From assembly GCA_017536505.1 (NCBI GenBank), contig JAFXHG010000038.1, forward strand, positions 129,163 to 193,162: a stretch of 64,000 bases of DNA. The letters run 5' to 3'. This DNA comes from Bacilli bacterium. GTDB taxonomy: Bacteria > Bacillota_I > Bacilli_A > RF39 > UBA660. Shown piece after piece: positions 1-64,000 of the stretch (the stretch's first letter is position 1; each line of letters starts with the position of its first letter). The translations under genes and the position numbers were made by a program. The notes beneath the pieces were generated by a model. The model was not told where the DNA came from. It ran no database searches and saw nothing but the letters and a program-made list of their open reading frames with translations.

Positions 1-498
1 TGTCAATTCCAATAAAACTAATAAATTTGAATTTGTATATAAATTTATTTCATCATATATATTTATACTATTACTTTTAACAGTATCTATTATTAATATT
101 AATAATAAATTAGTTATTAACATATTTATAAAATTAATTATCTTATATTTTTTATCTATTTTTTTATTTATTAACGAATAAAGAAAGATAAAATTAGATA
201 TTGAAATAATAGTAACATACACAGTTAAACTTGGAAAATATAAAGCCATAAATAAACTATCAAATAAACTATCTATTATATTGAATACTATAGAATTATA
301 ATTTATTATAAGTATTATACCAAGTATTATCCAAATAGATATGAATATCCATTTATTAACCTTTTTTTCTTTCTTTACACATATTATAAATAAAATTAAA
401 ACTGCAACAGCAAGCATGCTACAAAATAAAAAAAGAGGTGAAGATACAATGATATCCATTAATATATTTATTTTTTCTACTAATGAAAAATCATTCAT
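1..498 (-). CDS. Polytopic membrane protein, partial (3' end lies beyond position 1)
   Basis: Open minus-strand frame from ATG at 496-498, preceded by GAGGTG. My translation MNDFSLVEKINILMDIIVSSPLFLF... has several hydrophobic segments. Not in the supplied track because it runs off the window. Confidence 0.5.
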   Translation of the reverse strand, partial: MNDFSLVEKINILMDIIVSSPLFLFCSMLAVAVLILFIICVKKEKKVNKWIFISIWIILGIILIINYNSIVFNIIDSLFDSLFMALYFPSLTVYVTIISISNFIFLYSLINKKIDKKYKIINFINMLITNLLLILIIDTVKSNSINIYDEINLYTNSNLLVLLELT

Positions 499-514
499 AT
501 AATCACCTCATTTA

Positions 515-1174
515 TTAATTAACTAATTCAAATATAAAAACAGTTTGTTTAGTATCACTATATCTTGTACAAGTGATAAGTGTTAATACATTTTTTTCAT
601 AATCTCTATATATTGGAACAGTTCCATCTTTTTTTACTTCATATGTATTAACTAACTTATAAGAATATTTTCTATTATTATAAGTTAAATAGGCCATATC
701 ATTTATTGATAAATTAAATAATTTATCAAAGAAACATACCTTACAAACTCCAGAATGAGCTGCTAATATTAAATTATTATTTTCTTCATTTGGAAATGTA
801 GAACCTTTTATAACTGTTATATTATAGTTTACATTATTGTATTTAGAATTTAAATCTAAAAATCCTCTCTTTAAATTTATTTTAGGTATCTCTAACACAC
901 CTATATAATTATATTGTGTTTGATTACTAGGAACTTGTTCATTATTTTCTTCTTGTGTTTCTTGATTAAATTCTTCTTGCTTTTCTTCAATTACTTCATT
1001 AGAATCTATACTATTAGGTATTTCATTCTCATAAAGCAATATATTCATATCAGAAAAAACTTTATTTCTTCTTTCTTCAAAATATTCAACAAATCCAATA
1101 CAAACACCAAACAGTATTAGTATTATTCCAATTAATAATATACTACTATTCTTCAATTTTATTTTTTTTAACAT
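515..1174 (-). CDS. Sortase-family transpeptidase
   Basis: N-terminal TM anchor, LAAHSG (catalytic His region) and TLITC (catalytic Cys motif TLxTC). Its start overlaps the 3' end of the upstream adhesin gene by 29 nt. The usual Arg about 8-10 residues after the Cys is not obvious. Confidence 0.8.
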   Translation of the reverse strand: MLKKIKLKNSSILLIGIILILFGVCIGFVEYFEERRNKVFSDMNILLYENEIPNSIDSNEVIEEKQEEFNQETQEENNEQVPSNQTQYNYIGVLEIPKINLKRGFLDLNSKYNNVNYNITVIKGSTFPNEENNNLILAAHSGVCKVCFFDKLFNLSINDMAYLTYNNRKYSYKLVNTYEVKKDGTVPIYRDYEKNVLTLITCTRYSDTKQTVFIFELVN

Positions 1175-2939
1175 ATGTAACTATTCCTATACCTAATGCA
1201 ATATCAAACATAGCAATTGCAAGTAAAAGAGCTGATTTAGAACTTAATGTATCTGGGACTTCTACTTCCAATTCGTTTATCATTTTTACCTCAATTACTT
1301 CTTTTGATCCATCTACCGTAAATTTTATTTTTTCTTTACTAAGTTCATAACCTTCTGGGGCTTTTGTTTCAACTAAATAATATTTACCATTTGGTAATCC
1401 AGTAATTTCATAGGCTTTTTCTGTTGATAACCACTTACATGCTGTGTTTTTATTTCCTTTTTTATCTGTACAATATTTTATGACATTACCTTTTTCATCT
1501 TCTATTTGCAAAGTTGCTCCTGGTAACAATTTTTTATTGGTTGAATTTATTTTTGAAATTTTTACAACATTCAATTTATTTGTCATTTTAACTGTTTTAG
1601 TTGTTGTTTCAGCAGTTATTTCAAACTCAACTTTTTCTTTATTTAATACATAACCTTCTGGTGCAATTGTTTCTATTAGATAATATTTTCCAACGCTTAA
1701 ACCTTCTATAACATATGGTTCTTCTGTTGATACCCATTTATAAAGAGTATTTCCAGTTGAATCTTGTACCTCTAAAGATGCTCCTGGTAATTCTTCAATT
1801 CCGGTTACTCCAACTTTCGAAATTGTTACTTTGTTTTTACTATCTGTTAAAGTTATTACACCAGTTAAATTATTCCCATTTAATGTTATTGTTTTTGCTC
1901 TATCAATAACATAACCTTCTGGGGCTTTTACTTCAGTTATTGTATATGTATCATATTCCAAATTTTCTATAACTATAGGATTACCATCAGTTACAAAGGT
2001 TTTAGAATAACCTTTTGTTCCTGTTACTGTTATAGTAGCTCCACTCAAATGAGCATTATTGCCATCTACCTTATTTATTGTTAGTTTTGCTTTAGGTGCA
2101 TTTACTGATATAGATCCTGTTGCAGTAGCACTTGCAGTTGTTTTTTCAGGTTCAACTATATTAGGTGTTACTGATTGATATTCTCCACAAGAGTAGTTTT
2201 GAGCTAAATAATTTGTTTTAGAAATAGATGCTCCAACAGTAACGTTTGCTGTTGTTCCTGCTGAAACAGAAGATGCTGGAATACTTACATAAAATTTGTT
2301 TCCATTTCTTATAACAGTACCTAAATTACTTGTTATAGAAAAATCAGCATCACTATTTTTTGTTATTGTTATTTCATTAGAAATATAATTATCGCCACTT
2401 TTAGTAAAGGTTAACTTACTTGAACTAAAAGATAGTGTTGCCACAGCATATTTTTTCTTTGCTTCAATAGCTGCTTCATACCAACCATAATATTTACTAC
2501 CTTCACCTAAAATTTCTTCTGTTGTTCTAGTATCAGTAACACAAGTATATTGTGTATCTACACCTGAATTACATAAAAATTCATTAATTGCTAATTCTCC
2601 ATAGTAGTAGTTTGCATTGTTTGATACACCTGTTGACACATCAACAGCACCAACACTTTGAATTATACTAGCCACTCCTGCTTTTACCTCATTAGTCCAG
2701 TTGTTATATACCTTACAAGTTTGATTTTTTGCTGCAGGTGTTGTTCTATGAAATTCTGTACAAAATACTGCTGTTGAGCCATAATATTTCAAAGCTAAAT
2801 AATCATAATTATTTAAAGCTTTATCATCACCTTTTTGACTTATTGGCCCTATTTCAGCACTAAAAGCGCTAACGCTTATACTACATAAAAACATAACTAC
2901 TATTAAAAACATGATTAAATGTAATTTATTTTTTTTCAT
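1146..2939 (-). CDS. Cell-wall-anchored adhesin: signal peptide, Cys-containing N-terminal domain, three CnaB/SpaA-type stalk domains, C-terminal sorting signal VPDTL + TM + KKNK
   Basis: Start moved to ATG 2937-2939 (AGGAGG upstream; MKKNKLHLIMFLIVVMFLCSISVSAFS signal peptide). There are three repeats with the G.Y.L.E..APEGY signature. The C-terminus is ...EVPDTLSSKSALLLAIAMFDIALGIGIVTYVKKNKIEE. Confidence 0.8.
   Translation of the reverse strand: MKKNKLHLIMFLIVVMFLCSISVSAFSAEIGPISQKGDDKALNNYDYLALKYYGSTAVFCTEFHRTTPAAKNQTCKVYNNWTNEVKAGVASIIQSVGAVDVSTGVSNNANYYYGELAINEFLCNSGVDTQYTCVTDTRTTEEILGEGSKYYGWYEAAIEAKKKYAVATLSFSSSKLTFTKSGDNYISNEITITKNSDADFSITSNLGTVIRNGNKFYVSIPASSVSAGTTANVTVGASISKTNYLAQNYSCGEYQSVTPNIVEPEKTTASATATGSISVNAPKAKLTINKVDGNNAHLSGATITVTGTKGYSKTFVTDGNPIVIENLEYDTYTITEVKAPEGYVIDRAKTITLNGNNLTGVITLTDSKNKVTISKVGVTGIEELPGASLEVQDSTGNTLYKWVSTEEPYVIEGLSVGKYYLIETIAPEGYVLNKEKVEFEITAETTTKTVKMTNKLNVVKISKINSTNKKLLPGATLQIEDEKGNVIKYCTDKKGNKNTACKWLSTEKAYEITGLPNGKYYLVETKAPEGYELSKEKIKFTVDGSKEVIEVKMINELEVEVPDTLSSKSALLLAIAMFDIALGIGIVTYVKKNKIEE
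1226..2100 (-). repeat. Three tandem CnaB-type (prealbumin-like, isopeptide-type) domain repeats inside the adhesin gene (approximate limits)
   Basis: Repeated protein pattern: KLTINKVD...YTITEVKAPEGYV; KVTISKVG...YYLIETIAPEGYV; VVKISKIN...YYLVETKAPEGYE. Confidence 0.6.
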
Positions 2940-3047
2940 ACTATATCCTCCTATTTTTACTACTATCATTTTATCACAATAAAAAAAATATATCAATTAT
3001 TTTAATAATTAATATACTTTTTTTGGTTTAAATTATTATCTATAAAT

Positions 3048-3704
3048 TTATTTACTAACTAAATTTACAAAACTAGTAGGTATATCTATATCTATAATCA
3101 TATTTTCTTTTGTTTTAGGATGAATAAACTCTAAAGTATTCGCAATTAAAGCCATCCTTCTTATTGGATCTTTTTTTATACCATATTTTTTATCACCAAC
3201 AATAGGATTACCCATATCAGCAAGTTGTACTCTTATTTGATTCTTTCTACCTGTTTTTAAAGTTAAGCTAAGCATAGTATACTGTTTATTTTCAAGTATT
3301 TTTTCATATTCAGTGATAGCAAGTTTACCATTTTTATCATTAACACTATAAGTTAAATGAGTCTTAGTTTCTTGTAAATAACTTTTTATAATACCTTTTT
3401 GTTTTTTTACCTTACCATTTACTATAGCAACATAATTTCTTTTAAATTTATCCCAATTATCTTGAAGATAGAATTTAGTTTTTTCATCTTTAGCAAACAT
3501 AACAATACCACTAGTGTCTTTATCAAGTCTATGTACTATAAAAACCTTATTATTTTTATTTTTTTGTTTTAAATAATCAAATACATAACTATATAAAGTT
3601 CTATCTTTTTCTTTTTCAGTAGCTACTGTAAGTAAATTAGAGGGTTTATTTACTATTATAATAAATTTATCTTCATATAAGATGTCTAACTTTTTCTTTT
3701 TCAT
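3048..3704 (-). CDS. RluA-family pseudouridine synthase (no S4 domain)
   Basis: HRLDKDTSGIVMFAKD catalytic-Asp motif, 218 aa. ATGA start/stop overlap with the upstream gene. Confidence 0.85.
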   Translation of the reverse strand: MKKKKLDILYEDKFIIIVNKPSNLLTVATEKEKDRTLYSYVFDYLKQKNKNNKVFIVHRLDKDTSGIVMFAKDEKTKFYLQDNWDKFKRNYVAIVNGKVKKQKGIIKSYLQETKTHLTYSVNDKNGKLAITEYEKILENKQYTMLSLTLKTGRKNQIRVQLADMGNPIVGDKKYGIKKDPIRRMALIANTLEFIHPKTKENMIIDIDIPTSFVNLVSK

Positions 3705-4930
3705 TTTTTACCTAATCTTTCTAGTGCTTTTAACAAACCTAATTTACCATATTCATATGTAAGTCCACCTTGTTGGTATGCGATATATGGTTCTCTTAAT
3801 GGTCCGTCACATGAAAGTTCTATTGATGATCCCTGAGTAAAAGCACCTGCAGCCATTATAACTTTATCATCATACCCCGGCATATCAGAAGCTTCTGGTA
3901 TAGCGTTTGAATCTATTGGAGAACCCATTTGAATTCCTTGTACATATTTTATTAAATCTTCAGAGTTTCCAAAAATAATGTTTTGTACAATATCTACTCT
4001 TTCTTCATTATATTTAGGCTCAACATTGTAACCTAATTTTTCTAATATATAACTAGTTAATATAGCTGTTTTTAATGCACTACCAACCACACTAGGCGCA
4101 CTAAATAATCCTTGTAATAGAGGTTTATTCATATTTAAAGTAGGACCTACTTCCTTACCTTCTCCAGGAGCGGTTAATCTTTCTCCTACTAATTCTATCA
4201 AATCACTTCTACCTACTACATAAGCTCCATTTGGTGCGATACCACCACCAAGATTTTTAATTAATGATCCCGCACATACATCTGCTCCTACTTCTATAGG
4301 TTCTTTATCTGTTACAAATTCACAGTAACAATTATCTACCATGACAATTGCTGTAGTATTAACTTTTCTAATTTCTTTTATTATGTTTTCTAACTTTTCT
4401 ATACTAATACTTTTTCTAGTAGAATAACCTTTAGATCTTTGTATGTATATCATTTTTATATCATTAGTTTTTACTCTTTCAATTATCTTTTCATAATCAA
4501 AATCATCATTCACTAAATCTATTTCTTCATATTTAACTCCAAATGACTTCAAAGAGCTATTATTATCTTTAATACCTATAACTTCGTGCAACGTATCATA
4601 AGGAGTACCACTTATACTAAGCATAATATCATTAGGTCTAAGTATACCAAATAAAGCCACAGTCAAAGCATGTGTTCCAGATATAAATTGTCCTCTAACT
4701 AATGCATCTTCACTTTTAAATATATCACTATATACCTTTTCTATAACTTCCCTACCAATATCATTATAACCATAACCTGTTGTACTATTAAAATGATATT
4801 CAGAAACACACTCTTTTTGGAAAGCATCCAAAACCTTTTTACTATTATTAAAAACTATATTATCTATTTTATCTAATTCAGGTTTTATTATTCTTTCTGA
4901 TTCTTTCATTAACTCTATTAAATCACTCAT
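3701..4930 (-). CDS. ynbB: YnbB / 'aluminium resistance' family PLP-dependent enzyme (Cys/Met-metabolism fold)
   Basis: 409 aa. N-terminus ...VLDAFQKECVSEYHFNSTTGYGYNDIGREVIEKVYSDIF...GTHAL is typical of this family. Ends in TGA. Confidence 0.75.
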   Translation of the reverse strand: MSDLIELMKESERIIKPELDKIDNIVFNNSKKVLDAFQKECVSEYHFNSTTGYGYNDIGREVIEKVYSDIFKSEDALVRGQFISGTHALTVALFGILRPNDIMLSISGTPYDTLHEVIGIKDNNSSLKSFGVKYEEIDLVNDDFDYEKIIERVKTNDIKMIYIQRSKGYSTRKSISIEKLENIIKEIRKVNTTAIVMVDNCYCEFVTDKEPIEVGADVCAGSLIKNLGGGIAPNGAYVVGRSDLIELVGERLTAPGEGKEVGPTLNMNKPLLQGLFSAPSVVGSALKTAILTSYILEKLGYNVEPKYNEERVDIVQNIIFGNSEDLIKYVQGIQMGSPIDSNAIPEASDMPGYDDKVIMAAGAFTQGSSIELSCDGPLREPYIAYQQGGLTYEYGKLGLLKALERLGKK

Positions 4931-5636
4931 GACTTCCCTCCATTACAACAATACTTCCACTCTTTAAATTACTTTCTATAACTTGTATTACTTTTTTAGC
5001 GACTTCCTTAGGATCAATTAATTCTTTTTGTCCAACTCTATTTAATTCAACACTTAAATATTCTGGATTCATTTCCCTTATACTTTCAGTATCTACCCAA
5101 TTAGGACATATTGAATATATTCTTATATTTTCTAGTTCTAATGCTAAAGATTTTGTTAAATTAATAAGACCTGCTTTACTGGCAGAATAATCCATATTAA
5201 ATTTTGAATAAGTATTAATTCCATCAGTAGAAGAAATATTTATTATAACTCCATTACTCATAATATCATATAATCTTTGTATTAAAAGAAAAGGACTAAT
5301 TAGATTAACTTGCAATACTTCTTTAAATTCTCCACTAGTTTTATCTAAAAAATTATTATCTAAAGATAATGCAGCATTATTTACTAAAGCATCTATTTTT
5401 TTAAACTCTTTTTTTATTGCATTACAAAAATTATTTATATCATCTTCATTTAATAAATCTAATTTATAAGAATTAAATTTTACACCTATAGATTCTATTC
5501 TAGACTTAAGAAGAGATATTTCACTTAAAGAAGTATTATAAGTACCTATAATATCATATCCATCTCTAGCTAGTTCTAAGGCTATTTCTTTTCCTATTCC
5601 CTTCGCACATCCTGTTACTATAGCAATTTTTTTCAT
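4923..5636 (-). CDS. Short-chain dehydrogenase/reductase
   Basis: TGCAKGIGKEIA Rossmann motif and YSASK catalytic motif. 8-nt overlap with ynbB. Confidence 0.8.
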   Translation of the reverse strand: MKKIAIVTGCAKGIGKEIALELARDGYDIIGTYNTSLSEISLLKSRIESIGVKFNSYKLDLLNEDDINNFCNAIKKEFKKIDALVNNAALSLDNNFLDKTSGEFKEVLQVNLISPFLLIQRLYDIMSNGVIINISSTDGINTYSKFNMDYSASKAGLINLTKSLALELENIRIYSICPNWVDTESIREMNPEYLSVELNRVGQKELIDPKEVAKKVIQVIESNLKSGSIVVMEGSHE

Positions 5637-5688
5637 ATAATCATCCCTAATCCATACATATTATAACAAAAGTATAAAAAAAAAGGAA

Positions 5689-6618
5689 TTACTTCCTTCT
5701 ATTATCATTAAATAAATTTTTTACTTTACCTCTTACTTCACTTACTTGAATAACTTCAGGGCATATTATTAAATGTTTTGCTTCTGCATATTCAAATCGA
5801 TTATTTTCCATATCAATACTTAAATCTACAAACCCAGGTATAACATTCTTAGTTTTATCATTCGATTGATAACTAAGTGTAGGTATTCCAATCCAAAAAA
5901 TATCTCTAAGTTTTGTTTTCATCATGTGACTATGCCCTGATAAAACTATCTTCTCTCCATTTATTATTGGTTTAAACCCATCATATAATTTATGAAATAA
6001 GATTATATTATCGTTTTTTACATTTACATTACCTTGTCCATAACCAATAGGTATTATATCATATCTACTATTTTTTATTGCGGTAGAAATATCTAATCCA
6101 TTATTATGCAAAGAATGATAGTCATGATTTCCTAAAATCATAAAATTTTTTATACTTTTATCATAAGGATATTTTTTTATAAAATATTCTAGTTGAGAAT
6201 GTAAATCTTTTATATTTTTTTGTGCTGATGTATAATCACCCTCTATACTATCACCACAGTTTAAAATAATATTAATACCATTTTTGACTGCATAATCGTA
6301 TACTATATCTAATAGTTTGATATTTGAGTCTACACTACCTATATGTGTATCAGAAATAACTAAACATCTAAATAAATTAACATTTCTAGGCATTTCTATA
6401 TTTATCCTATTTCTATATATATTATTATTATCTTTTTCTATAGTATAACAAATATCAGAATTATATAAATAATTAGGTTTTAATAAATATCCATAATTTA
6501 TTATTTGCTTAATACGTATATATAATTGTTTTTCACTTAAATTTAAAATATTACATATTTCTTTCATTGATTTATTCTTACTTATTAATTCAATTATTTT
6601 TTTATTTACTTCTGTCAT
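5689..6618 (-). CDS. N-terminal HTH-like domain fused to calcineurin-like metallophosphoesterase
   Basis: Residues about 1-60 (IIELISKNKSMKEICNILNLSEKQLYIRIKQIINYGYL) look like a winged or simple HTH. They are followed by VISDTHIG, CGDSIEGD, GNHD and GHSH metallophosphoesterase motifs. Confidence 0.75.
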   Translation of the reverse strand: MTEVNKKIIELISKNKSMKEICNILNLSEKQLYIRIKQIINYGYLLKPNYLYNSDICYTIEKDNNNIYRNRINIEMPRNVNLFRCLVISDTHIGSVDSNIKLLDIVYDYAVKNGINIILNCGDSIEGDYTSAQKNIKDLHSQLEYFIKKYPYDKSIKNFMILGNHDYHSLHNNGLDISTAIKNSRYDIIPIGYGQGNVNVKNDNIILFHKLYDGFKPIINGEKIVLSGHSHMMKTKLRDIFWIGIPTLSYQSNDKTKNVIPGFVDLSIDMENNRFEYAEAKHLIICPEVIQVSEVRGKVKNLFNDNRRK

Positions 6619-6648
6619 TTAAACATCCCCTACTATAATAAGTATATC

Positions 6649-6679
6649 AAAAAAAGGTATTAAAATTCAATACCTTTTT
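6649..6679 (-). terminator. Intrinsic terminator after the 966-aa surface-protein gene (symmetric A/T flanks, possibly bidirectional)
   Basis: AAAGGTATT-loop-AATACCTTT 9-bp stem, with a 7-A run on the plus strand (U-run on the minus transcript). Confidence 0.6.
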
Positions 6680-6683
6680 AATT

Positions 6684-9584
6684 CTAATTAAGTTTATCTT
6701 TTGCTGTTATTTCAATAGTAGTATTACCTGCTGTGATATTAGTTGTACCACTTAGTGTTGATATTTCAGGTAATTCTATTGTTTCTTCTGTTGGAGTTGC
6801 TAGAACATAATACATTTTTAATGGAGTTCCTAGAGCATTAAGCACAGTAAGTTTATTTTGTAATTCAGTGACTGTTGTTGCTCCTATCCAAGATTTTTGA
6901 ATTTGTAAACTATTCACATTATTATTTCTCCATCCGATTGTAGTACCTCTAACAGGTATACACAAGTTACTCATTAAAGTATCATTGGAAGATTTTAATC
7001 CTTTTTCAATAGTAACAGTTGTAAATACGTTTTCATCAAAATCAACAAACCCCTCTTCTCCTGTAAAAACCATTTTTTTAATATTTCTAATGATTTTTTG
7101 CTGAGAATAATCAATATAATCAGCAGAATCTCCAACCTTTCTTAAAGGCTCATTCAAGAATACATTAGTAGTTACCTCTTCTGTTCCATTTGTTACTTTA
7201 ACTGGTATTTTATATTTTCCATATGGTTCATATTGTGGCATTGTATCTACACTATATTCTCCTCCTACACACATTACTTCTTCTGGACTTACTATACTTT
7301 TATCAAAATCTAACCTTAAATATACTGCTCCATCCGGTTTAACATAATTTCTAAATATTGTTGAACTTTTATTTTCATAAGAAATTAAATTTTTGTTTTC
7401 ATCATACCAAGCAAAACTTGCGGCGAAATTAATTGATACAGAACTAATATCAATGCAATTTATATAATCTGATACAAATCTATCTGTTCTATCATATAAA
7501 GAACCATTTATTAATGCTTTATTATCAGTAAAATTGTCCTTGCTAAACAAATTAATTGTCTTCTCTCCAACACTCTCAACTTCAATAGGAGACTCTAATG
7601 TAGGTATTCCATTTTGTGTGCTGTTTCCATAAATTTTATAATTAACAATATCTTGATTATTAAGGGTTATGTAAGTGCCTGAGTATGTTTCTAAACCATT
7701 AGAAATTTCAACATTTCCGCTTACATCTGGTATAGTTAATATACCATCTTTATATGTGTAATTATAGACTTTTACACCATCTACTTTTACTGAAACATAA
7801 TCTAAAGCTAAATTACTAAAATCTACTGTTAATGTGGCACTTCCCATTACTTCTGTTGGCAATTCAATATTTGATAATCCCATATTAGTTTTAGGTATTG
7901 TTATTACTGGACGTACATAATGTGTTTCTATAACATCAGGTAAACCTAAAGTGGTAGAAAAAACAGTCCAAGCAAAGGAACTACCTGCTCCTCCTTCAGC
8001 ATTCGTAGATGTCCAATATTGATTTGTACTACCTAACCAAGAAGGAATTGTTGTATTAAGTCCTGCTCCACTTTTATCCCATTCCAAATCTCCAACAACT
8101 TGTGCAACTTGATATGCTGTTGGTGCTGTTACTTCTACATTTATCCATCCTGTGGTGTTATTTGCTATTGTAGTATAAACTCCGTCTGCTTTACAAGTTT
8201 CACCGCCATATTCTCCTGACAAACACCAAGTGGTCTTCGCATCAAGATTACTATCCATTATAAGCGATACTTCACCTGCACTAGTTGTTCCAGTTGTACC
8301 ATCTATTAATGTAGTTTCATCCCCATCTTCTAATACATAAAAAGTTCTATAAACCCCATCTCCTGGATCACAACTATATTTATCTCCTATTGTTATTGTT
8401 CCACTATTATCTGTATCAGTTACAAGTGTACATACATAATTTGGTATATCGATATCTGTATATGTTATTTTATAAAATTGTTGAAAATCAAAATCTAACC
8501 TAATATCATAGAAAGTTTTACTACTATTATATCCACCAGATACATATTTTATTTTTATTTTAAATTGTTTTTTCACGCCTAAAGTACATTTGTCATTACT
8601 ATCACATATTTTTTCATTTAAATCATAATCTATTAACTCATATGTTAAATTTGATGGTAATCCTGTTATATTTGCAATAGCTGCTTCTGCATTACCAATA
8701 TTAGTCACTTCAATATTAAGAATTACACTTGAATCTTTATTTGGTAAATTTATTCCAGCACTTACATTACTAACATTATATTCAGTATATGTTGTTTTAC
8801 TATCAGTAACTCCTATACTACCTTTAGATACTGTTATTACTGGGCGAACACCATGCGAATTAATAACATCATCTGCATATACACCACCTAAAAAAGCAAA
8901 ATCGTATCCTGGTCCATTATCTGTATTAATTGAATACATCCCATCAGTAGATGTCCAATAATCTCCTACCAACCATGATGGAATTTCCGTCTCATATGTG
9001 TCTGGCCAAGTTAAGTTTCCACCAGCAGCAGCTATTTGATATGCTGTTGGTGCTGTCACTTCAACATTTGTCCATCCTGTAGTGTTATTTGCTATTGTAG
9101 TATAAACTCCATCTGCTTTACAAGTTTCTCCATCATATTCTCCTGATAAACACCAAGTGGTTTTCTCATCAAGATTACTATCCATTATAAGTGATACATC
9201 TCCTGCGCTAGTTGTTCCAGTTATACCATCTATTAGTGTTGTATTATCTCCATCCTCTAGTACATAGAAAGTTCTATAAACCCCATCTCCTGGATCACAA
9301 CTATATTTATCTCCTACACTTATTGTTCCACTACCATCTGTATCATTAACTAATGTACAAAATTCCCCAAGAGAAACAATAGGTATCTCGTTTACCCCTG
9401 TTACTCTTATATCTTTTTTTATTCTTACATCAGCTATAAAGCCAGTTATATTTAAATTTGAAGAAAAAGCAGAATATCCAACACTTAATAAAAGAATAGT
9501 TAATACTATTATATACGGTATTAACTTTCCTTTGTTAGATAATATATATTCTTTAGCTTTTTCTAATTTTCTGTTTCTTTTCAT
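6684..9584 (-). CDS. Large secreted/surface protein with a SipW-type N-terminal signal, two Cys-rich EF-hand-loop modules and a long beta-rich C-terminal region
   Basis: 966 aa. N-terminus is K-rich + TM + SVGYSAFSSNLNITG. There is an internal duplication (see repeats). No sorting signal or C-terminal TM. Confidence 0.7.
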   Translation of the reverse strand: MKRNRKLEKAKEYILSNKGKLIPYIIVLTILLLSVGYSAFSSNLNITGFIADVRIKKDIRVTGVNEIPIVSLGEFCTLVNDTDGSGTISVGDKYSCDPGDGVYRTFYVLEDGDNTTLIDGITGTTSAGDVSLIMDSNLDEKTTWCLSGEYDGETCKADGVYTTIANNTTGWTNVEVTAPTAYQIAAAGGNLTWPDTYETEIPSWLVGDYWTSTDGMYSINTDNGPGYDFAFLGGVYADDVINSHGVRPVITVSKGSIGVTDSKTTYTEYNVSNVSAGINLPNKDSSVILNIEVTNIGNAEAAIANITGLPSNLTYELIDYDLNEKICDSNDKCTLGVKKQFKIKIKYVSGGYNSSKTFYDIRLDFDFQQFYKITYTDIDIPNYVCTLVTDTDNSGTITIGDKYSCDPGDGVYRTFYVLEDGDETTLIDGTTGTTSAGEVSLIMDSNLDAKTTWCLSGEYGGETCKADGVYTTIANNTTGWINVEVTAPTAYQVAQVVGDLEWDKSGAGLNTTIPSWLGSTNQYWTSTNAEGGAGSSFAWTVFSTTLGLPDVIETHYVRPVITIPKTNMGLSNIELPTEVMGSATLTVDFSNLALDYVSVKVDGVKVYNYTYKDGILTIPDVSGNVEISNGLETYSGTYITLNNQDIVNYKIYGNSTQNGIPTLESPIEVESVGEKTINLFSKDNFTDNKALINGSLYDRTDRFVSDYINCIDISSVSINFAASFAWYDENKNLISYENKSSTIFRNYVKPDGAVYLRLDFDKSIVSPEEVMCVGGEYSVDTMPQYEPYGKYKIPVKVTNGTEEVTTNVFLNEPLRKVGDSADYIDYSQQKIIRNIKKMVFTGEEGFVDFDENVFTTVTIEKGLKSSNDTLMSNLCIPVRGTTIGWRNNNVNSLQIQKSWIGATTVTELQNKLTVLNALGTPLKMYYVLATPTEETIELPEISTLSGTTNITAGNTTIEITAKDKLN
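8109..8432 (-). repeat. Copy 2 of the intragenic 324-bp (108-aa) near-identical repeat
   Basis: CTLVTDTDNSGTITIGDKYSCDPGDGVYRTFYVLEDGDETTLIDG...TTWCLSGEYGGETCKADGVYTTIANNTTGWINVEVTAPTAYQ. It lies 927 bp from copy 1. Confidence 0.9.
9036..9359 (-). repeat. Copy 1 of the intragenic 324-bp (108-aa) near-identical repeat
   Basis: CTLVNDTDGSGTISVGDKYSCDPGDGVYRTFYVLEDGDNTTLIDG...TTWCLSGEYDGETCKADGVYTTIANNTTGWTNVEVTAPTAYQ. Confidence 0.9.
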
Positions 9585-9585
9585 A

Positions 9586-10740
9586 CTATCCCTCTAAATC
9601 TGTAGCTTTTATAGTTAATAAATATATTATGTTTTCACTTTCAATATAAAAGTAACATTTTTGATGAGAAACTATACTATGATACATAATTGGTCTTTTT
9701 AAATTATCTCTTGCATCTAATAATTCTTCAAATCTTTTAATTTTTATAATTTCTTTATTTGCTAATCTTGGTTCAGTCGGAGTTTCAACTATTAATCTAT
9801 CATATTCATTAAGTATTTTTTTAATATACTTATCATACTTAGAATCTTTAGGCACAAGCATCATTAACAATTCTAGTAGTTTTAGAAGTGACGCTACTGC
9901 AAGTATAAATACAACAGCTGTTAACACTCCAAATACAATATTTCCAGATTTTACTTCTGATTTTTTAACAACACTTTGCGAATTATTTATTCCTGTATCA
10001 CTTAATCCTATTTCAAGTGTTCTTTGAGTTAAAGGAATTGTCAAAGACATTTGTTTTGAATCATTTAAATTTATACTATATTCATCGTTCTGAACTTTTT
10101 TATTAATGCGTACATAAACTAATAATTCACTATTTGCTTCTACTCCAAAAGTAGATTTAAAATTATTTGCTATAGCATTATAATAATCATAATCAATACT
10201 TAAGTTGTCTTTTATAGTATGAATATTTTTTCCAGAAAGAACATCTTGTTCTCCTGTTTTTAATACATATTCTTTTTCATATAATTTATTATTTCCTTGA
10301 TTACCGGAAATAATTAATTTTCCAATGACATCATAATTGAAAGTCATATCTGAAGCATTATCAATAATAAACTGATAATTAAAATCAACATTAATATTTT
10401 TGATTAAACTTGCTATATAATTCTTACCTTTATCAAGATATGGTGTTTCATAGAAATCATTCTCTTTTAAATAAACTTTATAATTTAAATTACCCATTTC
10501 TTGATACTTAGCATATTTTTCTTCTTCAACTTTTAATGATTTAAATAAAAACAAAACACTAAGACCCATCAAAATTGCAAAAGCAAAAAGACAAATAAGA
10601 ATTCTAGCTGTATAACTTAAATAAACATTATTCACTTTATATTTAAATTTATTAATGTTTTTTTGAATTTCACTAGTTTTCTTTATTGCATCTTTTTCTT
10701 TCGTTGTTGTTTTTTTCGCTGTTTTCTTTTTATTCCCCAT
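9586..10740 (-). CDS. Bitopic membrane protein (K-rich cytoplasmic N-tail, TM, about 200-aa external domain, TM, about 95-aa cytoplasmic C-domain); function unknown
   Basis: Start moved to ATG 10738-10740 (AGGTG 6 nt upstream). Two clear hydrophobic spans. Its stop is 1 nt from the start of the 966-aa gene, so the two are probably translationally coupled. Confidence 0.6.
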   Translation of the reverse strand: MGNKKKTAKKTTTKEKDAIKKTSEIQKNINKFKYKVNNVYLSYTARILICLFAFAILMGLSVLFLFKSLKVEEEKYAKYQEMGNLNYKVYLKENDFYETPYLDKGKNYIASLIKNINVDFNYQFIIDNASDMTFNYDVIGKLIISGNQGNNKLYEKEYVLKTGEQDVLSGKNIHTIKDNLSIDYDYYNAIANNFKSTFGVEANSELLVYVRINKKVQNDEYSINLNDSKQMSLTIPLTQRTLEIGLSDTGINNSQSVVKKSEVKSGNIVFGVLTAVVFILAVASLLKLLELLMMLVPKDSKYDKYIKKILNEYDRLIVETPTEPRLANKEIIKIKRFEELLDARDNLKRPIMYHSIVSHQKCYFYIESENIIYLLTIKATDLEG

Positions 10741-10752
10741 TTTATTCACCTA

Positions 10753-11877
10753 CTATCCATTTAACCATACAGTTGGAAGACCTACATATGGTATTGCAAG
10801 ATTTACGGTCCCAATTACCATTTCTTCTTCTACCACATAATTATCTTCTGTTTTATTTGCATCTCCCTTAGTATAAAAATAATAATGGCCATCTTCTTCT
10901 ATAATGTTTATAAGCCTATGTACAACTACAACCCCACTATGTTTAAATGCGATAACTTGTCCTACTTCTAGTGTATCGTATTTATCATCAATTTTTTCTA
11001 CGATTACTACATCACCTTTTTTGATTTTAGGATCCATACTACCACTAGCAATAGCCAAAGCATAATAATGAAAATATCCTGATGTGAAATATACTATAAC
11101 TACCATTAAAACAGCAGGAATAATTATAGATCCAAGATTTTTTTTCTTATAATCTCTTTCTACATCCGCATCTTTTTCTTTTTCAAAAAATTGATATACT
11201 CTAGTTAATAAAATAATTGGTAATATTAAACCTACAATCGAAGTTAAATATTCATTTAAATCCGGCACAATAGGAATTAAATATACATATAATCTTGTTA
11301 TTAATAAGTATAATATTATTGGCTTATAACCAGTTTTCTTTGTTATATAAGTAAATACTATATTACTACTTATTGCTGGAAATAAAGAAAGCGCTATAAA
11401 TATAAAAATATTATACCCAGAATCAAATTTATTATAATATATTGCTTCAGTTACATCCAAAAAAGTAAAAATTATTATAGAAATAATTAAAAGGAGTTTG
11501 TTTCCTTCTGATTTTTTTAATATCATATATCTTAATATTTCTTTTAAAATTATCGTAAGGGTTAAAGGCAAAATAAAAGTTGTTAAACCGTACCAATTAT
11601 AGTAATCACCAGTTTTAGCAAACCCTATAATAACACCTAACAAATAAATAAATACAAAATATATAAGTAAAAATATGATTACTTCAAAAAGAATATCTTT
11701 AGTATATCTATGTCTATCCTTTTCAAATCCAAAAACAAATTTAAATATAACTAAACTTAATAATAAAAATACTACAAAATTATATCCACCTAATATATTT
11801 GATACAAAACTATTTAAAAGGAAAATAAAGAAGATTATAATTTGAAACAATAGCATCTTTTTATAACTCTTTTTCAT
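10753..11877 (-). CDS. ER/archaeal-type (SipW-like) signal peptidase I fused to an N-terminal about 250-aa multi-pass membrane domain
   Basis: The C-terminal about 110 aa carry IASGSMDPKIKKGDVV (catalytic Ser box), VVVHRL and TKGDANKTED (the GDAN box is typical of SipW/Sec11-type S26B peptidases). The N-terminal 250 aa hold about 8 hydrophobic helices. Confidence 0.8.
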   Translation of the reverse strand: MKKSYKKMLLFQIIIFFIFLLNSFVSNILGGYNFVVFLLLSLVIFKFVFGFEKDRHRYTKDILFEVIIFLLIYFVFIYLLGVIIGFAKTGDYYNWYGLTTFILPLTLTIILKEILRYMILKKSEGNKLLLIISIIIFTFLDVTEAIYYNKFDSGYNIFIFIALSLFPAISSNIVFTYITKKTGYKPIILYLLITRLYVYLIPIVPDLNEYLTSIVGLILPIILLTRVYQFFEKEKDADVERDYKKKNLGSIIIPAVLMVVIVYFTSGYFHYYALAIASGSMDPKIKKGDVVIVEKIDDKYDTLEVGQVIAFKHSGVVVVHRLINIIEEDGHYYFYTKGDANKTEDNYVVEEEMVIGTVNLAIPYVGLPTVWLNG

Positions 11878-11912
11878 TGTTTTCCTCCTAAATAATCTTG
11901 TTAAAATATATT

Positions 11913-11940
11913 AAGGGGAACAATATAAATATTGCCCCTT
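11913..11940 (-). terminator. GC-rich hairpin between the major secreted-protein gene and the peptidase gene (terminator/attenuator)
   Basis: AAGGGG(AA)CAATAT-AA-ATATTGCCCCTT. The minus transcript is followed by AAUAUAUUUU. The stem is unusually G+C-rich for this DNA. Confidence 0.55.
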
Positions 11941-11961
11941 AATATAAAGTTAGTTATTTTA

Positions 11962-12657
11962 TTATTGTAAAGTTGTAACTGAATCATAAGTTAAGTTGAT
12001 GTCTCCGAATGCAACTTCGAAATCACCATCAGCTAAAGCAGTTCCAGTATAAGTTAAAGTAACTACAACTTCTTCACTAGCATTTTTATTTAATTGATGT
12101 TTAGCTGCAAGAGCATGATCTTCTACTGTGAAAGTATCGTTTCCAACTTGAACTGAAACGTTAATATTAGCACAAGCATTAGTAACCATTGTAGCATCAG
12201 TTGTTGCTCCAGGAGTACAAACTTTGAATGATCCTAAATCAGCACCTTCAGCACTAACTGCATTTTCAAATTCAACAGTATTTAAATATGCATCATATAA
12301 TCCATCATTAACTGCATAGAATGAATAAGTAACAGTTTGTCCTGGTTCAGTAAATGTAGCTTTAAGTCCAGAAATTACTGAAACACCATCTACATCAGCT
12401 ATAGTAGCATCTGCAGCAGTTGGTAAAACAGCAGTTTCTCCATTAGCTGTTGTAGCAACACCTGAAACAGCTCCGTTTACAACTTCACCACTTACTTTAG
12501 AGAATGCAACATTAAATGTTGAATCATCAGGAGTAACAGTTGCGCTAGATTTAATAGTTAAATTACTAGTAAATGCAGCGAACCCTAGAGATAAACCAAC
12601 AACAGCAACACATAAAGCAACGATTGCAACTACTTTTGAACTTCTTCCTTTTTCCAT
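11962..12657 (-). CDS. Secreted Ala/Thr/Val/Gly-rich protein with a SipW-type (TasA/camelysin-like) signal; candidate major fibre/sheath subunit
   Basis: N-terminus MEKGRSSKVVAIVALCVAVVGLSLGFAAFTSNLTIKSS. Strong AAGGAGG RBS. Locally higher G+C and different codon choice from its neighbours. Sits directly upstream of the SipW-like peptidase. Confidence 0.55.
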   Translation of the reverse strand: MEKGRSSKVVAIVALCVAVVGLSLGFAAFTSNLTIKSSATVTPDDSTFNVAFSKVSGEVVNGAVSGVATTANGETAVLPTAADATIADVDGVSVISGLKATFTEPGQTVTYSFYAVNDGLYDAYLNTVEFENAVSAEGADLGSFKVCTPGATTDATMVTNACANINVSVQVGNDTFTVEDHALAAKHQLNKNASEEVVVTLTYTGTALADGDFEVAFGDINLTYDSVTTLQ

Positions 12658-12669
12658 AACTAACCTCCT

Positions 12670-12728
12670 TTCATATCATATTCACAAGGTACAACAATAA
12701 AAGAGTTGTATTTGAGATATGATATGAA
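12670..12728 (-). promoter_or_regulatory. Structured 5' leader abutting the RBS of the 231-aa secreted-protein gene
   Basis: Perfect 12-bp inverted repeat TTCATATCATAT (12670-12681) / ATATGATATGAA (12717-12728), with an inner 6-bp stem TACAAC/GTTGTA. The RBS is at 12663-12670. Candidate promoter: TTGACA (12795-12800), N17, TAAACT (12772-12777). Confidence 0.4.
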
Positions 12729-12811
12729 TTTTAAATCACTTACTCATACTCTCTCAACCTTGTCTATTATAAGTTTACAATTTATTACCAATTTTGTCAA
12801 TATTTTTTATA

Positions 12812-12842
12812 ATAAAAAATAAAAAAGATATTTCTATCTTTT
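12812..12842 (-). terminator. Intrinsic terminator of xfp
   Basis: AAAAAAGATA-TTTC-TATCTTTTTT hairpin immediately after the TAA stop, followed by a U-run on the minus transcript. Confidence 0.65.
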
Positions 12843-15203
12843 TTATTTCCATTTCCAATTCTTAATTTCTGGCATATCTTCACCATATTCTTTTATATAT
12901 TGTTTATGTTCAACTAACTTATCCTTACACCATTGCATTAATCTTGATCCCCTATTACCTAATTGTGGTAAATATTTTAATGCATCAATAACTAAATTAA
13001 ATCTATCTAATTTATTTTGAACTCTCATATCAAATGGTGTTGTTATAGTACCTTCTTCTTGATATCCGTGTACGTGGATATTTTCATTTTCTCTATCATA
13101 CACTAACTGATGAATTAAAGAACCATATCCATGGAATGCGAATATAATTGGTTTATCTTTAGTAAAGATTGAATTATAATCCAAATCTGTTAATCCATGT
13201 GGATGTTTTCTATTTGATTCAAGTCTCATTAAATCTACTACATTAACAAACCTTATCTTTATTTCAGGAAAATTTTCTCTTAAAATAGATGTTGCAGCAA
13301 GTGCTTCTAATGTAGGTGTATCTCCTGCACATGCCATTATTAAATCAGGTTCAGCATCTTGATCATTACTTGCCCAATCCCAGATACCAATACCATTTGT
13401 ACAATGCTTAACAGCTTGTTCCATTGTTAACCATTGGGGCCTTGGATGTTTAGAAGCAACTATTACATTTATATAATTTTTACTTCTTATACAATGATCA
13501 AAGCAAGATAATAAACAGTTTGCATCTGGTGGCAAATACATTCTAACTACATCAGACTTTTTAGTAACTAAATGATTTAAGAAACCTGGGTCTTGATGTG
13601 TATATCCATTATGATCTTGTTGCCACACATGAGATGTTAAAACATAATTTAGTGAAGCAATTTTATGTCTCCATGGGAGTTCACTTGTTACTTTTAACCA
13701 TTTAGCATGTTGACTAGTCATAGAATCTACTATTCTTATAAACGCTTCATAAGAATTAAAGAATCCATGTCGCCCTGTTAAAAGATATCCTTCAAGCATG
13801 CCTTCACAAGTATGTTCTGAAAGCATTGTATCAATTACTCTTCCATTAGGTGAAATAAATTCATCATTTGGCATGTTAGTCCCTGTAAATTGTCTATTAG
13901 TTTCTTCAAACATATATTTAAGTCTATTAGACATAGCTTCGTCAGGACCAAACACTCTAAAGTTTTTATTATCATCATTATATTTTATTATATCTCTTAC
14001 AAATTTACCAAGTTCCATCATATCTTGAACTTCCACACTACCTGGGAAATCTAAAGCAACACCATATTCTTTAAAATCAGGCATTCTTAGTTCTTTTAAA
14101 AGTTGTCCCCCATTTGCAATAGGATTTACACCCATTCTTTGATTGCCTTTTGGACACAATTCTTTTAATTCGTTTATTAATTTACCATTTTCATCAAATA
14201 ATTCTTCTGGTTTATAGCTTTTCATCCAAGATTCTAAAGCTTTTACATCTTCTTCTGTATCTATTGTTATTGGAACTTGATGTGCTCTAAAAGTACCTTC
14301 TACTTCAAGTCCATCAACAATTTTAGGTCCAGTCCATCCTTTTGGAGTTTTTAATACTATCATTGGCCATAATGGTCTATTAGTATTATTTCTTTCATTA
14401 GCATCTTTTTTTATTTCTTTGATCATTGAGATACACTTATCCAAAGCTGAAGCCATTCTTTCATGTTTTTCATAAGTATCTAAAGAATCATCAACCTCAA
14501 CAATTATTGGTGTATAACCACATCCATAAAAGAAAAATTTTAATTCTTGTTCAGATATTCTAGAAAATACTGTTGGATTTGAAATTTTATACCCATTTAA
14601 ATGCAATATAGGAAGAACCACTCCATCAGTTTTTGGATTTATAAATTTATTTAATTGCCAAGAAGTAGCTAATGGTCCTGTTTCAGCTTCCCCATCTCCC
14701 ACTACGCAAGCAACTATTAAATCAGGGTTATCTAATACCGCACCAAAAGAATGTGCTAAAGAATATCCTAATTCTCCACCTTCGTTTATAGAACCTGGAG
14801 TTTCTGGTGCTACGTGACTTGAAATTCCTCCTGGGAAAGAAAATTGTTTAAATAGCTTTCTCATTCCTTCTTCATCTTCTGTTATATTAGGATAAACTTC
14901 AGAATAGGAACCTTCTAAATAAACATTAGACACAATTGCATTACCACCATGCCCTGGTCCTGATACATAAATCATATTAAGATCATTTTCTTTTATTATT
15001 CTATTTAAATGTGTGTATATAAAATTTTGACCTGGAATTGTTCCCCAGTGCCCTACTATTTTTCTTTTAATATCACTTTTTTCAAGTGGTCTTCTAAGTA
15101 AAGGATTATCTAGTAAGTAAAGTTGTCCTACAGACAAATAATTAGTCGCCCTAAAATAGGCATCTAACTTTAAAGCCATTTCCTCTGTTAATGTTCTTTC
15201 CAC
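12843..15203 (-). CDS. xfp: Xylulose-5-phosphate/fructose-6-phosphate phosphoketolase
   Basis: 786 aa. [17 protein letters not shown] and TPP-enzyme motifs, full-length family architecture. Confidence 0.92.
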
Positions 15204-15325
15204 ATATATCGCCTCTCTTTATTCTAAATATATTATATACTATTTTTAATTTTATAACAATAATATTTTAGGATATTGTATTTAATTTTATTATTTAGTA
15301 AAATATAAATAATGGAGGTATTAAT

Positions 15326-15634
15326 ATGATAAATATTGAAAATAATTTTAAAGAAGAAGTTTTAAATAACACAGGATTAACAGTTGTAGATTTTTGGGCA
15401 CCTTGGTGTGGACCTTGTAAAATGTTTGGTCCTATATTTGAAAACATTTCTAATACTAAAAATAATATTAAATTTTGTAAATTTAATGTAGATGAAGATA
15501 CTGAAAACATTTCTAAGCAGTTTGGTATTATGTCTATCCCTACTATAGTACTATTCAAAGATGGTAAAGAAATAAAAAGAAATATTGGGTTTTTAGATGA
15601 AGATTCTTTAAATGAATTCTTAGGTGATAATTAA
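15326..15634 (+). CDS. trxA: Thioredoxin
   Basis: WAPWCGPCK active site, 102 aa. Confidence 0.92.
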   Translation: MINIENNFKEEVLNNTGLTVVDFWAPWCGPCKMFGPIFENISNTKNNIKFCKFNVDEDTENISKQFGIMSIPTIVLFKDGKEIKRNIGFLDEDSLNEFLGDN

Positions 15635-16554
15635 TGTATGATATTATTATTGTAGGAGCTGGACCTGCCGGTATGACTGCTGCTATATATGCAAGCATAG
15701 CTAGAAAAAAAATATTACTTTTAGAAAAATCAGTATATGGTGGTCAAATAGTAACGGCAGATAAAATTAAAAATTACCCTGGATTTGATGAAATATCAGG
15801 TTATGAATATGCTACTAAATTATATAATCAATTAAAAAATTTTAATCCTGATATAAAATTTGAAGAAGTATTAGAAATTAAAAATAACGAAAATTTTAAA
15901 GAAGTTATAACAAATAAAAACAGTTATAAAACAAAATCAGTTATAATTGCTACAGGTACTAAAAATAGAAAATTAAATCTTAGTAACGAAGACAAATTAA
16001 TAGGAAAAGGGATATCATATTGTTCTACTTGTGATGGAGTTTTTTATAAAAATAAAACAGTTGCTATTACAGGCGGAGGAAATAATGCTATTGATGATGC
16101 TTTATATTTAAGTGATATAGCAAACAAAATTTATGTTATTTATAGACAAAAAGATTTTAAAATAGATTCTATTAATCTTGATAAATTAAAAGAAAAAAAC
16201 AATGTAGAATTTATATTAAATTCAAATATAGTAAATATAAATGGTAATGAAATATTAGAAAGCATAACTATAAAAGAAAATGAAACTAACAAAGAAACAG
16301 AATTGTTTATAGATGGCTTATTTATAGCTATAGGTCACATTCCTGTTTCAAGTATGTGTAAAAATTTAGTTAAAACTGATGAAAAAGGTTATATAATCGC
16401 TAATGAAGATTGCATCACTAATATTGATGGAATATTTTGTGCTGGAGATGTAAGAATTAAAGAAGTTAGACAGCTAACTACTGCTTGTAGTGATGGAACA
16501 ATTGCCGCCCTAAATGCCTTTAAGTATTTAAACAAAAAAGAAAAGAACATTTAA
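15634..16554 (+). CDS. trxB: Thioredoxin-disulfide reductase
   Basis: GAGPAGMTAAIYA FAD motif and CSTCDG redox centre. Start overlaps the trxA stop. Confidence 0.9.
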   Translation: MYDIIIVGAGPAGMTAAIYASIARKKILLLEKSVYGGQIVTADKIKNYPGFDEISGYEYATKLYNQLKNFNPDIKFEEVLEIKNNENFKEVITNKNSYKTKSVIIATGTKNRKLNLSNEDKLIGKGISYCSTCDGVFYKNKTVAITGGGNNAIDDALYLSDIANKIYVIYRQKDFKIDSINLDKLKEKNNVEFILNSNIVNINGNEILESITIKENETNKETELFIDGLFIAIGHIPVSSMCKNLVKTDEKGYIIANEDCITNIDGIFCAGDVRIKEVRQLTTACSDGTIAALNAFKYLNKKEKNI

Positions 16555-16570
16555 AATGTTCTTTTTATTT
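16543..16570 (+). terminator. Intrinsic terminator of trxAB
   Basis: AGAACATT-TAA-AATGTTCT hairpin (the stop codon is in the loop), followed by TTTTTATTTT. Confidence 0.6.
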
Positions 16571-16576
16571 TAACTA

Positions 16577-16653
16577 TGGGGCGAAATAAGGGAATCGAAC
16601 CCTTGCATAATGGAACCACAATCCACCGTGTTAACCACTTCACCAATTTCGCC
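16577..16653 (-). tRNA. tRNA-His (anticodon GTG) with encoded G-1 and CCA
   Basis: Reverse complement is GGCGAAATTGGTGAAGTGGTTAACACGGTGGATTGTGGTTCCATTATGCAAGGGTTCGATTCCCTTATTTCGCCCCA. Anticodon arm GTGGA-TTGTGGT-TCCAT, T-arm GGTTCGATTCC. The extra 5' G pairs with C73, which is the His identity element. Confidence 0.9.
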
Positions 16654-16802
16654 AAAATATATAAGCCTTCGATTCCCGACTTACGAAACATATTTTATCA
16701 AATAATTTTTATTTTGTCTATACATTTTTTATTTTTTTATGAATTAGACATTAACCTATACACTTTTATTATTACGTCATAATATAAACCGAGGAGGAGT
16801 TT

Positions 16803-17291
16803 ATGAATAATTACCCAAACTTTAAAAACTATAACAATTATACAAATTCAAATATGATGCCAAATGTTAATTTGTATAATAAACAAGCCACTTCTTTTAA
16901 TAACCAATATAAAGATTATAATAAAATGAATATAAATTCAAATAATAGTTTGTATGATCCTTATAATGGTCTAATTAGAGGTAATTTATTTAAAAATTTA
17001 TATGACCCTTATAAATCTGGGGAACCATATGAAATTAAGCCTATGAATGCACAGGCTGAACTTTTAACTAACATAGATGCTTTAAGCTTTGCCATGGTTG
17101 ACTTAGGTCTTTTATTAGATGTTAATCCTAATAATCAAGAAGCAATTAAATTATTTAATCAATATAGAGAACAAAAAGAAAATTTAACAAAAGAATATGA
17201 GTCTAAATTTGGTCCTATCACTCTTGATAGTGACAGTTTAAATTCATATCCTTGGTCTTGGAATGATATGCCATGGCCTTGGGACAATTAG
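16803..17291 (+). CDS. CotJA-CotJB fusion spore-coat protein with an N/Y-rich low-complexity N-terminus
   Basis: GLIRGNLFKNLYDPY matches the CotJA core (B. subtilis ALRKGTLWKDLYDFY). The C-terminal half (...LSFAMVDLGLLLDVNPNNQEAIKLFNQY...FGPITL...PWPWDN) matches CotJB. Confidence 0.75.
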   Translation: MNNYPNFKNYNNYTNSNMMPNVNLYNKQATSFNNQYKDYNKMNINSNNSLYDPYNGLIRGNLFKNLYDPYKSGEPYEIKPMNAQAELLTNIDALSFAMVDLGLLLDVNPNNQEAIKLFNQYREQKENLTKEYESKFGPITLDSDSLNSYPWSWNDMPWPWDN

Positions 17292-17300
17292 GAGGATTAT

Positions 17301-17873
17301 ATGTTTAAATATGTAAAAAAATTAGAATATCCTATAAACATAAAGAAAAAAAATTTAAAAATGGCAAAGGCATTACTTGCGCAATATGGTGGACCAGATG
17401 GTGAATGGTCTGCTGCAATGAGATATCTAAATCAAAGATATACTATGCCTGATGAAAGAGGTTATGCACTTCTTAATGATATTGGTATAGAGGAAATGTC
17501 TCATGTTGAGATGATAGCTACTATGGTTAAACAATTAATGGCTGGAGCTTCACCAAAAGAATTGATGGATGCAGGTTTAACAGGACAATACGTACAACAT
17601 GATCATGCATTATTTCCTGTAGATGCTAATGGTGTTCCTTTTACTTCAGCATACTTCCAAGCGCTTGGTGATTGGAATGCAGATTTAATGGAAGACATGG
17701 CTGCTGAACAAAAAGCAAGAGCCACATATGAACATTTAATGAATTTAACTGATGACCCTGACTTACTTGCACCACTATCATTCTTAAGGCAAAGAGAAGT
17801 TGTTCACTTTAATAGATTTAAAGAATTAAGAGAATATTACTTAAATAAATTTAATGAAAAAGCTAATAGATAA
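17301..17873 (+). CDS. cotJC: Spore-coat protein CotJC (Mn-catalase-like ferritin fold)
   Basis: 190 aa. YGGPDGEWSAAMRYLNQRYTMP...EEMSHVEMIATMV are family signatures. Follows cotJA/B. Confidence 0.9.
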   Translation: MFKYVKKLEYPINIKKKNLKMAKALLAQYGGPDGEWSAAMRYLNQRYTMPDERGYALLNDIGIEEMSHVEMIATMVKQLMAGASPKELMDAGLTGQYVQHDHALFPVDANGVPFTSAYFQALGDWNADLMEDMAAEQKARATYEHLMNLTDDPDLLAPLSFLRQREVVHFNRFKELREYYLNKFNEKANR

Positions 17874-17891
17874 TTTTATCTATCAGCTTTT
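17857..17891. terminator. Shared bidirectional hairpin at the convergent ends of cotJC and lgt
   Basis: AAAAGCT-A-ATAGATA-ATTT-TATCTAT-C-AGCTTTT. The cotJC stop (17871-17873) and the lgt stop (17876-17878) both lie within the hairpin apex (top of the stem and loop). Confidence 0.55.
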
Positions 17892-18664
17892 TTTCTTTTT
17901 ATTAATAACATAATCACACTAAATATTAAAAGTAATATACTTATAAATTGAGAAGTTGAAATTCCAAATATAAATCCTCTATAATAATCTCCTCTAAAGA
18001 ATTCAAATATAAATCTTCCTATTGGATATAAAATTAAATATATGTATAAAAGTTTTCCCTTAAATTTACCTTTATTATAAAAAACAGTAAGTACTATAAA
18101 TAATATTAAATTATAAGAAGCTTCTACTAGTTGTATTGGAAATCTATTAACATGATTTGATAATTCCATAAGTGAATATTTATATGTAAATCCTATCTTA
18201 CTCTCTATACCATAGCAACAGCCACTTAGAAAACAGCCTATCCTACCAAAAATATGAAATAAAGGAATTACAGGTGTTAACAAATCTGAAAAGAATTGTA
18301 TATCAATTTTTTTTATTTTCATATAACTATAAGCAGATATTAAGCCACCTATTAAACCACCATAAAATACACTACCACCAAATATTTCAATTATACAATC
18401 AAAAAATAATTTGAAACTATCTATTTTGTGAAAGTTCTTTATAAATTTTATTAAAAAATCAAATTTTGTTAAACCATATAAAATATGACTGCCAATAAGT
18501 ACACCTATAGCTGCTATTAATAATATTATAATTACTTGATTATCATCTATTTTCTTTTTTTTGCAAACTCTTATTGTATACCATCCAGAAACAATTATAC
18601 CTATTATAGCCATGATACTATACCAGCTAATAACTTTATCAAAAATCTTTATATCAGGAAACAT
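17876..18664 (-). CDS. lgt: Prolipoprotein diacylglyceryl transferase
   Basis: GRIGCFLSGCCYG motif, multi-pass membrane protein. Start moved to ATG 18662-18664 (AAGGAG 7 nt upstream). Confidence 0.9.
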   Translation of the reverse strand: MFPDIKIFDKVISWYSIMAIIGIIVSGWYTIRVCKKKKIDDNQVIIILLIAAIGVLIGSHILYGLTKFDFLIKFIKNFHKIDSFKLFFDCIIEIFGGSVFYGGLIGGLISAYSYMKIKKIDIQFFSDLLTPVIPLFHIFGRIGCFLSGCCYGIESKIGFTYKYSLMELSNHVNRFPIQLVEASYNLILFIVLTVFYNKGKFKGKLLYIYLILYPIGRFIFEFFRGDYYRGFIFGISTSQFISILLLIFSVIMLLIKRKKADR

Positions 18665-18747
18665 TATACCACTCCTTAACATAAAACAAATATATCATTG
18701 TAAAAAAAGTTTGTCAATAAAAAATAAAAAAGCCATTGGCTTTCTTA

Positions 18748-19053
18748 TTAATAGTACATTGAAGATTCTAATGATTCTACTGCAGAACCAATAGCTGCTA
18801 ATGCACAAAGTCCACAAGCAAATAATAGTCCACATAAAACTGTACCAATAATTCCTAATACTAATCCAGCAGTAGCCATACCTTTTTTAGCTTCAATTTT
18901 ACGACCTTTAACAGCTAAAACAATTGCAACTACACCACAGATTAATCCAATTAAAGCTAACCAAACTCCACAGAATGAGAATACACAAGAAATAATTCCT
19001 AATACTAATGAAGCAACAGCCATAGGATTTTTTTGTTGTACATTGTTTTCCAT
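18748..19053 (-). CDS. Small Gly/Ala-rich membrane protein (DUF4190-like)
   Basis: 101 aa with two pairs of hydrophobic helices (ASLVLGIISCVF..., GLVLGIIGTVLCG...). G+C is locally higher. Confidence 0.55.
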   Translation of the reverse strand: MENNVQQKNPMAVASLVLGIISCVFSFCGVWLALIGLICGVVAIVLAVKGRKIEAKKGMATAGLVLGIIGTVLCGLLFACGLCALAAIGSAVESLESSMYY

Positions 19054-19130
19054 AACTTACCTCCTTACCTTACCAACTTAATTATATCTAAAAATAAATT
19101 ATTTGTAAACAAAAAAAAATAAGATTTAAC

Positions 19131-20135
19131 TTATTTTTCTAATAAATGTAAATTATCTAAAAGTATTCCAGTTCCTTCTACTACACAAGTAAGTGGACTT
19201 TCTGCAACAAATACAGGTACTTTTAACTCATGAGAAAGTAAATTGTCAAACCCATGTATTAATGCTCCCCCACCTGTTATAATTATTCCTTTATCTATTA
19301 TATCTGCTGCAAGTTCTGGCGGAGTTTGTTCAAGGACATTTTTAGCAGAATGGATAATTGTATATACGCTTTCTCTCAATGCTTCTTCGACTTCTTCACT
19401 ACACAAAGTTATAGTATGTGGAAGTCCTGTTACTAAATCTCTACCTTTAACTTCCATCTTATCGTTTCTACCTTCTGGATAAACAGATCCTATTTCTAAT
19501 TTTATCTCTTCAGCAGTTCTATCCCCAATTAATAATTTATATTTATCTTTAATATATTTAATTATATCATTATCAAATGTGTTTCCAGCTACTTTAATAG
19601 ATTCACTTGTAACAATATCACCTAAAGAAAGTATTGCTATATCAGTAGTACCTCACCCAATATCTATAACCATATTTCCACTTGGCCTAGAAATATCAAG
19701 TCCAGCACCTATAGCAGCTACTTTAGGTTCTTCTTCTAAGAATACTTTTCTAGCACCTGTTCGTTCTGCTGCTTCTTTTATAGCATTCTTCTCTACTTGA
19801 GTTATATTAGAAGGACAACAAATAAGTATTCTAGGTCTAGATAAAAAACTTTTACCATTTATTTTTCTAATAAAACTATTAAGCATCATTTCTGTTACTT
19901 CAAAATCAGCTATTACTCCATCTTTCATAGGTCTTATAGCCAGTACCTTACCTGGAGTTCTACCTAACATTTCTCTTGCTTGTGTTCCTACTGCTAGTAT
20001 TTTTTTTGTATCAGAATCAATTGCTACTATGCTAGGTTCATTTAAAACAATGCCTTGACCCTTAATATAAATTAATACATTAGCTGTACCTAAATCTATA
20101 CCTATATCTTTAGCAAACATATTATCATCCTCCAA
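19131..20135 (-). pseudogene. mbl: mreB/mbl-type actin homologue interrupted by a single in-frame TGA (19653-19655)
   Basis: The two track ORFs (160 aa and 108 aa) plus the untranslated gap form one continuous 334-codon MreB frame. My translation across the gap reads [79 protein letters not shown]. The stop replaces a Gly of the conserved DIGGGTT phosphate-2 motif. Confidence 0.8.
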
Positions 20136-20174
20136 CTATATATATTATATCATAAATTATTATTTTTAAATTAC

Positions 20175-20426
20175 TTAAACTAAGTTTTTATACTTTTTTT
20201 TAGTGGATTCTCCTCCTCTTATATGTCTTACATCTATATGATACTTTAAAATGCTATCTATTTGTTCAAAAAGCTTGTAATCTACATCAACTAATCTTTC
20301 ATGTAAGTCTTTATGTACAGTACTCTTTGATACATTAAATATTTTAGCAATTTCTCTTATAGTTTTTTTAGTATCTAACATATAGTTGGCTTCATCTATT
20401 ACTCTTTTGATAATCAATGAATTCAT
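20175..20426 (-). CDS. spoIIID: Stage III sporulation protein D (mother-cell transcription factor)
   Basis: 83 aa. IREIAKIFNVSKSTVHKDLHERL HTH. Conserved position upstream of mbl. Confidence 0.9.
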   Translation of the reverse strand: MNSLIIKRVIDEANYMLDTKKTIREIAKIFNVSKSTVHKDLHERLVDVDYKLFEQIDSILKYHIDVRHIRGGESTKKKYKNLV

Positions 20427-20489
20427 TAAACACCCCTCTAATAAATTATATAAATTTTAGATGTGTTTATACATAAAAAGGGCTAAGCC

Positions 20490-21116
20490 CTATAATTCAT
20501 TAACTTTTTTATCATAATAATTTTCTGGATTAACACATATTCCATCTATTATTAATTCAAAATATAAATGATTTCCCAACTCAGTTGATATGTTTGATGT
20601 TGAACTTTTAGCTATTACTTGACCGCCAACTACAGTGTCGTTTGCTTTAATGCTTATTTCTCCTACACTTTGATAAACACTAGTAATACCATTTTCATGT
20701 TCTATCGTAATAACGTTTCCTAGTGTTGTATCTTCCTTAACTTCTTTTACAGTACCATCTAATATTGATACAACATCAAAAACATCACCTTTTGAATATG
20801 ATACTCCACTACTTGGCATATATGTTCCCTCATAATAAATTAATGATTTTTCTTGTGTTTCTGCTTCTGCTTGATAATCATAGAAGTTTTTTGATAAAGT
20901 TACTTCTGTATCAACATAAGGTCTTATAATTTTTACCTCTGTATTAACTACTGGCACTTTTTCCTCATAATCAAGTATTCCCTTAGAAACATAACTTATT
21001 TCCGAGTCGTTCACATCTTTAGCAGCAAATCCTAATACTACAATTCCACCTACTAATAATGTAAAAGATAAAGCATAAAGTCCATAAACAACTGATTTTT
21101 TTAATTGTCTTTTCAT
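20490..21116 (-). CDS. Membrane-anchored degenerate LytM/M23-domain protein (SpoIIQ-like)
   Basis: Start moved to ATG 21114-21116 (GAGGTG upstream). N-terminal TM. The LytM domain ends in GNHLYFELIIDG, where canonical HxH is reduced to H-L-Y. Sits between spoIID and spoIIID. Confidence 0.55.
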   Translation of the reverse strand: MKRQLKKSVVYGLYALSFTLLVGGIVVLGFAAKDVNDSEISYVSKGILDYEEKVPVVNTEVKIIRPYVDTEVTLSKNFYDYQAEAETQEKSLIYYEGTYMPSSGVSYSKGDVFDVVSILDGTVKEVKEDTTLGNVITIEHENGITSVYQSVGEISIKANDTVVGGQVIAKSSTSNISTELGNHLYFELIIDGICVNPENYYDKKVNEL

Positions 21117-21169
21117 TTCATTCACCTCATTTTTAAGTGTGAACAAAATATTTATTTTTATACTATTTT

Positions 21170-22084
21170 TTAAAATTTTTTTATTTCAATATCAGTATAA
21201 TAATGTTTTAAAATATCTTGATATCTATATCCTGCTTTAGCCATTCCTTGTGCTCCATATTGACTCATACCAACTCCATGTCCATATCCCTTATTTTTTA
21301 TTATAATTTTACTATCTTCTTTTAATATTTCAAAAAAAGTTGATCTTAATCCTAATTTAGAACACACATAACTACCTGTTAATTCAGTATCATTTATTTT
21401 TATTTTTTTTATTCTTCCTGTTGAAGTTTGACTAATAACTTCTATATTTAATTTTTCATTATAATCAAGATTTAATAAATTATAAAATTCTTCTAAAGTA
21501 TATGTAGTGTTTGTTGTATATACTGGAGATATTTCATCCCAAGTACTTTCCACACTCCTTAGATATGGAACTTTATTAGAAAATACATCCTCACTGTTTT
21601 CTGTAACTCCCGGACTTGTTGAAAAAAATAATGCTTCAGCTACTTTTCCATCATATGATATATATTCTCCTTTTGTTTTAAGTACTGCTGTTTTTATTTT
21701 ATTAATATTTTCTGTATATGAATTTTTCCATACGATCATTAAGTGTTCTTTATTTAAATAAACTTGATTAATTACAGTATCTACTACATCATAATCTTTT
21801 TTTATATTTCTTTCCATTTGAATCATTACATATGATCGAGCAGCTACAGCTTGAGCTTTTAAAGCTTCTATTTCAAATTCAATTGGCATTTCACCTGCAA
21901 CTACTCCTATTACATATTCTTCTATTGGCACATTACTTATAATACCAGTCTCTTCATCATATACTCTAACTACACTATTTTGTGAAAAATTAAATGTTAT
22001 TTCATCATCTCTAATAAATATAGCTACTATAATAAAAGGTATAAATATAATTAAAGATGAAAAAAGTAGTATTTTTTTTATCAA
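21170..22084 (-). CDS. spoIID: Stage II sporulation protein D (SpoIID/LytB lytic transglycosylase)
   Basis: EALKAQAVAARSY and GHGVGMSQYGAQGMA signatures. Confidence 0.9.
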   Translation of the reverse strand: MIKKILLFSSLIIFIPFIIVAIFIRDDEITFNFSQNSVVRVYDEETGIISNVPIEEYVIGVVAGEMPIEFEIEALKAQAVAARSYVMIQMERNIKKDYDVVDTVINQVYLNKEHLMIVWKNSYTENINKIKTAVLKTKGEYISYDGKVAEALFFSTSPGVTENSEDVFSNKVPYLRSVESTWDEISPVYTTNTTYTLEEFYNLLNLDYNEKLNIEVISQTSTGRIKKIKINDTELTGSYVCSKLGLRSTFFEILKEDSKIIIKNKGYGHGVGMSQYGAQGMAKAGYRYQDILKHYYTDIEIKKF

Positions 22085-22111
22085 GATATCATCTCCTTAA
22101 AAAACATACTA

Positions 22112-22306
22112 CTATACTAACTTAAAATTTATAAAGAAATCATATAAAAAGTTTACTACTAAATATGATATGGACATAGCAATCATTAAATACATAATTC
22201 TTGCTTGATAAACTCTAGATTGTTTAAATAACTTATTTAAATCTAGTCCTTCCATTGCCCATATTGTAAATGGAAGTAATAATATATATAAAATAGACTT
22301 AATCAT
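22112..22306 (-). CDS. Small integral membrane protein, YwzB/DUF1146-like
   Basis: 64 aa. Pattern W.MEGL.L.KLFK..RVYQARIMYL...VVNFLYDF resembles B. subtilis YwzB. 8-nt overlap with rpiB. Confidence 0.55.
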   Translation of the reverse strand: MIKSILYILLLPFTIWAMEGLDLNKLFKQSRVYQARIMYLMIAMSISYLVVNFLYDFFINFKLV

Positions 22307-22742
22307 TTTCGTATTCCACTATTTGAGCCATTCTATTTTTATATACTGGATCTACAGTATTTTCTTTTGCTTCTAAAAATGCATCAACTATTTTTATATT
22401 TTCTTCTATAGGTGCCATCCCTGATAAAGCAATCACATTTACAAAATCTCTTTCTTTTCCATGGATTGCCTCTTCTGGAGTATTAATCTTACCACATCTA
22501 ACACCTTTTACTTTGTTACAAGCTATTGATATTCCTATCGCACTACCACATATTGCTATACCATAATCAACTTCATTTTTAGCAACTGCTTCACCAATTA
22601 TGAATCCATATGTTGTGTAATCTACTCTACCTTCTTGATTTGTACCATAATTAACTACATTATATCCTTTATTAGTTAAATATTCTGTCAATTTTTGTTT
22701 TGTTTCAATTCCTCTATGATCATTTGCTATTCCTATTTTCAT
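22299..22742 (-). CDS. rpiB: Ribose-5-phosphate isomerase B
   Basis: MKIGIANDHRG..., CGSAIGISIACNK. RpiB/LacAB family, 147 aa. Confidence 0.9.
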   Translation of the reverse strand: MKIGIANDHRGIETKQKLTEYLTNKGYNVVNYGTNQEGRVDYTTYGFIIGEAVAKNEVDYGIAICGSAIGISIACNKVKGVRCGKINTPEEAIHGKERDFVNVIALSGMAPIEENIKIVDAFLEAKENTVDPVYKNRMAQIVEYEND

Positions 22743-24352
22743 TTTTTTCTTCCTTTCTTTAAATTTATATTAAATAATGTTTTTAAATTACCATTAAAAT
22801 GGTGTATTACAAAATATATTCCAAAACTTACTACGCCAAATAATAATAGTATTGGTATTTGTATTAATCTTCCATCTAAATTAGTTGGTATAATTAATTT
22901 TAATAATACAATAACCACTTCAAACACTAACCAAGAAACTACATAACCAGGTAATTTTTTTCTTGTATCACTAAAGCTAAAATCATATTTTTTATTAAGT
23001 ACCATTAAAGATATGATTATTGATACACTATAACCAATCATTGCTGCAAGTACTGCTCCATAACTTGGTTCATATCCCATCTTATTTACAAGTAACATCA
23101 TTGGTACATCAAGTATAGTATTAAGTACTAACCCTATAAATACTGTAGTTATAACTAATTTATATTTACTTAAACCTTGTAATGTATTTACTACTATTGT
23201 ATATAATCCTCCAAATAGAGCATAGAAAACATATACTTTAAATACTATTGGTCCATAGAAACTTTCTCCATAGAACAAAGTCCATACAGGTTCAGCTAAA
23301 AATGATAAAAATAAAGTTGCTGGAACCAATATAAACAATATATATTGTAAAGCTTTATTAAATTTATTATCCACATCTTTTTTATCACCTTTAGTATAAC
23401 TTGATACTATATTAGGTATTAAACTAGTTGTCAACCCTGTAATAACAGCAAGTAATATATTATTTAATTTAACTCCCCAAGTAGTAAATACACTAACAAC
23501 TGATTCAGTAGCAGTAGCGCTCATCCCAAGTATATCATTCATAGTTCTAGATATTAAAATCATATCGACTGTATTATAAAGATTGTATATTAAACTTATT
23601 ATTATGAAAGGTATTGAGTAAGTAAGTATTTTCTTTATTATTTCTTTTTTACTTATTTGTTCTTTATCTTTAATATTATCATTCGGTAATATTTTTGATT
23701 TATTTATTTTTATTTTTAAATATATATAAGCAACTATACCACCAAAGAATGCTCCACTAACAGCTATTCCTATAGCTGTTTTCATATCTGTCTCAAATAC
23801 TCTTAAAGCAAGATAACTACCTACAAGTATTACAGCAACTCTAATTATTTGTTCAAGAACTTGACTTATACTTGTAGGCCCTATATATTTATGCCCCTGT
23901 AAGAATCCTTTAGTAACACTTAAAAATGGTACAACTAGTATTGCAAAAGACACCATTCTTATTACAAATGCTATATCAGAAATTGTATTTCCTCCTGTAG
24001 CATTACCTATTATTAATTTTCCTATTTGAGGTGCGAATATAAATAAAAGCAAAAAGATTAATATTGATATTATTGATATTATTTTTAAAGATAATTTATA
24101 AGTATCTTTAACAGCTTTTTTATATCCTAAAGCATTATATTCACTTGTTAGCTTACTAATAGCAAAAGGAAATCCAGCACTAGATATGGCTAAAAACAAA
24201 TTATAAATATTATATGCATAGCCATATAATGCACCACCTTGTTCCCCAATTATTGCATTAAATGGAATTACATATAATAACCCTATTACTTTTACTATTA
24301 TTATTCCAAGGGTTGCGATTAATGCTCCTTCTATTAAAGAATTTTTTTTCAT
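22739..24352 (-). CDS. MOP-superfamily flippase (MurJ/SpoVB/YtgP type)
   Basis: 537 aa, about 14 TM helices, typical N-terminus GALIATLGIIIVKVIGLLYVIPF. Confidence 0.8.
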   Translation of the reverse strand: MKKNSLIEGALIATLGIIIVKVIGLLYVIPFNAIIGEQGGALYGYAYNIYNLFLAISSAGFPFAISKLTSEYNALGYKKAVKDTYKLSLKIISIISILIFLLLFIFAPQIGKLIIGNATGGNTISDIAFVIRMVSFAILVVPFLSVTKGFLQGHKYIGPTSISQVLEQIIRVAVILVGSYLALRVFETDMKTAIGIAVSGAFFGGIVAYIYLKIKINKSKILPNDNIKDKEQISKKEIIKKILTYSIPFIIISLIYNLYNTVDMILISRTMNDILGMSATATESVVSVFTTWGVKLNNILLAVITGLTTSLIPNIVSSYTKGDKKDVDNKFNKALQYILFILVPATLFLSFLAEPVWTLFYGESFYGPIVFKVYVFYALFGGLYTIVVNTLQGLSKYKLVITTVFIGLVLNTILDVPMMLLVNKMGYEPSYGAVLAAMIGYSVSIIISLMVLNKKYDFSFSDTRKKLPGYVVSWLVFEVVIVLLKLIIPTNLDGRLIQIPILLLFGVVSFGIYFVIHHFNGNLKTLFNINLKKGRKK

Positions 24353-24449
24353 AACTCACCTCTATAATAAATATTATACTATCTTTTATAGGTTTTAACA
24401 AGCAAAGTATAAATAAAAAAGTAATTTAACAAATTACTTTCTTACAAAT

Positions 24450-24731
24450 CTATAGTTTTTTACCTAAATATTGTCCTAATAAATTTTTAGCATTTTCTAC
24501 ATAAACCAATAAAGCCTCTAAAAAGTCATCTTCACTTTCTAGTCCATTATTAAGATCTTTAGTTTCTGTGCTTTTTAAAAATGATAATGGCATATTTTCT
24601 TGTTCAGCCCAATATGACACAAGAGCACTAATTTCATTTATAGAATGTATAATCTCCTGTCTTTTATCAGATACATCTAACTCTTTAAATGAAGTTAAAT
24701 ACTCAAAAAAAGCTTCATTTAATTCATTCAT
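24450..24731 (-). CDS. Hypothetical acidic 93-aa protein
   Basis: The ORF is followed by a hairpin and T-run (about 24415-24445) and lies 3 nt downstream of the preceding ORF. No motif recognised. Confidence 0.4.
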   Translation of the reverse strand: MNELNEAFFEYLTSFKELDVSDKRQEIIHSINEISALVSYWAEQENMPLSFLKSTETKDLNNGLESEDDFLEALLVYVENAKNLLGQYLGKKL

Positions 24732-24734
24732 ATA

Positions 24735-25211
24735 TTATCTAATTCTTCCTCCTTGATATATTTGATCCATTTGCTCAATAGTCATATTAGTTGTATCTAA
24801 ATTTCTTGGTTTTTTTGCAAATAATTTTTTAAAGAATCCTAAATCATTATATCGGTTTCTTAATCTTTCCATTGCTTCATTTTTTTGACGACTTAATTCT
24901 CGACGTTCTTCCATAGCAGCCATAGAAGCGCGATGCTCCGCTGCCTCTACTCTTCTATCAACCATTTCACCATAGCGAGCTTCTCTTCTAGCTTCTGCAG
25001 CTGCTGATGCTTTCTGTCTATCCAACTCAGCTTGATAATCTTCTCGATCTCTATTACGAGCTGCAGCTAGCATTCTTTCTTTTTCTTCTGCTGTCATTCC
25101 ATAATAAGGATCGTCTATTGTATTGTATCCACCTTTGTATCCACCAAAAGCACCTGCTCTATTTCGATCCCAATATTCCATATCTTTTTTTAAATCTTCT
25201 TCTCTACTCAT
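24735..25211 (-). CDS. Hypothetical Arg/Ala/Glu-rich coiled-coil protein
   Basis: 158 aa. The central segment AARNRDREDYQAELDRQKASAAAEARREARYGEMVDRRVEAAEHRASMAAMEERRELSRQK uses CGN Arg and GCG/GCC Ala codons that are rare elsewhere in the window. Confidence 0.45.
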   Translation of the reverse strand: MSREEDLKKDMEYWDRNRAGAFGGYKGGYNTIDDPYYGMTAEEKERMLAAARNRDREDYQAELDRQKASAAAEARREARYGEMVDRRVEAAEHRASMAAMEERRELSRQKNEAMERLRNRYNDLGFFKKLFAKKPRNLDTTNMTIEQMDQIYQGGRIR

Positions 25212-25338
25212 ATTATCACATCCTAAATAAAGGATAGCATATTAATTCATCTTTTGTCAAATATTTTTTTAAATTATTTCGATTTAATTGTAAAACAAAT
25301 GTATTTAAGGTATAATAATTAAAGAAAGATGGGATTAT

Positions 25339-26532
25339 ATGTATACATTTACAAATAATTTAGATAAGAAAGAATATAACAAATTTATCGAAAACTATTC
25401 TATGGCTAGTTTTATGCAAGAATATGAATGGTCAAACATTAAAGATAATTGGGAAAATTTTCATTGCGGTCTTTATAAAAACAAAAAATTAGTCGCTGTT
25501 TGTATGATTTTAGTAAAAAAAGTATTTAAAAATATTAAATTATTTTACATACCTAGAGGTTATTTAATAGATTTTAACAATTTAGAAGATTTAGAATCTA
25601 TGACTTATCATATAAAAAAATTAGCTAAAGAAAATAATGCTTATGTAGTTAAAATAGATCCTAACTTCTGTATAAGTGATAATAGTTTTAAAGATGAAGA
25701 AGTTGAACACAACTATTCAAAAAATTATAAAGTTAAACATGATAATCTTATTAAATTAGGTTATAAACATACAGGAATAAACAAGGAAATGGGTAAAAAT
25801 TTACAACCACAATACAATGTTATAGCGCCTTTATGTGACATTAATTCAAATATTTTAACAAGTGACGAAGTTTTAAAAACATACGGAAGAATAAAATCTT
25901 ATTGTGGTAATTATCATTCTAAAAGAGGAGTTAGTTTTGAAATTACTAATGATATAAACAGAATTGATGACTTAGTTAACCTTTTAAAACAAACTGAGAA
26001 AAAGCAAAACATAAATTTAAGAAACAAAGAATATTTTGTTAAAATTATGAAAAATTTTAAAGATACTGCTTACCTTGTTTTTGGAAATATAGATTTAAAT
26101 AAATATTTGAATTTCTTAAAAGAAAATAATGGCAAACAAGATTCTATTGATGAAGTAAAAAAATTAATAAAAGAATATGGTGACACTATGATTCTTTCTA
26201 CTGCTCTTATTTTACTTCCAAAAAACAAAAAAGGCATTAGAACCAGTGAATATTTATATGCAGGAAACAGTTTACATTTAACTAATCTACATGTGTCTGT
26301 AGGTTTAGTATTTGAAATAATCAAATTTTCTATTGAAAATAACTGTCATTATTGTAATTTGGGTGGTGTTGATGGCAACCTTAATGATCGCTTAACAACA
26401 TTCAAGCAAAGATTTAATGGTAGAATAATGGAATTTATAGGTGAATATGACTTACCTACTTCATGGCTTTACTATCCTATTAAAACTTTTTATCCATTAC
26501 TTTTAAAAATTTATAAAAAAATAAAAAGATAA
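25339..26532 (+). CDS. FemAB-family peptidoglycan interpeptide-bridge aminoacyltransferase
   Basis: 397 aa. N-terminus ...EYNKFIENYSMASFMQEYEWSNIKDNW... and length fit FemX/FemA/MurM. Confidence 0.75.
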   Translation: MYTFTNNLDKKEYNKFIENYSMASFMQEYEWSNIKDNWENFHCGLYKNKKLVAVCMILVKKVFKNIKLFYIPRGYLIDFNNLEDLESMTYHIKKLAKENNAYVVKIDPNFCISDNSFKDEEVEHNYSKNYKVKHDNLIKLGYKHTGINKEMGKNLQPQYNVIAPLCDINSNILTSDEVLKTYGRIKSYCGNYHSKRGVSFEITNDINRIDDLVNLLKQTEKKQNINLRNKEYFVKIMKNFKDTAYLVFGNIDLNKYLNFLKENNGKQDSIDEVKKLIKEYGDTMILSTALILLPKNKKGIRTSEYLYAGNSLHLTNLHVSVGLVFEIIKFSIENNCHYCNLGGVDGNLNDRLTTFKQRFNGRIMEFIGEYDLPTSWLYYPIKTFYPLLLKIYKKIKR

Positions 26533-26534
26533 TT

Positions 26535-28088
26535 TTAATTATCTTTTTTTATTTCTATTAAAGGTAAATTATATAAATTTGCTAATTCTATTGCTTTCAT
26601 ATATTTATCTATATTTCCATCATTTATATAATAAACAGCTTGTATTTTAGTCATAAAACCATTAAGAGCAATTCTGTTACATACTTTAAAATTCATAAAC
26701 TCTTGTTCCAATTGTAATGGAGTTTTCAAATTAGACATATCATCAATATTATCAACACTCATTATATCGTCGTTTTCAGTAATATACATTATATTGTTGT
26801 TATATTCACATATAAATCCTATTTGATAATCTTCATAATCAGTTACTCTATTTATCTCTTTTTTAGTTATTAATATAGTTTGATATTTTTCATCAATAAA
26901 TTGATTGTTTGCACATATAAAATAATAATCCTCATTAGGGTTATAATTATATATGTCAGTTATTGTATTCTTCCATATATCTTTAACTATTAATCCTAAT
27001 TTATAACTCAATTCATTTATATTATAATTCTCAGTATTTAATTCGTTATATAGATATTCTATTATACTTTTGTTTTCAGCATTTAATTTATCCATATAAT
27101 TAGCAGCTATGTAATTTAAAGATGTTTTTAAATTTTTAATTCCTACTTTTTCAAAAATAAATTTTTCTTCTTTTTTTCTATCGCTTATTTCTTGTACAAA
27201 TAATTCTTCAAAATTAGAAATATACGCTTTAAATCTCAATTCATCACTCAATATTTCATAAGTTTGTTTAGCATTTTCATAACTAGCATCATCATAAGCA
27301 ATTAATTTATTACAAAAATCTTTAAACTCGTTAAAAGATTGGATATGTTTACTATTTTCAGGTATTATATCTTCTAAATATTGAATCTGTTCTTTATATT
27401 TTACTATTTCAACATTAATTTTTTTATTTAATATTTCTAGCTTATCTTTCTTTTCTAAATTTATTTTCTTTTCTTCTTCTATATTTAATAATTTAAATAT
27501 TTCACAAATATACGATTCTCTTTTTATTTGTCTTTTTATATCTTCATATATATCAGGTGTGAAATAAGAGCTATATAAAACTAAATCATTATATTTTTCT
27601 AATAAAACTTTTCTCAAATTTTTATCTATATCTAAATTATTAAAATATGTAATACTAAATTTAGACTGTTTTTCATTATTTCTTTTAGTTATTTCTTTTA
27701 AAGAAGAAGCAACCATTCTATCTAGTCTCTCTATTCTTCTATAAATATTATCTAAAAGTTGCTTATTATATTTTGATTTTGATACATCATCATTTAATAA
27801 GTTTTTTGAATCTACATATCCATGTAATTCTATAATATCTTCTACGACATCGTCAAATTCTTGTGGTAAATCTTTATACTTTAAAATATTTATAGTATGG
27901 TATCTTTCGTAATTTTTATTTCTTAATTGACTTAATCTAATTTTTTGTTGTAATTCATCTTGCATGTCTTCATCATCAATTATTTCATATAATTTTTCTA
28001 ATTCTTTATTTAAATCTAAAGTTTCAAAAGAATAGTCAAAAAAGGCATTAGTATCTTCTAATGTTGGATTTGTTTTAACATTTTCCAT
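26535..28088 (-). CDS. Hypothetical acidic 517-aa protein
   Basis: Long uninterrupted ORF with no recognisable motif. Convergent with the fem-like gene. Confidence 0.5.
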   Translation of the reverse strand: MENVKTNPTLEDTNAFFDYSFETLDLNKELEKLYEIIDDEDMQDELQQKIRLSQLRNKNYERYHTINILKYKDLPQEFDDVVEDIIELHGYVDSKNLLNDDVSKSKYNKQLLDNIYRRIERLDRMVASSLKEITKRNNEKQSKFSITYFNNLDIDKNLRKVLLEKYNDLVLYSSYFTPDIYEDIKRQIKRESYICEIFKLLNIEEEKKINLEKKDKLEILNKKINVEIVKYKEQIQYLEDIIPENSKHIQSFNEFKDFCNKLIAYDDASYENAKQTYEILSDELRFKAYISNFEELFVQEISDRKKEEKFIFEKVGIKNLKTSLNYIAANYMDKLNAENKSIIEYLYNELNTENYNINELSYKLGLIVKDIWKNTITDIYNYNPNEDYYFICANNQFIDEKYQTILITKKEINRVTDYEDYQIGFICEYNNNIMYITENDDIMSVDNIDDMSNLKTPLQLEQEFMNFKVCNRIALNGFMTKIQAVYYINDGNIDKYMKAIELANLYNLPLIEIKKDN

Positions 28089-28155
28089 AACAACACCTCT
28101 TTATTCTATAGATATTTTATCATACTTTATTTTTTTTTACAATAAAAGAAGATAA

Positions 28156-30186
28156 TTATTCATTATCTTCCAACTCTTTAATTAATTCTTCTTTTTTCAT
28201 TTTGCTTGTATTTTTTATATTTTTTTCTTTTGCTAATTCTCTTAACTCTTCTACAGTTAAATCACTTAAAGATGCTTCCTTATAATCAGTTAAATCTGTT
28301 TCTCCATCTTCATCAGGCATACAACCATTTTTAACTAGATAATCAATTTGTTCTTTAGTAATTGTTTCATATTCAAGAAGTGTGTTAGCTATTAAATCAA
28401 GTAAATCTCTATTATCTTTTAAGATTTTTTGAGTTTTTTCATAACACTCATTTATTATTTTTCTTTGAGCTTGATCTATTTCAAAAGCAACCTGGCTAGA
28501 AAAATTACGACTCTTATTATAATCTCTACCCAAGAATACACTTGATTCTTGATGTTCAAATTGAATAGGCCCTAAATCACTCATACCATATTCAGTAACC
28601 ATAGCTCTTGCTATTTTAGTAGCTTTTTCAAAGTCATTGTGAGCTCCTGTTGTTACTTCTTTAAATACAATTTCTTCAGCAACACGTCCACCTAGTAAGC
28701 CGCTTATTGTTTCAAGCAACTCATTTTTAGTAGATAGGAAAGTTTCCTCACGAGGTAACATTAAATTATATCCTCCAGCTTGACCACGAGGTATAATTGT
28801 TATTTTTTGTACTTCGTTAGCACCTTCTAATTTTATTCCAACAACTGCATGACCAGCTTCGTGGTAAGCAACTAAACGTTTCTCTTTTTCAGTATATTTT
28901 TTAGTAACTTTTGCAGGTCCCATTAAAACTCTATCATGAGCTTCATCTATTTCTGCCATAGTTATAGCATTTTTCTTTCTTCTTACAGTAAGTAATGCAG
29001 CTTCATTTAATAAATTCTCTAAATCCGCTCCACTAAATCCTACTGTTCTTTTAGCTATATTTTCTAATTTAACACCTTTAGCAAAAGTTTTACCTTTGGC
29101 ATGTACTTCTAAGATTTCTTCTCTTCCTCTTACATCTGGTAAATTAACTGTAATTTGTCTATCAAATCTTCCTGGTCTAAGTAAAGCAGGGTCAAGTACG
29201 TCTGGTCTATTAGTAGCAGCTATGACAATGATTCCTTCATTAGCACCAAATCCATCCATCTCAGTAAGTAATTGATTAAGAGTTTGTTCTCTTTCATCAT
29301 GTCCTCCACCAAGACCAGTTCCTCTTTGACGCCCAACTGCATCTATTTCATCTATAAATATCAAGCAAGGTGCATTTTGTTTTGCTTGTTTAAACATATC
29401 TCTAACACGACTTGCTCCTACTCCTACAAATAGTTCAACAAAGTCAGATCCACTTATAAAGTAGAATGGTACATTTGCCTCACCTGCAACTGCTTTAGCA
29501 AGTAATGTTTTACCAGTTCCTGGAGGACCTACTAAAAGTACACCTTTAGGAATTCTAGCTCCCATTTTTTGAAACTTTTTAGGTTCTTTTAAGAAATCTA
29601 TAAGTTCTTGTACTTCTTCTTTTTCTTCAGTTAAACCTGCAACTTTATCAAATTTAACTTTATCTTTATCACTTGTAAGTCTAGCTCTACTTCTTCCAAA
29701 ATCCATTGATTTATTAGCGCTTCCCATTTGTCTAGAAATGAAGAAATATCCAATACCTAGTAAAAGTACAATTGGTAATACGTTAACTAAAAACAATACA
29801 AACCAACTAGAACCTGGATCTTTAGCTACTGTTATTTCTAATTCGTTTTCTTCTTTAGTTCCATTTGCTTCTGCTTCTTTTTTGTTTTCTTCTTTTAAAT
29901 CATATATTTGTTTTATTGTTTCATCACTTAAAGTAGCAGACACAGTAAATGTTTCATTTTCTTTATATCCATCTAATTTACCTGTTAATGAATATATTCC
30001 TTGACCACTATTAGGAGTAATTGTTATCTCCGTAACTTTATCATTTTCTAATTCAGTCAAAAATTCACTATAAGTCAATTTATTTACTTTAGTATTTAAT
30101 AAGTTAATAAAATAAAATACACCTAATATAACTGCAAATAAAAATATATATGAAAATAAACTTCTTTTAACTACTTTTTTATCCAT
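28156..30186 (-). CDS. ftsH: ATP-dependent zinc metalloprotease FtsH with a C-terminal HeH (Rho_N-like) tail
   Basis: GPPGTGKT Walker A, HEAGHA zinc site, two N-terminal TMs. The tail is [34 protein letters not shown]. Confidence 0.95.
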
Positions 30187-30198
30187 GTTATTCCTCCT

Positions 30199-31515
30199 CT
30201 AATCATACTTTAATATTATATCATATTTTTGTTCTTTTTTCATGTCGAAATGTGATTTTTTAATACCTGGAATCCAAATTATTTCTCCTGTATCATCTGT
30301 AACTATAGGATGAATACTTCTTAATTCCTTTGATAGTTTAACATCTATAAATATATCACTAATTTTTTTACTACCTAACATATTTTTTACAATCATTCTA
30401 TCACCATTTCTATAATTTCTAACATGAAATGGTAATTTAATATCTTTACTATTCAAATGTATAACATAATTATTTGTTAATTCTGTATTATTATCTATTT
30501 TAATACTTTTACCATTAGGTAATTCAACATAATCATTAAATGTATATTCATAAGATTCAGTATTGATTTTTTCAGCAACCTTAAATTTATTATATTCTAT
30601 TATTCCTTTTTTATTATATGGTAAGTCAAATACGGTATTAATATTATTTAACATATAATTAATAATTATATTAATATGGGTGTTATTGATTTCAGTAATA
30701 TTATCTTTGTAAATGTTTTTTAAGTATTTTTCTAAAATATACATTTTTATAATATCATCTAATTCATTAAACTTTGTTATATTTATTTCATTATTTATAA
30801 CACAAATTTCATAATATTTATCTGATTCCTTTTTTAAATAATTATTTGCCATCAGTAATTTTTCGTTAAATTCTATAAATTTAAGATGTACATTATTATT
30901 TTCTTTTTTTAATTCAGGTAATATATATTTCCTATATCTATTTCTAGTATATTTGTCATTTTCATTTGACATATCTTTGGCATACCATATACCTTTTTCA
31001 TTTAATATTTCTTCTATTTCTTTCTTTGTTAAAAAAATAAGCGGTCTTGCGATTTTATAACCTCTATCATAAGATATTGTTTCAAATCCTGAATATCCTT
31101 TTATAGTAGAACCACGTGTTAAACGCATTAAAACAGTCTCAATTAAGTCATCGCCATGGTGCGCTGTAAAGAGAATATTAGAATTATATTTTTTTATTAT
31201 TTTATCAAAAAATTCATATCTGATTTTTCTAGCTATTTCTTCGCTAAATTTACCATTTGGATATTTATCAATCTTTTTTAGTTCAAATATTAGATTATTC
31301 TTTTTACAAAACTTCTCTACTTCTATAGCCTCGTAATCACTTTCTTTTCTTAAGTTATGATGTACATGAGCAACTACTATTTTTAAATTCATTTTATCCC
31401 TTAAATCTAATAATATATCTAAAAGCAGCATTGAATCTGGTCCTCCACTTATAGCAGCTATTACAGTATTATTATTTATATTTAATTTTTCAATAAATTT
31501 ATATACAGAGTTCAT
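30199..31515 (-). CDS. tilS: tRNA(Ile)-lysidine synthase
   Basis: AISGGPDSMLL PP-loop, 438 aa, upstream of ftsH as in most Firmicutes. Confidence 0.9.
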   Translation of the reverse strand: MNSVYKFIEKLNINNNTVIAAISGGPDSMLLLDILLDLRDKMNLKIVVAHVHHNLRKESDYEAIEVEKFCKKNNLIFELKKIDKYPNGKFSEEIARKIRYEFFDKIIKKYNSNILFTAHHGDDLIETVLMRLTRGSTIKGYSGFETISYDRGYKIARPLIFLTKKEIEEILNEKGIWYAKDMSNENDKYTRNRYRKYILPELKKENNNVHLKFIEFNEKLLMANNYLKKESDKYYEICVINNEINITKFNELDDIIKMYILEKYLKNIYKDNITEINNTHINIIINYMLNNINTVFDLPYNKKGIIEYNKFKVAEKINTESYEYTFNDYVELPNGKSIKIDNNTELTNNYVIHLNSKDIKLPFHVRNYRNGDRMIVKNMLGSKKISDIFIDVKLSKELRSIHPIVTDDTGEIIWIPGIKKSHFDMKKEQKYDIILKYD

Positions 31516-31591
31516 AAAACCACCTGTTTAATATTTTATTATAAAATCATTTTTATATCAATACTTTTCACTAAATAAACACAAAAGCATA

Positions 31592-32047
31592 TCACTTATG
31601 ATATGCTTCATTATTATTTATTTTAAAGGTTCTATAGATTTGTTCTAACAAATTAACTCTAAATAATTGATGTGGAAAAGTAAGTTTAGAAAATGATAAT
31701 TTATAATCACTTCTAGCTTTTATATCTTGGTGTATTCCATAAGATCCACCTATTACGAAAGTAATAGTAGAATTAGTATTAAATATATTATCTATTTTTC
31801 TTGCTAATTCAATACTGCTTAGCATATTGCCTTCTATTTCCATCGTAATTACAAAATCTCTAGTATCTATATGTTTTTCTATTAATTCTTTTTCTTTTAA
31901 AAGAACTATATCAATACTTGGATTATCTATATCATTAACTTCTATTATTTCTAATTTCGTATATTTAGATATTCTTTTTTTATATTCTTCTATAGCGTCT
32001 TTTAAATATTTTTCTTTTATTTTTCCTACACAAATTATTTTTATCAT
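31592..32047 (-). CDS. rlmH: 23S rRNA (pseudouridine1915-N3)-methyltransferase
   Basis: 151 aa SPOUT. MIKIICVGKIKEKYLKDAIEEYKKRI... and FVIGGSYG motifs. Confidence 0.9.
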   Translation of the reverse strand: MIKIICVGKIKEKYLKDAIEEYKKRISKYTKLEIIEVNDIDNPSIDIVLLKEKELIEKHIDTRDFVITMEIEGNMLSSIELARKIDNIFNTNSTITFVIGGSYGIHQDIKARSDYKLSFSKLTFPHQLFRVNLLEQIYRTFKINNNEAYHK

Positions 32048-32805
32048 AATTCTATTAACTCCGTCATTTCATTTTGTCTAGCTACTATTATATTTTTAAA
32101 ATCTATATTTTTTCTTTCTAATGTTTGATTTAAAGTAGAAAGTGCTAGTTCTTCTGTATTATTTTGTTCACTTAAGTGAGCTAAAACTATATGTTTAGTA
32201 TTGTTTCCTATCAATCTACTTAAATAATATGCAGAATCTTTGTTAGATAAATGTCCTTTATCACTTAATATTCTTATCTTAGTATGATGAGGATATTTAG
32301 GATTATTCATAAGCATTTCTACGTCATGATTACTTTCGAACACATATAAATTTTTATTTTTTATGTATTCGAAGTTTTTTTCATTTATATATCCTGTATC
32401 TGTAATATAGACCATAGAAGATCCTTTTTCTTCTATTAAATAACCTCTTATATCAGTAACATCATGTGATAATCTTATAGATTTTATAATAATGTCACTA
32501 TTTATTTCTATAACTTCATTACTACTAATATTTTCTATTTTTAAATTAGATTCTTTTAATATCTTATCTGATATATATACCAGTGGATTGTATTTTTTTG
32601 AAAAAACTTTTAAGCCGCCCACATGATCTATATGTGCATGTGTAACTAAAATCATATCTATATCTGAAGGGCTTACTCCAATAGATTTTAAACTTTTTTC
32701 AACATACAAAGAACTTGTACCTATGTCTATTAATATTTTATGATTATTTGTTTCAACATAAGTACAATTTCCTTTGCTTCCACTTGATAAAACACATACT
32801 TTCAT
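32044..32805 (-). CDS. MBL-fold metallo-hydrolase (YycJ/WalJ-like)
   Basis: VTHAHIDHVGG motif. Position next to rlmH as in the B. subtilis yycJ region. Confidence 0.8.
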   Translation of the reverse strand: MKVCVLSSGSKGNCTYVETNNHKILIDIGTSSLYVEKSLKSIGVSPSDIDMILVTHAHIDHVGGLKVFSKKYNPLVYISDKILKESNLKIENISSNEVIEINSDIIIKSIRLSHDVTDIRGYLIEEKGSSMVYITDTGYINEKNFEYIKNKNLYVFESNHDVEMLMNNPKYPHHTKIRILSDKGHLSNKDSAYYLSRLIGNNTKHIVLAHLSEQNNTEELALSTLNQTLERKNIDFKNIIVARQNEMTELIEL

Positions 32806-34505
32806 CGATAATAATTTAAAGGATTAGTAGTACAAGCATATCTAGCACATGTTCTTATTTCATAATGTAAATGTGGTCCTGTTGCCCAACCAGTATCTCC
32901 TACATAACCAATTATTTGACCACGAGATACTGTACTTCCAACAGATAAGTTAGGTGCAAAGCCTTTCATGTGTGCATATACAGTATAATAACCGTTATTA
33001 TGATTTATAATTATATGATATCCATAATTATACACATATTCCATTGTTACAATAGTACCATTGTTAGCAGCATATACATTAGATCCATATCCAGTTCCTG
33101 CTATATCAATTCCTGAATGGAAATTTCCTTCTCCAAATAACTGTAATCTATATCCATAGTATGAAGAGAAAGTATAACCACTATTTGTTGGCCATCCCCA
33201 AGATGCAGTACTTCCAACATTAGGTACATATTTTGTCCCTATATTAATAATTTTAGGTATAGAACTTTTTAATACCTCTTTACCTTCAGGATCTACATAA
33301 CTAATTTCTCCATTTACACTTTTTACATTTTGGCTAACTCTTTCTAGACCATTTTCACCCTGTTGAGCAACAACAATACTTCCTTGAGTAAGGTTCTTAT
33401 CGTGTTGTTCTATAATTTCAAAATCAGTTTCTTTATCTACTACTTCATAAGATTCTACTACTATTTTAATTTTAGGATCTACTGTAGAAATAGTTACATC
33501 TGTTCCTGTAACTAGCAAATTATCTCTACTAGTATATTGTGAATTGAAAATTAAGAATTCTTGTACACTTATTTGATTTTCAAAAGCAAGAGACTCTATA
33601 GAATCTCCAGTTTTTACTTTAACTTTTTTTTCTTCAAATTTATCACCATATAAAAGATATGCAGATAAATCTTTTGAAGAAGTATAAATTTTTTCTTCTA
33701 CAGGGATATTTACAGCTTTATAAGTTATCTCTTCTTGAACATATATATTTTCTATTATTGATCCTGTTGTAACTATTTCTGTTTGTTGATCATTTTTATA
33801 TGCTTCATATTTAACATCATCAACAAAAATAGTTATCAAATCTTCTATTGCGTCAGAAAATATTTTTTTATCTATTGTATAAATTTCAATATCTGATCCT
33901 TCTTCTTCTGATCTTTTTATTGTAAATTTATACCCAGATATTGTACTTGTTTTCTTAGACATTATCTCTTTATATATTTGTTCAACAGATGTTAAATTAT
34001 TATCATATGTATATACTTTTTTTATTTCAGTACCTTCTGGTGAATATACATCGTCAACATATTCGTAAATACTATTTTTATGAACATACAATCTCATTTG
34101 TTCTACATCTGGGCCTAAATAATTATATAGATAATTATTCTTATAGAAATTTAAATTTTCTACTTCCAAATCAGTTAAATTATATAATTCTCTATTAGCT
34201 ATTAGATAATTAGCTTTTTCAAGTAAGGAATAATTTCCTATATTTACGTTAGATTCATATTTTTTAAAAGTATCTATTGCATCTAATTTTAAATTATACT
34301 CTTTTAAATTTTCTTTTATAGCATCAGCTTGTTTATTTATGTAATCTTCTAATTCTTTTTTTGATTCTATTAAACCAATAGATTCATTATCCAAATAAAC
34401 TTGGTAATATGCATTGGGTTTTGAAGTTGTCTTATATCCAAAACCAAGTAAAAACACTATAACTGATAACAAAATTATAAAAAAGTATGTACTTATTTTT
34501 TTCAT
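32802..34505 (-). CDS. Membrane-anchored peptidoglycan hydrolase: LysM-like + G5-like + M23 domains
   Basis: C-terminal FHSGIDIAG...YAHM...GDTGWATGPHLHYEI (M23). A G5-like segment ...QQGENGLERVSQNVKSVNGEISY...IINIGTK. Confidence 0.8.
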   Translation of the reverse strand: MKKISTYFFIILLSVIVFLLGFGYKTTSKPNAYYQVYLDNESIGLIESKKELEDYINKQADAIKENLKEYNLKLDAIDTFKKYESNVNIGNYSLLEKANYLIANRELYNLTDLEVENLNFYKNNYLYNYLGPDVEQMRLYVHKNSIYEYVDDVYSPEGTEIKKVYTYDNNLTSVEQIYKEIMSKKTSTISGYKFTIKRSEEEGSDIEIYTIDKKIFSDAIEDLITIFVDDVKYEAYKNDQQTEIVTTGSIIENIYVQEEITYKAVNIPVEEKIYTSSKDLSAYLLYGDKFEEKKVKVKTGDSIESLAFENQISVQEFLIFNSQYTSRDNLLVTGTDVTISTVDPKIKIVVESYEVVDKETDFEIIEQHDKNLTQGSIVVAQQGENGLERVSQNVKSVNGEISYVDPEGKEVLKSSIPKIINIGTKYVPNVGSTASWGWPTNSGYTFSSYYGYRLQLFGEGNFHSGIDIAGTGYGSNVYAANNGTIVTMEYVYNYGYHIIINHNNGYYTVYAHMKGFAPNLSVGSTVSRGQIIGYVGDTGWATGPHLHYEIRTCARYACTTNPLNYYR

Positions 34506-34512
34506 AACTCAC

Positions 34513-35841
34513 CTAATTTTCTTCTTTTACATTAGCAACGTTTACAAACGTACTAGTACCCCTCTGAAAAATAAGCGGAACATCTGCTAAAGGACCGTTA
34601 CGATGCTTCCTTATAACAAATTCCATTAAACTATTTTGTTTTTCTCTTTCTTCATCAGAACAATGTAAGAATGCAACTATATCAGCATCTTGTTCGATTG
34701 CCCCAGACTCTCTTAAGTCGCTAAGCATTGGTTTTTTATCAACACGTTGTTCGATTCCACGAGAAAGTTGTGATAAAGCTATTACTGGGACATTTAGTTC
34801 CATAGCCATAGTTTTTAAAGCTCGTGATATGTCAGCAACTTCTTGTTGTCTATTAGCTCCATTTTTACTGCTTCCTTGAATTAAAGTTAAGTAGTCAATT
34901 ACTACTATATCAAGTCCACTTGGACTAGTAGCAAGTTTTCTACATTTACTTCTAATCTCTCCTACTGTTTGTCCAGCTGTATCATCTATAAATATATTAG
35001 TATTAGATAATCTACTTATAGCTTCGTTAACTCTTTTCCAATCAGAATGTTCTAAATTTCCTGTTTTTAATTTAGATCCTTCTATTTGTCCAACACTAGC
35101 AAGCATACGAGTAGCAAGTTGTTCAGCGCCCATTTCCATATTGAATAGAGCAACTGTTTTTTTACTATTGATCGCTATATTTGTAACAAAATTTAATGCT
35201 ATAGCTGTTTTTCCCATACCTGGACGAGCTGCTATTATTATTAATTCATGTGGATGAAATCCTGAAGTTAACTTATCTAACTCATAATACCCTGTTGGTA
35301 TACCAGTAATATCACCTTTATTTGCAGCTAATTTTTCTAAATCCGCTTGAGTCTTATATAAAACATCTTGAATACTTTTAAACTCAGTACTTCTAAGACT
35401 TTTTGATACATCAAATATTTTCTTTTCTGCTTTTTCAATTACTTCACTTATATTATTAGAAGTATTGTAACTATTTGTTATAATAGAAGTTGCTTCATCA
35501 ATAAGCCTTCTAAGTATGGATTTATCTTCTACAATTTTTATATATTCATCAATGTTAGCAGCACTTGGAACACTTTCTATTATCTCTGTTAAATATTCAA
35601 TATCACCAATAGTTTTTAGCCAATTTCTGTTATTTAATTCATCTGCAACTGTAGTTAAATCTACTACGCTACCCCTTGCATCTAAACTTTTAATACACTC
35701 AAAAATTTTAGAATGATTATCTAAATAAAATTCGCTACCATTTAATAATTCTAAAGCTTTTTGTAATGCTTTTTTAGTTAAAAACATTGAACCTAATACA
35801 GATTGTTCAGCATCTATATTATGAGGTATCTCTCTATTCAT
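34513..35841 (-). CDS. dnaB: Replicative DNA helicase
   Basis: PHNIDAEQSVLGSMF N-terminus, GMGKTA Walker A, 442 aa, downstream of rplI. Confidence 0.95.
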   Translation of the reverse strand: MNREIPHNIDAEQSVLGSMFLTKKALQKALELLNGSEFYLDNHSKIFECIKSLDARGSVVDLTTVADELNNRNWLKTIGDIEYLTEIIESVPSAANIDEYIKIVEDKSILRRLIDEATSIITNSYNTSNNISEVIEKAEKKIFDVSKSLRSTEFKSIQDVLYKTQADLEKLAANKGDITGIPTGYYELDKLTSGFHPHELIIIAARPGMGKTAIALNFVTNIAINSKKTVALFNMEMGAEQLATRMLASVGQIEGSKLKTGNLEHSDWKRVNEAISRLSNTNIFIDDTAGQTVGEIRSKCRKLATSPSGLDIVVIDYLTLIQGSSKNGANRQQEVADISRALKTMAMELNVPVIALSQLSRGIEQRVDKKPMLSDLRESGAIEQDADIVAFLHCSDEEREKQNSLMEFVIRKHRNGPLADVPLIFQRGTSTFVNVANVKEEN

Positions 35842-35848
35842 ACTTCAC

Positions 35849-36286
35849 CTACTTTTTTAATTCTATTTTTAGTTTAGCAACCACTTTTTTATGTAATTCT
35901 ATATTTACATTATGAAATCCTAAAGAGCTAATTGTTCCATCTATTTTTATTTGCTTCTTATCTATTTCATATCCCTTGTTTCTTAATTCTTCCACTATTT
36001 GTTTTGGACTAACACTTCCAAACACTCTATCTTGATCTCCAGTTTTAACTTTAAAACCGATAGTTAATTTCTCTATTTTTTTCTTTAACTCTTCGCATCT
36101 TTTCATGTTTTGTAACTCTAATTTTTCTTTTTCTTTATTTTCTCTATCTAATCTATCAACACTATTAGTAGTGGCTAGTACTGCATCTCCTTTGTTTATT
36201 AAAAATGTTCCATATCCATCTTTAACACTCAATATGTCTCCACTTTTACCTTGTTTTTTAACATCTTTTAATAAAATTATCTTCAT
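35849..36286 (-). CDS. rplI: 50S ribosomal protein L9
   Basis: MKIILLKDVKKQGKSGDILSVKDGY, 145 aa. Confidence 0.95.
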   Translation of the reverse strand: MKIILLKDVKKQGKSGDILSVKDGYGTFLINKGDAVLATTNSVDRLDRENKEKEKLELQNMKRCEELKKKIEKLTIGFKVKTGDQDRVFGSVSPKQIVEELRNKGYEIDKKQIKIDGTISSLGFHNVNIELHKKVVAKLKIELKK

Positions 36287-36389
36287 ACATAACCTCCCTT
36301 AAAATCTAATTATATTATACTATAAAAAGAACGATAAGAAAAGAAATTTATAACAATTATATAATAAAAAAATTAATGTAAAAATTACA

Positions 36390-36641
36390 TTAAATCTTTT
36401 TACCAAATTGATTTTTTTCAAATTCTTCTATATCTCTAGCACATGTAATTTGACCTAAAGACTTTTTGGTTTCTGTTATTCTACCATTAAAAATCATAGT
36501 AATTTCAAAAAGATGAAAATCTGTATTATGTTTATCTTTTAAAGCATCTTGTTTTGCCAGCTCAATTGTTTCAAAATTTCTTACTTCTACTTCTTTATTT
36601 TCTTTATAACTATAAGTTCTAAAATATATTATTTCTTCCAT
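36390..36641 (-). CDS. Hypothetical 83-aa protein
   Basis: ORF with its own hairpin and T-run terminator overlapping the stop (about 36362-36392). No motif recognised. Confidence 0.35.
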   Translation of the reverse strand: MEEIIYFRTYSYKENKEVEVRNFETIELAKQDALKDKHNTDFHLFEITMIFNGRITETKKSLGQITCARDIEEFEKNQFGKKI

Positions 36642-36695
36642 AAGTATCCTCCATAATCTAACATTATTATATCATATATTATTATAAATACAAAA

Positions 36696-37613
36696 TTATT
36701 TTTTTTGATCTCTAATTCTATTAGCCATTTCTTTTATTTTTGTAAATCTATGATGAAGTCCTGATTTTGTAATAGGAATTCCTGTTTCTAAACTTATTAT
36801 TTCACTAAGTTCAACAAGAGAGGCTTCTTTATATTTCATTCTATATATTGCAGCTACTTTAACTTTTTCATCAAGTAAATCAATACCTCCAATGCTTTCA
36901 ATTAATTCTATATCTTTTACTTGACTATTAGCTGTTTCAATAATTTTATCTACATTTGCTTGTTCACAATTATTAAGTCTATTAGTCATATTTTTATGAT
37001 CTCTATATATCCTTATATCTTCAAAATACAAAAGAGCACTTATAGCATTTATCATTCTAAGAAAGTCTCCTATCTTTTCTGCTTCTTTTATATATATCAT
37101 AAATCTATTATCTCTTTTTATAACCTTACTATTTAAAAAATATGTATTTAATTTTTCTTTAATAAATTCAGCATATTCCTTTGTATCCACCATAAATTCC
37201 AAGTGATATCTTGATTTTTTAGGATCATTAACACTTCCACAAGCTATAAAAACCCCTCTTAAATATATACGAACTAAATTATCATCATCTAATATATAAT
37301 CATTAGGTATATCTGTATCTAGACTTAAATCTTTTATTATTAAATCTTTTGAATCTTTTATTTCTAATATGTACATATAATTTTTATTATAATTATATCC
37401 TCTTCGAACTGTTATTTTAGGACTTATCTTATATACATCTTTTATTATATTAAAAATATGTCTTGCTACACTTGAATTTTCTGTTGTTACTTTTATATAA
37501 TTATTATCTATTATAGCATTATTCTTTAATATAGCAGAAAGTTCTGTTATTGCTTCTATCTTTTCAAGTTCTAATTTACTAAGTTCATTTTTTACTATAC
37601 TAGTAAAAGACAT
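36696..37613 (-). CDS. whiA: DNA-binding protein WhiA
   Basis: MSFTSIVKNELSK..., degenerate LAGLIDADG region (YLRGVFIACGS), C-terminal HTH. Confidence 0.9.
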   Translation of the reverse strand: MSFTSIVKNELSKLELEKIEAITELSAILKNNAIIDNNYIKVTTENSSVARHIFNIIKDVYKISPKITVRRGYNYNKNYMYILEIKDSKDLIIKDLSLDTDIPNDYILDDDNLVRIYLRGVFIACGSVNDPKKSRYHLEFMVDTKEYAEFIKEKLNTYFLNSKVIKRDNRFMIYIKEAEKIGDFLRMINAISALLYFEDIRIYRDHKNMTNRLNNCEQANVDKIIETANSQVKDIELIESIGGIDLLDEKVKVAAIYRMKYKEASLVELSEIISLETGIPITKSGLHHRFTKIKEMANRIRDQKK

Positions 37614-37633
37614 ATTATCACCTGCCTTTTTAT

Positions 37634-38461
37634 TTATAAATTATTAGCTATATCAACAAATACCTCTATTGGAAGTTGTTCTGCTCTTACAGTTAAATCA
37701 AAATTATATTTTTTTAATACTTCTTCTATTTTTTCTAAGTTATATTTTTTTAAATTATTTTTTATTGTTTTTCTTTTTTGAGTAAACGAATCTTTTACTA
37801 AGTTAAAAAATATTTTTTCATCTTTTAGTTTGAATTTATTTTCTTTTTTAGTAAATTCCACTACTATACTATCTACATTTGGTTTAGGGATAAATACATT
37901 TTTAGATATATCTAGTAGTTTTTTTACTTCAAAGTAATAATTTAAATATATAGAAAGTGAGTTATATTCCTTTGTATTTGGTTTAGCTTTAAATCTATCT
38001 CCAACTTCTTTTTGTACCATAACTACTATTTTATCAACTGGTATATTTTCTTCTATAAATTTTACTATTATTGGAGTTGTAATATAATACGGTAAATTAG
38101 CAACTACATATAGTTTTTTATAATCATATTGTTTTATATCATCTAATACATTAGCCTTTAAAAAATCTTTAAATATTATATTTATATTAGAGCATTCACT
38201 TAAGTTATCTTCTAACAATTCTTTTAAAGTTGTATCTATTTCATAGCAAAGAACGTTTTTAGCATATTGTGAAAGTTTAAAAGTTAAAGATCCTGCTCCA
38301 GGTCCTATTTCTATCACTAAAGTATCTTTATCTATATTTGCACTATTAATAATATTATTAATTATATTTTCATCAATTATAAAGTTTTGGCCAAACATTT
38401 TTTTTAAATTAAAACTATATTTTTCCATTTTTTCTTTAAATTTTATTGGTGAATACTGCAT
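37634..38461 (-). CDS. rsmA: 16S rRNA (adenine1518/1519-N6)-dimethyltransferase
   Basis: KKMFGQNFIIDENI, EIGPGAGSLT and NLPYYITTPI motifs. Confidence 0.92.
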   Translation of the reverse strand: MQYSPIKFKEKMEKYSFNLKKMFGQNFIIDENIINNIINSANIDKDTLVIEIGPGAGSLTFKLSQYAKNVLCYEIDTTLKELLEDNLSECSNINIIFKDFLKANVLDDIKQYDYKKLYVVANLPYYITTPIIVKFIEENIPVDKIVVMVQKEVGDRFKAKPNTKEYNSLSIYLNYYFEVKKLLDISKNVFIPKPNVDSIVVEFTKKENKFKLKDEKIFFNLVKDSFTQKRKTIKNNLKKYNLEKIEEVLKKYNFDLTVRAEQLPIEVFVDIANNL

Positions 38462-38515
38462 AATATCTCTCCATTCCTTCCTATGATATCATATTTTTAT
38501 AAAAATAAAAAGGGA

Positions 38516-39208
38516 TTACCATCCCCATCTTTGTACTTCAAAATCAGTATTAGAACTAGTAGCACCACCTGTTAAAGCTTCAGCTTGAGAAGTAAAAGCT
38601 AGATCCATCCAAATTATTCCTTCTTTTCTCCAAGCATTTCTCATAGCTATACCAGTATCAAGTACTATACCTACAAATTCATCTAATATCCCATTATTTA
38701 CTTTAACAATAGTACCACATGGGAATGCTGTATGATCAGCAGCTAAAATTCTAACACTTCCATATGAAATATCATCATAATATAAACCATCATATGTTAG
38801 ACTATGATTTTTTCCTTCTCTAGTCCTACAAGAAACATTGCCTACACTACTACATCCAGGACAATCAGGACCATATCCAGTAAGCTTCCCAGAATAATTT
38901 CCTGGTTTTCCTGTTCCTACTTGGACAACCTCATTTTTAACATCACTTAGATGCACATAATTTAGGCCATCATATGTATAGTCCAATCCATTAATTCCTT
39001 CAGATATAACTATTGGTTCAGCTGTTGAAGGCATATTTTCTACATATACATAATCAGTTCCATAAGCTTCTACTTCATTTATTATTGTAGCTGTCATTTC
39101 ACCAATAGGATTATAAATAGTAGTTCCAGTATTCATTATAGTAAGTGTTATTATTGATACCATAACTACTATTGATAGAACTAATGAAATTTTAACTTTT
39201 GTTGTCAT
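38516..39208 (-). CDS. 3D-domain (RlpA-like double-psi beta-barrel) cell-wall protein, YabE-like C-terminus
   Basis: N-terminal TM. The C-terminal ...VRILAADHTAFPCGTIVKVNN...GIVLDTG...MDLAF pattern is typical of 3D domains. Synteny with tatD and ksgA. Confidence 0.7.
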   Translation of the reverse strand: MTTKVKISLVLSIVVMVSIITLTIMNTGTTIYNPIGEMTATIINEVEAYGTDYVYVENMPSTAEPIVISEGINGLDYTYDGLNYVHLSDVKNEVVQVGTGKPGNYSGKLTGYGPDCPGCSSVGNVSCRTREGKNHSLTYDGLYYDDISYGSVRILAADHTAFPCGTIVKVNNGILDEFVGIVLDTGIAMRNAWRKEGIIWMDLAFTSQAEALTGGATSSNTDFEVQRWGW

Positions 39209-39247
39209 TTTATCACCTCTACCATAGGTAACATAATTATAACATTT

Positions 39248-39994
39248 TTATGCTTTTAAGTCAAATAATTCTATAGCGTTATTGCTTGTTATATCCAAAA
39301 CTTTATCTATACTTATATCTTTTAATTCAGATATTTTTTGCGCTACAAAATAGACGTTGCTAGGTTTATTTTGTTTTCCTCTAAAAGGTTCTGGTGATAA
39401 ATAAGGACTATCTGTTTCTAGTAATATATCTTTCAAATCCAATTCTTTTACTATTTCTTGTAATTTTTTAGAATTTTTAAAAGTCAATGTTCCTCCAACA
39501 CCAATTTTATAACCTAATTTTATAAATCCCTTTGCCATTTCTAAACTAGAGCTAAAACAATGTATACTACCCCTTAATTTATATTTTTTTAATAGATCAT
39601 AAGTATCTTGTATTGATTCTCTAGAATGTACAACGATTGGTTTATTATATTTTGTTGCTAATTCTAATTGATATTCAAAAATTTCCTTTTGTTTTTCCAT
39701 ATTATCTTTTATCCAATAGTAATCTAAACCTATTTCCCCTATAGCAACTATTTTAGGATTATTAATATTATCTTCTATTATTTTAAAACTATTTTGAGTT
39801 ATTTTATCTATTTCTTGCGGATGAATTCCTAAGGTACCATAAACATTATCATACTTTTTCACTAATTCAAGAACTTCTAAATTAGTCTTGTCATCACATC
39901 CACTAGCAATCATAATACCGTCCATACTTCTTATTATTTCATCTAAATTATCATAATCATCATAACCCAAATGACAATGTGTATCTATTAACAT
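39248..39994 (-). CDS. tatD: TatD-family metal-dependent DNase/hydrolase
   Basis: Start moved to MLIDTHCHL (ATG 39992-39994). GEIGLDYYW and HSR motifs. Confidence 0.9.
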   Translation of the reverse strand: MLIDTHCHLGYDDYDNLDEIIRSMDGIMIASGCDDKTNLEVLELVKKYDNVYGTLGIHPQEIDKITQNSFKIIEDNINNPKIVAIGEIGLDYYWIKDNMEKQKEIFEYQLELATKYNKPIVVHSRESIQDTYDLLKKYKLRGSIHCFSSSLEMAKGFIKLGYKIGVGGTLTFKNSKKLQEIVKELDLKDILLETDSPYLSPEPFRGKQNKPSNVYFVAQKISELKDISIDKVLDITSNNAIELFDLKA

Positions 39995-40035
39995 AAAATC
40001 ACCAAAAAAATTATACCACACTTGATATAATTTTT

Positions 40036-40206
40036 CTATTCCTTCTTACTTGATAATTTAGCTATAACTAAAAATATATATAATATTATTAGATAAGCTA
40101 AATCTAAATAATTCTTACTTACAATAAAACTGCCTAAAAGTAAATAAGTTACAAACATAACAGCTGATATCCATAGATATCTTTCAACATTTTTATTGTT
40201 TGACAT
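40036..40206 (-). CDS. Unlisted 56-aa two-TM membrane peptide
   Basis: My translation is MSNNKNVERYLWISAVMFVTYLLLGSFIVSKNYLDLAYLIILYIFLVIAKLSSKKE. GGAGATATT precedes the ATG. It fills an otherwise empty 325-bp gap between metG and tatD. Confidence 0.35.
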   Translation of the reverse strand: MSNNKNVERYLWISAVMFVTYLLLGSFIVSKNYLDLAYLIILYIFLVIAKLSSKKE

Positions 40207-40346
40207 AATATCTCCTTTTTCTACTTTTACAGAAATACAGCAAAACTAATATACCATATTTAATTTTAATTATAAATAGTTTTGTTAATTAATTGGTCGA
40301 CAAATTACTACATTTTACATATTTATTTACAAAAAAAAAGAAAGAA

Positions 40347-41882
40347 TTACTTTTCTTTCTCTATTCTTATAAATAATGGTTTTGGATCATTTAAAATATC
40401 TCCTATTTTTAGTTTACCAAATTCGTTTATTGATTCATAACTAGTTTCAATAGTATTTAGTTGTTTAAATATTTCTTCTGATGTTTGTGGTAAAAAACTA
40501 TGAAGAAGTACTGCTCCTATTCTTATAGATTCTAATAAGTTATATAAAACTTTCTTTAGTCTATCTTTATTTTCTTCTTTAGCAAGTATCCAAGGTGTTG
40601 TTTCATCTATATATTTATTACATCTTTTAAATATATTAAATACTTCATCTATAGCATCTGCTACCCTTAGATCATCCATACATTTTTCTATCTTTGATTT
40701 AGCGCTCATTACTGTATTTGTTAAATCTTCATCTACTGTATCAGTAACATCGCTATTAACTACTACATTATCAAAATATTTTTTATTCATTGATATTGTC
40801 CTATTAACAAGATTTCCTAATATATTAGCTAAATCTGAATTATATCTTTCTTCTAGAAGTTCATAAGTTAAATTACCATCATTAGCAAATGGTATTTCGT
40901 GTAATACATAATATCTTACTGCATCAACTCCATATTGTTCTGCTAAATCATCTGCATATATAGCATTTCCTCTACTTTTACCTATTTTATCATTGTTAGT
41001 TAAAAGCCATGGGTGCCCAAAAATTTGTTTAGGTAATTCTATATCTAAACTCCATAGGAATGCTGGCCAATATATACTATGGAATCTAACAATGTCTTTA
41101 CCTATTAAGTGTAAATCTGCTGGCCACCATTTTTTAAATTCTTCACTTGGATTATCTACATCATAACCTATATTAGTTATATAGTTAGTTAAAGCATCTA
41201 ACCATACATAAACAACATGTTTTGGGTCAAAATCTACAGGTATTCCCCAATCAAAACTAGTTCTTGATACACATAAATCTTGTAATCCTGGTTTAATAAA
41301 ATTATTTAACATTTCATTTCTTCTAGATTCTGGTTGCAAGAATTTTGGATTTTCTTCTAAAAATTTTTCTAATCTATCTTGATATTTAGAAAGTCTAAAG
41401 AAGTAAGCTTGTTCACTTTTTTCACTAACTTCCCTACCGCAATCTGGGCATTTGCCATCTACTAATTGAGATTCAGTCCAAAAAGATTCACATGGAGTAC
41501 AATATAATCCTTTATATTCATCTAAATAGATATCTCCCTTATCATACATTTTTTTAAATATCTTTTGAACTTGTTTTTCATGTATCTCATCTGTAGTTCT
41601 TACAAATCTATCATAGCTAGTATTCATTGTATCCCAAATTCTTTTAATATCAGTTGCTACTTCGTCTACAAATTCTTTTGGTGTTTTACCTTGATCTTTA
41701 GCTTTTAATTCTATTTTTTCTCCATGTTCATCTGTTCCTGTTTGAAAATAAACATCATAGCCTTGTAATCTTTTAAAACGAGCAATTGCATCAGCAAGTA
41801 TTATCTCATAAGTATTTCCAATATGAGGTTTACCTGATGTATAAGCAATAGCTGTTGAAATATAATATTTTTCTTTATTCAT
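40347..41882 (-). CDS. metG: Methionine--tRNA ligase (short form, no C-terminal tRNA-binding domain)
   Basis: KPHIGNTYE (HIGH), KIGKSRGN (KMSKS), CPDCG zinc knuckle, 511 aa. Confidence 0.95.
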   Translation of the reverse strand: MNKEKYYISTAIAYTSGKPHIGNTYEIILADAIARFKRLQGYDVYFQTGTDEHGEKIELKAKDQGKTPKEFVDEVATDIKRIWDTMNTSYDRFVRTTDEIHEKQVQKIFKKMYDKGDIYLDEYKGLYCTPCESFWTESQLVDGKCPDCGREVSEKSEQAYFFRLSKYQDRLEKFLEENPKFLQPESRRNEMLNNFIKPGLQDLCVSRTSFDWGIPVDFDPKHVVYVWLDALTNYITNIGYDVDNPSEEFKKWWPADLHLIGKDIVRFHSIYWPAFLWSLDIELPKQIFGHPWLLTNNDKIGKSRGNAIYADDLAEQYGVDAVRYYVLHEIPFANDGNLTYELLEERYNSDLANILGNLVNRTISMNKKYFDNVVVNSDVTDTVDEDLTNTVMSAKSKIEKCMDDLRVADAIDEVFNIFKRCNKYIDETTPWILAKEENKDRLKKVLYNLLESIRIGAVLLHSFLPQTSEEIFKQLNTIETSYESINEFGKLKIGDILNDPKPLFIRIEKEK

Positions 41883-41895
41883 AATATCCCTCTTT

Positions 41896-42369
41896 CTATT
41901 TATTTGTGGATCCTATTCCACCATTTCTCTCAACATTAGATTCTATGTCATCGTCTGTTTTTAAATATTTAATGAAGATTCCTTGAATCATAGCATCTCC
42001 CTTTTTTACTATATAGTCTTTATCCCCTTCATTTTGTATTTTAATCCACATATGACCTTCATTATCGCTATTATAATAATCTGCATCTATAACTCCAACT
42101 TGATTGCACATTCGTATATTATATTTAAATCCCATACTACTTCTATCTATTAAAAATAATACATCATCACTTTCCATAACTACTTTTACACCTGTTGGAA
42201 TTTTCATTATTTCTCCTGGCTTTAAAGTATAATCATATAAAGCTTCAAAATCATATCCTGCAGAATTTTTAGTACTTCTTTTTGGTAAACTATATGATGC
42301 ATATAACTCTTTATCATCTTTAATATCTTTTTTAAATTGTTCAAAACTTATTTTTTCAAATTTTCTCAT
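41896..42369 (-). CDS. dut: dUTP diphosphatase (trimeric dUTPase/dCTP-deaminase superfamily)
   Basis: 157 aa. RSSMGFKY..., GVIDADYYNSDNEGH and GDAMIQGIF motifs. Confidence 0.75.
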   Translation of the reverse strand: MRKFEKISFEQFKKDIKDDKELYASYSLPKRSTKNSAGYDFEALYDYTLKPGEIMKIPTGVKVVMESDDVLFLIDRSSMGFKYNIRMCNQVGVIDADYYNSDNEGHMWIKIQNEGDKDYIVKKGDAMIQGIFIKYLKTDDDIESNVERNGGIGSTNK

Positions 42370-42383
42370 ATTATCACCTCTAT

Positions 42384-42588
42384 AAAAAACTCACATCCTA
42401 GTATAAGGACGTGAGTTACGTGGTACCACCTTAATTCGTGTTTAAAACACCTTAAAACTATAACGTTGTTACCGTATAAATAAGCTCCAGACCCATTCGA
42501 GACACCTTGTATTGCTTGCTTTCACCTAACCAAGCTCTCTAAAAAACACTCTAGCATCCTTCTTTCCTTCGTTGCTTTTGATTTCTTG
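42384..42588 (-). promoter_or_regulatory. T-box leader (candidate specifier AUG = Met) with terminator/antiterminator, upstream of dut-metG
   Basis: The minus-sense sequence contains AGAGAGCTTGGTTAGGTGAAAG (stem I elements), CTCGAATGGGTC (candidate specifier loop) and AATTAAGGTGGTACCACGTAAC (T-box). The terminator is CTCACGTCCTTATACTAGGATGTGAG + TTTTTT (42384-42415). Promoter: TTGAAC (42618-42623), N17, TATAAT (42595-42600), with a TG two nt upstream of the -10. Confidence 0.85.
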
Positions 42589-42612
42589 AGTTAGATTATA
42601 ACACATTTTCTG

Positions 42613-43143
42613 TTATTGTTCAAGATATTTTGTCATAAAAGATGAAACTATGCTTGCTATTTGCATTTCACTTTCACTTAGTTTTTCTTCTTCACTTATA
42701 ATTAATATCATGCCAGTAGCTTCACCATTTACTAATATTGTTGATAAAACATAACTACAAGTTATTTCTTCATCTTCAATAAATTTAAATTCTTTAAAAT
42801 GATTTTCTAGTATTTTATCTCTTCTTTTTATAGACTGAGTAATAAAATCACTTATATTTTTATTTAAATATCTTTTTCTTAAAGGACCACTAGCTGCAAC
42901 AACTTGATCTGTATCAGTTATAAATATACTATGCTTCATAAATGTATATATTGCATCAGTAAGTTCTTGTGCTAAATCATTAATTTTATTCATCATTGAA
43001 TATTTTTTTAATATTATATCTTCATTTACTACAAATATTTCTAGGTTATCTCCTTCTTTGATTCTTAAGTTTTTTCTAATTTCTTTTGGTATTACTACTC
43101 TACCAAGATCATCTATTCGTCTTATTATTCCTGTCGCTTTCAT
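42613..43143 (-). CDS. spoVT: Stage V sporulation protein T (AbrB-type N-domain + GAF-like C-domain)
   Basis: MKATGIIRRIDDLGRVVIPKEIRKNLRIKEGDNLEIFV, 176 aa. Confidence 0.85.
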   Translation of the reverse strand: MKATGIIRRIDDLGRVVIPKEIRKNLRIKEGDNLEIFVVNEDIILKKYSMMNKINDLAQELTDAIYTFMKHSIFITDTDQVVAASGPLRKRYLNKNISDFITQSIKRRDKILENHFKEFKFIEDEEITCSYVLSTILVNGEATGMILIISEEEKLSESEMQIASIVSSFMTKYLEQ

Positions 43144-43219
43144 AAATTCCTCCTAGATTTATTGTGTATTAAATATTTTTATTTATTCTAAAAAATGGTA
43201 TAATATCTTTGGTGATTTT

Positions 43220-44626
43220 ATGAATATTAATATTTATACTGAATTTGAAAACAATGAAGTAACTTTTAGATTAAGTTTACCTTTTGAGTTTTTAGATATA
43301 AACGAAGATGAATATACTAATTTAGAAAATTCAATTATATATAAATCAGAAACTTTAACTGTAGATTGTGATAAATTTTATCAAAGTGTTTTTAATGTAT
43401 TTAATCAAATTAATAAAGTTTTTTATAACGAAAAAGAAAAGTTTGAAAAAGAAAATATTAACATACTTGCAGATGATTTTGGCAATAATAAAATTGTTTT
43501 TGATTTTATAAAGAAGAATAAAGATTTAAAAGTAATATTTAGTGTAGAAGATTTTAAAGAAATAGTTGATAATTTAAAAAATGAATCGTATCCAAATCTA
43601 AAAATATATTTTAAAAATAGCGATGAATGTATTTCATACAAAGAATTTTATGATATGCATTCAAAATTAAATGAAATAGTTAATTTTGTTAATCATTATA
43701 ATTTAAGCCAACTTGAAAAAATTATTTTAATTTATGACATTGTAAAATCTAATGAATATAAAAAAGAAAATAGTAATGAAGATTATGGTATATCTAGAAA
43801 TCTTAACCAAATATTAAACAGCAATAAAATTGTTTGTGTAGGATACTCTAATTTAATAGATTATCTTTTAACTAATTTAGGTATTAAATCTAATACAATG
43901 ACAATGCGCTATAAAAATAAAAATGTTGGTCATGAGAGAAATTATATTTACTTAAAAGACGATAAATATAACATAAATGGTGTTTTTTTCTTAGATGCTA
44001 CATGGGATAGTAAAAGAAATAATGAATATTTAGATAATTATAGATATTTTTTAAAACCTTTTAATTTTTTTAAGGCTGTAACACCAACTGAAGAAATTAT
44101 TTCTCCTACTAAATTTCAACTTTTAGAAAAAAACAAAGAAGAAATGTCTTCTTATGTTGACAATTTAAGTGAATTTGACTTTATTAAACTTTCAGTAGTT
44201 TTATCACAATTAATTAAAGAATATGATAAAAGTGTTGGACCTATTTTTAGTGTTCAAAACAAAACAAAAGAAGAGATTATTAATATTATTAATGAAATAA
44301 TAAAAAACTATAATAAAACAATCCCTGAAGAAGCATTTAAAAATGCTATTTATAGAGTTAGAAAAATAGAATATATAAATGGTATTTTAAATAAAGCATT
44401 AACTGAAGCCGATATTGATAAGATTTGCCAAGAATATTATAAAAATTCTAGTCAAATAAAATTTTTAAAATTATTTAATTTATATGAAGAACCTACTTTA
44501 GATAAAGAATTAGAAGAATCTAAAGCTAGTTCAACAGAAGAAGATTTACTTAGAATGAGATTTTTAAGAGCATTAAAAACAAAATTAAATGATTTTCCAG
44601 AAAATGATTTTATTAAAAAAATGTAA
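43220..44626 (+). CDS. Hypothetical protein with a possible transglutaminase-like Cys-His-Asp core
   Basis: VCVGYSNLIDYL (Cys), GHERNYIYL (His) and FFLDATWD (Asp), in the order expected for the papain-like transglutaminase fold. Based on motifs only. Confidence 0.4.
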   Translation: MNINIYTEFENNEVTFRLSLPFEFLDINEDEYTNLENSIIYKSETLTVDCDKFYQSVFNVFNQINKVFYNEKEKFEKENINILADDFGNNKIVFDFIKKNKDLKVIFSVEDFKEIVDNLKNESYPNLKIYFKNSDECISYKEFYDMHSKLNEIVNFVNHYNLSQLEKIILIYDIVKSNEYKKENSNEDYGISRNLNQILNSNKIVCVGYSNLIDYLLTNLGIKSNTMTMRYKNKNVGHERNYIYLKDDKYNINGVFFLDATWDSKRNNEYLDNYRYFLKPFNFFKAVTPTEEIISPTKFQLLEKNKEEMSSYVDNLSEFDFIKLSVVLSQLIKEYDKSVGPIFSVQNKTKEEIINIINEIIKNYNKTIPEEAFKNAIYRVRKIEYINGILNKALTEADIDKICQEYYKNSSQIKFLKLFNLYEEPTLDKELEESKASSTEEDLLRMRFLRALKTKLNDFPENDFIKKM

Positions 44627-44633
44627 AAAAGGC

Positions 44634-45692
44634 TTATTCAGCCTTTTTTTGATATTTTAATTCTCCCATTTGTGATGTTGGAACATATCCTGATGGAGCA
44701 TTTAATACATCAGGTATTCTATTAACTATAGATGCACAAGTAAGTTCTACAGTATTTGGTCTTGTTACAACAAATGTTGTTTCTGGTTCTCCATAAACTG
44801 TCCATTCGTTTTTATCGCAATCTGTTTCAGCATAAACTTTACCAATACATTCACTTTCTATTACAATTCCTTCTTTAGTTTCAGTAGTAACAACAGCACT
44901 CATTCCAGTTGCATCTCCTGCTTTAACTGTCATATTAAGTGTTGATGAATATATATCTTCATCATGAGTCATTGGAACACATTTTTGAGTTTGATGAATA
45001 GGTGTTAATCCTAATTTATCACATAACCATCCATTAGTATTCCACATATAACTAGGAGCAAATTCTCCTTTTTTTATTATTTCATTTCTTTCTTCTTCAC
45101 TCATTCTATCTGCACTAGCAACTTCTTTATCAAATTCATCAAGTGTAAGTCCTGCACCATGTGCTTTAGCAAGTGCTATACCATAGTCTTCAACATTATA
45201 TGAAGAAGATCCTTTAATTTTTGTAATATTATGAGTAGCTCCTGCTAATGTAGTAATTAAATTACCCCAAAATGCATCTTGATATCCACTACCTGTAATA
45301 GTACAGTTTGTTTCTTTAGCTACTCTATCTAATTCTTCAGTTATTCTTGGAGCTGAATTAGCTGGATAAAAAGCTTCTTCACAAGTTGTAATAGCATTTA
45401 CCCCATTTTTAGCACAAGTCATTAATACTTCTTCTAAATCATTCATTAAACTCATTGTTGTAACAATAGCAATATTTGGTTTAACTTCTTTTAGTAAAGA
45501 ATCTAATTCACTAACATCTCTAACTATTACTCCTACTTCTTCACATCCAATAACACTACTTACATCCTTACCTACTACTTCTGGATTAATATCTACTGCT
45601 CCTACTATTTCATATCCATTTTCTATAGCATATCTCATAGTATAAATAGACATCTTACCACATCCAATTTGGACAAATTTTACTTTTTCCAT
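44634..45692 (-). CDS. DapB-like NAD(P)-binding oxidoreductase (amine dehydrogenase / 2,4-diaminopentanoate dehydrogenase-like)
   Basis: MEKVKFVQIGCGKMS Rossmann start, about 350 aa. The overall pattern resembles the Ord/AmDH family from memory. Locally higher G+C. Confidence 0.45.
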   Translation of the reverse strand: MEKVKFVQIGCGKMSIYTMRYAIENGYEIVGAVDINPEVVGKDVSSVIGCEEVGVIVRDVSELDSLLKEVKPNIAIVTTMSLMNDLEEVLMTCAKNGVNAITTCEEAFYPANSAPRITEELDRVAKETNCTITGSGYQDAFWGNLITTLAGATHNITKIKGSSSYNVEDYGIALAKAHGAGLTLDEFDKEVASADRMSEEERNEIIKKGEFAPSYMWNTNGWLCDKLGLTPIHQTQKCVPMTHDEDIYSSTLNMTVKAGDATGMSAVVTTETKEGIVIESECIGKVYAETDCDKNEWTVYGEPETTFVVTRPNTVELTCASIVNRIPDVLNAPSGYVPTSQMGELKYQKKAE

Positions 45693-45760
45693 ACATTCTC
45701 CTTTCTATAGTACATACACTTTGTACTATCTAACATAATTTTATTACAAAATATATAAAA

Positions 45761-45793
45761 AAAGCAAGTAAAATTTACCATAATTACTTGCTT
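45761..45793 (-). terminator. Intrinsic terminator of mfd
   Basis: AAAGCAAGTAA-loop-TTACTTGCTTT hairpin starting at the stop codon. A 7-A run on the plus strand gives a U-run on the transcript. Confidence 0.6.
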
Positions 45794-48700
45794 TACGTAT
45801 TTTTTAGTGCTTTCTTTAAAACATCTAACATATCAATTAAATAATAAATAAAATGTTTATCAAGTCCTACTGTATCAAGAGTGATTGTTAACTCTTCGTT
45901 TTTCATAGAAAATCTAAACTTTCTAGTCAATGATATTACATCTAAGAAAAGTAATTCACCATCTATATTTTTAGTTAATTCTTTTGTGAGTGTTATTGCA
46001 ATAAAATTCTTAGTTTGATTAACATTTTTAACTTTTAAAGCTCTAATCTCTTTTTCAAATAGCTCTTCATACATATAAATGATTACATTTTCATCTAATA
46101 CGCCAAATCTATCTTCTAATTCTTCTTTTGTTTTATTTAAACTTTCAATAGAATCAATTTTATTAATTTTTTGATGTATTTCTATTTTTAAATCTTCTTC
46201 TTTAGCGTATTTATCATCAATAGTTGTTTCTACTTCTATTAAAGGTTGTGCAGCACTTTCATCTTTTTCAATATTAATACCTTTTAATTTACTTACTTCT
46301 TCATTTAACATATCAAGAAATAATTCTACCCCTACTGTATCTATAAATCCTGATTGTTCTTGACCTAATATATCTCCTGCCCCTCTTATAGATAAATCTC
46401 TCATAGCAATAGAAAAGCCACTACCAAGTTCTGTAAATTCTTTTATAACATTTAATCTTTTTTTAGCTACATCACTTAAAATCTTACCTTTATTATACAT
46501 TAAATAAGAATAAGCTATTTTATTACTTCTACCTACTCTACCTCTTATTTGATAAAGTTGAGAAAGTCCATATCTATCAGCATCTATTATAATTAATGTA
46601 TTAACATTTGGTATATCTATACCAGTTTCAATGATTGTTGTACAAAGCAAAACATCGTATTCTTTATTCATGAATTTATACATTACATCTTCAAGTTCTT
46701 CTTTTTTCATTTTACCATGACCACATATAATACGTGCTTCTGGAACAAGATATTCTAAACTTCTCTTTTTTTCTTCCATAGTAGCTATATCATTATAAAG
46801 AATAAATACTTGGCCTTCACGAGCTAATTCTTTATATATAGCATCCTTAATAACATTTTTATTTTCTTCTAACACATAAGTCTGTATTGGATATCTATCT
46901 ACAGGTGGAGTTTCTATTAAAGATAAACTTCTAACTCCAGCAAGTGACATTTGAAGAGTTCTAGGTATTGGAGTTGCCGATAAAGTTAAAACATCTATAT
47001 TATTTTTATAAGATTTAATTTTTTCTTTATGTTTAACTCCAAATCTTTGTTCTTCGTCTATTACAAGTAATCCAAGTCTTTTACACACTATATCTTCACT
47101 TAAAATTCTATGAGTACCTATAAGTAAATCTACTTTACCTTCACTCAAATCTTTAATTATTTCATTTTGTTTTCTCTTAGTAACAAATCTATTTAATAAT
47201 TCTATTCTTACAGGAAATTCTTTAAATCTTTCTATAGCATTTTGGAAGTGTTGCTGAGATAGTATTGTTGTTGGACATAAGAATAAAACTTGCTTGTTAG
47301 ACATTATAGCTTTAAATATAGCTCTAAATGCTACTTCAGTCTTACCATATCCAACATCCCCGCATAAAAGTCTGTCCATAGGAATACTTTTTTCCATATC
47401 TTTTTTTATTTCTTCTGTTACTTTTAATTGGTCTTTAGTTTCAATATATTCAAAGCCTTTTTCAAACTCTATTTGTTCTTCTGTATCCTTATCAAAAGCA
47501 TATCCTATAGCCATTTCTCTTTCAGAATAAAGTTTTAATAAATCACCAGCAATACTTTCTATCTTTTTCTTAATATGTAGTTTAGTTTTAGTCCATTCTG
47601 TTCCGCCTAATTTATTTACTTTAGGTACTGCACCTTCATTAGATGAATATTTATTTATAAACTCTAACTTTTCAACAGGTATATATAGTTTATCTTCACC
47701 TTTGTATTCAATAGTTAAATAATCTTTTTTTAATCCATTCTTAGTTAATGTTTTAATACCTCTATAAATACCAATACCATGAACTACATGTACTACATAA
47801 TCTCCAATATTAAGTTTATTTATATCTCTAATCTTAGATCCCATCTTAAAATTAGATTTATAAGCAACTCCACTTTCTTTTTTATTAAATAATTCTTTTT
47901 CAGTAACAACTACATAACTTCCTATTATATAACCACTATTTATTTTTCTAACAACTAGATTTATTTTGTTATCGATTATTTCGTTAATACTTGTAATTAC
48001 TAGATGACTACTTACAAGTTCACTTTCTAATCTATTTACTTTATATCTATCAGATAAACATACTATAACAGTTTTACCTTCTTTTATATAACCATTAAGT
48101 CTCTTACTTATTGAATCCATCCCACCAATAAAATTATCAAGTTCAAAAGATTGATATTTAATATTTTTATTTGAATTAGTCTTATTATCAAATGATACAA
48201 AATCTATTTCTTCATATTTATAATTTTTTTCTAAGGCAAACATAAATTTAGTATCATTACTTAATTCATTATTATTTTTATAATCTGTTATTTCTTCTGT
48301 TAATAATTCAAAATTTTTTTCAATACTTTTTCTATCATCATAAAAAATTATTGGATTATCTAAATAATCTAATATAGATACAGGTTTGATATAGTTTATT
48401 AATTCTCTATGTTTAGGTTTTTCTTCTAACTCTTTATCTATTATAAATTCAGTTGTTGGAGTGATTATTACTTCATCTAGTCTATCTTTAGAAATTTGAG
48501 TATCAATATCAAATTCACTAATTCTTTCAATTTCATCTCCCCAAAATTCTATTCTTATAGGATTCTTATAATTAATTGGAAATATATCTATTATAAATCC
48601 ACGAACAGCTATTTCTCCTGTTTTATTTACTAAAGACTCTCTTTTATAACCTATTCTATATAAATTAGAAACTAGTTCTTCTATTTTTATTTCATCACCT

Positions 48701-49080
48701 AATTTTACCTTAGAATATGAATTTTTATAATCTTTAGGACTAGGTAAAAACCTTAAAAATCCCATTAAATTAGTTATAACTATTCTTTTTTCTTCTAACA
48801 AAGTATTTAATGTATCAAGTCTAGTAAATTTAAACTCTGGACTTATTGCGAGTGCTTCGCTAGTTAAAAAATCATCCATAGGAAAGAAAGATACTTTATC
48901 AGTATAATTTAATAATATTTGATATAGTTTATTAGCTTCATAAATTGTAGAAGTTATACACACTATACTTTTATTTTCTTTTTTAAACTTTTTATATAAG
49001 AATAAACCTTTTAGTTCGGGTGTTAAACCATAAACAAAATTTCCATCTAATTCATTCAAAATATTATTAAATAAACTCAT
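45793..49080 (-). CDS. mfd: Transcription-repair coupling factor
   Basis: 1095 aa. GDVGYGKTEVA Walker A, DEEQRFG, superfamily-2 helicase motifs, CarD-like domain (DYVVHVVHGIGIY). Confidence 0.95.
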   Translation of the reverse strand: MSLFNNILNELDGNFVYGLTPELKGLFLYKKFKKENKSIVCITSTIYEANKLYQILLNYTDKVSFFPMDDFLTSEALAISPEFKFTRLDTLNTLLEEKRIVITNLMGFLRFLPSPKDYKNSYSKVKLGDEIKIEELVSNLYRIGYKRESLVNKTGEIAVRGFIIDIFPINYKNPIRIEFWGDEIERISEFDIDTQISKDRLDEVIITPTTEFIIDKELEEKPKHRELINYIKPVSILDYLDNPIIFYDDRKSIEKNFELLTEEITDYKNNNELSNDTKFMFALEKNYKYEEIDFVSFDNKTNSNKNIKYQSFELDNFIGGMDSISKRLNGYIKEGKTVIVCLSDRYKVNRLESELVSSHLVITSINEIIDNKINLVVRKINSGYIIGSYVVVTEKELFNKKESGVAYKSNFKMGSKIRDINKLNIGDYVVHVVHGIGIYRGIKTLTKNGLKKDYLTIEYKGEDKLYIPVEKLEFINKYSSNEGAVPKVNKLGGTEWTKTKLHIKKKIESIAGDLLKLYSEREMAIGYAFDKDTEEQIEFEKGFEYIETKDQLKVTEEIKKDMEKSIPMDRLLCGDVGYGKTEVAFRAIFKAIMSNKQVLFLCPTTILSQQHFQNAIERFKEFPVRIELLNRFVTKRKQNEIIKDLSEGKVDLLIGTHRILSEDIVCKRLGLLVIDEEQRFGVKHKEKIKSYKNNIDVLTLSATPIPRTLQMSLAGVRSLSLIETPPVDRYPIQTYVLEENKNVIKDAIYKELAREGQVFILYNDIATMEEKKRSLEYLVPEARIICGHGKMKKEELEDVMYKFMNKEYDVLLCTTIIETGIDIPNVNTLIIIDADRYGLSQLYQIRGRVGRSNKIAYSYLMYNKGKILSDVAKKRLNVIKEFTELGSGFSIAMRDLSIRGAGDILGQEQSGFIDTVGVELFLDMLNEEVSKLKGINIEKDESAAQPLIEVETTIDDKYAKEEDLKIEIHQKINKIDSIESLNKTKEELEDRFGVLDENVIIYMYEELFEKEIRALKVKNVNQTKNFIAITLTKELTKNIDGELLFLDVISLTRKFRFSMKNEELTITLDTVGLDKHFIYYLIDMLDVLKKALKNT

Positions 49081-49145
49081 TATTTTTCCTCCTTTCCAAC
49101 GACAAAATGATACACTTCTGTATCATTAACTTGTTTAATTAAAAA

Positions 49146-49700
49146 TTAATTATATTTATTCATCACATTATCAAATGGTAATTTTAAATAATCTTCAATA
49201 ATGTTAGGTATTTTATCTATTATAGGATTTATTAAATCCATTTCTTCTTTTGTAAATTTACCTAACACATAATCTTTAGTATCTATATTTTTATCATTTG
49301 ATATACCTACTTTTATTCTTTTATAATCTTTAGTAGATAAATGTAACTCTATATTTTTAAGACCATTATGTCCCCCACTAGAACCTTTATAACGAAGTCT
49401 GTAAGTGCCTACTTTTGTATCTAAATCATCACATATAATTAGTATATCTTCTATAGCTATTTTAAAGAAGTTAACAAAATCTCTTACTACTTCTCCTGAT
49501 AAATTCATATATTTTTCAGGTTTTAAAAGAATTATCTTTTCCCCATTATGATTAAACTGTGTATAAGATCCAGTAAATTTATTTGAATCAAAACTTACTT
49601 TAAAATATTCAGCTATTTTATCTATACACATAAATCCAATATTATGTCTAGTTTTATTATATTCTCTACCTGGATTTCCTAAACCTACTATAAGTTTCAT
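49146..49700 (-). CDS. pth: Peptidyl-tRNA hydrolase
   Basis: MKLIVGLGNPGREYNKTRHNIGF. Confidence 0.95.
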   Translation of the reverse strand: MKLIVGLGNPGREYNKTRHNIGFMCIDKIAEYFKVSFDSNKFTGSYTQFNHNGEKIILLKPEKYMNLSGEVVRDFVNFFKIAIEDILIICDDLDTKVGTYRLRYKGSSGGHNGLKNIELHLSTKDYKRIKVGISNDKNIDTKDYVLGKFTKEEMDLINPIIDKIPNIIEDYLKLPFDNVMNKYN

Positions 49701-49704
49701 TTTA

Positions 49705-50553
49705 TCACTTCTTTTCTATATTGTGGTAAATATCATATACTTCACTTTTTTTCATACCACGTTCTTTAGCAACTATCTTAATTGCATCCATAGAACTTTT
49801 TCCATCTTCAATATAAAGATTAACATGTTCTTCTATTGTTAAATTTTTATATTCAGTTGTTTCTTTATTTCCCTCAACAACTACTACAAGCTCTCCTTTA
49901 TATTCATTATTTTGTTCTATCAACTCTCCAATAGTTCCTCTATAAACTTCTTCATATTTTTTAGTTATTTCTCGGGAAATACTTATTTTACGATTATTTC
50001 CCAAAATATTTCCCAAATCTCTTAATGTTTTATTTATACGATGAGGTGCTTCATAAAGTATTAATGTTGCATCTATGTTTTTTAAAAATTCTAATTCTTT
50101 TCTTCTAGCACTATCTTTATTATTTAAAAATCCATAATAATAAAATGGCATAGGACTAATACCTGATGAAGTAAGAGCTGGTATTAAAGCTGTAGCTCCC
50201 GGAAGACTAACTACATTATAACCTTCTTCTATAGCGAATTTTGCTAGTTCATATCCTGGATCACTTATTATAGGAGTACCCCTATCACTAACCAAACCTA
50301 CATTACTACCACTATTTAGATATTCTAGTAATTTTTCCTTATTACCTGATTCATTGTAATTATGACTAGATATTAATTTTTTACTAATATCTAAATATTT
50401 TAATAATTGTCCTGTTACTCGAGTATCTTCACAAAAAACTACATCCACCATTTTTAAAGTATTTATAGCTCTTATAGTTATATCTTCCATATTTCCTATA
50501 GGTGTTGGGATAAGATATAAAGTTGGACTATTATCATAACTTTTTTGTGACAT
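49705..50553 (-). CDS. rsmI: 16S rRNA (cytidine1402-2'-O)-methyltransferase
   Basis: LYLIPTPIGNMEDITIRAINTLKMVDVVFCEDTR. Start moved to MSQKSYDN. Confidence 0.9.
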   Translation of the reverse strand: MSQKSYDNSPTLYLIPTPIGNMEDITIRAINTLKMVDVVFCEDTRVTGQLLKYLDISKKLISSHNYNESGNKEKLLEYLNSGSNVGLVSDRGTPIISDPGYELAKFAIEEGYNVVSLPGATALIPALTSSGISPMPFYYYGFLNNKDSARRKELEFLKNIDATLILYEAPHRINKTLRDLGNILGNNRKISISREITKKYEEVYRGTIGELIEQNNEYKGELVVVVEGNKETTEYKNLTIEEHVNLYIEDGKSSMDAIKIVAKERGMKKSEVYDIYHNIEKK

Positions 50554-50563
50554 AGTATCACCT

Positions 50564-51283
50564 CTATTCAAAATATTTTTTTACATCATCTGTATATTCA
50601 CCATTATCTTGATGACTATAGATAGGAGGTAAAATTTTCATGCCTGGCCTCCCATTTTTACTTCCTTCTATTAACATTATATTTGCTTCCATATTTTTCT
50701 TCGGATATACAAATTGAACTCTTTTAGGTTCTATGTTATTTTTTTTCATTTCTTCTACTACTTCAACAAATCTTTCTGGTCTATGTACAATAGCAATCAC
50801 ACCATTATTTTTTAAAAGTTTTTTAGCTATAGTAAACAACTGATTTAGATTTAATTTAACTTCATGACGAGCAATTGTCTTATAATCATTTTTATTTATA
50901 TTAGATGTTTCTATATATTTAAAAAATGGTGGATTACAAGTAATTACATCAAAAGAGTCAGTTTCTATTTCTTTATAGTAATCATTTATATCTTTATTTA
51001 TAATTGTTATTTGATCTTCTTTTTTATTAATAGAAATTGATTCTAAAGCTAAATCATATACTTCTTTTTGTATTTCCACACCAGTAATCTTAGCATCTGT
51101 TTTAGTAGAAAGAATTAAAGGTATAGGCGCATTACCACAGCCTATATCAAGTATTCTATTTATATTTTTATTAATGGTTACAAAGTTTGGAAGTAATACT
51201 GAATCTAATGAAAAGTTGAACATTTCATTATCTTGTACTATTTTTAAATCTTTATAACCTAATAAATAATTAGTTACCTTCAT
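50564..51283 (-). CDS. SAM-dependent N6-adenine methyltransferase, YabB / tRNA1(Val) m6A37-like
   Basis: ILDIGCGNAPI SAM motif and ITCNPPFF catalytic motif. Syntenic with B. subtilis yabB. Confidence 0.75.
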   Translation of the reverse strand: MKVTNYLLGYKDLKIVQDNEMFNFSLDSVLLPNFVTINKNINRILDIGCGNAPIPLILSTKTDAKITGVEIQKEVYDLALESISINKKEDQITIINKDINDYYKEIETDSFDVITCNPPFFKYIETSNINKNDYKTIARHEVKLNLNQLFTIAKKLLKNNGVIAIVHRPERFVEVVEEMKKNNIEPKRVQFVYPKKNMEANIMLIEGSKNGRPGMKILPPIYSHQDNGEYTDDVKKYFE

Positions 51284-52061
51284 TTACATCAACTTCCACT
51301 ATACCATGGTCTTTAACATCTACTCTATATGTTTGTTTTAAAATATCTGTACTAATAACCTTACCTTCACCAAACTCAGTTTCTACTTTTTTGCCTATTT
51401 TAGGAAGTTTCTTTCCTAAATCTTTGTAGCACTCATCTTCATATTTTAAACAACATAAAAGTCTACCACATACACCATTTATCTTTGTAGGATTTAAAGC
51501 TATATTTTGATTTTTAGCCATGTTTATTGATACTGAATCAAAGTCACATAAGAATTTTGAACAACATAATTCTCTACCACAAGAACCATATCCTCCTATT
51601 TCTTTAGCTTTATCTCTAACTCCTACTTGTCTTAATTCTATTCTAGTTTTGTGTGTGTTAGCTAAATCTTTAGCAAGTTTTCTAAAATCTACTCTATTAT
51701 CAGCAAGAAATGTGAATAATAATTGATTTCTATCAAAAGTATAATTAGCATCTAATACCATCATGTTTAAATTATATTCGTCTACTAAATCTTTACAATC
51801 TTTTAATGCTTTTTTTGCATCATTAACGTTCTTTATATGCTTTTCATAATCCCTTTTAGAAGCTATTCTTATTACTTCAGCTAAAGAGCTTTTGATTTTT
51901 GATTCTTCTATTTCTGTATTAGCTATTTCAACAGTACCAAACTGTAATCCTCTTTCAGTTTTAACAATAACATTTATACCTTTTTTTATTTTCATCCCAT
52001 TAGGAGAAAAATAGTATACTTTTTTATTTGGTTTAAATGCTACACCTACTACTTCTATCAT
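51270..52061 (-). CDS. ricT: PSP1-domain protein RicT/YaaT
   Basis: VVGVAFKPNKKVYYFSP..., Cys cluster GSCGRELCCSKFL...GVCGRLLCCLKYE. Confidence 0.85.
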   Translation of the reverse strand: MIEVVGVAFKPNKKVYYFSPNGMKIKKGINVIVKTERGLQFGTVEIANTEIEESKIKSSLAEVIRIASKRDYEKHIKNVNDAKKALKDCKDLVDEYNLNMMVLDANYTFDRNQLLFTFLADNRVDFRKLAKDLANTHKTRIELRQVGVRDKAKEIGGYGSCGRELCCSKFLCDFDSVSINMAKNQNIALNPTKINGVCGRLLCCLKYEDECYKDLGKKLPKIGKKVETEFGEGKVISTDILKQTYRVDVKDHGIVEVDVNEGN

Positions 52062-53024
52062 TTTTTATCACACCTTCCAAGTTCAATGATTAATTTATCC
52101 ATTAGTAAATTACTATTAACATTAAATTTAATTTTTTCTCTCAAATCCATTATAACATTTATTTTACTAGTTATTTCATCTAAATTATTTTTTTCTTCTA
52201 TTATATTTACATCATTTACATGATCAGTAAATATTTGTATAACTTTACCTAATTTTAAATTTAAAACATCTTTATAAAATAGTAACATCATAGTAAATGC
52301 ATTATATATATCTTGTTTTTCTTTAAACGTTTCATGCCATAATTTATTTATATATATTAAAGTATTACTATGTTTTTCTTCATAATATTTGATAAATTCT
52401 ATTATTTTTTCTATTTTTATTATACTTTCTTCATCATTTATAAAAATTTCTATATCTTCTTTATTATTACTTAAATAATTAGCTATTCTTTCTTTTGTAG
52501 ATAAATTATCTAAATTTAGTTTGTTTTTTAAAGACAAAACTTGGCATCTAGATACTATAGTACTCAATAATTGATACATATTTTCAGTTATTAATATGGC
52601 AATTATACCTTCTTCAGGTTCTTCTAAAAATTTTAATAAAGAGTTAGAAGAAGCAACATTTAACTTTTCTGCTTTATTTATTATATAAACTTTTTTATTT
52701 CCCACAACAGATTTTTTAGAAAAAGCATCTTGTAATTCTTCAAGTTGACTTTTTTTTATCCATTGCCCTTCTGGATCAATTATTTTAAGTTCTATAAATT
52801 CATTCTTATCAATATTCATACATTGACTGCAATTACCACAGTTATTATTATTACTATAACTATTTGGACATAGTAAGTATTTAGCAAAAGCTATCCCTAG
52901 ATCTAATCCTTTAGAATAACCATTTGTTTCAATAAGATAAGCATGGCTATGCTTATTATTTTTAACTGAATTAATTAAAGTTTTATAGGTGATGTTTTGT
53001 TCTAAACAAAAATCATCTAACATA
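52058..53024 (-). CDS. holB: DNA polymerase III delta' subunit
   Basis: Start moved to ATG 53022-53024 (GGAGGTG upstream). HAYLIETNG, Cys-rich CGNCSQC and SRCQVL motifs. Confidence 0.85.
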
Positions 53025-53110
53025 CTTACACCTCCAAACAAAGTCATATATATTATAACATAGTTTTATATTATTTTAAAACAAGAAAAAAATAGCAATT
53101 TAGTTGATTG

Positions 53111-53558
53111 CTACTTGAATAAAATTCTTTGGAATTTTTTTACTTTTTGATTATTTTTTTCGTTTTGATTTTCTTTTTCATATGGTTTAATATCTAAAAC
53201 AACTTGATCTCCTGCATAAGGTTTAAAGAAATTACCTATTATTGTTACACTTGAAGCCTTTAATTTACTTCTTAATTTTCGTTTTACTCTTTCTAAATCT
53301 CCAAGCGTTCTTATATTTGATAAATTAATATATCTTTCATAACCAATTCTAAGAAGAATGGCATTCCTTACTTTTAAATCTAAATAAGTTTGTTCTTCAA
53401 ACGAAGCAAAATAATCATATTTCTTCTTATACTTTACTACATATATATCCCCAACAAATATACATTCTGGATCTAAGTTTTTTATATCAAAATCAATACC
53501 AGCAGTTTTATACCCTGAAAATTCCATATATTCTTTAATTGTTATGTTTTTTTCCATA
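53111..53558 (-). CDS. Hypothetical 149-aa basic protein
   Basis: Start moved to MEKNITIKEY (AGAGGTG upstream). No motif recognised. Confidence 0.4.
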
Positions 53559-53608
53559 TTAAAACACCTCTTCTTGATTTTATATAATATCATTAAGATT
53601 TTATTATG

Positions 53609-53797
53609 TCAATAAATTAAAACCATTATAAATATTAAACAAAGTAAAGCTGGCACTCCAAGTATTGATAATGCACCTACAGTAAATACATTTATAGGTA
53701 TTATTAATCCTATAGGTTGTACAAGAAGATTATATCCATATAACAAAAAAGAACTAATAATTATTCGTTTTATTATTTTAAACAATATTTTTAACAT
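53609..53797 (-). CDS. bofA: Pro-sigma-K processing inhibitor BofA
   Basis: About 62 aa, two TMs. The FTVGALSILGVPALL pattern and the position just after recR match B. subtilis. Confidence 0.7.
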   Translation of the reverse strand: MLKILFKIIKRIIISSFLLYGYNLLVQPIGLIIPINVFTVGALSILGVPALLCLIFIMVLIY

Positions 53798-53848
53798 AAT
53801 TTGTCCACCCAATTTATATTATGTTTAAAATAATTAATTATGAATTTA

Positions 53849-54448
53849 TTAGTCTATATATCTTCTATTTTCTAAAGCCATTTCTAGTGTTAGTGAATCT
53901 ACATAATCCATTTCAGCACCCATTGGTACTCCATGAGCTATTTTAGATATTTTAACATCAGTTCCTTCTAATATTTTAGATATATAAAGTGATGTTGTTT
54001 CACCTTCTACACTAGGTTTTAAGGCAAGTATTATTTCTTTTACTTTATCTTTTTTAACTCTATTTATAAGAGTTGAAATATTTATATCTTCTGGATTAAT
54101 TCCATCTATTGGTGAGATTAAACCATCTAATACGTGGTAATAGCCATCAAATATATTTAGTTTTTCAAATAGATTAACAAATTTTGGTTCTTCTACTACA
54201 CATAGTATTTCTTTATTTCTACTATTGTCTTTACAAACTTCACATTTTTCTGATTCACTTAAATTATTACATATTTCACATCTTCTTATTTTTGTTTTTG
54301 AATCTTTTAGTGAATTAGCAAATAAATCTATTGTTTCTTTATCTATTTCTAATACTGATAAAGCCATTCTTTCTGCCGATTTTTCACCAATGCCTGGAAA
54401 CTTTTTAAAACACTCTATCAGATTTTGGATAATACTAGGATATTTCAT
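53849..54448 (-). CDS. recR: Recombination protein RecR
   Basis: FPGIGEKSAERMA HhH, CEICNNLSESEKCEVC zinc finger, Toprim. Confidence 0.95.
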   Translation of the reverse strand: MKYPSIIQNLIECFKKFPGIGEKSAERMALSVLEIDKETIDLFANSLKDSKTKIRRCEICNNLSESEKCEVCKDNSRNKEILCVVEEPKFVNLFEKLNIFDGYYHVLDGLISPIDGINPEDINISTLINRVKKDKVKEIILALKPSVEGETTSLYISKILEGTDVKISKIAHGVPMGAEMDYVDSLTLEMALENRRYID

Positions 54449-54744
54449 TAGAATAGTCCTGGCATTCCTTGAGTATATTTACCCATTTTTGATTCAGTTT
54501 CTTTATCTATTTGTTTCATAGCATCGTTGAAAGCTACTGTAATCATATCTTGTAATAATTCTACATCATCTGCTTCTATTTGATCCATATCAATTTTAAC
54601 GTCTAGTAATTCTTTTTTACCACTCATTTTTACTGTTACTATTGAAGATTTACCAGTAAATTCTTTATTATTAATTTCTTCTTGTGTAGCTAACATATCT
54701 TTTTGTAATTTTTGTGCTTGTTTAAGCATTGCTTGCATATTCAT
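54448..54744 (-). CDS. ybaB: Nucleoid-associated protein YbaB/EbfC
   Basis: MNMQAMLKQAQKLQKDM...GMPGLF, 98 aa, between dnaX and recR. Confidence 0.92.
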   Translation of the reverse strand: MNMQAMLKQAQKLQKDMLATQEEINNKEFTGKSSIVTVKMSGKKELLDVKIDMDQIEADDVELLQDMITVAFNDAMKQIDKETESKMGKYTQGMPGLF

Positions 54745-54758
54745 GATTTTCCCTCTTT

Positions 54759-56432
54759 CTAATTGTAAACTATCATATCTTCAAATATTTCTTCTATTTC
54801 ATTAGTATTTGAAGTAGTTTCTTTATCTGTTATGTCATATATATCTTTTAATGACATAACTTCTTCATTATATTCATAAGCATTAGTTTTTGATTTCATA
54901 TGCTTATTGAATTCTACTTTTATTGGTTCCCACTCTTCTTCAGATACAGCTATAGGTTTTAATTCTTCATTAAATACCTTTTTTAAAGCCTTTTCTATAT
55001 CAATGAGTGAAAGATTGAAACATTCTTCTAAGTTTTTTAATTTATAAACAAATAATAAATTTTGATTTCCTTTTGCTTTTAAGTCTCCATCAATTATTAA
55101 AGATACTACTGAACTATAATCTGGATCCATTAAAAGTTCTTTAATATTATCTAAATCTTTTTTAAATGTCACAAATTCTTGTTTATTAAATTTAGATAAT
55201 GTATTATTTATTCTTATTTTCTTTAAGTTTTCTATATTTTCTTTTACTTTATCAGTAGTTTCTTTCTTTTCATATTTTGCTTCAGTAACTATTTTTTTCT
55301 TTTCTTCAAATACCGGTATATCTTTTTCAATTACTTGTTTTTTATATATTACCTTTTCTTTTTTTAATTCTATTATTTTAATTATTGAAAGTTCAAATAT
55401 TAATTTAACATTATTGGTATTTTTGCTAGTTTTAATAGAATCAAGTAATATTTCTATGGTGTTATAAATTTGATTTTCAGTTATTAAGTTACAGATTTCC
55501 TCATATGATTTTTTCTTTTCTTTATTTTCAAAATACTCTGAATTATTATAATATATTAAAGTATTCTTTAAAAATTCTATTATAGTTTCTATTATTTTGG
55601 TTAAGTTTTTACCATCTTCATCATACTTAGTTATTAAATCAAATGTTTCACTTAGATTATTACTAAAGATAAGTTTTAATAACTCACAGATTTCTTGTTC
55701 TGTTATTGTTCCATATACATCGTTAACATCACTTACAGTTATTTTTTCAGTTGTATAAGCAGTTAATTGATCAAGTAAACTAACAGAGTCTCTCATCCCA
55801 CCATCAGATAATTTACCTATTAATTCAATAGAATCTTCATCTATATTTATATTTTCTTGTTCACATATATAAGTTAATCTAATTTTTATATCATTTATAC
55901 TTATCTTTTTAAAATCAAATCTTTGACATCTAGAAAGTATTGTAGATGGAATTTTATGAGGTTCGGTTGTTGCTAATATAAAGATTATATGTTTTGGTGG
56001 CTCTTCTAATGTTTTAAGTAAAGCATTAAAAGCAGCTGTTGTAAGCATATGAACTTCATCTATTATATATACTTTATATTTTCCAAATGACGGAACTAAA
56101 CTTACTTTATCTCTTAGTTCTCTTATTTCATCTACTCCATTATTTGAAGCAGCATCTATTTCTATTATATCTGTATTTTGTTTATTATTAATTTGTGTAC
56201 AACTTACACATTTATTACAAGGCGTTGTATTTTCTAAAGATTCACAATTAACTATTTTAGCTAGTATCTTAGCTATACTTGTTTTACCGGTACCCCTAGG
56301 GCCAGTAAATAGATAAGCATGACTAATTTTATCATTTACTATACTATTAGTTAATGTTTTTATTATTACTTTTTGACCTACCACATCATCAAATGATTTT
56401 GGCCTATATTTTCTATAAAGAGCTTGATACAT
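54759..56432 (-). CDS. dnaX: DNA polymerase III subunit tau/gamma
   Basis: Start moved to MYQALYRKYRP (GAGGTGG upstream). GPRGTGKTS, CNKCVSC, DEVHML and SRCQRF motifs. Confidence 0.95.
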   Translation of the reverse strand: MYQALYRKYRPKSFDDVVGQKVIIKTLTNSIVNDKISHAYLFTGPRGTGKTSIAKILAKIVNCESLENTTPCNKCVSCTQINNKQNTDIIEIDAASNNGVDEIRELRDKVSLVPSFGKYKVYIIDEVHMLTTAAFNALLKTLEEPPKHIIFILATTEPHKIPSTILSRCQRFDFKKISINDIKIRLTYICEQENINIDEDSIELIGKLSDGGMRDSVSLLDQLTAYTTEKITVSDVNDVYGTITEQEICELLKLIFSNNLSETFDLITKYDEDGKNLTKIIETIIEFLKNTLIYYNNSEYFENKEKKKSYEEICNLITENQIYNTIEILLDSIKTSKNTNNVKLIFELSIIKIIELKKEKVIYKKQVIEKDIPVFEEKKKIVTEAKYEKKETTDKVKENIENLKKIRINNTLSKFNKQEFVTFKKDLDNIKELLMDPDYSSVVSLIIDGDLKAKGNQNLLFVYKLKNLEECFNLSLIDIEKALKKVFNEELKPIAVSEEEWEPIKVEFNKHMKSKTNAYEYNEEVMSLKDIYDITDKETTSNTNEIEEIFEDMIVYN

Positions 56433-56488
56433 GTTCCACCTCAAATCTATATAATATTATACACTTTTACAAGTAAAAAAAAAAGACG

Positions 56489-56902
56489 TTATCTTCTTTT
56501 TTTAAAGAATGATTGAACTAATTCTCTACACTTTTTTTCACACACTTGGGAAATAATTTCTATATTTTTTAATTGATCCGTGGATCCATAATTTTCATTT
56601 TTAACTCCATATACTATTTTTTTTATTCTAGATTGTTCTATAGCTCCTGAACACATCATACAAGGTTCCATAGTTACATAAATCGTACAATCTTCTAATC
56701 TCCAATTTTTTAATTTTTTACAGGCTTTTGAAATAGCAATTATTTCTGCATGTTTAGTAACATTCTTAGTTTTTTCTTTTTTATTAAATGCTTTAGCAAT
56801 TATTTTATTATTTTTTACTATTAAAGCCCCTACCGGTACTTCTTCGTATTTATAAGCTTTTTTTGCTTCTTTTATAGCAATATTCATATAATATTCATTC
56901 AT
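56489..56902 (-). CDS. tadA: tRNA-specific adenosine deaminase
   Basis: HAEIIAI and PCMMCSGAI CDA motifs. Start moved to ATG 56900-56902 (GGAGG at 56908-56912). The track's earlier start is a TTG inside the RBS. Confidence 0.9.
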   Translation of the reverse strand: MNEYYMNIAIKEAKKAYKYEEVPVGALIVKNNKIIAKAFNKKEKTKNVTKHAEIIAISKACKKLKNWRLEDCTIYVTMEPCMMCSGAIEQSRIKKIVYGVKNENYGSTDQLKNIEIISQVCEKKCRELVQSFFKKRR

Positions 56903-56914
56903 TTTTACCTCCAA

Positions 56915-56930
56915 TGTTTCACGTGAAACA
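56915..56930. other. parS site 1 (ParB/Spo0J-binding centromere palindrome)
   Basis: Exact TGTTTCACGTGAAACA, 2 nt from the tadA Shine-Dalgarno. Confidence 0.8.
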
Positions 56931-56941
56931 TATATTTTAAT

Positions 56942-56957
56942 TATTTCCCAGGAAATA
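56942..56957. other. Noc-binding-site-like palindrome 1 (15/16 match)
   Basis: TATTTCCCAGGAAATA versus the NBS consensus TATTTCCCGGGAAATA. Confidence 0.55.
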
Positions 56958-57026
56958 TTGTATTTAATTTATAATATTTCAAAAAAATAATACTTAAAAT
57001 TATATTTAATCAATTTATATTATCAA

Positions 57027-57042
57027 TGTTTCACGTGAAACA
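57027..57042. other. parS site 2
   Basis: Exact TGTTTCACGTGAAACA. The palindrome extends to 26 bp (57022-57047). Confidence 0.8.
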
Positions 57043-57130
57043 TTGATTAGTCATAAAAATATTATATTATAAAAATAGATAAATTATAATATTTTTATAT
57101 TTTATTTAATATTTATTTTATCTTAAACTA

Positions 57131-57146
57131 TGTTTCACGTGAAACA
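57131..57146. other. parS site 3
   Basis: Exact TGTTTCACGTGAAACA, 23 nt beyond the SRP RNA T-tract. Confidence 0.8.
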
Positions 57147-57176
57147 TTAGCTTATTTATAAAATCACATAAAAAAA

Positions 57177-57247
57177 GCACACACATTTAGGGATTCTTAA
57201 GGCTGCTGTCTTCCAACTCTGACCTGATTCAAATATAAATGTTGTGC
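57177..57247 (-). ncRNA. ffs: Signal recognition particle RNA, minimal 4.5S-type (domain IV hairpin only)
   Basis: Minus-sense sequence GCACAACAUUUAUAUUUGAAUCAGGUCAGAGUUGGAAGACAGCAGCCUUAAGAAUCCCUAAAUGUGUGUGC + U7. It contains CAGGUCAG...GGAA...AGCAGCC as in E. coli 4.5S (CAGGUCAGGUCCGGAAGGAAGCAGCC). The 12-bp basal stem has one bulge. Confidence 0.8.
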
Positions 57248-57253
57248 ATTAAT

Positions 57254-57282
57254 AATATATTATAAAAAAAAAAAAATATCAA
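57254..57282 (-). promoter_or_regulatory. Candidate sigma-A promoter of the SRP RNA
   Basis: TTGATA (57277-57282), a 17-nt spacer made mostly of a 13-T run, TATATT (57254-57259), then 6 nt to the G at 57247. Confidence 0.45.
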
Positions 57283-57368
57283 TACTTAATTTATATATTT
57301 TTATTATAAATATAATTTTATCCCAATTTATTATGTATATTAAATTATTTATATTTAATTTATACCAA

Positions 57369-57384
57369 TGTTTCACGTGAAACA
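57369..57384. other. parS site 4
   Basis: Exact TGTTTCACGTGAAACA. The palindrome extends to 28 bp (57363-57390). Confidence 0.8.
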
Positions 57385-57400
57385 TTGGTAGTTATAAATT

Positions 57401-57416
57401 TATTTCCCGGGAAATA
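57401..57416. other. Noc-binding-site palindrome 2 (perfect)
   Basis: Exact TATTTCCCGGGAAATA. Confidence 0.65.
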
Positions 57417-57438
57417 TTTTAAATATAAATAAAAAGAA

Positions 57439-57454
57439 TGTTTCACGTGAAACA
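57439..57454. other. parS site 5 (also the likely gyrA terminator hairpin)
   Basis: Exact TGTTTCACGTGAAACA. The palindrome extends to 28 bp (57433-57460), lies 2 nt after the gyrA stop, and is followed by a U-rich tract on the minus transcript. Confidence 0.8.
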
Positions 57455-57462
57455 TTCTTTCA

Positions 57463-60006
57463 TTACTTTTCTATATTATTAGTATTTTTTGAAGTTTGTT
57501 GGATTGTTTGTTCTTCTAATTCATTTTCTTCTTCAGTGTGTTCTATAATAGCTATTGTACTTACTTTTTGGTTATCTTTTAAGTTAATTAATTTAACACC
57601 TTGAGCAACTCGTCCAGTAGAAGATACTTGAGAAAGTGGTAATCTAATAATTATTCCACTATCAGTAATAATCATTAAATCTTCTTCTCCATTTACTATT
57701 TTAAATGAAACTATATTTCCATTCTTTTCTGTAACATTAAGTGCTTTAACACCTTTACTTCCTCTATGAGTCATTCTGTATTGATCTATTTTAGTTTTCT
57801 TACCATAACCTTTTTCTGTAACAACTAGTACATCATCGTTAGCATAAGATATTTCCATACCTACAGCTACCCCGTCTCCTACATCGATACCTCTAACACC
57901 TGATGCAGTTCTGCCCATGATTCTTACTTCATTTTCATTAAATCTAATTAATCTACCATTTGATGATGCAATTAAGATTTCTGCATTTCCTTCAGTAATC
58001 TTAGCTGAAATAAGTTCATCATCTTCTTTTAATGTAATGGCAATCTTACCATTTGTTCTAATGTTTTCAAATTCTGTTATATTAGTTCTCTTAATTATAC
58101 CTTTTTGTGTACAAAGTACAACATAAGCAGGTGCATCCTTTGGAGTTGCCTTTAACATTACATTTACCTTTTCATCTTTTTCTAAAGGTAATAAGTTAAT
58201 TATTGGTAATCCTTTAGATTGTCTATTGAATAATGGTACTTCATAACCTTTCATTCTATATACTTTACCTTTATTAGTAAAGAACATAATGTAGTCATGT
58301 GTTGTCATAGATAAAATATTTTCAACAAAGTCTTCTTCATTTGTTGTCATACCTTTAATACCTACACCACCCCTATTTTGAGCTTTATAAGTATCACTTT
58401 CAACACGTTTTATATATCCTTTATTAGTTAAAGTAATAACTAAATCTTCAACAGGTATTAATGATTCATCATCGATATAATCAATTGCTGTCATATCAAT
58501 AGATGTTCTTCTTTCATCTGCATATTTATCTTTAATTTCAAGCATTTCTTGTTTAATAATAGCTAAAACCTTATTAATATCAGCTAATATTTCTTTATAT
58601 TCAGCTATAAGTTTCAATAATTCTGCAAGTTCTGCTTCTATTTTTTCTCTTTCTAGTCCTGTTAAACGTCTTAATTTTAATTCTAATATTGCATCTGTTT
58701 GTATTTCAGTTAAACCAAATCTAGACATTAATTTTTCTTTAGCTTCTACATCACTATTAGCAGCTTTAATAATTGCTATTACTTCATCTATATTATCTTG
58801 AGCAATCTTGTAACCTTCTAATATATGAACTCTATTTTCTGCTTTTTCTAAATCAAATTTAGTTCTTCTAATAATAACTTCTTTTTGATGTTCGATATAT
58901 TTAGCAATTATATCTTTAAGTCCTAATGTTTTAGGAGTCATATCATCAATCATTAATAAAATAATTCCGTAATTCACTTGGAAATTAGTATGTTTATATA
59001 AATTATTTAATACTACTTGTGGATTTGCATCTCTTTTTAAAGTAATAGTTATTTTAACACCATCTTTTAAATCAGTGTGATAATCAGCTATTCCATCAAT
59101 TACTTTAGTATGAACAAGTTCAGCTACTTTGTTCTTTAATTCTAAAGTATTTACTCCATATGGAACTTCAGTAATAACTATATTGCTATGATTTCCTTCT
59201 TCTTCAATTACAGCTCTACTTCTAATAGTAATTGATCCACGACCTGTTTCATATGCTTTTCTTATTCCTGAATTTCCTAGAATTATACCACCTGTTGGAA
59301 AATCTGGACCTTTAATATGTTCCATAAGTCCTAATGTATCTATTTCAGGATTATCTATATAAGCAACACATCCATCAATTACTTCACCTAAATTATGAGG
59401 TGGAATATTTGTTGCCATACCAACTGCTATACCCATAGATCCATTTACTAATATATTAGGGAATCTTGAAGGTAATACAACAGGTTCTTTAAATAATTCA
59501 TCGAAATTAAGTTTCATATCAACAGTATCTTTTTTAATATCTCTTAAAAGTTCCAATGATATTTTAGCTAATCTTGCTTCTGTATAACGATAAGCAGCAG
59601 CTCCATCTCCCTCGATATTACCAAAGTTACCATGTCCATCAACTAACATATATCTTTGGTTGAAGTCTTGTGCTAAACGAACCATAGCATCATAAATACT
59701 TGAGTCTCCATGTGGGTGGTAATGACCCATAACATATCCTACTGTTGTAGCTGATTTTTTATGTGGTTTATCTGGTGTATTTCCTTCCTCTAACATTGAC
59801 CATAGTATTCTTCTATGTACAGGTTTTAAACCATCCCTTAAATCAGGAATAGCACGTGATGTAATAACACTCATTGAATAATCAAGAAATGAGTTTTTAA
59901 CTTCATTAACAATATTGTTTTCTGCTACTGTATCTCTTTCGTGGAATGTTCCACCAAATTCTTCTTTGTTTTCTACTTCTTTTGTTACTTTTTCTTCATT
60001 TTCCAT
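57463..60006 (-). CDS. gyrA: DNA gyrase subunit A
   Basis: AIPDLRDGLKPVHRRIL, HPHGDSSIYDAMVR (QRDR), six C-terminal beta-pinwheel repeats, 847 aa. Confidence 0.97.
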   Translation of the reverse strand: MENEEKVTKEVENKEEFGGTFHERDTVAENNIVNEVKNSFLDYSMSVITSRAIPDLRDGLKPVHRRILWSMLEEGNTPDKPHKKSATTVGYVMGHYHPHGDSSIYDAMVRLAQDFNQRYMLVDGHGNFGNIEGDGAAAYRYTEARLAKISLELLRDIKKDTVDMKLNFDELFKEPVVLPSRFPNILVNGSMGIAVGMATNIPPHNLGEVIDGCVAYIDNPEIDTLGLMEHIKGPDFPTGGIILGNSGIRKAYETGRGSITIRSRAVIEEEGNHSNIVITEVPYGVNTLELKNKVAELVHTKVIDGIADYHTDLKDGVKITITLKRDANPQVVLNNLYKHTNFQVNYGIILLMIDDMTPKTLGLKDIIAKYIEHQKEVIIRRTKFDLEKAENRVHILEGYKIAQDNIDEVIAIIKAANSDVEAKEKLMSRFGLTEIQTDAILELKLRRLTGLEREKIEAELAELLKLIAEYKEILADINKVLAIIKQEMLEIKDKYADERRTSIDMTAIDYIDDESLIPVEDLVITLTNKGYIKRVESDTYKAQNRGGVGIKGMTTNEEDFVENILSMTTHDYIMFFTNKGKVYRMKGYEVPLFNRQSKGLPIINLLPLEKDEKVNVMLKATPKDAPAYVVLCTQKGIIKRTNITEFENIRTNGKIAITLKEDDELISAKITEGNAEILIASSNGRLIRFNENEVRIMGRTASGVRGIDVGDGVAVGMEISYANDDVLVVTEKGYGKKTKIDQYRMTHRGSKGVKALNVTEKNGNIVSFKIVNGEEDLMIITDSGIIIRLPLSQVSSTGRVAQGVKLINLKDNQKVSTIAIIEHTEEENELEEQTIQQTSKNTNNIEK

Positions 60007-60018
60007 GTATTACACCTC

Positions 60019-61944
60019 CTAAACATCTAAGTTTTCTACAAATTTAGCATTTTCTTCAATAAATGCACGTCTTGGCTCAACTTCATCACCCATTAATTTT
60101 TCAAATATAGCATCTGCCGCCATACAATCATCTACTGTTATTTTTCTAAGAATTCTTTTTTCAATATCCATTGTAGTTTCATTAAGTTCAGAAGCATCCA
60201 TTTCTCCCAACCCTTTCATACGAGCTATTTCTACTCTACCTCTTACGTTTTCTGGAAGAGTTGCTAAATATGCTTCTTTTTCTGCCTCATCAAGTACATA
60301 TTTACGAGTTTTACCATGCATAATTCTAAATAATGGTGGTTGGGCTGCATAAACATGTCCTGCTTCTACTATAGGTTTAAAAAATCTATAAAATAAAGTT
60401 AATAATAATACACGAATATGTGATCCATCGACGTCGGCATCAGTCATGATTATGATTTTATCATATCTTAATTTATCTAAATTAAAATCTTCACCAATAC
60501 CTGTACCAAATGCAGTTATGATAGTTCTTATTTCTTCATTACCTAAAGCTCTATCAAGTCTAGCTTTTTCTACATTTAAAATCTTACCTCTAAGTGGTAG
60601 AATTGCTTGTGTCATTGCATCTCTACCTTTTTTAGCACTTCCTCCGGCAGAATCTCCTTCGACTATAAATATTTCAGATACTTTTGGATCTTTACTTTTA
60701 CAATCAGAAAGTTTACCAAAAAAATTAGTCATAGCTAAATCACTTTTTCTAGTAATTTCTCTTGCTTTTTTAGCAGCATTTCTAGCACGACATGCTAACA
60801 TTGCTTTTTCTATAATTACTTTAGCTTCATCAGGATTTTCATATAAGAATTTTTCAAATCCTTCAGTAAATACATTATCTGCAAGTTTTCTAACTTCACT
60901 ATTTCCAAGTCTTCCTTTTGTTTGACCTTCAAATTGTGGGTTTGGATGCTTACAAGAAATAATCATAGTTAATCCTTCTTTAACATCGTCTCCTGTTAAG
61001 TTTTCATCTTTTTCTTTTAATATATTAAATTTTCTTGCATAACTATTTATAACACGCGTTAAAGCTCTTTTTACTCCTTCTTCATGAGTACCACCATCAT
61101 GCGTATTGATATTATTAACAAAAGAATAAATATTATCATTATATCCATTTGTATATTGAAGTGCTACTTCAAACACTACATTATCTTCAGCACCTTCTAA
61201 ATGAATTATATTTTCATGAATAGATGTTTTTTCTTGATTTATAAATTTAACATATTCTGAAATACCACCCTCATAAACAAAAGTTTCTCCAGTTGTATCT
61301 TCTTCATCTCTATCATCTCTTAAAGTTATTCTTAAACCTTTATTTAAGAAAGCAAGTTCTCTAATTCTTACTTTTAAAGTATTATAATCGTAAACATCAG
61401 TATCAAATATTTCTGGATCGGGTTTAAATGTTACCCAAGTACCTGTTCTATCAGGTTCACATTCTCCTATTACTTTTAATGGTTCTGTAGTTTTTCCACC
61501 ATTTTCAAATTTAATATAATGTACTTTACCGTTTTTATAAACTGTAACTTCTACCCAACTTGATAAAGCATTAACCACTGAAGCACCAACTCCGTGAAGG
61601 CCTCCAGATACTTTGTATCCTCCTCCACCAAATTTTCCTCCGGCATGAAGAACAGTATAAACTGTCTCAACAGTACTTTTCTTAGTTTTAGGATGTATAT
61701 CTACTGGAATACCACGTCCATCATCTTTTACTGTGATTGAATTTCCTTTATTTATAATAACTTCAATATCATCACAGTATCCAGCTAAAGATTCATCTAT
61801 AGCGTTATCTACTATCTCCCATACTAGGTGGTGTAACCCCTTAACATCTGTTGTACCAATATACATACCCGGTCTTTTTCTAACTGCTTCTAATCCTTCT
61901 AATACTTGAATATCCGATGCATCATAATGTGTCTCATTATTCAT
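60019..61944 (-). CDS. gyrB: DNA gyrase subunit B
   Basis: [40 protein letters not shown], 641 aa. Confidence 0.97.
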
Positions 61945-63064
61945 CTAACTTCACCTCTTTGATCTTTATTATGTTGCCATTATTTATATTAAATAATTTA
62001 GATTTCTTAATTAATTTAAGATCTAAATTATTTAAATCAGTAGTTGTAATAATTGTTTGTATATTTTTACTTATATACTTTAACAAATTATTTTTCTTTT
62101 TATCATCTAACTCACTAAATATATCATCTAATAGTAATATTGGAGTTGTATCTTTATATTTTTTAAATATTTCAATTTCAGAGAGTTTAAGTGCCAAAAC
62201 AGCTACTCTTTGTTGTCCTTGTGAGCCATAATATTTTAAATTTTTATCACCTAGAAAAAATTCTATATCGTCTTTATGTGGCCCAATACTAGTTGAACAA
62301 AGTTTAATATCGTAATCTAATTTTTTATTATATTCATTTTTTAAATATTCTTTTAAATTACTATCTTTTAAATCTATTTCAATACTAGGTCTATATTTGA
62401 TATTAAATCCTTCTAAATCCATTATATCTTTATAAATATCACAACAATATTCATTTACTTTTTTAATAAATTTATCTCTCATTTTATATATCATTATAGA
62501 TTTATCTATTAAATAACCTGTTAATATTTCAATATAAATTCTATCTGTAGATATTTTTTTATTAATTTTTTTTAAATACTCATTTCTAAGTTTTAATATT
62601 TTATTATACTCATTAATAAGTATAAAATAATTACTATATAATTGAGATAATTCTAAATTAATATATTTTCTTCTTATTTGTGGTGAACCTTTAATTAATT
62701 CTAGGTCATCAGGGTAAAAAATAATTATATTCATTAAAGAAATATAATCACTTATCTTTTTTATTGTATTATTATTAAATTTTAATACTTTTGTTTTATT
62801 ATCTATATAAATATTAAGTTTATTATCTATTTTATTATTATTAACAATACCTTCTATTGTAAGATATTCACCAGTATTATTTATAAGATTATTATCTATA
62901 AAACTTCGATGTGATTTTGTAAGCCCTAAAACATATATACTTTCGAGTAAATTTGTTTTACCTTGTGCATTTTCTCCATATATAATATTAATTCCTTTTG
63001 TAAGAGTAACATTTAAACTTTTATAATTCCTAAAATCGTGTAATTTTAACTTTTTTATATACAT
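61937..63064 (-). CDS. recF: DNA replication and repair protein RecF
   Basis: Start moved to [14 protein letters not shown] (ATG 63062-63064). [12 protein letters not shown]alker [12 protein letters not shown]alker B. 8-nt overlap with gyrB. Confidence 0.9.
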
Positions 63065-63174
63065 AAATTCACTTTTTTCATTTAAAATCCCCCTATTTTG
63101 AATTTTACTAAGTTTAAATACTCCTATACACCTATATACATTATACCACAAATTACCCAATAAAAAAAGAAAAA

Positions 63175-63630
63175 TTAGTTTTTTTCTTCTAATTTTCTTT
63201 CATATAATTTAGATTTTAACATAGTAGCTCTTACAATTTGATTTTCTAATGAATTTACTGAAATATCTAAATCAATTTTTTCTTCATTTTTAAATAAAAC
63301 TTCACTATTATAATTTTTTTTATTTATAGATTTTATCTTATTTAAAGCAATCCAAGTACTTTGTTTAGTTCTAGTTGAAGAAGTTGGAAAAAATATAATA
63401 TTTCTACTTTCTTCTATTATTATAGGATATTTAGTTTTAATTCCAGTTAAACTTTTTGTACCAATACATCTACCTTCATATGAACTACCATAAAACTCAC
63501 AATTATCTTTAATAATACTATTAGATGATTTTTGTACTATATATTCATCATATTCTTCATAAACTTTAGACATTTCTTCACCAAGTGGTACTATAGCTAA
63601 AGTAGCTGAACTTATTTCATAATTTTCCAT
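63175..63630 (-). CDS. comK: ComK-family transcription factor
   Basis: Colinear matches to B. subtilis ComK, recalled from memory: YEISSATLAIVP / YEVNGATIAVLP; CEFYGSSYEGRCIGT / CRFFGSSYAGRKAGT; PIIIEESRNIIFFPTSSTRTKQSTWIA / PIMVDPSNQIFLFPTLSSTRPQCGWIS; SLENQIVRATMLKSK / SFENQVYRTAWLRTK. Confidence 0.8.
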   Translation of the reverse strand: MENYEISSATLAIVPLGEEMSKVYEEYDEYIVQKSSNSIIKDNCEFYGSSYEGRCIGTKSLTGIKTKYPIIIEESRNIIFFPTSSTRTKQSTWIALNKIKSINKKNYNSEVLFKNEEKIDLDISVNSLENQIVRATMLKSKLYERKLEEKN

Positions 63631-63714
63631 ACTATCCCCCTTTCTTGTTATCTCTTATACACCTTATTTTTGTCGAATTTAATAGAACTATGTCGATAAT
63701 TAAAAAAATTATAT

Positions 63715-63748
63715 AAAAAAACTACAAATTTTTGATTTTTGTAGTTTT
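63715..63748 (-). terminator. Intrinsic terminator of dnaN
   Basis: AAACTACAAA-loop-TTTGTAGTTT hairpin with a 7-A run on the plus strand (U-run on the transcript). Confidence 0.6.
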
Positions 63749-63765
63749 ATACACATATATTTTAA

Positions 63766-64000
63766 TTAATATGTTCTAATTGGTAATATTAATTGTGTTA
63801 AATCATCGTTATCCACATAGTTAATGATAATTGGTTTTATTTCTCCATTAAATGATAATTCAACTTCTTCACTATCAAATGTTTTTATAGCATCCATCAT
63901 ATATTTAGAACTAAATGATATTTTAATATCAGAAGCTACATTCTTTTCTATTTTTATTTTTTCTTCTACATTTCCTATTTCTGGAATATTAGATGAAATA
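63766..64000 (-). CDS. dnaN: DNA polymerase III beta sliding clamp, C-terminal part only (5' end beyond the window)
   Basis: My translation is ...DIKISFSSKYMMDAIKTFDSEEVELSFNGEIKPIIINYVDNDDLTQLILPIRTY*. This is a typical DnaN C-terminus, and the gene sits upstream of recF. Confidence 0.8.
   Translation of the reverse strand, partial: ISSNIPEIGNVEEKIKIEKNVASDIKISFSSKYMMDAIKTFDSEEVELSFNGEIKPIIINYVDNDDLTQLILPIRTY

Follow-up and report, generated by a model that had tools for sequence, protein, structure and literature searches.

The minus-strand cluster of four genes described here, from an uncultured gut bacterium, probably encodes a signal-peptidase-dependent surface fiber system of the TasA, Tafi, or AbpX kind. 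The best reading is a donor-strand fiber of a 231-aa subunit, for which a 966-aa protein would serve as nucleator or tip adhesin, with cleavage and polymerization inferred. The first-pass annotation had likewise taken the cluster for a system devoted to processing and assembling a fiber or sheath that bears a large accessory or tip protein. The argument stands on observed properties of the locus, namely gene content, synteny, conservation of a shared N-terminal motif, the type and catalytic residues of the peptidase, the identity of a DUF5305 protein, and the modularity of the large protein. Against a fiber, all hosts are uncultured metagenome-assembled genomes. The first-pass annotation had not recognized the combination as a described one; however, papers from 2025–26 report the same gene set in AbpX and Tafi loci. 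The subunit family matches no Pfam or NCBIfam model.

Organization of the locus

The subunit gene is followed by a hairpin, the peptidase fusion, the DUF5305 gene, the 966-aa gene, and a terminator (Table 1); the four genes, both hairpins, and both motif copies lie where the first-pass annotation had placed them. Packing is tight downstream of the first hairpin, where the DUF5305 gene lies 3 nt from the peptidase gene and 1 nt from the 966-aa gene. A GGAGG ribosome-binding site immediately precedes the subunit ATG (12657). The region holds as many promoter-consensus matches as shuffled sequence. The hairpin past the subunit gene (−17.3 kcal/mol, z −4.6; none of 200 shuffled versions reaches that stability) is probably a partial terminator or mRNA stabilizer that would raise the subunit transcript above that of the machinery, and the distal hairpin folds at −10.9 kcal/mol (z −4.3). 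A simple consensus terminator scanner called neither hairpin because their loop, G+C content, and T-tract fall outside its thresholds.

Table 1. Features of the locus, with positions in the window (the whole 64-kb stretch of DNA analyzed)
Feature	Position	Strand	Basis or remark
Promoter-like site (TTGACA, 17 nt, TAAACT)	12772..12800	(-)	Upstream of subunit gene; consensus match only
231-aa putative major fiber subunit	11962..12657	(-)	ORF, homolog profile, AF2 model
Motif SLGFAAFTSNLTI in 231-aa protein	12553..12591	(-)	Exact mapping
Stem-loop with A/U-rich tail	11907..11946	(-)	Between subunit and peptidase genes; RNA folding
374-aa membrane-domain/signal-peptidase fusion	10753..11877	(-)	HMM, Foldseek, homolog alignment
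8-helix membrane domain, residues 1-238	11164-11877	(-)	Unannotated, no known family
Anchor helix of fusion	residues 249-266	(-)	
Archaeal/ER-type signal peptidase I domain, residues ~270-374	10756-11070	(-)	TIGR02228
387-aa DUF5305 protein	9586..10749	(-)	PF17231, 5e-18
966-aa modular surface protein, putative fiber nucleator or tip adhesin	6684..9584	(-)	ORF, family profiles
Motif SVGYSAFSSNLNI in 966-aa protein	9447..9485	(-)	Exact mapping
N-terminal module of 966-aa protein	residues 1-66 + 258-380		Common to large family
DUF6273-related domain (~190 aa), residues 67-257	8814-9386	(-)	Interrupts N-terminal module
Second DUF6273-related domain, residues 381-570	7875-8444	(-)	
C-terminal domains of 966-aa protein	residues 575-966		Family unassigned
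Terminator-like hairpin with U-run	6651..6679	(-)	4 nt past 966-aa stop codon; operon end; RNA folding

Conservation of the gene set

Gene-neighborhood conservation, which the first-pass annotation had suggested as a check, is strong. Among 38 related genomic loci flanked on each side by 6 kb or more of sequence, the peptidase fusion was present in 34, the DUF5305 gene in 34, and the large-protein N-terminal module in 27, almost always in the order subunit, peptidase, DUF5305, large protein. Reciprocally, all 18 peptidase-centered metagenome loci with room for them contained both the subunit and the DUF5305 gene. In one relative (L056), NCBIfam models place a canonical SipW with BsaA-type substrates 6 kb from the new module; thus, the two systems coexist as separate sets within one genome.

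The peptidase and its DUF5305 partner

The peptidase had been annotated as SipW-like and fused to a large membrane domain, and both points hold. Its catalytic half exceeds the TIGR02228 cut-off (81 bits versus 52; 7e-23), and its best structural matches by Foldseek are human SEC11A/C (SEC11A, 7p2p_A, E 1.3e-5). Nine helices are predicted in the fusion, and both halves occupy a single ORF in 70 of 75 relatives. Residues S280, H320, D339, and D345 are invariant in 35 homologs and are the catalytic candidates. Foldseek also matched the peptidase to Streptococcus pyogenes SipA (4n31_A, E 1.8e-3), a signal-peptidase homolog essential for pilus polymerization. By analogy with SipA/LepA, the protein could act mainly as a non-cleaving assembly chaperone, its clients being anchored by their N-terminal helix or cut by a housekeeping signal peptidase. 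We regard this as highly improbable: SipA lacks the catalytic residues, whereas the Ser, His, and Asp are invariant here, and small residues at −3 and −1 are conserved in both substrate families.

The first-pass annotation described the next gene product as an extra, bitopic membrane protein. Its two transmembrane helices stand, but the term bitopic does not, and rather than an extra it is a DUF5305 protein. From its lysine-rich N-terminus in the cytoplasm, the chain crosses the membrane at TM1 (~48-69), forms an extracellular domain, crosses back at TM2 (~270-297), and ends in a cytoplasmic domain. We read it as a putative TafG-like signal-peptidase accessory subunit. DUF5305 proteins are proposed to play this role in haloarchaeal Tafi loci, as TafG (PMC11821415, PMC12337348), and also in AbpX loci (bioRxiv 10.64898/2026.01.04.697558); in both settings they are tied to fiber-specific signal peptidases and are sometimes fused to them (PMC11821415, PMC12337348, bioRxiv 10.64898/2026.01.04.697558).

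A shared predicted cleavage site and strand

In both flanking proteins, the motif comes after a basic N-terminus and a single hydrophobic helix, SLGFAAFTSNLTI in the subunit and SVGYSAFSSNLNI in the 966-aa protein, with 8 of 13 residues identical, as first counted. A loose regular expression applied to the six-frame translation of the window found these two sites only, and the subunit ORF (E 8e-4) was the sole hit in the window for an HMM of the large-protein N-termini. Profiles of 38 subunit homologs and 31 large-protein N-termini aligned over 47 columns, comprising the signal, motif, and first strand (probability 91%, E 1e-6); homology between the bodies of the subunit and the large-protein N-terminal module was not detectable (probability ~1%). 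Across related loci, the motif is retained by 89 of the 101 ORFs for the subunit and by 41 of the 57 for the large protein; its G, F/Y, A-F, L, and I hardly vary.

This element is best read as a −3/−1 cleavage site that leads directly into a β-strand of very high conservation. Based on the −3/−1 rule and analogy with TasA and AbpX, the subunit is predicted to be cut after G-F-A and before A-F, between A27 (12577-12579) and A28 (12574-12576), exposing a proposed N-terminal donor strand, AFTSNLTIKSSATV. The 966-aa protein would be cut after G-Y-S and before A-F, between S38 (9471-9473) and A39 (9468-9470), and the strand that follows is AFSSNLNITGFIADVRI. Nowhere is the subunit family better conserved than just past the predicted cut (G25, F26, L33, and I35 are invariant), a pattern unusual for an ordinary signal peptide.

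The first-pass annotation had likened this element to the TasA cleavage region, and the likeness stands. The TasA fiber chain 8aur_A starts with AFNDIK, and therefore mature TasA begins with A-F too. The TasA donor strand spans residues 28-38 from this A-F start, with F29 and I32 buried (PMC9674648), and AbpX is cleaved between TYA and QWSETLSLS to give the strand Q-W-S-E-T-L-S-L, with an aromatic residue at +2 (bioRxiv 10.64898/2026.01.04.697558). The layout of the motif strand matches these experimentally defined donor strands. The donor strand common to TasA and TapA, two proteins encoded around a peptidase, is a direct precedent (PMC9674648). The motif is not the catalogued "SipW-cognate" signal class, which the first-pass annotation had also thought it resembled: TIGR04088 and Peptidase_M73 miss each of the 38 family members searched, even with the threshold relaxed to E<=10, whereas the same models detect TasA and the canonical SipW/BsaA module of a related genome.

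The subunit and its family

The subunit has a hydrophobic helix at residues 6-23 and a β-sandwich body at residues ~50-225, in which C147 and C162 are invariant. In its AF2 monomer model (pLDDT 88.5), an unstructured stretch at residues 24-44 precedes the confidently modeled β-sandwich. The family is large and so far nameless, with about 2,500 clusters (2,485) at 50% identity (E<=1e-3) from gut Bacilli metagenome-assembled genomes. Paralogs occur in tandem arrays of up to 10 copies, and some members end in adhesin domains of their own (LRR_5, DUF6273).

The first-pass annotation had suggested looking for a TasA-like fold. Foldseek did not demonstrate one: it gave no PDB match below E 1e-3, and the TasA fiber (E 0.031, TM 0.27) scored at the level of a CBM3 module and of pilins from chaperone-usher systems. 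Neither TasA nor AbpX appeared among PDB-sequence matches of the subunit profile, even at E<=10, and direct profile alignments to TasA and AbpX were equaled or beaten by 1 of 100 and 5 of 100 shuffles, respectively, a marginal likeness. Reading the locus as a diverged tapA-sipW-tasA operon, an ordinary member of the canonical TasA/camelysin–SipW (or BsaA) family, would account for its SipW-like peptidase (NF046067, E 2e-19), the predicted A-F mature N-terminus, and a PG..T..F...N.G segment that aligns with TasA segment KPGDKLTKDFQFENNG. We consider this very improbable. TIGR04090, like Peptidase_M73 and TIGR04088, misses 38 of 38 members yet detects TasA; against the SipW equivalog model the peptidase scores 70, well short of the cut-off of 190; the locus lacks TapA but includes DUF5305 and the 8-helix domain; and L056 carries a separate canonical SipW and BsaA-type set beside the module.

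The large protein and the case for a fiber

The second substrate is, as first annotated, a modular adhesin-like protein. Its family keeps the N-terminal module constant and swaps the C-terminal domains (DUF6273, BspA LRR, DUF285, Flg_new, LamG); the DUF6273-related domain is also seen behind the N-terminus of a type IV pilin (P0149) and that of a Peptidase_M73 protein (P0167). The 966-aa sequence has neither an LPXTG motif nor a C-terminal anchor, and no wall or membrane anchor for a finished fiber is evident.

Synteny and motif conservation tie the enzyme to its substrates and show no more than that, which would also suit dedicated export and processing of non-polymerizing surface proteins, a small abundant coat protein or antigen plus large adhesins. 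The peptidase–DUF5305 complex would then read the motif, the conserved strand would be a recognition or quality-control element rather than a donor strand, and the products would stay on the wall or be secreted as monomers. The lack of a significant fold match to a known fiber subunit is consistent with this, and subunit-family members with their own adhesin domains fit stand-alone adhesins. We nevertheless judge it unlikely: ~15 conserved residues with an alternating hydrophobic pattern past the predicted cut exceed any known signal peptidase I recognition need, the strand is detached from the domain in the AF2 model, and all characterized systems with SipW, or with a dedicated archaeal-type signal peptidase I and DUF5305, make donor-strand fibers.

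In the favored donor-strand fiber, Sec would export the 231-aa protein, which its N-terminal helix would hold in the membrane until the peptidase, aided by DUF5305 and its own 8-helix domain, cut after G-F-A. The new N-terminus, AF(S/T)xxLxIxSSAxV, could then insert into the β-sandwich of a neighboring subunit, yielding a non-covalent fiber. The same enzyme would cut the 966-aa protein, whose N-terminal module is of another kind but presents the same site and strand, and which continues into variable domains, lectin-like ones among them; this protein may give the first donor strand or join one fiber end, as a TapA-like nucleator or tip adhesin. The hairpin past the subunit gene would keep the subunit in excess over the machinery. 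In a related system, TafD deletion blocks TafA processing and fiber formation (PMC11821415).

Comparison with known systems

The resemblance to Gram-negative chaperone-usher pili (Pap, Fim) is mechanistic only. Both have a β-sandwich subunit whose N-terminal extension would complete a neighbor's fold and a separate tip adhesin (here putative) combining a pilin-like module with a lectin-like domain, and weak Foldseek matches of the subunit model include PapA, PapG, and FimD-complex pilins; however, the periplasmic chaperone, usher, and outer membrane are absent here.

Bacillus subtilis tapA-sipW-tasA likewise has a dedicated archaeal/ER-type peptidase between major subunit and accessory (PMC9674648, PMC10151520), an accessory with the subunit's N-terminal strand, a mature A-F terminus (here predicted), and donor-strand complementation with the accessory as nucleator (here inferred). 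It differs in gene order, in the fusion to an 8-helix domain and pairing with DUF5305 seen here, in substrate families (those here fail Peptidase_M73 and TIGR04088), and in its small TapA versus a 966-aa modular adhesin.

Haloarchaeal Tafi loci (TafA/E, TafD, TafG) share a conserved peptidase–DUF5305 pair, TafD and TafG, beside variable structural genes (PMC11821415, PMC12337348), major and minor pilins, adhesin-like proteins, and strand-donation assembly (here proposed). Unlike the present locus, they have archaeal hosts, mostly Tat-dependent substrates (those here look Sec-type and carry no twin arginine), and a TafD that spans the membrane four times and bears an additional domain outside.

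AbpX loci, which occur in Thermoproteota, Bacillota, and Chloroflexota, are reported to encode DUF5305 and a signal peptidase I with 10 TM helices besides a major subunit and a tip protein (bioRxiv 10.64898/2026.01.04.697558). The subunit family here has no detectable similarity to AbpX, its +4 residue is S/N/Q where AbpX has an acidic residue that binds Ca, the fusion has nine predicted helices versus ten reported (the peptidases being compared by description only), the tip proteins form a large family of their own in which adhesin domains are swapped, and an SLH or LPXTG anchor gene is absent inside the locus. In common are members in Bacillota, a major subunit that has a PG...N.G strand and two cysteines, a tip protein (predicted), a signal peptidase I that is polytopic and has a DUF5305 accessory, and a donor strand (here predicted) that directly follows the signal cleavage site with an aromatic residue at +2.

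Organization and conservation of the module

The four genes are closely packed on the minus strand, and the genes, their hairpins, and the two copies of the shared motif lie where the first-pass annotation had placed them (see table). Both hairpins are more stable than expected by chance, although a simple consensus scanner called neither. Overall, the earlier observation is confirmed and its interpretation is supported in part.

Coordinates of features in the window
Feature	Position	Strand	Details
Whole four-gene module	6684-12657	minus	
Subunit gene	11962-12657	minus	231 aa
Motif copy, subunit	12553-12591		SLGFAAFTSNLTI
Hairpin 3' of subunit gene	11907-11946		-17.3 kcal/mol, z -4.6
Peptidase fusion gene	10753-11877	minus	374 aa
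DUF5305 gene	9586-10749	minus	387 aa
Large-protein gene	6684-9584	minus	966 aa
Motif copy, large protein	9447-9485		SVGYSAFSSNLNI
DUF6273-related domain, first copy	8814-9386	minus	residues 67-257
DUF6273-related domain, second copy	7875-8444	minus	residues 381-570
Hairpin and U-run 3' of large-protein gene	6651-6679		-10.9 kcal/mol, z -4.3
HTH and calcineurin-like metallophosphoesterase gene	5689-6618	minus	
Gene for protein with three SpaA/prealbumin-fold domains	1146-2996	minus	616 aa, 9e-49
Sortase gene	515-1174	minus	PF04203, 8.5e-15
MurJ/polysaccharide-flippase-like gene	22739-24352		
FemAB gene	25339-26532		
M23 peptidase gene with G5 domain	32802-34505		
dnaX, gyrA, gyrB, recF	54759-63160		
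SRP RNA	57161-57257		

Scanning one genome per species retrieved 138 subunit relatives. All 80 of the loci retained derive from MAGs of human, goat, rabbit, mouse, and chicken guts, labeled as uncultured Bacilli, 'Tenericutes', Mycoplasma sp. CAG:877, or Erysipelotrichaceae. Synteny was counted in the 38 loci that were flanked on both sides by 6 kb or more. The peptidase fusion and the DUF5305 gene were each found in 34, the N-terminal module of the large-protein family (N-module) in 27, and all three in 26, nearly always in the order subunit, peptidase, DUF5305, large protein. A single ORF encoded both halves of the fusion, membrane and peptidase, in 70 of 75 cases. Reciprocally, metagenome loci centered on the peptidase and offering sufficient room encoded the subunit and DUF5305 in 18 of 18 cases and the N-module in 13 of 18. 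A failure of the genes to co-occur in relatives had been named beforehand as grounds for refutation; the counts from the subunit side and the peptidase side instead establish the four genes as a conserved unit. Six related loci with genes of the Bacilli type (L004, L015, L018, L021, L022, and L039) come from MAGs labeled Muribaculaceae or Bacteroidaceae, which are probably mislabeled or contaminated bins.

Elsewhere in the window, the FemAB, MurJ/flippase-like, and M23/G5 genes indicate a walled Gram-positive host, despite the 'Mycoplasma' and 'Tenericutes' labels on related MAGs, while dnaX, gyrA, gyrB, recF, and the SRP RNA suggest proximity to the replication origin. The gene directly downstream of the operon, in which an HTH domain is fused to the metallophosphoesterase, could encode a regulator; as a regulator of this locus it was set aside because it is missing from the called genes of the two related loci compared (L001 and L002). 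The sortase gene overlaps the end of the SpaA/prealbumin-fold gene, and together they constitute a second, sortase-dependent surface-protein or pilin system ~3.7 kb from the module.

A shared N-terminal motif and predicted cleavage site

As reported in the first-pass annotation, the motif copies of the subunit and large protein are identical at 8 of 13 residues, and each comes after a basic N-terminus and a single hydrophobic helix. When all six reading frames of the window were searched with a loose regular expression for the motif, no third site matched. Across families, the consensus was G-L-S-[ILV]-G-F-A-A-F-S-x-x-L-x-I-x-S-S-A-x-V-x-P for the subunit (89 ORFs) and L-S-[IV]-G-[FY]-S-A-F-x-N-x-L-x-I-x-x-I-x-A-x-V-R-I for the large protein (41 ORFs). 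Alignment of the two profiles was significant only over 47 N-terminal columns (probability 91%, E 1e-6), and hhalign detected no kinship between the mature subunit body and the N-module (probability ~1%).

G-(F/Y)-(A/S) ahead of A-F agrees with the -3/-1 rule of signal peptidase I, and cleavage is therefore predicted before A-F. No other part of the subunit family is as well conserved as the stretch after this predicted site, which has alternating hydrophobic positions at +2, +6, +8, +12, and +14; judged from sequence, this pattern is the layout of known donor strands. In the AF2 monomer, the N-terminal strand of the subunit is detached from the sandwich.

The subunit is a predicted beta-sandwich protein outside annotated families

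The AF2 model of the subunit (pLDDT 88.5) comprises a signal helix, unstructured residues 24-44, and a confident beta-sandwich. At least 392 homologues were listed, and among 1.84 billion representative proteins we retrieved 2,485 relatives at E<=1e-3, of which 624 also passed E<=1e-30. The 2,485 are clusters at 50% identity, some of which hold hundreds of near-identical metagenome members. Even at E<=10, the subunit and 37 homologues matched no Pfam or NCBIfam family, including TasA, camelysin, and SipW-cognate models; weak Ig-like matches alone recurred (DUF7507, HYDIN_VesB Ig, and Cep192_D5). The subunit profile gave no match at E<=10 to any PDB sequence, including TasA and AbpX (9sj2/9rhp), and Foldseek placed no PDB entry below 1e-3. 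The best TasA match of the model (8aur_A, E 0.031, TM 0.27) stood beside CBM3 and Pap/Fim pilins.

Two other pilin types were considered and rejected. Type IV pilins carry a class III signal peptide with G|F(T/S)LxE before the hydrophobic helix; the motif here follows the helix, and a Pfam scan of the window proteins yielded no N_methyl match. Sortase-assembled pilins are disfavored by the C-termini (...LTYDSVTTLQ and ...EITAKDKLN), which have neither LPXTG nor a hydrophobic tail.

At some related loci, subunit paralogues form tandem arrays that have no peptidase gene close by, comprising 10 copies that are 34-76% identical (L072:3430-11400) and 5 copies that are 26-60% identical (L069:1671-11412). 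These look like a reservoir of variant subunits, and such arrays of 5-10 diverged paralogues suggest variation of a fiber surface.

The peptidase fusion and DUF5305 protein

The 374-aa protein is a signal peptidase I of the archaeal/ER type (S26B, SipW/SEC11-like). Residues 250-370 scored 81.2 bits against TIGR02228 (cut-off 51.85), and Peptidase_S26 and Peptidase_S24 likewise exceeded their cut-offs. The earlier designation 'SipW-type peptidase' holds for the archaeal/ER type; the protein is not an orthologue of Bacillus SipW (NF046067, 70 bits against a cut-off of 190). Among PDB entries, Foldseek ranked human SEC11A/C highest for the catalytic domain (7p2p_A, E 1.3e-5; 7p2q_A, E 6.7e-5), followed by Streptococcus pyogenes SipA and Staphylococcus aureus SpsB. 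S280, H320, D339, and D345 are invariant among 35 homologues, with catalytic Ser and His rather than Lys. This invariance argues against a non-catalytic, SipA-like chaperone role for the peptidase, which we consider very improbable. There are 1,455 homologues; those among the matches listed are at least 57% identical over their full length and are annotated just as 'signal peptidase I'.

In the AF2 model of the fusion (pLDDT 79), residues 3-238 form eight membrane helices and residues 249-266 an anchor helix, so that nine helices precede the beta-rich catalytic domain. The membrane half (the 8-helix domain) matched no Pfam family in 35 members. Its sole structural match by Foldseek was a weak one to Rce1 (4cad, E 0.3, TM 0.47-0.48). 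Because its homologues have no invariant histidine in the membrane domain, it is not an active CPBP/Rce1 intramembrane protease. A metagenome scan with the peptidase alignment, aimed at distant relatives beside AbpX-like genes, reached nothing beyond close relatives from gut and rumen (at least 39% identity).

The gene adjoining that of the signal peptidase encodes a DUF5305 protein (PF17231, 5.4e-18), whose sequence features an outside domain between two transmembrane helices and, after the second helix, a cytoplasmic domain at the C-terminus. Every report we found on DUF5305 concerns archaeal or bacterial donor-strand fibers.

Modular architecture of the large protein

Members of the large-protein family span 530-1,330 aa and have in common only the ~190-residue N-module, followed by interchangeable domains (DUF6273, BspA-type LRR, DUF285, Flg_new, LamG, and ALK_LTK_GRD). 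The N-module is unbroken in most members; in the window protein, where it would span residues 39-66 plus 258-380 after the predicted cleavage, it is interrupted by a DUF6273-related domain of ~190 aa that is repeated further along. This domain also lies behind a type IV pilin N-terminus (protein P0149) and a Peptidase_M73 N-terminus (protein P0167, whose gene adjoins a T2SS-F gene), and hence it appears to be cargo for several kinds of fiber. At one related locus (L001:4178-14242), a DDE transposase gene separates the third of three subunit paralogues from the second. The gene for the large protein there seems split into a 183-aa N-module ORF without a start and a 772-aa DUF6273 ORF, which may reflect a pseudogene or an assembly error.

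A proposed fiber assembly pathway

We consider it probable that the locus encodes a fiber system built on signal peptidase I and DUF5305, for which we infer cleavage, polymerization, and the tip position of the large protein. Following Sec export, the precursors would stay anchored through their N-terminal helices. The peptidase, together with DUF5305 and the fused 8-helix domain, would then cut at GFA|AF in the subunit and GYS|AF in the large protein. The freed strand of each mature subunit (residues 28-231), with AFTSNLTIKSSATV as the proposed donor strand, would complete the sandwich of its neighbor to form the fiber. The large protein may give the first strand or cap one end, and it would show its lectin-like domains. 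The hairpin 3' of the subunit gene would fit a need for surplus subunit. An alternative that retains the processing step and dispenses with polymerization, leaving cleaved surface proteins, appears unlikely.

As far as sampled, the subunit family occurs only in uncultured Bacilli with reduced genomes from the guts of humans, ruminants, rabbits, mice, and chickens, and the tip family is likewise unannotated and restricted to uncultured gut Bacilli. The locus is a sizeable unexplored surface system of gut bacteria and a good handle on the coupling of cleavage to assembly. If the fiber reading is true, the fibers would rank among the main surface structures of a little-understood section of the gut microbiota and would likely serve as a host- or glycan-binding organelle, whose modular tip adhesins and paralogue arrays would suggest antigenic or binding-specificity variation. 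The fiber paradigm of signal peptidase I and DUF5305 would then reach from extremophilic archaea to common gut bacteria, and the 8-helix domain would be a conserved, tractable candidate for coupling signal cleavage to strand-exchange assembly.

A bolder joint reading, which we regard as speculative and on balance doubtful, treats the subunit not as a diverged TasA but as an independent class of beta-sandwich pilin convergent on N-terminal donor-strand assembly. The 8-helix peptidase and DUF5305 would together be a membrane assembly machine complete in itself, a Gram-positive counterpart of the usher in which signal cleavage is coupled directly to polymerization and to the loading of interchangeable tip adhesins. 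The whole would represent a very abundant, previously unrecognized kind of pilus, made by uncultured Bacilli in the guts of humans and animals.

Comparison with known fiber systems

The first-pass annotation had likened the motif to the 'SipW-cognate' signal class. The motif does not belong to that class as catalogued: TIGR04088 misses both window proteins and 38 family members at E<=10, and none of the 38 matches the TasA/camelysin models (PF12389, Peptidase_M73; TIGR04090, BsaA) at that threshold. Positive controls were recovered (TasA, TIGR04088 1.2e-9 and PF12389 2.4e-37; a BsaA-type protein of locus L056, TIGR04088 2.1e-5). AbpX, an accepted member of the TasA superfamily, also fails such models (PF12389, 0.072; TIGR04088, no match), and failing them is thus compatible with membership in the wider, structure-defined superfamily. 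Alignments of the subunit to TasA and AbpX by hhalign are collinear through the signal, motif, PG..T..F...N.G strand, and cysteine region. They are marginal in score, with 1 of 100 shuffles equaling or beating that for TasA and 5 of 100 that for AbpX. Alignment to the Peptidase_M73-type N-terminus of P0167 is likewise collinear and not significant.

Locus L056 also encodes a canonical module (13042-16846) ~6 kb downstream of the new one, with a 183-aa SipW (TIGR02228, 2e-30) and BsaA-family proteins bearing TIGR04088 signals (VGTTFAYFTS). This genome thus harbors both systems side by side, with a separate peptidase and motif class for each. Together with the HMM controls, this coexistence argues against an ordinary diverged TasA operon, which we hold to be improbable. 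Further short SipW-like ORFs occur at L037, L044, and L061.

TasA and TapA offer a direct precedent for two proteins grouped around a peptidase and having a common N-terminal element. Mature TasA begins AFNDIK (8aur_A), and its donor strand comprises residues 28-38, of which F29 and I32 are buried in the subunit that follows (PMC9674648). TapA has the same donor-strand sequence as TasA (PMC9674648) and is considered to give the first strand (PMC10151520). In the Tafi system of Haloarcula, the signal peptidase TafD is required for TafA processing and fibers; TafG, a DUF5305 protein, is thought to act with TafD, and TafD-TafG fusions exist (PMC11821415, PMC12337348). AbpX is cleaved at TYA|QWSETLSLS and has a conserved aromatic at +2 of the strand, and abpX loci, archaeal and bacterial alike, are reported to carry genes for minor subunits and predicted tip proteins, together with a 'structurally distinct' ten-TM signal peptidase I and a DUF5305 accessory (bioRxiv 10.64898/2026.01.04.697558).

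The subunit does not belong to the AbpX family proper, as a search with its profile left AbpX (9sj2/9rhp) unmatched at E<=10. A metagenome scan with AbpX, meant to yield an AbpX profile, returned no relatives. Unlike AbpX, the subunit lacks the acidic, Ca-coordinating residue 4 of the donor strand; position +4 of its motif is N, S, or Q. As in Tafi and AbpX loci, a DUF5305 gene stands beside a dedicated signal peptidase I, and a major subunit and a tip or minor protein have a common N-terminal strand. As in AbpX loci, the signal peptidase I is polytopic (compared by description, 9 helices here and 10 TM reported there). Given that the same parts list has been reported for AbpX loci, the initial claim of an undescribed combination falls. 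The system is not categorically new; its distinguishing features are the large, unannotated subunit and tip families and the uncharacterized 8-helix fusion.

Follow-up and report, generated by a model that had tools for sequence, protein, structure and literature searches.

A SipW/Sec11-type signal peptidase fused to an eight-helix membrane domain in putative surface-fibre cassettes of uncultured gut Bacilli

Uncultured gut Bacilli encode a SipW/Sec11-type signal peptidase that is joined, in one polypeptide, to a polytopic domain of eight transmembrane (TM) helices. We analysed this protein in a stretch of 64,000 nucleotides from a Bacilli bacterium (the window; GCA_017536505.1, contig JAFXHG010000038.1). 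Over hundreds of lineages, the two parts remain fused, with the same catalytic residues and the same gene order. On balance, we lean towards the view that the protein is the dedicated peptidase of a surface-fibre-like cassette, in which the 8-TM domain would provide docking or a scaffold in an assembly resembling the eukaryotic signal peptidase complex (SPC).

Results

The peptidase and the polytopic domain form one polypeptide

The open reading frame encodes 374 aa from an ATG start (its coordinates in Table 1 include the stop codon), and a Shine-Dalgarno sequence, AGGAGG, lies 7 nt 5' of the ATG. The initial annotation had warned that a mis-called start could conceal two separate products. 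This is not the case. Between aa 205 and 257 there is no ATG, GTG or TTG, and the only Met nearby, Met258, lies within the helix that anchors the peptidase, so that a separate anchored peptidase is not possible. The fusion is kept as a single ORF in all 83 copies recovered from 80 species-level genomes. These data indicate that the peptidase and the polytopic domain are a genuine fusion.

That two separate genes have been run together here, whether through a wrongly called start, a frameshift or an assembly error, is extremely improbable. A few database proteins with the N-terminal domain (N-domain) are evident chimeras (P0224 and P0143), in which a partial S26 domain is followed by metallophosphoesterase or PBP domains according to Pfam. 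However, the window protein has an unbroken reading frame behind a strong Shine-Dalgarno site, and 83 independent genome copies, as well as most of the best 150 cluster representatives, show the same architecture and length. Together with the gap in start codons, this rules out an internal start or separate genes. P0224 and P0143 were also considered as DUF5305 fusions and rejected, since the appended Pfam domains are unrelated; they are probably assembly chimeras.

A profile of the N-domain retrieved at least 1079 clusters at 50% identity. Among the best 150 of these 1079 clusters, nearly all proteins are about 375-385 aa long, with the N-domain at 1-246 and the S26 motifs behind it. At least 123 species-level genomes, all from uncultured gut Bacilli, carry the family, and all copies with a source name are annotated merely as 'signal peptidase I'. 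When two higher-GC N-domains were used as queries, 11 matches were obtained, all of them metagenomic.

Table 1. Positions of the peptidase, its parts and the neighbouring features in the window
Feature	Position	Strand	Basis
Gene for the 9-TM protein (8-TM N-domain + SipW/Sec11-type signal peptidase)	10753..11877	-	single ORF, TIGR02228
8-TM N-domain, aa 1-237	11167..11877	-	hydropathy, AlphaFold2, conservation
N-domain helices, aa 3-24, 32-49, 59-84, 95-122, 127-148, 154-182, 185-200, 209-236			
Two short outer beta-strands of the N-domain, aa 86-88, 203-205			
Charged linker, predicted cytoplasmic, ~aa 238-248	11134..11166	-	modelled as disordered
Ninth TM helix, ~aa 249-267, ordinary SipW-type N-terminal anchor	11077..11133	-	hydropathy 248-266, model helix 249-265
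Catalytic domain, predicted extracytoplasmic, aa 268-374 + stop	10753..11076	-	profiles, conservation, fold match
Stem-loop just 3' of the 231-aa gene	11907..11946	-	RNA fold -17.3 kcal/mol, z -4.2; spotted by eye
Candidate major substrate, 231 aa (p231)	11962..12657	-	conserved signal peptide, GFA/AFTSNLTIKSSATV, mature part
DUF5305 protein, 387 aa, two TM helices (50-68, 271-289)	9586..10749	-	PF17231
Second candidate substrate, 966 aa (p966)	6684..9584	-	N-terminal signal with VGYSAFSSNLNITG

The C-terminal third carries a conserved Sec11-type catalytic domain

The initial annotation had placed S26B catalytic motifs at the C-terminus, behind about eight hydrophobic helices with no recognisable motif, and these observations hold. 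The motif residues S280-M281 (SGSMDP), H320-R321 (HRL) and G338-D339-x-N341 (GDAN) are 95-100% conserved (n=101 cluster representatives). For S280, H320, D339 and D345 the range in the 101 representatives is 93-98%, and these four are invariant across 82 genome copies. The partner of the catalytic Ser is a His and not a Lys. The spacing between these four residues is 40/19/6. In yeast Sec11 it is 39/20/6.

Profile searches agree with this assignment. TIGR02228 (sigpep_I_arch) scored 81.2 bits over aa 250-370, above its cut-off of 51.85 bits, and Pfam placed Peptidase_S26 at 253-314 and Peptidase_S24 at 270-336. The TIGR02228 match starts at aa 250 and covers model positions 8-131 of 158 only; a C-terminal hydrophobic or TM segment, which the full model has, is absent from the peptidase. 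Against the NCBIfam equivalog of Bacillus SipW (NF046067) the protein reached 70 bits, compared with a cut-off of 190. When the full-length structural model was searched against the PDB with Foldseek, the match was to the peptidase domain only, and the best hits were human SEC11C and SEC11A (7p2q_A and 7p2p_A; E 2e-5 to 3e-5). The TIGR02228 score, the invariant Ser, His and two Asp residues, the SEC11A/SEC11C fold matches and a positive-inside topology together suggest a Sec11/SipW-type enzyme with an outward-facing Ser-His-Asp domain that is predicted to be active.

Eight helices precede the anchor and match no characterised family

Hydropathy analysis identified eight TM segments (aa 8-231), a charged loop (232-247) and a ninth segment, the anchor, for a total of nine TM helices. 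A full-length AlphaFold2 model returned the same nine helices with a mean pLDDT of 83, and a model of the N-domain by itself reached a pLDDT of 85.3 and a pTM of 0.83. The predicted cytoplasmic loops hold 20 Lys and Arg residues and the outer loops 2, a bias that predicts a cytoplasmic N-terminus and an extracytoplasmic catalytic domain. The loop at 232-247 contains six Lys/Arg and six Asp/Glu residues. Since pLDDT falls below 50 at aa 238-249, stands at about 50 over the linker and anchor helix, and the pTM of the full-length model is 0.65, the model does not fix how the two modules are placed relative to each other.

No Pfam or NCBIfam model matched aa 1-247, and no Pfam family matched any of 25 divergent N-domains. 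A profile of the N-domain searched against PDB sequences gave only spurious matches to MdfA (E 3-7). As judged from these searches, the N-domain is not a characterised family. The 8-TM domain is undescribed except for one sentence on ten-TM peptidases in a 2026 preprint, to which it can be related by description only (bioRxiv 10.64898/2026.01.04.697558). The initial annotation did not mention this report of multi-TM signal peptidases in AbpX loci.

Conserved residues of the N-domain are G81, G85, E113, R116, N172, P202, P205 and P220. Among these, E113 and R116 are invariant and N172 is conserved at 93-94%. E113 and R116 lie on TM4, N172 on TM6 and a further acidic residue, D141, on TM5; judged by position along the predicted helices, E113, R116 and N172 sit at a similar depth in the inner leaflet.

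A buried, invariant Glu/Arg/Asn set would also fit an enzyme or transporter. The N-domain could be a second enzyme or a transporter fused to the peptidase for co-localisation. One candidate would be a divergent Rce1/CPBP-like intramembrane protease that breaks down signal peptides after their release or has a trimming role on subunits; another would be a module for modifying or flipping a lipid or glycan on which the fibre depends. We judge a second activity of this kind quite unlikely. The best PDB fold match of the N-domain is indeed the CAAX protease Rce1 (4cad_I, TM-score 0.47 over 265 columns; the next match scores 0.28), but its Foldseek E-value is 1.4 and its probability 0.57. CPBP motifs sit on TM4 and TM5, which the positions of E113, R116, D141 and N172 loosely resemble. 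However, no His is conserved, the spacing from Glu to Arg is +3 rather than the +4/+5 of EExxxR, and N172 is on TM6, not TM7.

PF02517 found no match in the window protein or in the 25 divergent N-domains, and when two N-domain profiles were compared by hhalign with 29 genuine PF02517 proteins, the probabilities were 0.1-0.3%. These 29 proteins were retrieved with a synthetic CPBP consensus, which missed Rce1 in the PDB. A transporter-type internal repeat was not found either: neither a 4+4 nor a 2+2 arrangement was significant, the best being TM3-4 against TM7-8 at 5.9% probability. CPBP membership of the N-domain was rejected on the hhalign probabilities and the absence of the EExxxR, FxxxH and HxxxN/D motifs. 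A search for CPBP genes in the window and in 1.1 Mb of loci (regex and phmmer) found none.

The peptidase gene sits in a conserved cassette with DUF5305

The cassettes share one order: one to four genes for small secreted beta-sandwich proteins, the peptidase, DUF5305 and often a large secreted protein. The window cassette consists of four genes, for a small secreted subunit (p231), the peptidase, DUF5305 and a large secreted protein (p966). Of 75 assessable loci, 73 have a p231 homologue upstream of the peptidase; DUF5305 follows the peptidase directly in 76 of 79 assessable loci, and 54 of 83 cassettes include a homologue of p966. A distant, higher-GC family member has the same layout, and genomes with two cassettes carry two complete sets. 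The cassette contains no sortase gene and no further polytopic membrane protein.

The DUF5305 gene starts 3 nt past the peptidase stop codon, and its product matches PF17231 with E 5.4e-18 and 65.7 bits (cut-off 29). The initial annotation did not note DUF5305 as the next gene. DUF5305 has been proposed to assist the signal peptidase as an accessory subunit, in a manner that recalls the eukaryotic complex (bioRxiv 10.64898/2026.01.04.697558). On the other side of the peptidase gene, the stem-loop behind the p231 gene is possibly a partial terminator or attenuator; a terminator scan called none in the cassette, this stem-loop included.

The flanking secreted proteins are candidate substrates

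The motif G[FY][AS]AF[ST]xxLxI, which combines a cleavage site with a donor-strand-like segment, occurs in the window only in p231 and p966. These are the two candidate substrates proposed in the initial annotation. They do flank the peptidase. The initial annotation also asked whether the N-domain always co-occurs with substrates of this type, and in the 75 loci counted above AF[ST]-type substrates are present in all but two. Both proteins have ordinary Sec-type signal peptides, followed after the cleavage site by the conserved strand AF[ST]xxLxI. The mature part of p231 is beta-sandwich-like with two conserved Cys residues. p966 has an internally duplicated domain, lacks an LPXTG motif, has no TM segment at its C-terminus, and is a possible tip, adhesin or anchor component. 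In the absence of these features and of a sortase gene, something else must anchor the product.

Substrate sequence entropy is lowest at the cleavage site (0.44 bits), against 1.30 bits for the h-region and 1.99 bits for the mature part. The signal peptide is therefore better conserved than the mature protein, which counts in favour of recognition within the membrane.

We also compared the substrates with known fibre subunits. Membership of the TasA/camelysin family (Peptidase_M73, PF12389) was rejected, as 1 of 29 p231 family members matched, with E 0.094. Weak Ig-like Pfam matches appeared in 8-11 of the 29, and NCBIfam gave no match to the p231 family. A profile of the 29 homologues against the PDB at E<=10 produced one spurious match only, in a copy of the database that may not contain the AbpX structures 9RHP and 9SJ2. 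Given no TasA/M73 or PDB match, it is the motif, together with hints of a beta-sandwich and the genes nearby, that points to a donor-strand fibre. The gene set probably builds a cell-surface fibre.

In a stronger form of the reading given in the initial annotation, the N-domain would be an assembly platform or channel that holds the base of the growing fibre or conducts its subunits, with cleavage mechanically coupled to polymerisation as it is for prepilin peptidase and its platform or for sortases and exosortases. The conserved outer-loop residues (G81/G85, N91-Y92 and P202-x-x-P205...Y210) and the catalytic domain are on the same side of the membrane, the two parts are fused without exception, and neither another polytopic protein nor sortase-type anchoring of p966 is on offer in the cassette. 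Against this, the substrates carry ordinary Sec-type signal peptides, and in the known TasA, AbpA and Tafi systems polymerisation takes place with no dedicated channel, the subunits being exported by Sec or Tat. Moreover, the Pfam scans of the window protein and of the 25 divergent N-domains, which would cover exosortases, archaeosortases, prepilin peptidases and ushers, listed no such family. The analogy to exosortases and prepilin peptidases drawn in the initial annotation is thus conceptual only. We regard a platform or channel as quite improbable.

A broader possibility is that the 8-TM domain is a membrane machine of a kind not recognised before, which captures the conserved signal peptide and, with DUF5305, couples cleavage directly to donor-strand polymerisation and to anchoring of the fibre in the membrane. 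It would then play the part of an usher or assembly platform in a Gram-positive, Sec-dependent setting, and it may be related by descent to the ten-TM signal peptidases that AbpX loci encode in archaea and clostridia. We consider this unlikely.

Discussion

A proposed docking or scaffold role for the 8-TM domain

We infer that the 8-TM domain is most likely a membrane docking or scaffold module of an SPC-like complex for TasA-style fibre subunits. In the mechanism we propose for this low-GC gut bacterium, an uncultured representative of the Bacilli, the peptidase would cut its substrates near GFA/AF (the slash marks the predicted cleavage site). The cut would free an N-terminal amphipathic strand that could serve as donor strand in TasA-, AbpA- or Tafi-style polymerisation. 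The 8-TM domain would be a non-catalytic, membrane-embedded docking and scaffold module that may bind the unusually conserved signal peptide of cognate subunits, possibly via E113, R116 and N172 at the inner leaflet, and it may pack against the two TM helices of DUF5305. Peptidase and DUF5305 would then form a private holoenzyme comparable to the SPC, and processing would be both specific to fibre assembly and co-located with it. TafD, an archaeal signal peptidase with four TM helices, also works with DUF5305 (PMC11821415). With such short peptidases as partners, this accessory subunit can do without the 8-TM domain.

In bacteria and archaea, TasA-like biofilm and surface fibres form under the control of dedicated SipW-type peptidases. 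In the 8-TM family, which touches on the question of how such processing stays specific and linked to assembly, an unclassified membrane domain makes up two thirds of each protein, and an invariant Glu/Arg pair is buried in it. Were this domain to act as a dock for signal peptides, or to organise an SPC-like complex together with DUF5305, it would offer a tractable bacterial model of how accessory membrane helices affect the specificity of signal peptidases. It would also be a lead to a surface-fibre system, so far unstudied, in gut bacteria that are abundant but uncultured.

Comparison with known systems

The closest relatives by catalytic domain are SipW of the B. subtilis tapA-sipW-tasA operon and the Sec11/archaeal signal peptidases I (MEROPS S26B), which have the same Ser-His-Asp spacing, an N-terminal anchor helix and an outside catalytic domain. 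SipW, too, is encoded beside its own fibre-type substrates, and the cleavage site A/AF[NST], the motif of TasA, is common to both systems. In contrast to SipW and Sec11, the peptidase described here has eight extra TM helices before the anchor and no C-terminal TM helix. Its partners are DUF5305 and non-TasA substrates, whereas those of SipW are TapA and TasA.

AbpX loci of Bacillota and archaea likewise place small donor-strand subunits and a DUF5305 gene alongside a TIGR02228-type peptidase with many extra TM helices, a likeness that is by description only. The AbpX-linked peptidases are reported, in one sentence that comes with no domain analysis, to have ten TM helices (bioRxiv 10.64898/2026.01.04.697558), compared with nine predicted here and no C-terminal TM. 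The Tat-fimbriae of haloarchaea (TafD/TafG) also have a dedicated signal peptidase and DUF5305 in the fibre operon (PMC11821415, PMC12337348), and deletion of TafD, the DUF5305-associated peptidase, blocked subunit processing and abolished fimbriae (PMC11821415). TafD is archaeal and acts on Tat substrates; it has four TM helices, one of them the N-terminal anchor, and, unlike the window peptidase, an extra C-terminal extracellular domain.

With Rce1 and the CPBP family (PF02517), the N-domain has in common an eight-TM bundle with a conserved Glu and Arg on TM4, but the fold match is non-significant and the N-domain lacks both the CPBP motifs and a conserved His. In the eukaryotic SPC, extra TM helices around the catalytic subunit may shape substrate choice. 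The catalytic subunit of this complex (SEC11 with SPCS1/2/3; 7P2P, 7P2Q) is the best structural match of the peptidase described here, in which the extra helices are unrelated in sequence to those of the SPC and are fused in cis.

Architecture of the fusion

Sequence comparison identifies the C-terminal third of the 374-aa protein as a signal peptidase. The NCBIfam model TIGR02228 (archaeal/ER-type signal peptidase I) matches aa 250-370 with 81.2 bits, where its cut-off is 51.85, and aa 253-336 match Pfam Peptidase_S26 and Peptidase_S24. Against the SipW equivalog model specific to Bacillus, the score is 70 bits, below the cut-off of 190. Hydropathy places eight transmembrane (TM) segments in aa 8-231 and a ninth at 248-266, separated from them by a charged loop (232-247), and an AlphaFold2 model of the protein alone (57-sequence alignment, mean pLDDT 83.4) has the same nine helices plus a small beta domain. 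In the PDB, the fold of this model is matched best by human SEC11C and SEC11A (E 2e-5 to 3e-5). The initial annotation, an S26B catalytic region fused C-terminally to about eight hydrophobic helices in a single ORF, is borne out, with a corrected total of nine TM helices.

Lys and Arg number 20 in predicted cytoplasmic segments versus 2 in outer loops, placing the N-terminus inside. The count of extra helices is even, and therefore the catalytic domain is predicted to stay outside, as in ordinary SipW. These data show a single nine-TM polypeptide with, by predicted topology, an outward Sec11-type active site. The TIGR02228 model has a C-terminal TM segment, whereas the fusion has none.

S280, H320, D339 and D345 are invariant among 82 genome copies and 93-98% conserved among 101 cluster representatives. 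Ser280 itself is kept in 82/82 copies of species-representative genomes and is replaced by Asn or Thr in 4 of the 101 representatives (P0150, P0160, P0184 and P0203), which keep the 8-TM domain and may, from their sequences, be pseudo-peptidases. They are reminiscent of SipA, a non-catalytic protein required for streptococcal pilus assembly.

The fusion is strictly conserved

The window has a G+C content of about 26%, and AGGAGG lies 7 nt 5' of the peptidase ATG. Were the true start internal, the peptidase would be a separate small protein. However, codons 205-257 contain no ATG, GTG or TTG and Met258 sits within the anchor helix, making a separately translated anchored peptidase impossible. 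Among species-representative genomes, a relative is encoded in 123 stretches; in the 80 loci analysed, both parts share one ORF of 371-398 aa in 83/83 copies. We regard an annotation artefact as extremely improbable.

Queried alone, aa 1-247 returned 452 clusters (90% identity), of which the best 120 are almost all 373-377 aa long and bear S26/S24 Pfam domains, and their few source-named members are annotated only "signal peptidase I". When a profile of 23 N-domains was run against 1.84 billion representatives at 50% identity, 1079 proteins were found at E<=1e-3, of which 657 reach E<=1e-10. With few exceptions, the top 150 are about 375-385 aa (N-domain 1-246, SM motif near 280) or shorter, the shorter ones being taken as fragments, and none of the 150 has a C-terminal hydrophobic segment. 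Two proteins, P0224 (812 aa) and P0143 (368 aa), join the N-domain and a partial S26 region to unrelated metallophosphoesterase/5'-nucleotidase or PBP transpeptidase domains and are most likely metagenome assembly chimeras. The hosts are uncultured gut MAGs of rabbit, goat, roe deer, chicken and Hadza humans. Each is labelled as Bacilli, Mycoplasma sp. CAG:877, Coprobacillus sp. CAG:605, Tenericutes, Erysipelotrichaceae or Candidatus Faecisoma.

A conserved cassette with candidate substrates

Every gene from 12657 down to 6684 is on the (-) strand.

Features of the cassette and its flanks
Feature	Position	Strand	Description
p231 gene (candidate substrate)	11962-12657	(-)	231 aa; signal peptide, then GFAAFTSNLTIKSSATV
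Hairpin	11907-11946	(-)	within 84-nt p231-peptidase spacer; -17.3 kcal/mol, z -4.2
Peptidase ORF	10753-11877	(-)	374 codons without interruption, ATG start
DUF5305 gene	9586-10749	(-)	starts 3 nt past peptidase stop; PF17231 E 5e-18; two TM helices
p966 gene (second candidate substrate)	6684-9584	(-)	1-nt gap after DUF5305 gene; 966 aa; signal ends VGYSAFSSNLNITG
p966 repeats	roughly 9015-9353 and 8070-8402	(-)	internal duplication, aa ~78-190 and 395-505
Metallophosphoesterase ORF	5689-6618	(-)	directly downstream of cassette; 309 aa; N-terminal HTH, calcineurin-like metallophosphoesterase domain
Flanking ORFs	12843-15203; 15326-16554	(-); (+)	786-aa phosphoketolase-like, thioredoxin-like, thioredoxin-reductase-like

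The cassette, with DUF5305 and motif-bearing substrates, is conserved, and its gene order is the same across the 80 loci. Co-occurrence with AF[ST]-type substrates is nearly universal: in 73/75 assessable cases the peptidase is preceded by a p231-like gene, present in 1-4 copies arranged in tandem. DUF5305 follows directly downstream in 76/79, and 54 of the 83 cassettes include a p966-like protein. A distant member of higher GC keeps this arrangement, with a 199-aa protein bearing VAFAVLSTTLNIQG followed by the fusion and then a DUF5305-like gene. Within the 64-kb window, only the p231 and p966 ORFs contain the motif G[FY][AS]AF[ST]xxLxI. The gene very probably encodes a genuine SipW-type peptidase dedicated to this cassette.

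Four loci (L011, L016, L018, L037) hold two complete cassettes of subunit, 8TM-peptidase and DUF5305, and others have 3-4 small-subunit paralogues in tandem (L006, L008, L012, L027 and L045 also flagged), suggesting a diversified surface product. The spacer hairpin is GC-cored with a U-rich stretch after it and was not called by a consensus terminator scan; it could be a leaky terminator giving a high subunit-to-enzyme expression ratio. The 309-aa metallophosphoesterase protein probably does not belong to the cassette, as none of the 80 related loci yielded a homologue. Judged by eye from translations, the flanking ORFs look like housekeeping genes. Of the related loci, only L001 and L046 also have the phosphoketolase-like neighbour, indicating that the cassette's genomic position is not fixed.

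Across 88 homologues of p231, conservation is higher in the signal peptide than in the mature protein: the mean column entropy is 1.30 bits for the h-region and 0.44 for the cleavage site, against 1.99 for the mature part. Such a pattern is unusual for Sec signal peptides and suggests specific recognition. In the mature part two Cys are near-invariant and the C-terminal motif DGDF.V.FG.I.L.Y is conserved; the A|AF[ST] cleavage-site motif resembles that of TasA. A 29-sequence profile found no match among PDB sequences, and membership of this family in Peptidase_M73/TasA or any NCBIfam family was rejected. Ig-like matches are weak (HYDIN/VesB-like Ig in 11/29, Cep192_D5 in 9/29, DUF7507 in 8/29; best E ~2e-3). 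From its sequence, a donor-strand fibre is a plausible product. The secreted p966 contains a near-identical duplication of about 110 aa (LV[NT]DTD.SGTI[ST][VI]GDKYSCDPGDGVYRTFYVLEDGD...TAPTAYQ), has neither a C-terminal TM segment nor LPXTG, and matches no Pfam or NCBIfam family.

The eight-helix domain

The earlier remark that the N-domain has no recognised motif agrees with profile searches: no Pfam or NCBIfam family matched this domain of the window protein, no Pfam match was found in 25 divergent members, and no match between its profile and PDB sequences. Modelled alone, it forms a confident eight-helix bundle (pLDDT 85.3, pTM 0.83) with two short outer strands at 86-88 and 203-205. Conservation is highest at G81 and G85, on the TM3 outer end; at E113, R116 and N172, of similar inner-leaflet depth by position along predicted helices; at P202, P205 and Y210, in an outer loop; and at P220. 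No internal repeat was detected. A weak, non-significant similarity links aa 57-124 (TM3-strand-TM4) to 184-240 (TM7-strand-TM8; hhalign E 0.006, probability 5.9%), mirrored in the AlphaFold model by a short strand ahead of each long helix, and could be left over from an ancient 4+4 duplication.

Foldseek found nothing significant in the PDB; its top match was the CAAX protease Rce1 (4cad_I, TM-score 0.47, E 1.4, probability 0.57; runner-up TM-score 0.28). E113-x-x-R116 (TM4) is invariant and is accompanied by D141 on TM5 and N172 on TM6, and the CPBP idea was therefore tested directly. Against 29 genuine PF02517 proteins, retrieved with a synthetic consensus and aligned, two N-domain profiles gave hhalign probabilities of 0.1% and 0.3%, and CPBP motifs and histidines are absent; membership was rejected. 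The modelled resemblance to Rce1 is an unproven lead, and we think it unlikely that the domain carries a second enzymatic or transport activity.

The fusion would be the cassette's private signal peptidase, and its cut at GFA|AF would leave an N-terminal strand exposed. Its 8-TM domain would be a non-catalytic docking and scaffold module that binds the DUF5305 helices, the conserved signal peptide or both, and the resulting SPC-like holoenzyme would couple processing to assembly. We offer the docking or scaffold role tentatively; taken together with the dedicated peptidase, it is the account we lean slightly towards. The initial annotation's suggestion of a true assembly platform or channel seems improbable. 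The family is large, occurs in uncultured gut bacteria and poses a clear experimental question.

Comparison with known systems

In the Tat-fimbriae system of Haloarcula, cells deleted for the signal peptidase TafD do not process the major subunit and form no fibres (PMC11821415), and TafG, a DUF5305 protein, is thought to assist TafD (PMC11821415; PMC12337348). A January 2026 preprint on Pyrodictium AbpX regards DUF5305 as an accessory subunit of signal peptidase that recalls the eukaryotic complex (10.64898/2026.01.04.697558). A single sentence of that preprint gives ten TM helices for the AbpX-associated signal peptidase I of bacteria and archaea; nine are predicted here. The literature searched held no further mention of polytopic SipW-type enzymes. 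Both the catalytic part and the logic of the cassette belong to known kinds. The eight-helix domain is unclassified and unstudied, and its sole precedent is that sentence on ten-TM enzymes, which may or may not be related to this family.

Follow-up and report, generated by a model that had tools for sequence, protein, structure and literature searches.

The only mreB gene of this gut bacterium carries an in-frame TGA in place of a conserved glycine codon, and this TGA is a single-base difference seen in one assembly only. The stop is neither conserved nor programmed, and nothing compensates for it. We consider it most probable (roughly 60%) that the TGA reflects an error in the consensus or a minority allele picked by the assembler; the species has a normal mreB gene, and neither recoding nor selenocysteine nor a new genetic code is involved. 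The window, that is the whole stretch of 64,000 nucleotides that was analyzed, corresponds to C36:129163-193162 of an assembly of 1.19 Mb in 38 contigs with a GC content of 25.2% and a completeness of 90%. Caution is advisable in the use of this assembly, as annotation pipelines will call this core gene a pseudogene, which could wrongly suggest a species without MreB.

A single mreB gene with one internal stop codon

Translation of the minus-strand frame between positions 19131 and 20135 bore out the preliminary description of an mreB/mbl homologue with one in-frame TGA at a glycine of the DIGGGTT motif, while its start had to be moved. The codon at 20135, previously taken for an ATG, is TTG; the real start is the ATG at 20120–20118, located 8 nt after a GGAGG motif, and gene calls on contigs of the same strain begin their 329-aa product at this very ATG. 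The former numbering of the TGA as codon 161 holds when counted from the TTG, and becomes codon 156 when counted from the real start. The terminal TAA occupies positions 19131–19133, and the length of 329 codons is the same as in all relatives (Table 1). When the TGA was read as glycine, residues 1–328 scored 490 bits with the NCBIfam model NF010539 for MreB (cut-off 293) and 462 bits with TIGR00904 (cut-off 365.75), which are full-length matches above the curated cut-offs for the MreB/Mbl family of actin-like ATPases. The score with the NCBIfam MreBH model was below its cut-off, and the set of family models used for the product included none specific to Mbl. Among solved structures, Geobacillus MreB (7ZPT, 402 bits) is the best match; it aligns end to end and places DIGGGTT on DIGGGTT. 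The glycine loop binds the nucleotide phosphates in the actin/Hsp70/MreB fold. In the window, the phosphate-2 loop with the pattern DxGGGT is interrupted (DIG-stop-GTT); in other assemblies of the same strain it reads DIGGGTT.

The gene lies in the sequence FemAB, MurJ/SpoVB-like protein, RpiB, DUF1146, SpoIID, Peptidase_M23, SpoIIID and MreB, followed by DUF4190 and Lgt. The spoIIID-mbl arrangement recognized earlier is well founded, as contigs from the same strain and from relatives also give SpoIID, Peptidase_M23, SpoIIID and MreB_Mbl in that order. Bacillus subtilis resembles the present case in having spoIID ... spoIIID-mreB/mbl on one strand, and its Mbl is likewise an MreB-family actin-like ATPase with a DIGGGTT phosphate-2 loop. 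B. subtilis has three paralogues, MreB, Mbl and MreBH, whereas the 1.19-Mb genome studied here and those of its congeners have one. A count of paralogues in the whole genome returned a single MreB, the remaining actin-fold matches being DnaK (613 aa) and FtsA (420 aa). Since mreB is present in single copy, no paralogue compensates for the stop, and the suggestion that other mreB paralogues might do so had to be abandoned.

Table 1. Features of the mreB region and of other loci considered in the text. Positions without a contig name refer to the window.
Feature	Position	Strand	Basis or remark
mreB/mbl CDS, 329 codons + TAA, one internal TGA	19131..20120	-	family models, direct reading
In-frame TGA, codon 156, middle Gly of phosphate-2 loop DIGGGTT	19653..19655	-	direct reading
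Shine-Dalgarno GGAGG, 8 nt before ATG 20120	20129..20133	-	direct reading
spoIIID, 83 aa, immediately upstream of mreB	20175..20426	-	exact product on same-strain contigs, Pfam PF12116 SpoIIID
Peptidase_M23 (SpoIIQ-like) ORF	20490..21146	-	208-aa product called in same-strain contigs
spoIID, 304 aa	21170..22084	-	PF08486
DUF4190 small membrane protein, downstream of mreB	18748..19053	-	
tRNA-Trp(CCA), split over two contig ends	C9:14188-14225 and C25:54949-54993	+ and -	
tRNA-Trp(CCA) of the related genome G020	C5:6416-6489	-	
Metallo-beta-lactamase-fold gene	C38:8270-8330		apparent frameshift at A10 run
Fic-domain gene	C20:9625-9690		apparent frameshift vs G020
299-aa kinase-like gene	C23:14745-14805		apparent frameshift vs G020
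Repeat copies at contig ends	C28:1-425, C3:10699-11106, C30:1-333, C2:116530-116858		
Internal repeat copy	C23:24540-25090		

The same strain carries an intact mreB gene in other assemblies

A protein look-up retrieved six contigs that encode exactly the intact MreB protein, and three of these were compared with the window base by base. The 390-kb scaffold ENA ERZ28654013 (SAMN15830035) differs at one of 20,990 bases and the Logan contig from SRR31077498 at one of 12,681 bases, in both cases at the first base of codon 156; over 11,158 bases of the Logan contig from SRR12529276 there is the mismatch at the same base and one more at that contig's own end. All three read GGG GGA GGT and encode an intact MreB of 329 aa. 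An exact look-up with the SpoIIID product also led to an SRR12529276 contig, on which a stretch of 5,995 bases matches the window but for the first base of codon 156. The proposal that GGA had become TGA by a one-base change is thereby established: a single G-to-T exchange within a run of five G converts GGG GGA GGT into GGG TGA GGT. The altered base is plus-strand position 19655 (C36:148817 of the genome), which is A on the plus strand and T on the coding strand. A dinucleotide swap of TG to GT or a paired homopolymer error (GGT GGA to GGG TGA), an idea prompted by the sequence of the nearest species, was rejected, as the same-strain contigs read GGG GGA.

Agreement with these other assemblies extends beyond the mreB region. 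Elsewhere in the genome, no differences from SRR12529276 were found in 10,836 and in 12,330 bases, and a single difference from SAMN15830035 was found in 22,469 bases, a synonymous CTA/TTA (C/T) change in cotH. The strain in a second sample, SAMN15830010, is slightly divergent, at about 5 differences per 22 kb. The same-strain contigs derive from samples of the study coded XIEF21-1. Near-identical sequence, with 0–1 differences per 4–13 kb, is present under three run accessions, namely SRR31077498, SRR32129085 and SRR12529276 (loci L178, L181 and L184 from the first two compared with L179, L183 and L186 from the last), which points either to a widespread clone or to repeated sequencing of the same material.

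Several searches were directed at the TGA allele itself. Exact look-ups of the truncated mreB products returned no record, in a collection whose coverage possibly does not extend to the records of the window's own genome. A 50-nt species-specific pattern of the TGA allele had no match in the JGI metagenomes, and a degenerate DIG-TGA-GTT pattern had one match only among JGI metagenome contigs, in an unrelated sequence of 55% GC. An exact look-up with the UvrB product was without a match.

mreB is strongly conserved among congeneric species

The relatives are represented by metagenome-assembled genomes from animal and human guts. An uninterrupted single copy of mreB is present in 23 of the 24 other congeneric genomes. 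The exception, G016 (92% complete), gave no MreB match, its best hit being DnaK, and either an assembly gap or a real loss within the genus would account for this. MreB is also absent from many neighboring lineages and families of the class. All 19 congeneric genes that were inspected have GGN at codon 156, and among the 20 congeneric genes the stop is the only residue unique to the genome studied here. Within mreB, the three nearest species share 88–90% nucleotide identity and 98–99% amino acid identity with it; the comparison yields 84–99 synonymous codon differences and, besides the stop, 4–9 non-synonymous ones, all conservative. As these non-synonymous changes are so few and the stop is the sole unique residue, mreB must have been under strong purifying selection until essentially the present. 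The features of a decaying pseudogene, i.e., an excess of non-synonymous changes, further stops or frameshifts, were absent from the gene. Conservation of the stop across strains and species, as expected for programmed read-through or recoding, was likewise absent (0 of 19 congeneric genes and 0 of 3 same-strain assemblies).

TGA is an ordinary stop codon in this genome

That TGA is a genuine stop elsewhere had been concluded from the ORF ends at 3701, 4923, 22739 and 32802; all four are indeed TGA on the minus strand, and the statement holds genome-wide. Of about 1,000 long ORFs, 121 (12.1%) terminate with TGA, compared with 11.1% in the related genome G020, and there is no excess of ORF pairs in the same frame with only one TGA between them (6 of 79). 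ORFs from the whole G020 genome also served as probes for the quality of the assembly. About 590 ORFs of at least 150 aa are shared with G020 at 60% identity and 80% coverage or more, and mreB alone among the long, high-identity genes contains an internal stop; the remaining flagged cases were low-complexity regions, spurious 5′ extensions or antisense shadow ORFs. Release factor 2 is encoded by prfB (479 bits, curated cut-off 370). The gene (C27:2768-3790, minus strand) is one open frame of 350 aa that covers positions 13 to 352 of the family model, so that the programmed +1 frameshift site (CUU UGA C) found in many bacterial prfB genes seems to be missing.

Reassignment of TGA throughout the genome, whether according to code 4, used by the related Mycoplasmatales, or to code 25 with TGA as glycine, has next to no probability. 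It would fit with the occurrence of code-4 lineages in the class, with in-frame TGA codons in the MreB-search matches of the relatives G035 and G040, and with the position of the TGA at a glycine, but it is already refuted by the normal share of TGA among the stops of long ORFs, by the lack of a second in-frame TGA across the conserved ORFs, by the presence of prfB and by a single tRNA-Trp with the anticodon CCA. The likeness to Mycoplasmatales (code 4) and Gracilibacteria/SR1 (code 25), consisting of a UGA in a coding frame, a small low-GC Bacilli genome and a glycine position, ends there; the signs of translation table 4 or 25, namely loss of RF2, a tRNA(UCA), many in-frame TGA codons and disuse of TGA as a stop, were all absent. 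Selenocysteine finds no better basis. No SelB was found above the cut-off (the best match, a general translational GTPase, reached 186 bits, the cut-off being 242), and tRNA-Sec and a tRNA with the anticodon UCA were found neither in this genome nor in G020. A SECIS hairpin just after the UGA is likewise missing, the 91 nt around and after the TGA folding no better than shuffled sequences (z = +0.9), and the relatives have Gly, not Cys, at codon 156. Code 4, code 25 and selenocysteine are excluded.

Bypass of the stop in favor of a useful full-length protein is highly improbable. It could be envisaged as read-through by tRNA-Trp(CCA), as a hop of tRNA-Gly from GGG over UGA to GGU, or as recoding to Gly or Sec. 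Certain features are in keeping with such events: the base after the UGA is G, which is the least common at position +4 of the genuine TGA stops in this genome (9 of 121); the UGA stands between two glycine codons (GGG UGA GGU), as a short hop would require; and the A27-C43 mismatch in tRNA-Trp(CCA) is of a type reported to promote UGA read-through (PMC13092985). Against this stand the lack of conservation of the TGA even within the strain, the lack of SelB, tRNA-Sec, tRNA(UCA) and a downstream structure, and the presence of RF2 together with normal use of TGA as a stop. Moreover, judged from the known actin/Hsp70/MreB fold, none of the routes would be expected to restore the glycine loop: the residue inserted by read-through would most plausibly be Trp, and a hop would leave the protein one residue short, so that the phosphate-binding segment would be altered in both cases. 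The tRNA-Trp mismatch does not rescue the mreB case. A +1 frameshift at GGG UGA was considered as well and rejected because it meets a TAG after five codons, and a suppressor tRNA was ruled out as no tRNA(UCA) was found. A study on in-frame stops in prokaryotic genes proposes that they are read through and argues from the evolutionary conservation of the stop (PMC7918605). The cases in that study resemble ours in that an in-frame stop occurs in an otherwise functional-looking gene; they differ in that their stop is conserved, whereas here it is absent from the same strain elsewhere and from all relatives.

Assembly artefact, minority allele or recent null allele

Of the four explanations offered in the preliminary description, two survive, namely an error in the sequencing or the consensus and an inactivating mutation of very recent date; low-level read-through and site-specific recoding do not, given GGA in three otherwise identical assemblies and TGA in no other assembly or relative. 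The case has the hallmarks of an ordinary nonsense single-nucleotide variant or consensus error in a metagenome-assembled genome, i.e., a single-base change from GGA to TGA that is private, in a gene that is otherwise undecayed and has an intact allele in otherwise identical DNA. No feature sets it apart from such cases, and it is notable only in that the sole copy of a highly conserved gene is affected.

Most likely, the T is an artefact or a minor allele and not the majority allele of the sampled population. This is favored because three otherwise identical assemblies have G, and because an error is blind to gene function, whereas a nonsense allele in the majority must escape strong selection. 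The normal allele of the strain encodes Gly156 in an intact, single-copy and strongly conserved MreB; on this reading, the assembler would have taken an artefactual or minority T into the consensus, and the organism would make an ordinary full-length MreB with nothing special at codon 156. What speaks against an artefact is that the assembly is otherwise clean, with contigs of up to 195 kb; this suggests adequate coverage, and random errors in the consensus seldom occur under such conditions. An error-prone long-read assembly was ruled out, as there were only about three frameshift candidates and no other internal stop among the about 590 conserved ORFs.

The good contiguity of the assembly lends some weight to a real null allele of very recent origin, in which the only mreB gene has acquired a G-to-T nonsense mutation and which is carried by the dominant clone of the gut population sampled. 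This possibility appears rather unlikely. It would yield a fragment of 155 residues without half of the ATPase fold, and MreB-guided wall elongation would be lost. About 2 differences in 43 kb separate the genome from the SAMN15830035 clone. One of them, the synonymous SNP in cotH, looks genuine, which implies that real SNPs exist between the clones and that the mreB change could be another. At this rate, a few tens of real SNPs would be expected genome-wide, of which about one might be a nonsense mutation if selection had little time. Furthermore, the absence of MreB from many families of the class and the failure to find it in the congener G016 suggest that its loss can be tolerated, peptidoglycan has been lost repeatedly in neighboring orders (PMC10868615), and three accessory genes of this genome look frameshifted. 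On the other hand, mreB is a single-copy gene on which purifying selection is very strong in each of the 23 congeneric species that possess it, the intact allele lies in otherwise identical DNA of three other assemblies, the T occurs in no second assembly, and no other conserved gene is disrupted. Were the T nevertheless real and dominant, which we regard as doubtful, we would be looking at a natural MreB-null clone of a spore-forming gut bacterium with a reduced genome. Such a clone would illustrate, on a small scale, how MreB can disappear in nature from a lineage that tends towards wall reduction, and it may stand at the first step of a process in which the neighboring Mycoplasma-related orders have repeatedly given up rod shape and wall guidance.

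Further observations on the genome

The only tRNA-Trp of the genome has the anticodon CCA and an A27-C43 mismatch atop the anticodon stem, which leaves a stem of 4 bp. The tRNA-Trp gene was read in 29 other genomes of the family (loci L187-L216), and 15 of these share the mismatch, which is retained with either state of pair 28-42 (C-G or U-A). A paper from 2026 links tRNA-Trp with such a mismatch to UGA read-through (PMC13092985). Although the Mycoplasmatales, to which the family is related, use code 4, the family itself retains RF2 and TGA as a stop.

The accessory genes that look frameshifted in comparison with G020 number about three (Table 1) and may be real pseudogenes or reflect indel errors. 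Finally, a repeated element of approximately 0.4–0.8 kb, with 97–99% identity between copies, evidently breaks the assembly at several contig ends.

Follow-up and report, generated by a model that had tools for sequence, protein, structure and literature searches.

The spacer between gyrA and tadA in the 64-kb stretch of DNA analysed here (i.e. the window) carries two types of 16-bp palindrome, the parS sites of ParB and the Noc-binding sites (NBS) of its paralogue, crowded into a few hundred base pairs. How a duplicated DNA-binding protein comes to recognize a different site and take on a different function is classically illustrated by ParB and Noc, and the two have been described at separate places, with parS near oriC and NBS chromosome-wide. 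The locus raises the questions of what kind of element such an array is, which proteins read its sites and whether the closeness of the two site types matters.

The original prediction of five exact parS copies, one exact NBS and one NBS with a single mismatch in this spacer was reproduced at every coordinate (Table 1). No further copy of the parS 16-mer, TGTTTCACGTGAAACA, was found in the window even when up to three mismatches were allowed; 0.03 matches with up to two mismatches were expected in shuffled sequence, and five were reached in 0 of 100 shuffles. The array is dense, with its five parS contained in 540 bp. Matches to the NBS 16-mer, TATTTCCCGGGAAATA, comprised one exact and two one-mismatch sites in the window as compared to an expectation of 0.00 in shuffles. 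The two 16-mers are identical to the parS and NBS consensus sequences with which Jalal et al. 2020 (PMC7383237) worked. One of the one-mismatch NBS, TATTTCCCAGGAAATA, lies within the array and is the most frequent NBS variant across the lineage. The other, TATTTCTCGGGAAATA, stands alone within a methylase gene (tetrapyrrole-methylase family, probably rsmI). It is a variant seldom seen across the lineage, and its standing as an NBS is uncertain. Positions 1–49,965 of the window were devoid of NBS-like sites, and all NBS-like sites of this genome, for which ~84 kb was scanned, lay within ~10 kb of the array or of oriC.

Flanking sequence differed from copy to copy among the five parS, as had been claimed, and three of the five (i.e. 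parS-2, parS-4 and parS-5) extend their own palindrome to 26–28 bp. With unshared flanks and no parS outside the array, the array was confirmed to be neither a MITE nor a duplicated block, and a dispersed palindrome of the REP or MITE type was ruled out on the same grounds. Several sites adjoin other signals. parS-1 directly precedes the GGAGG ribosome-binding site of tadA, the first gene of tadA-dnaX-ybaB-recR, and a TTGATA in the flank of parS-2 forms the -35 element of a promoter-like site (57026-56999, minus strand) facing tadA. The SRP RNA gene inside the array matched RF00169 (55.9 bits versus a gathering score of 40; E = 1.5e-9) and was, with one tRNA, the only hit of an RNA family search of the window.

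Table 1. Features of the gyrA–tadA spacer and its surroundings (positions within the window)
Feature	Position	Strand	Remark
Isolated 1-mismatch NBS-like site TATTTCTCGGGAAATA	49966..49981		7 kb from array
tadA (tRNA adenosine deaminase)	56489..56902	-	downstream flank of array
parS-1, exact 16-mer	56915..56930		13 bp upstream of tadA ATG
NBS-like TATTTCCCAGGAAATA, 1 central mismatch	56942..56957		11 bp from parS-1
parS-2	57027..57042		palindrome reaches 26 bp
parS-3	57131..57146		15 bp downstream of SRP RNA gene 3' end
ffs, small bacterial SRP RNA gene, inside array	57161..57257	-	
parS-4	57369..57384		within 28-bp palindrome
Exact NBS TATTTCCCGGGAAATA	57401..57416		16 bp from parS-4, 22 bp from parS-5
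parS-5 (57439-57454) in 28-bp palindrome	57433..57460		9 bp past gyrA stop codon
gyrA	57463..60006	-	upstream flank of array throughout lineage

The chromosomal setting of the array was examined by extending the right end of the window with a scaffold from a ruminant-gut metagenome (ENA ERZ28654013 scaffold_4, 390 kb), part of which is identical to the window. Gene order is dnaA-dnaN-comK-recF-gyrB-gyrA-[array]-tadA-dnaX-ybaB-recR, with all genes around the spacer on the minus strand. Past the right window end lies dnaA, followed on the opposite strand by rpmH-rnpA-yidC-jag-mnmE-mnmG-gidB. The sign of the GC skew switches in the rpmH–dnaA spacer, which also contains a cluster of six DnaA-box-like sites, indicating that the array is situated ~9–10 kb from oriC.

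Arrays of parS were also present in relatives. Two DnaA-anchored relatives (L005 and L006; 97% and 91% identity) contained 5–6 exact parS in the same spacer, at differing positions and with differing flanks, the position of parS-1 being conserved in both. In a third (L007; DnaA 88% identity), the contig stops ~100 bp past gyrA and one site with one mismatch was observed. For a sample blind to the motif, the ComK-like protein of the lineage was aligned and the alignment used to scan contigs from metagenomes, giving 33 loci that extend past gyrA and represent ~15 species groups. parS was found just after gyrA in 32 of these 33 loci; the exception (L192) contained NBS only, as did a short copy from one species group (L152). 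Within loci in which both site types are paired (see below), all 477 parS with up to one mismatch were inside arrays. The parS array is fixed in this lineage. Its sites took the form of the 18-mer ATGTTTCACGTGAAACAT in 96% of copies, and the main variant, TGTTCCACGTGAAACA, has T/C at position 5, which is degenerate (N) in the B. subtilis consensus, a variation expected for a canonical ParB reader.

Pairing of the two site types was surveyed by scanning 185,579 species genomes for an exact parS followed, after a gap of 5–35 bp, by ATTTCCNNGGAAAT. parS was found beside NBS in at least 119 loci from the genomes of at least 117 related species, and the dual-site observation made in the window thus recurs lineage-wide. 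All listed loci derived from gut MAGs and 118 of 119 were low-GC, with GC contents of 22–34% and one outlier of 45% (L095). Their labels were Bacilli, Erysipelotrichaceae, Tenericutes, 'Mycoplasma sp.', Candidatus Scybalousia, Candidatus Onthousia and Clostridium sp. CAG:710, with a few loci labelled Muribaculaceae or merely 'uncultured bacterium'; the content of the Muribaculaceae loci indicates that this label is apparently wrong. Candidatus Onthousia is placed in Bacilli incertae sedis at NCBI. Bacillus, Staphylococcus and Listeria were absent among the pairing matches listed. In every listed locus the sites were located beside gyrA and/or tadA-dnaX, in the spacers flanking tadA, over a range of GyrA identities to the window of 53–97%. 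No account of recurrent interleaving or co-amplification of parS and NBS was found in the literature, in agreement with the original prediction, which knew of no description of the two kinds of loading site so close together.

In several loci the two sites formed regular alternating arrays, such as nine units of parS-40-NBS-35 in L065 and six units of parS-49-NBS-35 in L040. Among tandem units, only 4 of 96 columns were variable in the NBS cores (p = 0.0012) and 3 of 96 in the parS cores (p = 0.0003) as compared to 55 of 339 in the spacers. Neighbouring parS and NBS concentrated at distances of 21–50 bp while parS–parS distances were mostly >60 bp, in a sample whose loci had each been picked for one such pair. 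As a consequence of this selection, pairing was checked in the motif-blind sample, where NBS was present in the spacer in ~5 of 15 species groups and within 60–90 bp of a parS in 2–3 of 15. The closest relatives (L005, L006 and L134) lacked a good NBS in the array. These two observations indicate that pairing is not obligatory. It is instead common, optional and evidently selected where present.

The same frequencies lend some weight to a simpler account, namely that the parS array is a centromere in which NBS arise incidentally, both origin-proximal motifs gathering in one of the few long AT-rich spacers, and in which the two proteins do not interact functionally. The small share of paired groups in the motif-blind sample and the nearest relatives without NBS in the array are what this account would lead one to expect, as are the solitary NBS seen at oriC, in dnaX and upstream of the noc-like gene; 273 NBS of the listed loci were in arrays and 40 were scattered, some of these at conserved dnaX positions. 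It accounts poorly, however, for pairing in so many loci, for alternating tandem arrays that keep both cores while their spacers diverge and, with the reservation on sampling given above, for the tighter spacing of parS to NBS than of parS to parS. Incidental NBS are a genuine possibility, though not the one that we favour.

The proteins that might read these sites were sought in origin-proximal DNA. In relatives, one ParB-family gene was found, directly after gidB (rsmG). It is of the Noc type and encodes Q173, K179 and R201, so that the noc paralogue and the specificity residues to which the original prediction had pointed were both located. We infer that the window genome has a noc-like gene of its own from relatives whose DnaA is 97–98% identical. 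The Noc-like protein is 294–583 aa long in the fetched relatives, and members of the wider family reach 848 aa. Its first 200 residues matched solved structures of Noc (3e-59 and 2e-52) more strongly than those of Spo0J (1e-48 and 6e-47), its C-terminal domain is Noc-like, and scores of 287 and 271 bits were obtained with the Noc model TIGR04285, under the curated cutoff of 315. Q173 and R201 were present in all 232 motif-readable proteins from the 270 members and representatives examined. Among close members the motif was readable in 92 of 120; Q173 was invariant, QKNR (i.e. Q173, K179, N and R201) occurred in 65 of the 92 and K179 was replaced by T in about ten. Among the listed representatives at 50% identity, all 140 readable proteins of 150 had Q173 and R201, and 119 had QKNR. 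Q173 and R201 plus one lysine (179 or 184) are enough to confer NBS specificity, and all parS binders have R173 (PMC7383237). The relatives' protein is therefore predicted to read NBS and not to bind parS.

Two further features set this protein apart. In nearly all proteins with a complete N-terminus, the first residue of the box-I motif PNxFQPR is found at position 15–24 (mode 17), which leaves no room for an N-terminal amphipathic helix; when the L005 protein is aligned to the Noc chain of B. subtilis, residue 4 of the former is paired with residue 26 of the latter. This membrane-targeting helix is highly conserved in Noc and needed for its function (PMC4331003; PMC7333895). A Noc-like protein without it would not be able to use the known mechanism of nucleoid occlusion. 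The DNA-binding and C-terminal domains are joined by a disordered repeat linker of ~100–600 residues, rich in P/S/T/E, whose length varies within one species (proteins of 583 versus 503 aa). The repeats of this linker often break assemblies. The Noc-type subfamily so defined appears to be very large and unannotated, comprising all 150 listed 50%-identity representatives, and no description of a helix-less, long-linker Noc subfamily was found in the literature.

A canonical ParB, which would have R173 and a small residue at position 201, was searched for by running phmmer with the N-terminal domain of the Noc-like protein on every ORF in the window and in each locus, including a 10-kb leftward extension and 10 kb beyond gidB. 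Neither an R173-type ParB nor a ParA was detected in the window, in ~20 kb across oriC or in ~1.8 Mb of the relatives' origin-proximal DNA, in which the ParB-family genes were of the Noc type only. Protein searches for ParB-family members gave the Q173 family alone among the matches listed, in which this family crowded out paralogues. In Firmicutes, parA, parB and noc ancestrally share one ORI cluster (PMC8136486); soj and spo0J were absent after the noc-like gene in relatives. Loss of both parA and parB from the ORI cluster throughout one large lineage was not found described in the literature. As no R173-type ParB was found in the origin-proximal DNA searched, the parS reader is assumed rather than seen, the most economical assumption being that a ParB gene would lie elsewhere in the genome, as in streptococci.

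An alternative is that the long Noc-like protein reads both palindromes and that there is no separate ParB. The single ParB-family gene of the searched DNA and the disappearance of soj and spo0J from beside noc would fit such an arrangement. The original prediction had listed a single reader of both half-site types as one of three possibilities, next to joint action of both proteins and competition between them, and it is this one that is disfavoured by the evidence. Variants with Q173/R201 are NBS-specific, and neither hybrid half-site palindromes nor symmetric single-position intermediates were found among the 644 exact sites (387 parS and 257 NBS) of the listed loci. The variants tolerated in parS are, moreover, those of canonical ParB, and the DNA searched for a ParB gene was origin-proximal only. 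A single reader was consequently judged improbable.

The palindromes could also act as hairpins, either terminators or REP-like elements, in place of protein loading sites. Beyond ATGTTTCACGTGAAACAT the palindromes extend in a non-conserved manner by a mean of 3.2 bp per side as compared to 0.54 bp at control positions, and parS-5, the sole terminator-like hairpin of the region, scores on both strands (i.e. as a bidirectional terminator) right after gyrA. Such a role would not account for an exact 16-mer that equals the ParB consensus, is conserved across species with GyrA identities of only 54–96% and is confined to one locus, with no copy elsewhere in the window or elsewhere within the paired loci; a terminator-like tail was present in just one of the five copies. 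Hairpins in place of loading sites are very improbable, and a hairpin role may in any case coexist with protein binding. That the array is the centromere of an integrated plasmid or mobile element, which it superficially resembles as a dense array of short palindromes, can be effectively dismissed, since housekeeping synteny is conserved across the lineage, neither a parAB operon nor mobile-element genes were found near the array, base composition shows no break across it and a search for plasmid matches returned only trivial AT-rich matches, none of them meaningful.

The 'plasmid-style' label of the original prediction was therefore abandoned, given the conserved chromosomal synteny and the location near oriC, and its premise that a tight array is a plasmid architecture did not stand either, as tight origin-proximal clusters of chromosomal parS are already known (PMC7333895). 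We consider it likely, taking the following two-clamp explanation jointly with it, that the spacer is the chromosome's own origin-proximal centromere in an uncultured low-GC gut lineage of Bacilli. The five parS would nucleate a CTP-dependent clamp of the ParB/Spo0J type which, by analogy with studied ParBs, would close, slide across the origin region and recruit SMC. The interspersed NBS would nucleate a second, paralogous clamp, the Noc-type protein encoded beside gidB, and each clamp would load beside the nucleation complex of the other protein and slide across it. With parS and NBS 11–22 bp apart in the window, cooperation or mutual roadblocking is plausible, and we infer that both proteins load at the array and that their proximity matters in one of these two ways.

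A centromere- or origin-associated role of the Noc-type protein is suggested by the occurrence of NBS in arrays, near the DnaA-box cluster and near the expected gidB/noc-like junction. NBS-like sites adjoin the DnaA-box cluster in two loci (L001, position 6885; L006, position 9668), reminiscent of S. aureus, in which a minor Noc site adjoins dnaA (PMC5540599). At position 199 of both L182 and L207, an NBS is situated ~9.8 kb upstream of the ComK-like gene, which is where the gidB/noc-like junction should lie. A bolder proposal is that the Noc paralogue has been repurposed, through loss of the helix and gain of the linker, and is co-loaded with ParB in a hybrid two-clamp partition complex. This proposal is tentative and on the unlikely side; a more extreme version of it would do without a canonical ParB altogether and have parS read in a new way.

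Comparison with known systems places the locus nearest to Spo0J/parS and Noc/NBS of B. subtilis. The two 16-bp consensus palindromes are identical, the predicted readers are paralogous members of the ParB family, noc is beside gidB and parS is origin-proximal. In B. subtilis, parS are spread across a large origin region and NBS across most of the chromosome (PMC7383237), whereas here all parS are contained in one spacer of ~0.5–1 kb and are often interleaved with NBS. Unlike B. subtilis, soj and spo0J are missing beside the relatives' noc-like gene, and the encoded protein has the long repeat linker in place of an amphipathic helix. Origin-proximal clusters are known from P. aeruginosa, with four oriC-proximal parS, and from Streptomyces and Listeria, with 20–23 near the origin (PMC7333895; PMC4368675); the present array is denser than these clusters, is interleaved with the sites of a paralogue and has no adjacent parAB. 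The lineage resembles the ParA-less S. pneumoniae and S. aureus in that its ancestral ORI cluster is dislocated and no ParA was observed close to the origin (PMC7333895; PMC8136486). Both of these species have an identified ParB, whereas none was located here in origin-proximal DNA. S. pneumoniae, to our knowledge, has no Noc. Plasmid arrays (e.g. F sopC and iterated ParB/KorB sites) likewise have several sites within a few hundred base pairs, but the present array is chromosomal and syntenic, does not consist of direct-repeat units in the window, lacks a partition operon and uses the chromosomal parS consensus as its motif.

As clustered origin-proximal chromosomal parS and ParA-less systems are already known, the parS array alone is ordinary, if very dense. 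The lineage departs from the described arrangement of ParB and Noc in three respects. The two kinds of site repeatedly lie 20–50 bp apart and have in places even been amplified together, the Noc-type protein is without the feature that defines nucleoid occlusion, and the origin gene cluster is without ParA and the usual ParB. These bacteria may thus offer a natural test bed for whether heterologous CTP clamps collide, exclude or help one another, for the function of a Noc without membrane binding and for the reason why parS sites cluster. If the two-clamp complex is real, two CTP-gated sliding clamps would cooperate with or block one another on a few hundred base pairs of DNA.

The palindromes were found to outgrow the parS core throughout the lineage, with the added sequence differing in each copy and the extended palindromes of relatives reaching up to 40 bp. 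This extension was far greater at parS than at control positions. It could arise from use of these sites as hairpins or terminators, from a shape requirement, or from template-switching that 'perfects' quasi-palindromes. Only one outlier (i.e. locus L095, from a 45% GC Erysipelotrichaceae MAG) was present among the at least 119 listed loci pairing parS with a Noc-binding site (NBS); its parS and one-mismatch NBS are separated by 48 bp and lie ~3.3 kb from gyrA.

Relatives were retrieved using a ComK-family gene as lineage marker. The position of this gene is kept lineage-wide with 37-100% identity, and it likewise occupies the dnaN-recF interval in most loci from L014 to L210. This slot is filled by yaaA in B. 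subtilis, whereas the present lineage carries the ComK-family gene instead. Separately, the left end of the window (515-2996) contains a sortase gene and a neighbouring gene with a SpaA-type pilin domain, the domains being assigned from the Pfam labels on locus L129, which carries an identical copy.

The Noc-like protein contains a long, tandem-repeat linker rich in P, S, T and E. Linker length varies within one species, with proteins of 583 versus 503 aa in different strains, and family members range from 263 to 848 aa. Many database copies are labelled 'partial' because contigs stop inside the repeat.

Coordinates of features in the window and in loci (L-numbers), mostly of relatives
Feature	Location	Remarks
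Extended parS palindromes	window 57024-57045; 57363-57390; 57433-57460	
ComK-family gene	window 63175-63630	minus strand; between dnaN and recF
Noc-like gene with repeat linker	L005 938-2689; L130 10822-12333; L006 1662-3185	
NBS-like site beside oriC DnaA-box cluster	L001 6885-6900; L006 9668; L007 9631	L001: rpmH-dnaA spacer
Recurring NBS	L182 199; L207 199	~9.8 kb upstream of ComK-like gene
Further NBS, grouped with noc-like-upstream and jag-mnmE sites	L001 131-146; L127 5905; L128 5904	
Exact NBS inside dnaX coding sequence	L010, L021, L046, L078	~1.8 kb from arrays

NBS were also observed outside the arrays: the jag-mnmE interval holds an exact one, and the dnaX-internal site recurs at a conserved position in one subclade (the four loci tabulated). 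The oriC DnaA-box cluster of several relatives is directly adjoined by an NBS-like site, an arrangement reminiscent of S. aureus, in which a minor Noc site neighbours dnaA. In L182 and L207, the tabulated position 199 should correspond to the gidB/noc-like junction; the L182 site falls just upstream of the noc-like start, a placement raising the possibility that the noc-like gene is autoregulated.
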